Assembly (NCBI RefSeq): GCF_004365815.1
Contig: NZ_SODD01000016.1
Span: 11,999-43,998 of the forward strand
DNA: 32,000 nucleotides
Reading direction: 5' to 3'
Origin: Breznakia blatticola
GTDB taxonomy: Bacteria > Bacillota_I > Bacilli_A > Erysipelotrichales > Erysipelotrichaceae
Positions 1 to 32,000 of the stretch are shown piece after piece. The stretch's first letter is position 1, and each line of letters begins with the position of its first letter. A program made the position numbers and the translations under genes. The notes under the pieces were generated by a model. The model was not told where the DNA came from. It saw nothing but the letters and a program-made list of their open reading frames with translations, and searched no databases.

Positions 1-146
1 AATAATTGGGTAAGATTGTCATAAAGGAGTCCCAGACATACAAGTTAGTCATAACTAACTATCCACATAATACACGATATAAAAGTATGTGTCAACTGAT
101 ATGTTCTAAAAAGTTTTATCTTGAGTTAGAAATAGTTAACAAATCA

Positions 147-175
147 TTGACAAGGAGGTTAACCAGTGCTAACAT
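147..175 (+). promoter_or_regulatory. Candidate sigma-A promoter of the feo operon with an operator-like inverted repeat in the spacer
   Basis: TTGACA (147-152), 17-nt spacer, TGcTAACAT extended -10 (167-175), ~30 nt upstream of the feoA RBS. The spacer and -10 carry the imperfect inverted repeat GTTAAC-CAGT-GCTAAC (158-173). Confidence 0.45.
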
Positions 176-205
176 TACAATGAAAAATAAGAAAGGATGA
201 TACAT

Positions 206-418
206 ATGCCATTAATTATCGCACCATTAGGAAAATCAGTAAAAGTATTAAAATACTCTTTAGATGAGGGTTCAGAAAAACGTTTGCGTGATTTAGGTTT
301 AGTTCCTGGATGTGAAATCGCTGTTGTTCAAGAAAGTGGCGGAGATTTAATCATCCAAGTGAAAGATGCAAGAATTGCATTGAATAAAAGTTTAGCAAGA
401 AAGATCTTTGTTGCGTAA
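206..418 (+). CDS. feoA: FeoA-family ferrous iron transport protein (copy 1)
   Basis: ~70-aa SH3-like FeoA pattern (LRDLGLVPGCEIAVV...). First gene of a feoA-feoA-feoB run. ATG at 206 preferred over 197 because GAAAGGA sits 8 nt upstream of it. Confidence 0.85.
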   Translation: MPLIIAPLGKSVKVLKYSLDEGSEKRLRDLGLVPGCEIAVVQESGGDLIIQVKDARIALNKSLARKIFVA

Positions 419-435
419 GCTGTGGGAGGAATACT

Positions 436-654
436 ATGAATTTAAAAGATGTAAAACCTGGAGAAACAGTCACTGTCACTAAGGTAAATGGAGCAGGACC
501 GATTCGCCGTCGTATATTTGATATGGGAATCACCCCAAATACAGAAATTTATGTACGTAAAGTTGCACCATTAGGAGACCCTATTGAAATAACATTACGT
601 GGATATGAATTATCATTACGTAAAGCAGAAGCTCAAGAAATCGAGGTTAAGTAG
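436..654 (+). CDS. feoA: FeoA-family ferrous iron transport protein (copy 2)
   Basis: 72 aa, RRRIFDMGITPNTEIYV... FeoA pattern. GGAGG RBS. Lies directly upstream of feoB. Confidence 0.85.
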   Translation: MNLKDVKPGETVTVTKVNGAGPIRRRIFDMGITPNTEIYVRKVAPLGDPIEITLRGYELSLRKAEAQEIEVK

Positions 655-657
655 GAT

Positions 658-2712
658 ATGAAGATTGCATTAGTTGGAAATCCAAACAGTGGGAAAACAA
701 CACTATTTAACGAATTAACTGGTTCAACTGCCAAAGTTGGAAACTGGGCAGGAGTTACGGTTGATAAAAAAGAAGGAACCTATAAAAAAGCGAAAACACC
801 GATGGACATTATTGACCTTCCAGGTGTTTATTCTTTGTCTCCATATACATTAGAGGAAGTAATTGCACGTGATTATATTGTAAATGAGCAACCAGATGCA
901 ATTATCAATATTGTTGATGCAACAAACTTAGAAAGAAACTTGTATTTAACAACACAAATCTTAGAAACCGATATCCCTGTAGTTATCGCTCTAAACATGA
1001 TGGATGTTGTAAAAAAGACAAAAGATGAAATCAACACGAAAGCAATTGAACAAAAACTGGGTGTGCCTGTTATTGAAATCAGTGCACTTCGTGGAGAAAA
1101 TATTCATGAGCTGATGAATGTAGTTGCTGCACTAGCAAAAAAACGTGAACCACTTGATATTTTTAGTGGAACACAACTAGAAAGTTCATATCGTTCACTT
1201 GTTGATTTATTTACAAAACACAATGTAAAACAACCATGTTTTACGGCAAGCAAAGTGTTAGAAAATGATGAGAAGATTTTATCGTTTGATGAAGTAAAAG
1301 CTTTGCAAGCTGAAATTGAAAAGATTACAACATTAACTGAAGATAACGAAGCATTAATGGCAGATATTCGTTATGGGTATATTGATGAACAATTACGTAG
1401 TGCGATTAAAAAATCAAAAGTACTTGGAGAAATGAGCACATCCGATAAAATTGATAAGGTACTAACAAACCGTATTGTGGGACTTCCAATATTTGCACTA
1501 ATTATGTTTTTGATTTTCCACTGTACGTTTTCAGAAAACTTCTTAGGACTTGGTATTGCTTCACCTGGGGTATATATTCAAGGGCTAACTGAAATTCCAA
1601 TTGAATGGATATCTGATGGACTAACTGGATTACTTGATTCACTAGGTGCATCTGCATGGGTATATGGATTAGTCATTCAAGGGATTGTTGCTGGAGTTGG
1701 TGGTGTATTATCGTTTATTCCACAAATTCTATTAATCTTCTTATTCCTATCATTCTTAGAAGATAGTGGATATATGGCACGTGTCGTATTTATTATGGAC
1801 CGAATTCTACGTCGCTTTGGTTTATCAGGAAAAGCATTCTTACCATTATTAACTGGGTTTGGATGTTCTGTGCCAGCAATTATGGGTGCTCGTACATTAG
1901 AAGGTGAAAAGGAACGAAAACTTACGATGTTACTAGTTCCATATATGTCTTGTGGGGCAAAGGCACCAATTTGGGCAATCTTTGCAGCTGCAGTATTTCC
2001 GAATCATGCAGATATTATGACTTTTGGAATATATTTCTTAGGAATCTTTGTTGCTGTGATTTCTGCAGTTCTACTTAAACGTCTTGTATTTAAAGGAGAA
2101 ACAACACCGTTTGTTATGGAAATGCCAACCTATCATTGGCCACGGTTTAAAAACTTAATGCTACGTTTGTGGGATAAATTAAAAGGATATATTACACGTG
2201 CAGGAACCGTAATTCTTGCAAGTACAATTGTTCTTTGGTTTTTAGGTAACTTTGATTTCTCCTTACAAATGGTGGAAGCAAACTCAGATACAAGTATCTT
2301 AGGAGTAGTTGCTGATTCTATTACATTTATCTTTAGACCATTAGGATTTGCAAGTGGAAGTGCTGGATGGAAAGCAGTAGTTGCCATTCTAACAGGACTT
2401 GTTGCTAAAGAAGCGGTCGTTTCAACAATGGGAGTTCTTTACACAGGAATGGAAAGTGAAGAAGAATTCTTGGGAGAAGATGAAGCAACAACATCTCTTG
2501 TCGCAACAATTGGACAAACCTTTACGCCACTTGCTGCCATCTCATTTATGGCATTTAACTTATTAAGTATTCCATGTATGGCTGCAGTTGCTGCTTTACG
2601 TGCAGAAATGAATGATCGTAAGTTATTTATATTTACGATGACATATTGGGTTGTGATTGCTTGGATTGTTTCATTCTTAATCTACAACGTGGGAAGCCTA
2701 CTGGGGTTCTAG
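658..2712 (+). CDS. feoB: Ferrous iron transporter FeoB (N-terminal GTPase + polytopic membrane domain)
   Basis: G1 motif GNPNSGKTTLFN, DLPGVYSL, NMMD, followed by a long hydrophobic permease region. 684 aa. Confidence 0.95.
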   Translation: MKIALVGNPNSGKTTLFNELTGSTAKVGNWAGVTVDKKEGTYKKAKTPMDIIDLPGVYSLSPYTLEEVIARDYIVNEQPDAIINIVDATNLERNLYLTTQILETDIPVVIALNMMDVVKKTKDEINTKAIEQKLGVPVIEISALRGENIHELMNVVAALAKKREPLDIFSGTQLESSYRSLVDLFTKHNVKQPCFTASKVLENDEKILSFDEVKALQAEIEKITTLTEDNEALMADIRYGYIDEQLRSAIKKSKVLGEMSTSDKIDKVLTNRIVGLPIFALIMFLIFHCTFSENFLGLGIASPGVYIQGLTEIPIEWISDGLTGLLDSLGASAWVYGLVIQGIVAGVGGVLSFIPQILLIFLFLSFLEDSGYMARVVFIMDRILRRFGLSGKAFLPLLTGFGCSVPAIMGARTLEGEKERKLTMLLVPYMSCGAKAPIWAIFAAAVFPNHADIMTFGIYFLGIFVAVISAVLLKRLVFKGETTPFVMEMPTYHWPRFKNLMLRLWDKLKGYITRAGTVILASTIVLWFLGNFDFSLQMVEANSDTSILGVVADSITFIFRPLGFASGSAGWKAVVAILTGLVAKEAVVSTMGVLYTGMESEEEFLGEDEATTSLVATIGQTFTPLAAISFMAFNLLSIPCMAAVAALRAEMNDRKLFIFTMTYWVVIAWIVSFLIYNVGSLLGF

Positions 2713-2716
2713 AACT

Positions 2717-2923
2717 ATGAAACCTGTAGACATTGTAGTCCTTGTACTAGCTATTGGCTTTGTGGGGTTCATCGTCTATACGCAATACAAAAAACACCAA
2801 GCAAGAAAAGCAAGTGGTATTATAGGGTGTGGAGGAAGTTGCACAGGCTGTTCAGATAAAGCAGCATGTGAAACCATCCGTAACATCAAAGAAATAATCA
2901 AAGAGGATGAAGCCAAGAAATAA
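2717..2923 (+). CDS. FeoB-associated Cys-rich small membrane protein
   Basis: 68 aa with one N-terminal TM helix then CGGSCTGCSDKAAC. Starts 5 nt after the feoB stop. Confidence 0.7.
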   Translation: MKPVDIVVLVLAIGFVGFIVYTQYKKHQARKASGIIGCGGSCTGCSDKAACETIRNIKEIIKEDEAKK

Positions 2924-2942
2924 TGGCAACATCCTCTTTTTT
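2901..2942 (+). terminator. Intrinsic terminator of the feo operon
   Basis: AAGAGGATG (2901-2909) pairs with CATCCTCTT (2930-2938), followed by a T-run. Confidence 0.5.
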
Positions 2943-2949
2943 GGTAAAT

Positions 2950-2973
2950 AAAAAATAGCGTATGACTCGCTAT
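2950..2973 (-). terminator. Intrinsic terminator for the minus-strand DtxR-family gene
   Basis: ATAGCG/CGCTAT stem (2955-2960 / 2968-2973). The A-run on the plus strand is a U-run on the minus strand. Overlaps the stop codon. Confidence 0.45.
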
Positions 2974-3344
2974 TTCTTATACTCATTAATCATTCGTTCA
3001 ATACTCTCGAATGTTTCGTTTGATATGATGTGTTCAATTCGACACGCATCTTTTTCTGCTATTTCTTCTGAAACTTTCAATACCTCAATCAAAAAGCTTC
3101 GGATGGTTGTGTGACGATGAAAAATCATCGCTCCCATTTCTTTTCCAGACTTTGTAAGTGTGATGCCACCGTAAACTTCTTGGGTGATGAGACCGCGATC
3201 CTTTAAGTTGTTAACAGCTTTATTTACACTTGGTTTAGAGACACCCATCATTTTTGCTACGTCAATCGAACGCACTTTATCGCTTTGTTCAGACAGAACC
3301 ATGATGGTTTCTAGGTAGTCTTCTAATGATTCGCCTAAAAGCAT
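2970..3344 (-). CDS. DtxR/MntR-family metal-dependent transcriptional repressor (short form, no SH3-like C-domain)
   Basis: EDYLETI..., wHTH VSKPSVNKAVNNLKDRGLI, dimerisation/metal-site region HRHTTIRSFL...ACRIEH. 124 aa. Adjacent to the feo operon. Confidence 0.85.
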   Translation of the reverse strand: MLLGESLEDYLETIMVLSEQSDKVRSIDVAKMMGVSKPSVNKAVNNLKDRGLITQEVYGGITLTKSGKEMGAMIFHRHTTIRSFLIEVLKVSEEIAEKDACRIEHIISNETFESIERMINEYKK

Positions 3345-3396
3345 ATTATCACCTCGCTTATCGCTATTATATCATATGATGTCTAATTTTTTCACA

Positions 3397-3756
3397 TTAT
3401 GCCTGGCGAATCATATCTAGGTAGGTTGCTTCTTTGAAGCCAACAGTAACTTGATCGTTCACCATTAAGATTGGTCGTTTTACTAACATTCCATTGCTAG
3501 CTAATAATTTGATTTGTTCATCTTCACTCATAGAATGAATCGTATCTTTGATTCGCATTTGGCGATACACGCCTCCAGAGGTATTCCAGAAACTTTGAAG
3601 TGATACATTACTCATTTCATAAAGCTTTCTCAGTTCTTCTTCAGTCAGTTTCTCTGCTACGATATCTCTTGTTTTAAACTGCACATTATTCATTTCCAAA
3701 AAGCGTTTTGCTTTTTGACATGTGCTACATCTTTGGTAACCCATTAGTAGTATCAT
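3397..3756 (-). CDS. ArsC/Spx-family (thioredoxin-fold) protein
   Basis: 119 aa. N-terminal CSTC redox-type motif in a YQRCSTCQKAKRFL context, and LVKRPIL near the C-terminus, typical of the ArsC/Spx/YffB family. Confidence 0.75.
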   Translation of the reverse strand: MILLMGYQRCSTCQKAKRFLEMNNVQFKTRDIVAEKLTEEELRKLYEMSNVSLQSFWNTSGGVYRQMRIKDTIHSMSEDEQIKLLASNGMLVKRPILMVNDQVTVGFKEATYLDMIRQA

Positions 3757-3902
3757 ATATGTTCTCCTCGAGATTTACCTACATATTATAACGTGATAAC
3801 GCTTTCTTTTCTACCCTTTTGTTAGTGATGTAAATCTGGTATAATTTCAAGGTGAAAATACTTGCTTTACTTGTACCTTTATGGTTAAATAACCATACAT
3901 CA

Positions 3903-4036
3903 ATTATCAAGAGATGGGGTAGAGAGTTAGCTCGTTAGATCCCACGCCAACCTCACTATATGTGAAAGGTGGTACTGCTAACAACGATAAGAGAAGAATA
4001 CTTGAAAAAGCAATGCCTTCTCGTGAGGCATTTTTT
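3903..4036 (+). promoter_or_regulatory. SAM-I (S-box) riboswitch with intrinsic terminator, controlling metK
   Basis: TTATCAAGAG...GGTAGAGAG...CCCACGCCAACC...GGTGGTACTGCTAAC...GATAAG matches the S-box core layout. The terminator AATGCCT/AGGCATT + T6 lies at 4012-4036, just before metK. Confidence 0.85.
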
Positions 4037-4059
4037 AATTGCCAGAAAGGAATTTATTG

Positions 4060-5160
4060 ATGAAAGATTACATTTTTACCAGTGAAAGTATCACTGAAGG
4101 GCACTCAGATAAAATCTGTGACCAAATTGCTGATGCGATTTTAGATGCTGCATTACGTGAAGATCCAAATAGTAAAATGGCGGTGGAAGCGACAATTAAA
4201 GATGATTTTGTGTTAATTTATGGAGAAGCAAACACGAAAGCAGTAATTGATTATCCAGCAATCGCGAAAGCAGTAATTAAGAAAATTGGCTATGAAGAAG
4301 ACTATAATGTACTTGTGAAAGTAAACCGTCAAAGTGCAGAAATCTATGCTGCTGTAGAAGAAAATGATGGAGAAGTTGGTGCTGGTGACCAAGGGTTGAT
4401 GTTTGGTTATGCATGTGATGAATCTGATGAATACATGCCTGCTCCAATTTATTATGCACACAAACTGGCACGTAAACTTACAGAAGTACGTCGTCAACAT
4501 GCAGATATTTTAAAACCAGATGGAAAAACACAAGTATCTGTTGAATACAAAGATGATAAAGTAAGTCGTATTGATACAGTTGTTGTTTCTACACAACATG
4601 CTGAAGGTGTAAGCCAAGAAGAAATCAAAGAACTTATTATGAATGAAGTCGTACGTCCTTCATTAGAAGTAGAACTTGTTGATGAAAATACAAAATACAT
4701 TATCAACCCAAGTGGAAGTTTCATTGTAGGTGGATCCTTTGGTGATTCAGGAACAACTGGACGTAAAATCGTCGTAGATACATACGGTGGAATGGGACGT
4801 ATTGGAGGAGGATGTTTATCAAGTAAAGATCCAACTAAAGTGGACCGTTCTGCAGCATATTATGCACGTTATGTTGCCAAAAGTGTAGTAGCTAATAAAC
4901 TTGCACGTCGTTGTGAAGTTCAAGTTGCTTATGCAATTGGTAAAGGAGAACCTGTATCGTTATTAGTAGATACATTTGGTACAGGAGTTACAAGTGATGA
5001 GCAACTACTTGAAATCATTAAAAAGAACTTTGATTTCTCAGTACGTAACATTCTTGAAGAACTTGATCTGAAAAAACCAGTATATGCAAAAACTGCATGT
5101 TATGGACATTTCGGAGATCCTCAATTCAGTTGGGAAAAAATTAAAAAAATCGAAAAATAG
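4060..5160 (+). CDS. metK: S-adenosylmethionine synthetase
   Basis: GHSDKICDQIADAILDA, GAGDQGLMFGYA, GGGCLSSKDPTKVDRSAAY motifs. ATG at 4060 preferred (RBS AGAAAGGA) over the in-frame TTG at 4039. Confidence 0.95.
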   Translation: MKDYIFTSESITEGHSDKICDQIADAILDAALREDPNSKMAVEATIKDDFVLIYGEANTKAVIDYPAIAKAVIKKIGYEEDYNVLVKVNRQSAEIYAAVEENDGEVGAGDQGLMFGYACDESDEYMPAPIYYAHKLARKLTEVRRQHADILKPDGKTQVSVEYKDDKVSRIDTVVVSTQHAEGVSQEEIKELIMNEVVRPSLEVELVDENTKYIINPSGSFIVGGSFGDSGTTGRKIVVDTYGGMGRIGGGCLSSKDPTKVDRSAAYYARYVAKSVVANKLARRCEVQVAYAIGKGEPVSLLVDTFGTGVTSDEQLLEIIKKNFDFSVRNILEELDLKKPVYAKTACYGHFGDPQFSWEKIKKIEK

Positions 5161-5168
5161 AGAATTTA

Positions 5169-5203
5169 AAGATAGTTTCACTTATGAGACTATCTTTTCT
5201 TTT
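5169..5203 (+). terminator. Intrinsic terminator after metK
   Basis: AAGATAGT (5169-5176) pairs with ACTATCTT (5189-5196), followed by a TTCTTTTC tail. Confidence 0.6.
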
Positions 5204-5264
5204 CAAATACAGGTATTTGCATATTCTCTTTAATTATTGGACAAAGTATATTATAATAGGTTGG

Positions 5265-5478
5265 AATAAGCGATGAGAAAAAGAGTAAGTATGAAACGTT
5301 CTCTAGAGAGCAAATGGTTGGTGTAAATTTGCGAATGCGTCATAGTGAAGATGGTTTTTGAGCTTTCATATCGATATGTAGGTATGAACGTATGCGGCGT
5401 TAACGCACTTAAGGTATGTATAAGCATACAAAATAAGGTGGTAACACGGTAGTCTCGTCCTTTGGGTGGGATTTTTTA
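5265..5478 (+). promoter_or_regulatory. T-box leader (Met specifier) controlling metG
   Basis: Stem I start AGCGATGAGAAAAAGAGTA, AUG specifier followed by A (5291-5294), and T-box sequence AATAAGGTGGTAACACGG (5431-5448). A wobble-rich hairpin CTCGTCC-TTT-GGGTGGG + T-run follows at 5454-5478. Confidence 0.85.
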
Positions 5479-5495
5479 TTTTATATGGAGGTAAC

Positions 5496-7415
5496 ATGGA
5501 AAAGAAAAAGTATTATCTAACAACCCCAATTTATTATCCAAGTGATAATTTTCATATTGGGCACTGTTATACAACAGTAATTGCAGATACATTAGCACGT
5601 TATAAACGTGCCAAAGGTTTTGATGTATTCTTTTTAACAGGTACAGATGAACATGGACAAAAAATTGAAGAACGTGCAAAACTTGCTGGAACAGATCCAA
5701 AGAGTTTCGTGGATAAAATTGTCGCTAATGCGCAAGACTTATGGTCATCATTAGGAATTACATACGATAAGTTTATTCGTACAACAGATGAATATCATGT
5801 CAAAGCTGTTCAAAAGATGTTCCGTGATTTATATGAAAAAGGGGATATCTATAAAGGTGAGTATGAAGGTTGGTACTGTACACCAGATGAGTCATTTTGG
5901 ACAGATTCACAACTTGTCGATGGAAAATGTCCAGAGTGTGGACGTGAAGTAAAAAAAGTAAAAGAAGAATCGTATTTCTTACGCTTAAGTAATTATCAAA
6001 AACAATTAGAAGAATACTTGGAAAGTCATCCGGAATTGATGCAACCAGAATCTCGTTATAAAGAAATGTTAAATAACTTCTTAAAACCAGGTCTTCAAGA
6101 TTTATCGGTTTCAAGAACAAGTTTCAAATGGGGAATTCCTGTTGATTTTGATCCAGACCATGTAATCTATGTATGGATGGATGCACTTTCAAACTATATT
6201 ACAGCACTTGGATATAACAGTGATGATGATTCTTTGTTTCAAAAATACTGGCCAGCTGAACTGCACCTAGTTGGAAAAGAAATCTTTAGATTCCACACAT
6301 TAATTTGGCCAATTATGTTGATGGCACTTGATTTGCCATTACCAAAACAAGTGTATGGACATGGATGGCTAGTTGTTGATGGAGGAAAAATTTCTAAATC
6401 ATTAGGTAACTATAAAGATCCACGTGTATATATTAATGACTATGGCGTAGACGCTGTACGTTATTACTTGTTAAGTGAAGTACCATTTGGAAATGATGGA
6501 AACTTCTCAGAAAAACTACTCGTGGAAAGAAGTAATTCAGATTTAGCCAATGTATTAGGAAATTTAGTAAACCGTACAGTAAGTATGACAAACAAATACT
6601 TTGGTGGAACTGTAACAAATACGAAAGTACATGAAACCGTAGATGAAGATTTAATTCGTACAGTAAATGAATTAAATGCAAAAGTAGAAGCGAAAATGGA
6701 TACATTACATGTGGATGCAGCGATTGCTGAAATCTTCAATGTATTAAAACGTACCAACCGTTATGTTGATGAAACAACACCTTGGGTGTTAGGAAAAGAT
6801 GAAAGTAAACAAGATCGTCTACAAACTGTCTTATTTAACTTGCTTGAAGCAATACGTGTTTGTACAATCCAATTAGAAGCATTCATTCCAAAAAGTGCAC
6901 AAGCGATTTTTGATCAACTACAAACAGATGCACGTACATTTGATACTGTTGCCTTTGGTAGTGTGGATAGCTACACGGTCGTAGAAAAACCTTCCATTCT
7001 ATTTGCGCGTATTGATGAAAAAGAATTAGAAGAAAAATGGGCAAAAGAAGCTGCTGCAGTTGAAGAAACTACAGAAGAAGTACAAGAAACAAAACCAGAA
7101 ATTACATTTGATGATTTCATGAAAACGGAAATGAAAGTTGGTTTAATCGAAGCGTGTGAAAAGCATCCAAAAGCAGATAAACTACTTGTTTCACAAATCA
7201 ACATTGGAACGGAAACACGTCAAGTGGTGAGTGGAATTGCACCAGACTATACACCTGAAGATATGATTGGTAAAAAAGTTATCGTCGTGACAAACTTAAA
7301 ACCAGCAAAAATTCGTGGTGTGGAAAGCCAAGGTATGATTCTTGTTGGTGAAGATGCAAATGGAATTGAGGTCGTAAATCTTAAGAGTATGGAACCAGGA
7401 GCAACTGTTCGCTAA
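5496..7415 (+). CDS. metG: Methionyl-tRNA synthetase with C-terminal tRNA-binding (EMAP/Trbp111-like) domain
   Basis: HIGH-type motif FHIGHCYT, KMSKS-type motif KISKS, a CPECG zinc knuckle, and a C-terminal KVGLIEACEKHPKADKLLVSQINIG OB-fold. ATG at 5496 follows GGAGG. Confidence 0.95.
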   Translation: MEKKKYYLTTPIYYPSDNFHIGHCYTTVIADTLARYKRAKGFDVFFLTGTDEHGQKIEERAKLAGTDPKSFVDKIVANAQDLWSSLGITYDKFIRTTDEYHVKAVQKMFRDLYEKGDIYKGEYEGWYCTPDESFWTDSQLVDGKCPECGREVKKVKEESYFLRLSNYQKQLEEYLESHPELMQPESRYKEMLNNFLKPGLQDLSVSRTSFKWGIPVDFDPDHVIYVWMDALSNYITALGYNSDDDSLFQKYWPAELHLVGKEIFRFHTLIWPIMLMALDLPLPKQVYGHGWLVVDGGKISKSLGNYKDPRVYINDYGVDAVRYYLLSEVPFGNDGNFSEKLLVERSNSDLANVLGNLVNRTVSMTNKYFGGTVTNTKVHETVDEDLIRTVNELNAKVEAKMDTLHVDAAIAEIFNVLKRTNRYVDETTPWVLGKDESKQDRLQTVLFNLLEAIRVCTIQLEAFIPKSAQAIFDQLQTDARTFDTVAFGSVDSYTVVEKPSILFARIDEKELEEKWAKEAAAVEETTEEVQETKPEITFDDFMKTEMKVGLIEACEKHPKADKLLVSQINIGTETRQVVSGIAPDYTPEDMIGKKVIVVTNLKPAKIRGVESQGMILVGEDANGIEVVNLKSMEPGATVR

Positions 7416-8335
7416 TGAAACAACATAAACGATATCAAACCAGTATAATTTTATTACTGGTTTGTTTCGCATTTATATACAAAGGAATTCGTGATGCGCA
7501 AACGCCAATGATTGTCATCGGTGTGTTTTTAGCAATATATGCGACGATACGAATCGTCTTATTACTCACCTTATCAAATGTAGCGCAACAAGAAATTGTG
7601 GAAGATAGTGATATGACAAGCGCTTACTTGCGTACAAATTATGAGCGTTACATCGAAATGTATATTCTTTATAAAAAAGGTGAATGCGAAGTTCTATATG
7701 AAGAAAATGATGGCTTGTTGCTGCTAAGTCATGCAGATGATATGTATTATGCAAGTGCTAAAAATAAACAAGCAGCGATGGATATTTTACAACTCATTCC
7801 ACAGGATTATCATGGCTTGTGTGTTTGCGATGATATTTTTATAGAATGCATAGATTCGTATATTACGTATGGGACAAAGTTCAACTCATACAATTTGGTA
7901 TATGAAAAACAAGAGAAAGCAGTGCTGACAAATACAACAATTCGTATTCAACCATTAACTGAAAAAGATATTGAGATTGTAAAGCAAACGTACAGTAATC
8001 CAATTTATGATCAGCCTGGGTATATTGCATCATGTATTAAAAATGGAATGCTTGGTGCATATGTGGATGATAAACTTGCTGGATATATAGGTTTACATAA
8101 CAGTGGAGCAATTGGACTTTTAGAAGTGTTTGAAGACTATCGTCAACAAGGGATTGCCAAAACACTTGTAGCAAGTATGATTAATCACTGCCTTGAGACA
8201 AAACAAATTGCATATACGCAAGTTCAACAAAAAAATGAAACTTCATTGCAGTTACAAGAAAAGTTAGGATTTACAAAAGCAGATAAACCGTGTGTGTGGA
8301 TATTTAAAAAAGAGATGGAGACATTACATGAATAA
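7415..8335 (+). CDS. GNAT-family N-acetyltransferase with N-terminal membrane segment
   Basis: Two N-terminal hydrophobic helices. The C-terminal part has an acetyl-CoA motif context VFEDYRQQGIAKTLV. The start overlaps the metG stop. Confidence 0.6.
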   Translation: MKQHKRYQTSIILLLVCFAFIYKGIRDAQTPMIVIGVFLAIYATIRIVLLLTLSNVAQQEIVEDSDMTSAYLRTNYERYIEMYILYKKGECEVLYEENDGLLLLSHADDMYYASAKNKQAAMDILQLIPQDYHGLCVCDDIFIECIDSYITYGTKFNSYNLVYEKQEKAVLTNTTIRIQPLTEKDIEIVKQTYSNPIYDQPGYIASCIKNGMLGAYVDDKLAGYIGLHNSGAIGLLEVFEDYRQQGIAKTLVASMINHCLETKQIAYTQVQQKNETSLQLQEKLGFTKADKPCVWIFKKEMETLHE

Positions 8336-8843
8336 AGATGCATTAGACTTACTTTATAAACGACGAAGTATTCGTTCGTTTAAAGACACACAAATTCAAA
8401 AAGAAGAATTAGATGCAGTATTAAAAGCTGGTGTTCTTGCACCATGTGCAATGAATCGACAAACGACTTTGATGGTGGTCGTGCAAAGTCAAATTTATCG
8501 CGATGCATTAGTTGAATTAAAAAATGCTGGAACTGATAAAGATCCATTTTATGGAGCACCTACAATTATTGTGCTTTTTGCACCTGCAAATCACTATACA
8601 GCAATTGAAAATGCGTCGGCAGTACAAATGAATTTGATGCATGCAGCAAATGCGGTAGGACTGGCTTCATGTTGGGTACATATGCCAAAGGAAGTTTTCC
8701 AACAAGTAGAAGGAAAACAATTGATGTATGCATGGGGATTACCTGATGATGTGATTAGTATTGCAGCATTAGCTATAGGTTATCAAGATGGAGAAACACC
8801 TGAAGTCCCAGATAAAGAACAACATATTGTAATAAGTGTATAA
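8328..8843 (+). CDS. Nitroreductase-family protein
   Basis: LLYKRRSIRSF N-terminal signature and an overall nitroreductase-like pattern. ATG at 8328 preferred over the upstream in-frame start at 8292. Confidence 0.8.
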   Translation: MNKDALDLLYKRRSIRSFKDTQIQKEELDAVLKAGVLAPCAMNRQTTLMVVVQSQIYRDALVELKNAGTDKDPFYGAPTIIVLFAPANHYTAIENASAVQMNLMHAANAVGLASCWVHMPKEVFQQVEGKQLMYAWGLPDDVISIAALAIGYQDGETPEVPDKEQHIVISV

Positions 8844-8965
8844 ACGTGGAGGAATCTGCGTTTTTATTTTGAAACGAAGAGAGAAAAACATGGATTACAC
8901 TTTTTTTGAAAAATGCTTGCGTGTATAGTTGGTATATAGTGTACAAAAAAGGTAGGAGGTACATT

Positions 8966-9946
8966 ATGAAAATAAGTGATGTTGAAAAGAAGGTCAAAGT
9001 AAGTAAACAAACGATTATATACTATGAAAAGGAAGGTTTACTTCAACCAAAACGAGATGAAAATGACTTTCGTATATTTGATGATGAAGACATACGCCAA
9101 CTGGAAACAATCATTCAATTGCGAAGTTTTGATATTTCAATCGATGATATTCGTTTAATCTTACAAGGGAAAGTTTCGCTTCAAGAGATTCTAGATATTA
9201 CATCTATCCAATTGGAAGAAGAAATGGAAATTATGAAAAGACGTGTAGACCTAATTCAAGTAATCAAAGAAAAAGAATTACCTGTACTTAAAAATTATAA
9301 GCATCTTTCAAAACAAACAGATGGTTTAAAACTTGGTTATTTCAAAACCAATAAAACACCATCACTAGGAAGAAGGATGACAAGAAAACTAGCGTGGCGA
9401 CGTTTACTTAATGTGTTGCTTTTTTATCTCTTATTTGGTGTGTTTCTTAGTGCAATTGTAAGTATGATTGATGTTACACTTCCACCGATTGTGGGAATGT
9501 TGATAATTGGTGCACAAATACTTTGCAATATGATCTTAATTGGGTATACGAGATTTAGTAGTGATATTTATAATCGAAATAATTATATAGAGTTCTTAGA
9601 GGATGGTGTAAGGTATTATAAAAGCAATTCATTTTTTAAGGATGTACGATACTGGATATCTGCACTTTTTAAAACCAATGCATCACTACTAACATTTTGC
9701 GCGTATACAGATATACAAGAAGTAGAAATACAAATGCAACGAAAGATATTGTACTTTGGCTTTGGACCCGCCGGTTTTCCGTATGAGCAATATAACTTTA
9801 CCTTTACATTAGCTGGAAATAAACTACAATTACGAAATCCATTTACTGCTGCAGATGATCGAATGCTTATTGCTAATATACTAAAACGATATGTATCAAA
9901 TGTTACTGATGCAGGACAATTTATCGAGAAGTATACTACGTGCTAA
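8966..9946 (+). CDS. MerR-family HTH regulator fused to a membrane-spanning C-terminal region
   Basis: ISDVEKKVKVSKQTIIYYEKEGLL MerR HTH, then a coiled linker, then two hydrophobic helices (LLFYLLFGVFLSAIV..., MLIIGAQILCNMILIG). An AGGAGG RBS precedes the ATG at 8966. Confidence 0.7.
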   Translation: MKISDVEKKVKVSKQTIIYYEKEGLLQPKRDENDFRIFDDEDIRQLETIIQLRSFDISIDDIRLILQGKVSLQEILDITSIQLEEEMEIMKRRVDLIQVIKEKELPVLKNYKHLSKQTDGLKLGYFKTNKTPSLGRRMTRKLAWRRLLNVLLFYLLFGVFLSAIVSMIDVTLPPIVGMLIIGAQILCNMILIGYTRFSSDIYNRNNYIEFLEDGVRYYKSNSFFKDVRYWISALFKTNASLLTFCAYTDIQEVEIQMQRKILYFGFGPAGFPYEQYNFTFTLAGNKLQLRNPFTAADDRMLIANILKRYVSNVTDAGQFIEKYTTC

Positions 9947-17131: not shown

Positions 17132-17359
17132 ATGTATATAAACAACAACTTTAAATACTTATTACAAAATAACAATACGAATACGTTTCGCTTATCAAAA
17201 GAAGTAAATATTGATGAATCAACTCTTAGACGAATAAGAAATGGACAAGTAAATAATCCTTCAATTGAGACAGTGGTCATGATCTGCAGCTATTTCAAAG
17301 TTTCATTGGATGATTTCGTCCATATGGATTTAAGTCAGGACAAACATCGTCAACAGTGA
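17132..17359 (+). CDS. XRE-family HTH protein
   Basis: 75 aa, FRLSKEVNIDESTLRRIRNGQ...PSIETVVMICSYFKVSLDDF, a typical HTH_XRE layout. Confidence 0.7.
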   Translation: MYINNNFKYLLQNNNTNTFRLSKEVNIDESTLRRIRNGQVNNPSIETVVMICSYFKVSLDDFVHMDLSQDKHRQQ

Positions 17360-17607
17360 TTAGTAATATGCTGTGAGTCAAATCGGGAATTAAAAAGAAG
17401 GGGAGACACCCAGTCGATTGTATTGAGAGCCTCTGACAGATCAACAAAGATATAACACATCATGCAGGAGTCGATACATGGACAGATTATGACGTTTAGG
17501 AATATTACTTATGATAAATAATTTTTCATTTTTCAAGGGGAAAAAAGCACTACGTGTAACGGCGGTGCGTATTTATACGGCATGTGCCGTAGAAGGGATG
17601 TTAATTA

Positions 17608-18786
17608 ATGAATACATTGAATTATAGTTACTTATTGGAATCAGCATTAACAAACAAGAAATACTCACAATTGGATTTATTTAAATCGTTAGATGTGATT
17701 AGTGATGGAAAAAAATCTAATGTTTATTTGAGATGTGAACCTATACATGAGGAGTCATTTGATGGATATTTTGAAGATAAGACAGAAAATTCATTCTTTA
17801 TATACAAGTTTAATGGTGGATTACTCACTTTTAAGAACCAATATAAAGAGTTTATTGATAACTATAAACAAAAGAATAAGAAAGCAGTTTATGCAACACA
17901 ACTGAAAATGCTTTATCCAAGATCGATGAAAACTGTGAAAGAACGAAAGCAATTCATCTATGAATTCATGCACAATATAGTGAATTCAAATACAAAGGAA
18001 ATTAATGATAAAGGGAAGTTAGTTAATAAAACTACACATGTGCCATATGTTGTAGAAAATATTGAAAATGAATATGCGCAAACAACATACGCTTTGATAA
18101 CAGTGATAGATCGAGTGTATTTAGGTAATTATAAGCATAAACGATATCGACAAACACAATACATTGATAGTCGAACAAAGAAGTTTGCTAAGGATACTTG
18201 CCCAGAAGAATATAAAGAGCTTTCGTATAAAGCCGGAGACTTCATGTTAGACAAAAAAGGTAGAAAGATAAAGAATGATGTGTTATTTGGAAAGCGTGAA
18301 AGATTCTTTGCTTACCCCAAAAATGGATGGCTTAATTTCATCAATCGATTAAAGCGATGTGTAATAGCTGCATTCTGGAAACTTCGTAGTAACGGTTTTA
18401 CTGAAGGTAAAGTATTACGTAAAAGTCAAAACTTGCGTCATTATCCAAAAGTCATAAGAAGAAGAATCGGTGCAATAAATCATGCAAAAATAATAGTTCA
18501 ATACACAATTAACTATTTGTTGAAGTGGGAATACGAAATGAACTTGGTTAGAAAGGATAAAGACTGGAAGTTGGAGAAATTGAATAGTACAGTTGCCTAC
18601 CAGCAATTAGAAAAGATATTTGAACATTATAAAGCTAGATTTAAAAATCAATACTTCCATGATAAAGACGGAAAGAAAAGGTATATTCAGTATTACAAAC
18701 AACGAGTAAATGACTTAGAGAACAATATTGAGATCCTGATCAGAATGTTCTTTGAAGAAATTGAGAATGTGCAACTTACGTTATAA
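17608..18786 (+). CDS. Hypothetical basic K/R/Y/N-rich protein (392 aa); possible DNA-transaction (replication/mobilisation) role, not assignable
   Basis: Long ORF with an RBS (GAAGGGA), preceded by a 248-nt leader. No catalytic motif that I can name with confidence. Confidence 0.6.
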   Translation: MNTLNYSYLLESALTNKKYSQLDLFKSLDVISDGKKSNVYLRCEPIHEESFDGYFEDKTENSFFIYKFNGGLLTFKNQYKEFIDNYKQKNKKAVYATQLKMLYPRSMKTVKERKQFIYEFMHNIVNSNTKEINDKGKLVNKTTHVPYVVENIENEYAQTTYALITVIDRVYLGNYKHKRYRQTQYIDSRTKKFAKDTCPEEYKELSYKAGDFMLDKKGRKIKNDVLFGKRERFFAYPKNGWLNFINRLKRCVIAAFWKLRSNGFTEGKVLRKSQNLRHYPKVIRRRIGAINHAKIIVQYTINYLLKWEYEMNLVRKDKDWKLEKLNSTVAYQQLEKIFEHYKARFKNQYFHDKDGKKRYIQYYKQRVNDLENNIEILIRMFFEEIENVQLTL

Positions 18787-18798
18787 AGGAGAAAAGTT

Positions 18799-19230
18799 AT
18801 GGATTTATTTCAAGAGATTAATACGTTTACGATCACTATATTAATTGTAGCTGTTATATGTATTGGAGTTATTATTTTTGCTAATTCTGTAAAGGTAAAG
18901 TCATATATGAACAACAAAAAAAGCATACTGCATGAAATTAATCGAATTATCTCAAATCATGAGGTTGTTGAAGCGCATGTAGGGATTGAAGAGATAACCA
19001 AAGTAAGTAAAAGAAGAGTTATAAGGAAACGCAATTTGTATGTTACTTTCAAAAACTCCCAGACGCAGCAGGTATTTAAAAAGATTTTTTCATTAAATGG
19101 AATAAAAGTTAATTATATTGACGGTCTTGGTCGCTTTTTAGATGTTGATATCGAGAATGAAGTTATTGTATTACATGCAAAAGCAATTGCAACTCATGAT
19201 CGTATTGTGGATAGACGAATTCACAGATAA
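18799..19230 (+). CDS. N-terminally membrane-anchored hypothetical protein (143 aa)
   Basis: AAGGAG RBS. TM helix ITILIVAVICIGVIIFA. Confidence 0.5.
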   Translation: MDLFQEINTFTITILIVAVICIGVIIFANSVKVKSYMNNKKSILHEINRIISNHEVVEAHVGIEEITKVSKRRVIRKRNLYVTFKNSQTQQVFKKIFSLNGIKVNYIDGLGRFLDVDIENEVIVLHAKAIATHDRIVDRRIHR

Positions 19231-19238
19231 GAAAGGGT

Positions 19239-19667
19239 GTGTTTATATGCCAAAGTCATAAAGCATCAAGAACAATAATTCATCTTGGTGATCACGATCC
19301 TTCAGGAATTGATATGACGAGAGATATCCAGGAGCGTCTTAACCTATTCGAAGCAGATGTAAATGTAAAACGAGTAGCTTTAACGAAAAGACAAATCACT
19401 AAATATGGGCCACCACCAAACCCTGCTAAACTTACGGATTCACGCGTTGATAAATACATCGATAAATATGGAACTAGTAGTTGGGAACTTGATGCATTAG
19501 AACCACAGGTGATTGAAGACATTATTAAACAAGAAGTAAACAAGCTTGTAGATAAGTCTCTTCTTAAAGAGGTCGAAATGAAAGAAAACAACGACAAAGA
19601 GATCTTATTGAAGATTGAAAACAATTATGATCAAGTAAAACATTTTATAGAGAGTGAACAATTATGA
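19239..19667 (+). pseudogene. TopoVI-A/Spo11-type Toprim C-terminal fragment (possibly 5'-truncated or split)
   Basis: LGDHDPSGIDM (DxD Toprim motif) lies only ~16 aa from the ORF start, with WELDALEP downstream. The upstream Toprim Glu strand is absent. The GTG start sits 1 nt after the putative SD. Confidence 0.45.
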
Positions 19668-19786
19668 AAAAACGTATAACAAAGATGAATAAGCAAAAGA
19701 TTGTTGTGATTGTAAAATCGGTCTTGGTCATTTTATTGATTCTTGGGTATCTGCTAGTCAAGTACCTGGAAGAGAGACCATTTTAG
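19664..19786 (+). CDS. 40-aa single-TM peptide
   Basis: MKKRITKMNKQKIVVIVKSVLVILLILGYLLVKYLEERPF. The ATG overlaps the upstream stop (ATGA). Below the ORF-track cutoff. Confidence 0.35.
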   Translation: MKKRITKMNKQKIVVIVKSVLVILLILGYLLVKYLEERPF

Positions 19787-19801
19787 AGAGGGGGAATAGA
19801 A

Positions 19802-20242
19802 GTGATAGCAATTGGATTCACTCTTACTTTACTGATATTAGTAATTGTTGAATATGTTACTCGCTATGATAAATGTCTAGCTCATTGTCATCGATTGAAT
19901 AAAGATCAATTGGCAAAGCTTAATCTGATAAAGATTGATGAATATCATGATAGAACAACTCGCGTCTATGTATATCAGTTCAAGGATGTAGAGTTTGTTG
20001 TACATCGAGAAAGATTTAGGATTCAAAATAAAGACATTGGAATCTACGTACATAAAAACGCGAGGTTCGTTTGTAAGTACCAAGCATTATCAAAAAACTT
20101 CAAGACAGGTTTTTACCAGGCATACTTACAAATCAAATATCCACGAACATTTGGGAAGATTGTGATTTATAGATCCATGAGTACAAAGGTATCAACGTAT
20201 TTAGAAGAATTTATGAAGCAAGAAAAATTATTGGAAATTTAA
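19802..20242 (+). CDS. N-terminally membrane-anchored hypothetical protein (146 aa)
   Basis: GTG start 7 nt after GAGGGGG. Confidence 0.5.
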   Translation: MIAIGFTLTLLILVIVEYVTRYDKCLAHCHRLNKDQLAKLNLIKIDEYHDRTTRVYVYQFKDVEFVVHRERFRIQNKDIGIYVHKNARFVCKYQALSKNFKTGFYQAYLQIKYPRTFGKIVIYRSMSTKVSTYLEEFMKQEKLLEI

Positions 20243-20255
20243 AAGGAGAAATGTA

Positions 20256-20696
20256 ATGAAGATTATTGAAACATTATCAGAAATACTTACTGAAATGAAA
20301 AATACGAAAACTATTAGTATAGAAGAAGAATTAGAAACAAGAAGTGTCAATGGAATACTTGTTGAACTTACTTCAAAAGAAACATATGAGCAGGCGTTAG
20401 TTATTGCTTCGATGATAGCAAAGAACTATAGCTTCTTTGAATGGCATCTAGCAGATGTATTGTTAGAGCTTGACCAATGTTGCATCACATATCCAGATAG
20501 AATTGAAGAAAGAATATTACATGGGTTTATCATCAAAGAACTAACTGGAGAATATCCTGATGGAATTTGTGCAGAATTGAAATGTTTAGATGAATGGATG
20601 GCTTATATTAGAAGTTTAGTGATATTAAACATGAGTCATAAGAAAGAACTTTATAGCTTGAGAAGAGAAAAACTAATCGAAGCAGAAACACATTAA
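20256..20696 (+). CDS. Acidic hypothetical protein (146 aa)
   Basis: AAGGAG RBS. No recognised motif. Confidence 0.55.
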   Translation: MKIIETLSEILTEMKNTKTISIEEELETRSVNGILVELTSKETYEQALVIASMIAKNYSFFEWHLADVLLELDQCCITYPDRIEERILHGFIIKELTGEYPDGICAELKCLDEWMAYIRSLVILNMSHKKELYSLRREKLIEAETH

Positions 20697-20702
20697 GTGA
20701 GA

Positions 20703-20717
20703 TGACAGTTACTGTCA
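20703..20717. promoter_or_regulatory. Palindrome TGACAGT-T-ACTGTCA upstream of parA (candidate operator / parS-like site)
   Basis: 7-bp perfect arms, 43 nt upstream of the parA ATG. The same core recurs at 30154-30178. Confidence 0.4.
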
Positions 20718-20759
20718 CTTATATATGACATAAATGAAACTTAAAAGAGGAGATACGAA

Positions 20760-21539
20760 ATGACAACAGTATACGCAATAGAAAATCAAAAAGGTGGATG
20801 TGGTAAGACAACTACATCAATCCAAATCGCTGATTATGCAGCACATGTAGCAAATAAAAAAACACTAGTAATTGATGTGGATCCATCAGGAAATCTAACA
20901 AAAACGTTTTTAGGAACTGAAGTAGTGAAAAGAGATCTATTTACATTCTTGATGAATCGTCCAAAATCAACTGAAGGAATTGATGCATTTCAAAAAGTTG
21001 ATGAAAACTTATATATGCTCGGTTCAACAAAACAACTAAATGGAATTAACATGCAATCGGACTTCGATGCACCATTGATGCTTAGAGAAGCGCTAGAACC
21101 ATTCAAGTGGCTATTCGATGTAATCATTATTGATGGATGCCCTGAAATCACACAACTTACGCACAACTTGTTTGCAGCTGCAGATAAAGTGATCGTTCCT
21201 ATGAACCCAGGGTCCTATTCAGTTATGGGACTTGCAGATCTACAAAATGAAATTAGTTTTGTTAGAAAGATGTATAACCCAAATTTAAAAATTCATGGAT
21301 TGTTATTGTCTAATATTGATAAAAATACAAAAGCAGAACAAGCAATCAATGAAATGGCTAAGACATGCTGTGATTTGCTAGATACCAAAGTGTTTGATAA
21401 TACGGTGTATCATACAACAGTAATTAATGATGCACAGATTGCAGGTATTCCAATTCGCAAATACAAGAAAAGTCATAAAGTGAATATGGTATACACGGAA
21501 CTGTGCAATGAGATATTTAAAGAGGAGGGTTGGAAGTAA
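20760..21539 (+). CDS. parA: ParA/Soj-family partition ATPase
   Basis: Deviant Walker A NQKGGCGKTTT, then VIDVDPSGN and IIIDGCPE. Confidence 0.9.
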   Translation: MTTVYAIENQKGGCGKTTTSIQIADYAAHVANKKTLVIDVDPSGNLTKTFLGTEVVKRDLFTFLMNRPKSTEGIDAFQKVDENLYMLGSTKQLNGINMQSDFDAPLMLREALEPFKWLFDVIIIDGCPEITQLTHNLFAAADKVIVPMNPGSYSVMGLADLQNEISFVRKMYNPNLKIHGLLLSNIDKNTKAEQAINEMAKTCCDLLDTKVFDNTVYHTTVINDAQIAGIPIRKYKKSHKVNMVYTELCNEIFKEEGWK

Positions 21540-22366
21540 TGGACGTACAAGCAATGTTTGAAGCAAGTAATCGTGATGCACAAACACATGAAGAAGTTAA
21601 AGTAGTTCAAAATCGACCTAGGCTCCTTCATTACACACAATTAATTGCTCATGAACGTAACAGGAAGATAGATCAAGAGAAAGTAATGGATCTAGTTGAT
21701 TCGATTATGGTAATTGGTTTGGAACAATGTCCCACAGTAAATGTGATACCAGGACAACCTGGTAAATTTAAACTTACTGCTGGACATCACCGTACTGAAG
21801 CAGTTAGATATCTAGTTGAAGTGCTAGGTATGAAGGAATTCGAATACATCAATTGTATTGTAAAAGAAGTAGACGCAATCGATGAAGAAATGAGTTTATA
21901 TGATACGAACTTGGTAATTAATGAACTTAGCAATTATGACAAAATGCAAGCAATTGGACGCAAGTCAGAATTAATTCAAAAGATGAAAGATCGTGGAGAC
22001 AATTTACCAGGTAAAATGAGAGACTTATTAGCTGAAAATCTAGATATGGCCACAACTCAAGTCCAAAAATATCTAACAGTCTACCGTAAAGCATCTCCAG
22101 TAACTAAGGAAGCTCTTCAAAATAATGAAATATCTTTTGAACAAGCTTATGCACTGTCAAAAATGTCATTTGAGGAACAGGATACTTTAGCTAATAAAGA
22201 CAACAAAATAAATGCACAGAAAAGTGATAAGAATGCAGATATAGAAACTTGGTGTTACAAACTCATTAACAAGGAGTTCACAAAAGGATTAGAATATGGC
22301 CACATTGACGAGCGTGATTATGATGCTTTGTGCAGTATATTGTATAAAGCAATGGAAAGGGGTTAG
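21539..22366 (+). CDS. ParB-like (ParB/Srx N-terminal domain) partition/nuclease-family protein
   Basis: FKLTAGHHRTEAVRYL ParB-box-like motif. The ATG at 21539 lies 10 nt after AGGAGGG and overlaps the parA stop (TAATG). Confidence 0.8.
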   Translation: MDVQAMFEASNRDAQTHEEVKVVQNRPRLLHYTQLIAHERNRKIDQEKVMDLVDSIMVIGLEQCPTVNVIPGQPGKFKLTAGHHRTEAVRYLVEVLGMKEFEYINCIVKEVDAIDEEMSLYDTNLVINELSNYDKMQAIGRKSELIQKMKDRGDNLPGKMRDLLAENLDMATTQVQKYLTVYRKASPVTKEALQNNEISFEQAYALSKMSFEEQDTLANKDNKINAQKSDKNADIETWCYKLINKEFTKGLEYGHIDERDYDALCSILYKAMERG

Positions 22367-22371
22367 TAGTT

Positions 22372-22680
22372 TTGAAAGAAATAGAGATGTACTCACTTGC
22401 ATTAGAACTGACAAAAACTATGAAGACACATGCTAAAGCAAAGTCACATTCTGAATTTAAGTTAGAAGAGTTCGAACTAAAAACATTAACTCTTGGTCAA
22501 CAATATAGAACAGTATCATTGCTAGCAACGCAAAAAACACTAATATTCATGTGGAAAGTATATGAGGAGTTAATAGACGAGTTAGAAAGAACTCCAACAT
22601 TTGTTGAAGTACGAGAAAGAATTAGAAGGTATAAAATGCATGGGACTACAAAGAAGCTGAGAGTTCTGGAGCAAAGATGA
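22372..22680 (+). CDS. Hypothetical basic protein (~100 aa)
   Basis: TTG start 9 nt after GGAAAGGGG (alternative ATG at 22387). Basic C-terminus RERIRRYKMHGTTKKLR. Confidence 0.45.
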   Translation: MKEIEMYSLALELTKTMKTHAKAKSHSEFKLEEFELKTLTLGQQYRTVSLLATQKTLIFMWKVYEELIDELERTPTFVEVRERIRRYKMHGTTKKLRVLEQR

Positions 22681-22701
22681 TAAAAAGAAGGAGGATAAAC
22701 T

Positions 22702-23145
22702 ATGTTGCCATATATAAACATGATTGATGAAAAGAAAACGCGTGAGCAATTGCGTAGACACATTAAATCGATGGAAATACTCATAGATCAGCCAATGTTT
22801 TATGAAGAAAACTCTCTACAGTCATGTAGTGTCATTGATACTACGCAACAAGGGAATTCAGATCGTGATGTTCAATTACACAAAGCAATTAGAAACATGC
22901 AACTATCGGAACAAAAATCAAATTACATTGAATTCTTTATGACTGCATTGAACAAACTTCCTGCAGATAAAAGAAGTCTTATAATTAACAGGTATTTTCA
23001 TAAGATGGATGAAGAAGAACTTCAAGACTGTATGGGGTATGGATTAAGAAAATTGAGGGAAGAGTTGAAAGATGCAGAAACACAATTGGCAATTTGTCTA
23101 AATTGTGAAGTCGAAAGGAAACCAAAACATGCAAACAAAAACTAA
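22702..23145 (+). CDS. Sigma-70 region-4-like / ArpU-like putative transcription factor
   Basis: 147 aa. LNKLPADKRSLIINRYFHKMDEEELQDCMGYGLRKLREELKDA resembles a sigma r4 HTH layout. AGGAGG RBS. Confidence 0.45.
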   Translation: MLPYINMIDEKKTREQLRRHIKSMEILIDQPMFYEENSLQSCSVIDTTQQGNSDRDVQLHKAIRNMQLSEQKSNYIEFFMTALNKLPADKRSLIINRYFHKMDEEELQDCMGYGLRKLREELKDAETQLAICLNCEVERKPKHANKN

Positions 23146-23554
23146 AGCGATTATTGCGATTGTAACTGTTGTTTTTATCCTTGGTGCTGCAGCATTTGTT
23201 GTATCAAGTGAGTTTATGCATCAGCAAGATGAAAAAGCAGTAGTTGCTGAAAAGGAAAAACAAGAAAAAGAGGCAGAACAAACAAAGAAACAAAAACCCG
23301 TTTTAGATCTAACTCAAGAAGAGGTTGATTTAGAAGTTGGTTCGACGTTTGTGTTCGAAGACTATATAAAACGTGCTGAAGATGAAAAAGGCTATAATTT
23401 AAAAGACTTTGTAAAAGTTGGTAAGCAGTTGAATACAGATACTGAAGGGAAATATAAAGTCACGTATAGACTCGATTTACCAAGTGGTGAGAATATATCG
23501 AAAGATTTAATCGTTAATGTCATAAAGTTCGAAAAAAGCACGAATCCGGATTAA
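23129..23554 (+). CDS. Membrane-anchored protein with Ig-like extracellular domain
   Basis: The ATG at 23129 follows GAAAGGAAA. It has a TM helix, an EK-rich linker, and a domain (LDLTQEEVDLEVGSTFVFEDYIK...YKVTY) shared with the ORFs at 24710 and 29494. Confidence 0.55.
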   Translation: MQTKTKAIIAIVTVVFILGAAAFVVSSEFMHQQDEKAVVAEKEKQEKEAEQTKKQKPVLDLTQEEVDLEVGSTFVFEDYIKRAEDEKGYNLKDFVKVGKQLNTDTEGKYKVTYRLDLPSGENISKDLIVNVIKFEKSTNPD

Positions 23555-23652
23555 AGTTTATGATTTTTAAAAGTAAGAGTAGTTCATACGTTGTACCTTT
23601 ATTCCTTAGCATATTTGTTATATTATATTTAGTGACATATAAAGGGGTAAAC

Positions 23653-24282
23653 ATGGATGGATTAATAATAGCAATAGTATCTGCTGTATTAACTTGGTTT
23701 GTAACCAAATTAATAGATGGGAATAACAAAAGACTGGATATGAGCTGGTTGATATATGAAGATCTATTGAACAATCTCTACAGAGCAAGAGAACTTGAAA
23801 AAAGATATGTTTATGAATTGAGTAAGCAACTAGAAAATTTTGACCAGGTAGATTATTCATCAGATACGATTATAGTGAGATTTGATTTTGAAGTATTAAG
23901 TGACATACTCATGGAGTTTATGAGATGCAGAAACAAATTTCTATCGCATTCTAGAATCTTTCAAAAGAAAGTAAGCACAAGTAGAAAAGAAAAAGTAGCA
24001 AAATGGATGAACATTGAAACGAATGTACAAAAATTTACAAATTGTTTGATTGAATATAACGATTATTTTGAACATGATTTTCAATATATGAATGAATTTT
24101 ATGTAAAACTTAACGCAGTTCGAAGCGAAATTAAGTATGAAAAGTCAGTTTATCCAGGACAAATTGGAGAAAATGTGGACTCAATAATCAAAGAATTTCA
24201 CTCAATCAACTTGAAAGTTACGCATTCTCCAGAAGAAGGAATCGTTGATTATATAAGCAATGTGTTTAAAAAAGTGGTTTAA
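23653..24282 (+). CDS. N-terminally membrane-anchored hypothetical protein (209 aa)
   Basis: The ATG at 23653 follows AAAGGGG. The upstream in-frame ATG at 23560 lacks an RBS. Confidence 0.5.
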   Translation: MDGLIIAIVSAVLTWFVTKLIDGNNKRLDMSWLIYEDLLNNLYRARELEKRYVYELSKQLENFDQVDYSSDTIIVRFDFEVLSDILMEFMRCRNKFLSHSRIFQKKVSTSRKEKVAKWMNIETNVQKFTNCLIEYNDYFEHDFQYMNEFYVKLNAVRSEIKYEKSVYPGQIGENVDSIIKEFHSINLKVTHSPEEGIVDYISNVFKKVV

Positions 24283-24334
24283 TAGTAATTGTGAGGCATA
24301 TGAAACCCTTATAAATAAAGGACTTTTGAATGGT

Positions 24335-24576
24335 GTGCAAAAAAGCGACCAAAAAGCGTGCAAAAAAGCGACCAAAAAAGTGACCAAAAAGCGTGCAAAA
24401 AAGCGACCAAAAAAGTGACCAAAAAGCGTGCAAAAAAGCGACCAAAAAGTTGACCAAAAAGCGTGCAAAAAAGCGACCAAAAAGTTGACCAAAAAGCGAC
24501 CAAAAAGTTGACCAAAAAGCGTGCAAAAAAGTGACCAAAAAAGCGACCAAAAAACGACCAAAAAAGTGACCAAAAA
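24335..24576. repeat. Array of 21 tandem 10-12-bp A-tract repeats (GCGTGCA6 / GCGACCA5-6 / GTGACCA5-6 / GTTGACCA5), mean period ~11.5 bp, with a 35-bp super-repeat
   Basis: Parsed unit by unit from the sequence. Unit triplets (e.g. GCGTGCAAAAAA-GCGACCAAAAAA-GTGACCAAAAA) repeat four times. The array is non-coding. Confidence 0.95.
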
Positions 24577-24603
24577 TGTGCCTTTTTTTGTAACATAGGA
24601 ATG

Positions 24604-24612
24604 TGCTAAAAT
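24604..24612 (+). promoter_or_regulatory. Candidate extended -10 promoter (TGcTAAAAT) for the surface-protein operon
   Basis: Lies 28 nt after the repeat array and ~100 nt upstream of the ATG at 24710. The -35 region is only T-rich. Confidence 0.4.
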
Positions 24613-24709
24613 GATAGTGTGGAATTTTAGACATAGCACATCTCCTGAAAGATGTGTTTTATTTTATCTTTTTTGGCTAATAAGAAAAAACTATAGAGGA
24701 GAAAGAAAA

Positions 24710-32000: not shown

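Follow-up and report, generated by a model that had tools for sequence, protein, structure and literature searches.

The array of 21 short direct repeats that adjoins the predicted promoter of an adhesin operon in Breznakia blatticola is probably an expanded cognate operator (an upstream activating sequence) for the ArpU/Ltr-family activator that its own island encodes, a protein of 147 aa. We analyzed the array within a 32,000-nucleotide stretch of DNA, called the window below, and in related elements, two of which (the sisters L102 and L104) carry arrays at the same position. The sequence-only reading that preceded this work had proposed a centromere, an iteron origin and an activator or curvature element; the comparison favors an activator at the promoter and makes a centromere, an iteron origin and pure curvature less likely. 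According to the mechanism that we propose, the sigma region-4-like C-terminal helix-turn-helix of the 147-aa protein would read the 6-7-nt G/C core of each unit, and activator molecules would align head-to-tail about one helical turn apart, down to a pseudo-unit at about -40. The promoter-proximal molecules would then recruit or complete RNA polymerase at an extended -10 promoter (TGcTAAAAT) without a -35, and the outcome would be switch-on of the operon that starts with a 323-aa protein and an LPXTG adhesin, to which type IV secretion system (T4SS) genes are added in the sister elements. The features of the window on which the argument draws are as follows.

20760-22366, plus strand: pair of genes for ParA (259 aa; AAA_31/CbiA) and a ParB_N-like protein (278 aa), judged an unlikely partner of the array
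22702-23145, plus strand: gene for the proposed binder of the array, a 147-aa activator-like protein of the ArpU/Ltr family whose C-terminal domain resembles sigma region 4
24335-24576, plus strand: array of 21 direct repeats with an 11-12-bp period and a 35-bp higher order, a proposed multi-site operator with arrays at the same position in L102 and L104
24577-24582, plus strand: in-register pseudo-unit TGTGCC, 11 bp past the last full unit, the proposed promoter-proximal site
24604-24612, plus strand: extended -10 element TGcTAAAAT, a predicted promoter, with AATGTGCTAAAA invariant in the window, L102 and L104
24635-24668, plus strand: terminator-like hairpin with a U-run in the 5' leader (9-bp stem; leader MFE -17.8 kcal/mol, z -1.7)
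24710-25681, plus strand: first operon gene, for a 323-aa membrane-anchored Ig-like protein, with the ribosome-binding site GAGGAG at 24696-24701
25881-29507, plus strand: gene for a 1208-aa LPXTG surface adhesin with SpaA prealbumin-like domains and a thioester/TQ-ester domain

The repeat array, its predicted promoter and its island

Positions 1-12,400 of the window carry housekeeping genes of the B. blatticola chromosome (FeoB, MetK, MetG and others), and after a tRNA-Leu(taa) at 12707-12793 an island begins that extends beyond the end of the window. Its genes encode, among others, two XRE proteins, a 392-aa protein (17608-18786, after an XRE gene), ParA (20760-21539), the ParB_N-like protein (21530-22366) and a 102-aa protein. 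The parB-like gene ends 1969 bp upstream of the array, matching the 2 kb given earlier. The window array does not directly follow the activator gene, since 1.19 kb with two ORFs, for membrane proteins of 149 aa (Ig-like) and 240 aa, lies between the two.

Direct reading and parsing of the array gave 21 consecutive head-to-tail units, in each of which A5 or A6 comes after a G/C core of 6-7 nt. Core sequences were GCGACC (seven), GCGTGC (five), GTGACC (four), GTTGACC (three), GTGTGC (one) and CGACC (one), and start-to-start spacings were 11 or 12 bp only, with a mean of ~11.5-11.6 bp. Tandem Repeats Finder reported a period of 35 with 6.5 copies (88% matches, score 319) together with overlapping rows of periods 23 and 58. 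By type, the units follow the order T'C / TCV / TCV / TCW / TCW / CW / TVC / C'V, and the array therefore contains four full 35-bp triplets. The re-parsing thus agrees with the sequence-only reading, which had described 21 head-to-tail units of a G/C core plus A5-A6 at a mean of ~11.5 bp, and its four 35-bp super-repeats made of unit triplets were recovered both in the unit order and in the period of 35. Higher orders of 35 bp (three units) and 23 bp (two units) suggest that blocks of units were duplicated recently. Matches to a degenerate two-unit pattern were confined to the array (10 of the 10 in the window, and 0 in 100 shuffles), and the only single unit outside it, window-wide, was a lone AAAAAGCGACC on the minus strand at 19129. 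Three minus-strand ORFs span the array because the repeat is free of stop codons, and we regard them as artifacts; the array was rejected as coding DNA, its 35-bp period being no multiple of 3 and a periodic peptide being impossible. Short-read assemblies break at the array.

The TGTGCC pseudo-unit, which is in register with the array, is a potential 22nd unit. Downstream of it, TGTGCTAAAAT at 24602-24612 constitutes an extended -10 motif; the array ends 25 bp from TGTGCTAAAAT and 27 bp from the TG of the extended -10, close to the 28 bp previously noted. No -35 hexamer was recognizable before TGcTAAAAT, and a consensus sigma-70 scan gave no -35/-10 pair at the site. ATGTGCTAAAATG holds the same position in 10 loci, and the window contains it a single time. 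These motifs would make 24604-24612 an active promoter, with transcription starting near 24619, which would put the TGTGCC pseudo-unit at about -42 to -37. The leader hairpin is specific to the window element, as it lies within a ~50-60-bp insertion that is missing from the leaders of L102, L104 and a further relative, L126. A search of 24200-24800 against Rfam returned only a sub-threshold match to RprA (E 0.63).

The 323-aa protein encoded by the first operon gene is 100% identical to EDD63_11653 of B. blatticola, and its homologues (P0002-P0014) head adhesin/T4SS operons in L102, L104, L113 and others. The 1208-aa adhesin shares 88% identity with its L102 orthologue and 83% with that of L104, and the operon also codes for proteins of 230 aa and 570 aa, the latter with an NT5C domain. 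T4SS genes were not found in the window itself; by analogy with L102 and L104, the window operon would form the front of a conjugation/adhesin operon.

Related elements and the ArpU-like protein

Relatives of the element were reached through homologues of the 323-aa protein, in contigs of other Breznakia genomes and in read archives. In both L102 and L104, the genes for ParA and ParB precede a 136-aa ORF; after a short intergenic region come the homologue of the 323-aa protein and the SpaA adhesin, and the operon then extends through other genes as far as one of the VirB4-like AAA_10 type. The short intergenic region of both holds a tandem array in the same place as that of the window: 12 copies of TGAGACTTTCG with an exact 11-bp period in L102, and 8 copies of TGAGAAAATAT at spacings of 10-12 bp, mostly 11, in L104. 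Both arrays are in register with the TGTGC of the identical motif AATGTGCTAAAA, and that of L102 begins ~10 bp past the stop codon of the small ORF, with those of L104 and of the more distant L123 likewise placed just after the stop. L123, whose first operon gene product is 40% identical to that of the window, has three ACAGT repeats with 22- and 11-bp spacing, which lie directly after a 141-aa homologue of the small ORF and are in register with TGCTATAAT. Arrays were absent from L103 and L111 (VapD upstream of the operon), from L112 (a 117-aa protein upstream) and from L113 and L124 (a Mob_Pre relaxase upstream), the last two despite ParA/ParB before the homologous operon; all five are also without an ArpU-like gene upstream of the operon. 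In L126 a homologue of the 149-aa ORF of the window comes after the same promoter leader, and gene order around the array has therefore been reshuffled among relatives.

The conserved feature, as this comparison therefore defines it, is an array of ~11-bp direct repeats in phase with the extended -10 and following a small ORF. Conservation between the window and sister arrays extends neither to the A-tracts nor to the unit sequence; six of the 12 L102 spacers, for example, read CTTTCG and hold no A-tract.

Profile comparisons placed the small ORF in a family of activators. The 147-aa protein matched phrog_248, "transcriptional activator," in PHROG over residues 3-141 (E 4.3e-10), and the small-ORF products of L102 and L104 matched the same family with E values of 5e-17 and 2e-16. 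The latter two also matched TIGR01637 (phage_arpU) with E of about 1e-6, and the window protein alone fell below the TIGR01637/NCBIfam cut-offs; it gave weak matches to models of sigma-70 region 4. A HMMER profile search found 91 relatives of the small ORF, 32 of the 38 aligned members matching TIGR01637 (best E 3e-35), and a cluster look-up for these relatives returned a single name, "ArpU family phage transcriptional regulator." The AlphaFold model of the 147-aa protein was confident in the C-terminal half only (about residues 70-139, pLDDT 71-90). All its top Foldseek matches in the PDB were ECF sigma factors or region 4 (-35-binding) domains, at weak E values of 0.03-0.1, among them 3hug (rmsd 1.0 Å over 62 columns) and 2h27 (rmsd 1.8 Å over 61 columns). 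The window protein is ~20% identical to those of L102 and L104, with no BLAST hit between them.

L102 and L104 allowed the protein and the array to be compared in otherwise nearly identical elements, as most of their proteins are 96-100% identical. The ArpU-like proteins are 77% identical; their 33 differences begin at residue 19, and 32 of them fall within residues 38-136. At the DNA level, the 3' half of the ArpU-like gene together with the array is exactly the stretch in which identity drops to 0.54, with a recovery at the promoter, and the two arrays have no unit sequence in common. ParA is 98% identical between the two elements, and ParB is 92% identical, 19 of its 24 differences lying at residues 236-321 and five at 26-98. 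Two other candidate binders were rejected on this comparison, the XRE proteins because L104 lacks the XRE gene present in L102, and the 102-aa protein because it is 100% identical in both. Given these differences and the genes found upstream, the ArpU-like protein is thus the sole candidate that is always upstream of the array and changes with it. [quoted passage not shown] The sequence-only reading had listed the sigma-like protein among several candidate binders; the comparative evidence singles out this ArpU-like protein, which would bind the array.

The Ltr superfamily of late-gene activators from Gram-positive phages (RinA, ArpU, LtrA, LtrB and LtrC) provides a published precedent (Quiles-Puchalt et al. 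2013; PMC3753634). The sites bound by RinA, ArpU and LtrC are 2-4 direct repeats of 7 nt that directly follow the gene of the activator itself; this block is both required and enough for activation by the cognate protein, whose C-terminal region determines specificity (PMC3753634). Reading the phage sequences, we found TGGCAGT twice with an 11-bp period, starting 5 nt after the rinA stop codon of 80alpha, and TGAC(R)(R)AAA five times with a 9-bp period, starting at the stop of ORF034 (LtrC) of phi55. The island elements resemble these phage systems (RinA of 80alpha and phi11, ArpU of phiFL2A and LtrC of phi55, with sites upstream of the terS promoter) in the ~140-aa protein with a sigma region-4-like C terminus and in the direct repeats of a 6-7-nt core with an A-rich spacer, whose period is 9-11 bp in the phages. 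The likeness extends to the start of the sites within a few nucleotides of the activator stop (as in L102, L104 and L123), to the co-variation of the repeat sequence with the C-terminal part of the protein, and to the target, the first promoter of a large "late" operon. They differ from the phage systems in having 8-21 units instead of 2-5, in residing on an integrated island (conjugative by analogy with L102 and L104) and not in a phage, in the adhesin operon (with T4SS genes in relatives) that takes the place of terminase and lysis genes, and in repeats that stay in register right into the extended -10. Further differences are the two ORFs that part the window gene from its array and the score of the window protein under the TIGR01637 cut-off. 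The 21 sites also exceed those of any characterized Ltr operator, and a period of 11.5 bp means a drift of ~34 degrees around the helix per unit. Established here are the array with its conserved position and register, the family to which the neighboring protein belongs and the joint change of that protein and the repeat sequence, and, from publications, how the family behaves. Protein binding to the array, activation, the place where transcription starts and any function of the high copy number are inferred, and the tie between the 147-aa protein and the window's own unit sequence is likewise a putative one.

Other explanations for the array

Direct repeats arrayed in 8-21 copies at 11-12 bp are typical of parC-, tubC- and stbS-type sites, where ~10 direct repeats that overlap a promoter are cooperatively coated by a small DNA-binding protein, and the arrays described here match this classic look: like R1 parC/ParR, pSK41 parC, pBtoxis tubC/TubR and R388 stbS/StbA, they consist of direct repeats about one helical turn apart at a promoter. 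Since a ParA and a ParB_N-like gene lie 2 kb upstream, and since in L102 and L104 the pair immediately precedes the ArpU-like gene, the array could be the partition site of this pair, with an adaptor protein coating it and ParA moving the excised or replicating element, or a dual operator and centromere like the omega heptads of pSM19035. We consider this improbable, and conclude that the array is probably not a plasmid centromere. ParA and residues 1-235 of ParB hardly change between L102 and L104 (the five substitutions at 26-98 are the only ones in that part of ParB) though the arrays are unlike, and the helix-turn-helix of ParB proteins is usually in their N-terminal and central parts. The remaining ParB differences do cluster in the C-terminal third, adjoining the diverged block, a point in favor of a centromere; however, ParB-type proteins normally bind palindromic parS sites, L113 and L124 have ParA/ParB but no array, and L123 has three repeats only. 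Unlike type II and III centromeres, the array is not at the par promoter but adjoins that of the adhesin operon, and its repeats do not co-vary with ParA or the bulk of ParB. Scans of the island ORFs with Pfam, PHROG and NCBIfam found the Walker-type ParA and the ParB_N-like protein as the only partition genes, and no ParM, TubZ, ParR, TubR or StbA genes. The analogy with R1 parC/ParR and tubC/TubR drawn earlier is therefore not supported, there being no genes of the ParM, TubZ or ParR type, the promoter being the wrong one, and the arrays differing while ParA and most of ParB do not. The omega repressor of pSM19035 (inc18 plasmids), a ribbon-helix-helix protein, binds cooperatively at promoters to 7-10 contiguous 7-bp heptads of mixed orientation, and one such array has a double role, in the control of transcription and, together with a ParA-type ATPase, in partition. 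The window array shares with it the contiguous short repeats at a promoter, but has a period of 11-12 bp, all its units are direct, and its candidate binder is an activator-type helix-turn-helix protein. An iteron replication origin or an origin of transfer for the island would fit tandem direct repeats near maintenance genes, with the 392-aa protein as a possible initiator, yet we think it extremely unlikely: L102 and L104 have arrays and no homologue of that protein, no rep gene is adjacent, and the 11-12-bp units are shorter than typical iterons, which measure 17-22 bp and lie next to a rep gene with an AT-rich unwinding element. Nor was an inverted repeat or nick-site-like element seen at the array, and L113 has its Mob_Pre relaxase gene at the array position and no array.

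Phased A-tract elements, such as those of the Clostridium perfringens plc promoter and those upstream of Bacillus phage promoters, have 3-5 tracts at ~10-10.5 bp that produce planar bends, and the array resembles the plc type in its A5-6 tracts repeated upstream of a promoter. That its phased A-tracts stimulate RNA polymerase directly, as a protein-independent curved-DNA or UP-like element in the manner of plc, nevertheless seems very unlikely to us. A wedge model (parameters after Bolshoy et al. 1991, results approximate) predicted that each 21 bp bends by ~44 degrees, the value in shuffles being 18 degrees; it predicts bending in the L102 and L104 arrays too, and the DNA at -40 to -60 is A/T rich. 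Against this stand a phasor sum of 0.13 at 10.5 bp and 0.89 at 11.5 bp and a ratio of end-to-end to contour length of 0.87, equal to that of the shuffles. Because the period is 11.5 bp and not 10.5 bp, the model gives no net planar bend but a right-handed coil, and the L102 and L104 arrays, with an 11.0-bp period, are predicted to be more planar-curved than the window array. The earlier expectation of strongly curved or writhed DNA is thus upheld for strong local bending in the wedge model, but not for a net planar bend, nor are the A-tracts kept in the sisters. The 21 tracts at 11.5 bp with their predicted coil, and sister arrays without A-tracts, set these elements apart from the plc type. 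Direct stimulation by curvature is also opposed by a repeat period and register that are conserved across elements when composition is not, and by a unit core that co-varies with a DNA-binding protein. The array might alternatively be a largely neutral expansion, in which a few promoter-proximal units work and the other ~15 are tolerated products of slippage or unequal crossover; this is compatible with the operator reading, and we rate it as possible though rather unlikely. Its 35-bp and 23-bp higher-order periods indicate such recent block duplications, the 21-unit version was found in one genome only, and three repeats are enough in L123, as are 2-5 in phages (PMC3753634 and sites read by us). 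Three elements with three unit sequences each have a long array (8, 12 or 21 units), which suggests in contrast that the multi-copy state is favored. All units hold the 11-12-bp spacing without decay, and the L104-type array was identical in six independent read sets, which all come from one study and possibly from one strain. A more speculative view, to which we give little credence, takes the long arrays, built independently from three different unit sequences, as selected: on the right-handed coil they would seed a filament in which molecules of a sigma region-4-like activator line up head-to-tail, conjugation and adhesin genes would thereby come under switch-like control of a threshold or bistable kind, and the arrays would perhaps double as a segregation site engaged by ParA, like the omega arrays of pSM19035. 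Three independent expansions, to 8, 12 and 21 units, are a hint of selection.

Distribution and significance of the proposed expanded operator

Searches beyond the related elements were made with the array, its flanks and the small ORFs. A megablast of 23500-25700 against the PLSDB plasmids gave no match, the two-unit degenerate pattern had two single matches in IMG/VR that we ascribe to chance, and the same pattern found 97 loci in 185,579 GTDB species genomes, none of them with a comparable array. Multi-match loci among the latter were rejected as (AAAAAAGTGACC)3-5 tracts coding for KSDQ peptide repeats in Campylobacterota and Bacteroidales, as was L026, whose 3-unit stretch appeared by eye to lie inside a coding sequence. 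Locus L071 has a 3-unit remnant beside tRNA genes. Exact-protein look-ups of the flanking genes led to one read set only, in which contigs end inside the array. Searches of metagenome and viral contigs with the ArpU-like alignments and the 323-aa family gave no confirmed relatives, word-index searches with the 147-aa and 136-aa proteins recovered only these proteins themselves and the L104 variant, and tblastn of the 136-aa protein against phage and plasmid collections gave no match. A literature search of incomplete coverage turned up no publication that connects regulators of the ArpU type with conjugation operons.

By analogy with the phages, the architecture would be of a kind already known, that of an Ltr activator with its cognate direct repeats. 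The earlier statement that no named family has such units accordingly stands for the unit sequence and not for the architecture, since a core with an A-rich spacer after an Ltr gene has been published for phages. What would be new is the setting in an integrated island (conjugative by analogy) and the choice of adhesin genes, joined by T4SS genes in relatives, as the target; an operator copy number expanded 5- to 10-fold and a phasing into the extended -10 would be new as well. The finding opens no new class of system. Were the selected-filament view true, it would mean a regulatory architecture undescribed for Ltr/ArpU proteins or conjugative elements. A practical caution would be that arrays of this kind interrupt short-read assemblies precisely in regulatory regions.

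Activators of the ArpU/RinA type are known to act as master switches for the late genes of phages. If the operator reading is right, a phage late-gene module made of a protein and its direct repeats would have been recruited to the adhesin/conjugation operon of Firmicute mobile islands, and an ArpU-type operator would be able to grow from 3 to 21 sites. The elements would then form a natural series of 3, 8, 12 and 21 sites, including two sisters with swapped specificity, in which copy number could be related to activation, and the array with its activator would be a concrete candidate, open to testing, for the switch that turns on transfer genes in the poorly studied Erysipelotrichaceae elements from insect guts.

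Adhesin operon leader and diverged blocks of the sister elements

In the adhesin operon, the 5′ leader contains the following element:

24635-24668, terminator-like hairpin with a 9-bp stem and a U-run

The hairpin is enclosed in a leader insertion of ∼50 to 60 bp that is missing from the leaders of the sister Breznakia elements L102 and L104 and of the further relative L126, and it could be an attenuator or an antitermination target. The ArpU-like protein of the window, the proposed array binder, gave faint matches to Q-antiterminator-like profiles (phrog_79, E 0.003; PF06530, E 0.11).

Comparison of L102 with L104 revealed a second divergence hotspot at L102 8648-9800, where nucleotide identity is 58 to 80% versus 96 to 100% elsewhere. 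In the first protein of the operon the hotspot covers the low-complexity C terminus, and in the SpaA/LPXTG adhesin it covers the N-terminal part; this pattern suggests diversifying selection or recombination in these surface proteins. The only other strongly diverged block carries minus-strand small ORFs for 31-aa hydrophobic peptides (MIHMIILEIIKIVLSFVSIAIDIIKLFSETD and a variant), located at 3788-4541 in L102 (two copies) and 4537-4841 in L104. These peptides resemble type I toxins; in L102 the ORFs adjoin an XRE gene that L104 lacks.

Island border and a topoisomerase-like ORF

Features in this part of the window are as follows:

12505-12793, tRNA-Leu, tRNA-Cys, and tRNA-Leu genes at the left border of the island
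∼13496-13603, 35-aa hydrophobic ORF within the 13150-13900 region
19239-19667, 142-aa ORF matching PHROG 6247, “DNA topoisomerase” (E 4e-43)

The noncoding 13150-13900 region holds several copies of the motifs AATTATTAGG/GGGATTGCCTAATAACCCA and GGTCGTTTAWATAAAC at 166- and 301-bp spacings, and it could represent a type I toxin-antitoxin or an attachment/regulatory region. The 142-aa ORF covers only the C-terminal part of PHROG 6247 (profile positions 170 to 301 of 303) and seems to be a gene that is truncated or split.

Array-like repeats, assembly breaks, and gene order in L126

Among loci from the repeat-pattern search of GTDB species genomes, three to five copies of (AAAAAAGTGACC) were found in Campylobacterota (L051, L054, L077, L089, L047, L025, and L014) and Bacteroidales (L010). 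The unit looks just like that of the window, but we set these repeats aside as biologically unrelated: read by eye, they look like coding sequence for KSDQ tetrapeptide repeats in a linker that precedes a possible helix-turn-helix-type domain.

Short reads from this strain (Logan SRR8436184) assemble into two contigs that divide the array between them, at the end of L100 and the start of L101. Arrays of this kind will be systematically absent or cut off in short-read genomes and metagenomes. We also compared L126 positions 1-800 (Logan SRR31913104) with window 23105-24712. The first base of the L126 contig lies exactly at AAAATGATAGTGTGGA, corresponding to window 24608, as if the assembly had broken within an upstream array. 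The promoter is followed in L126 by a homologue of the 149-aa ORF of the window, an 84-aa ORF, and a 327-aa homologue. Because this order is unlike that of the window, relatives differ in gene order near the array, reflecting mosaic rearrangement.
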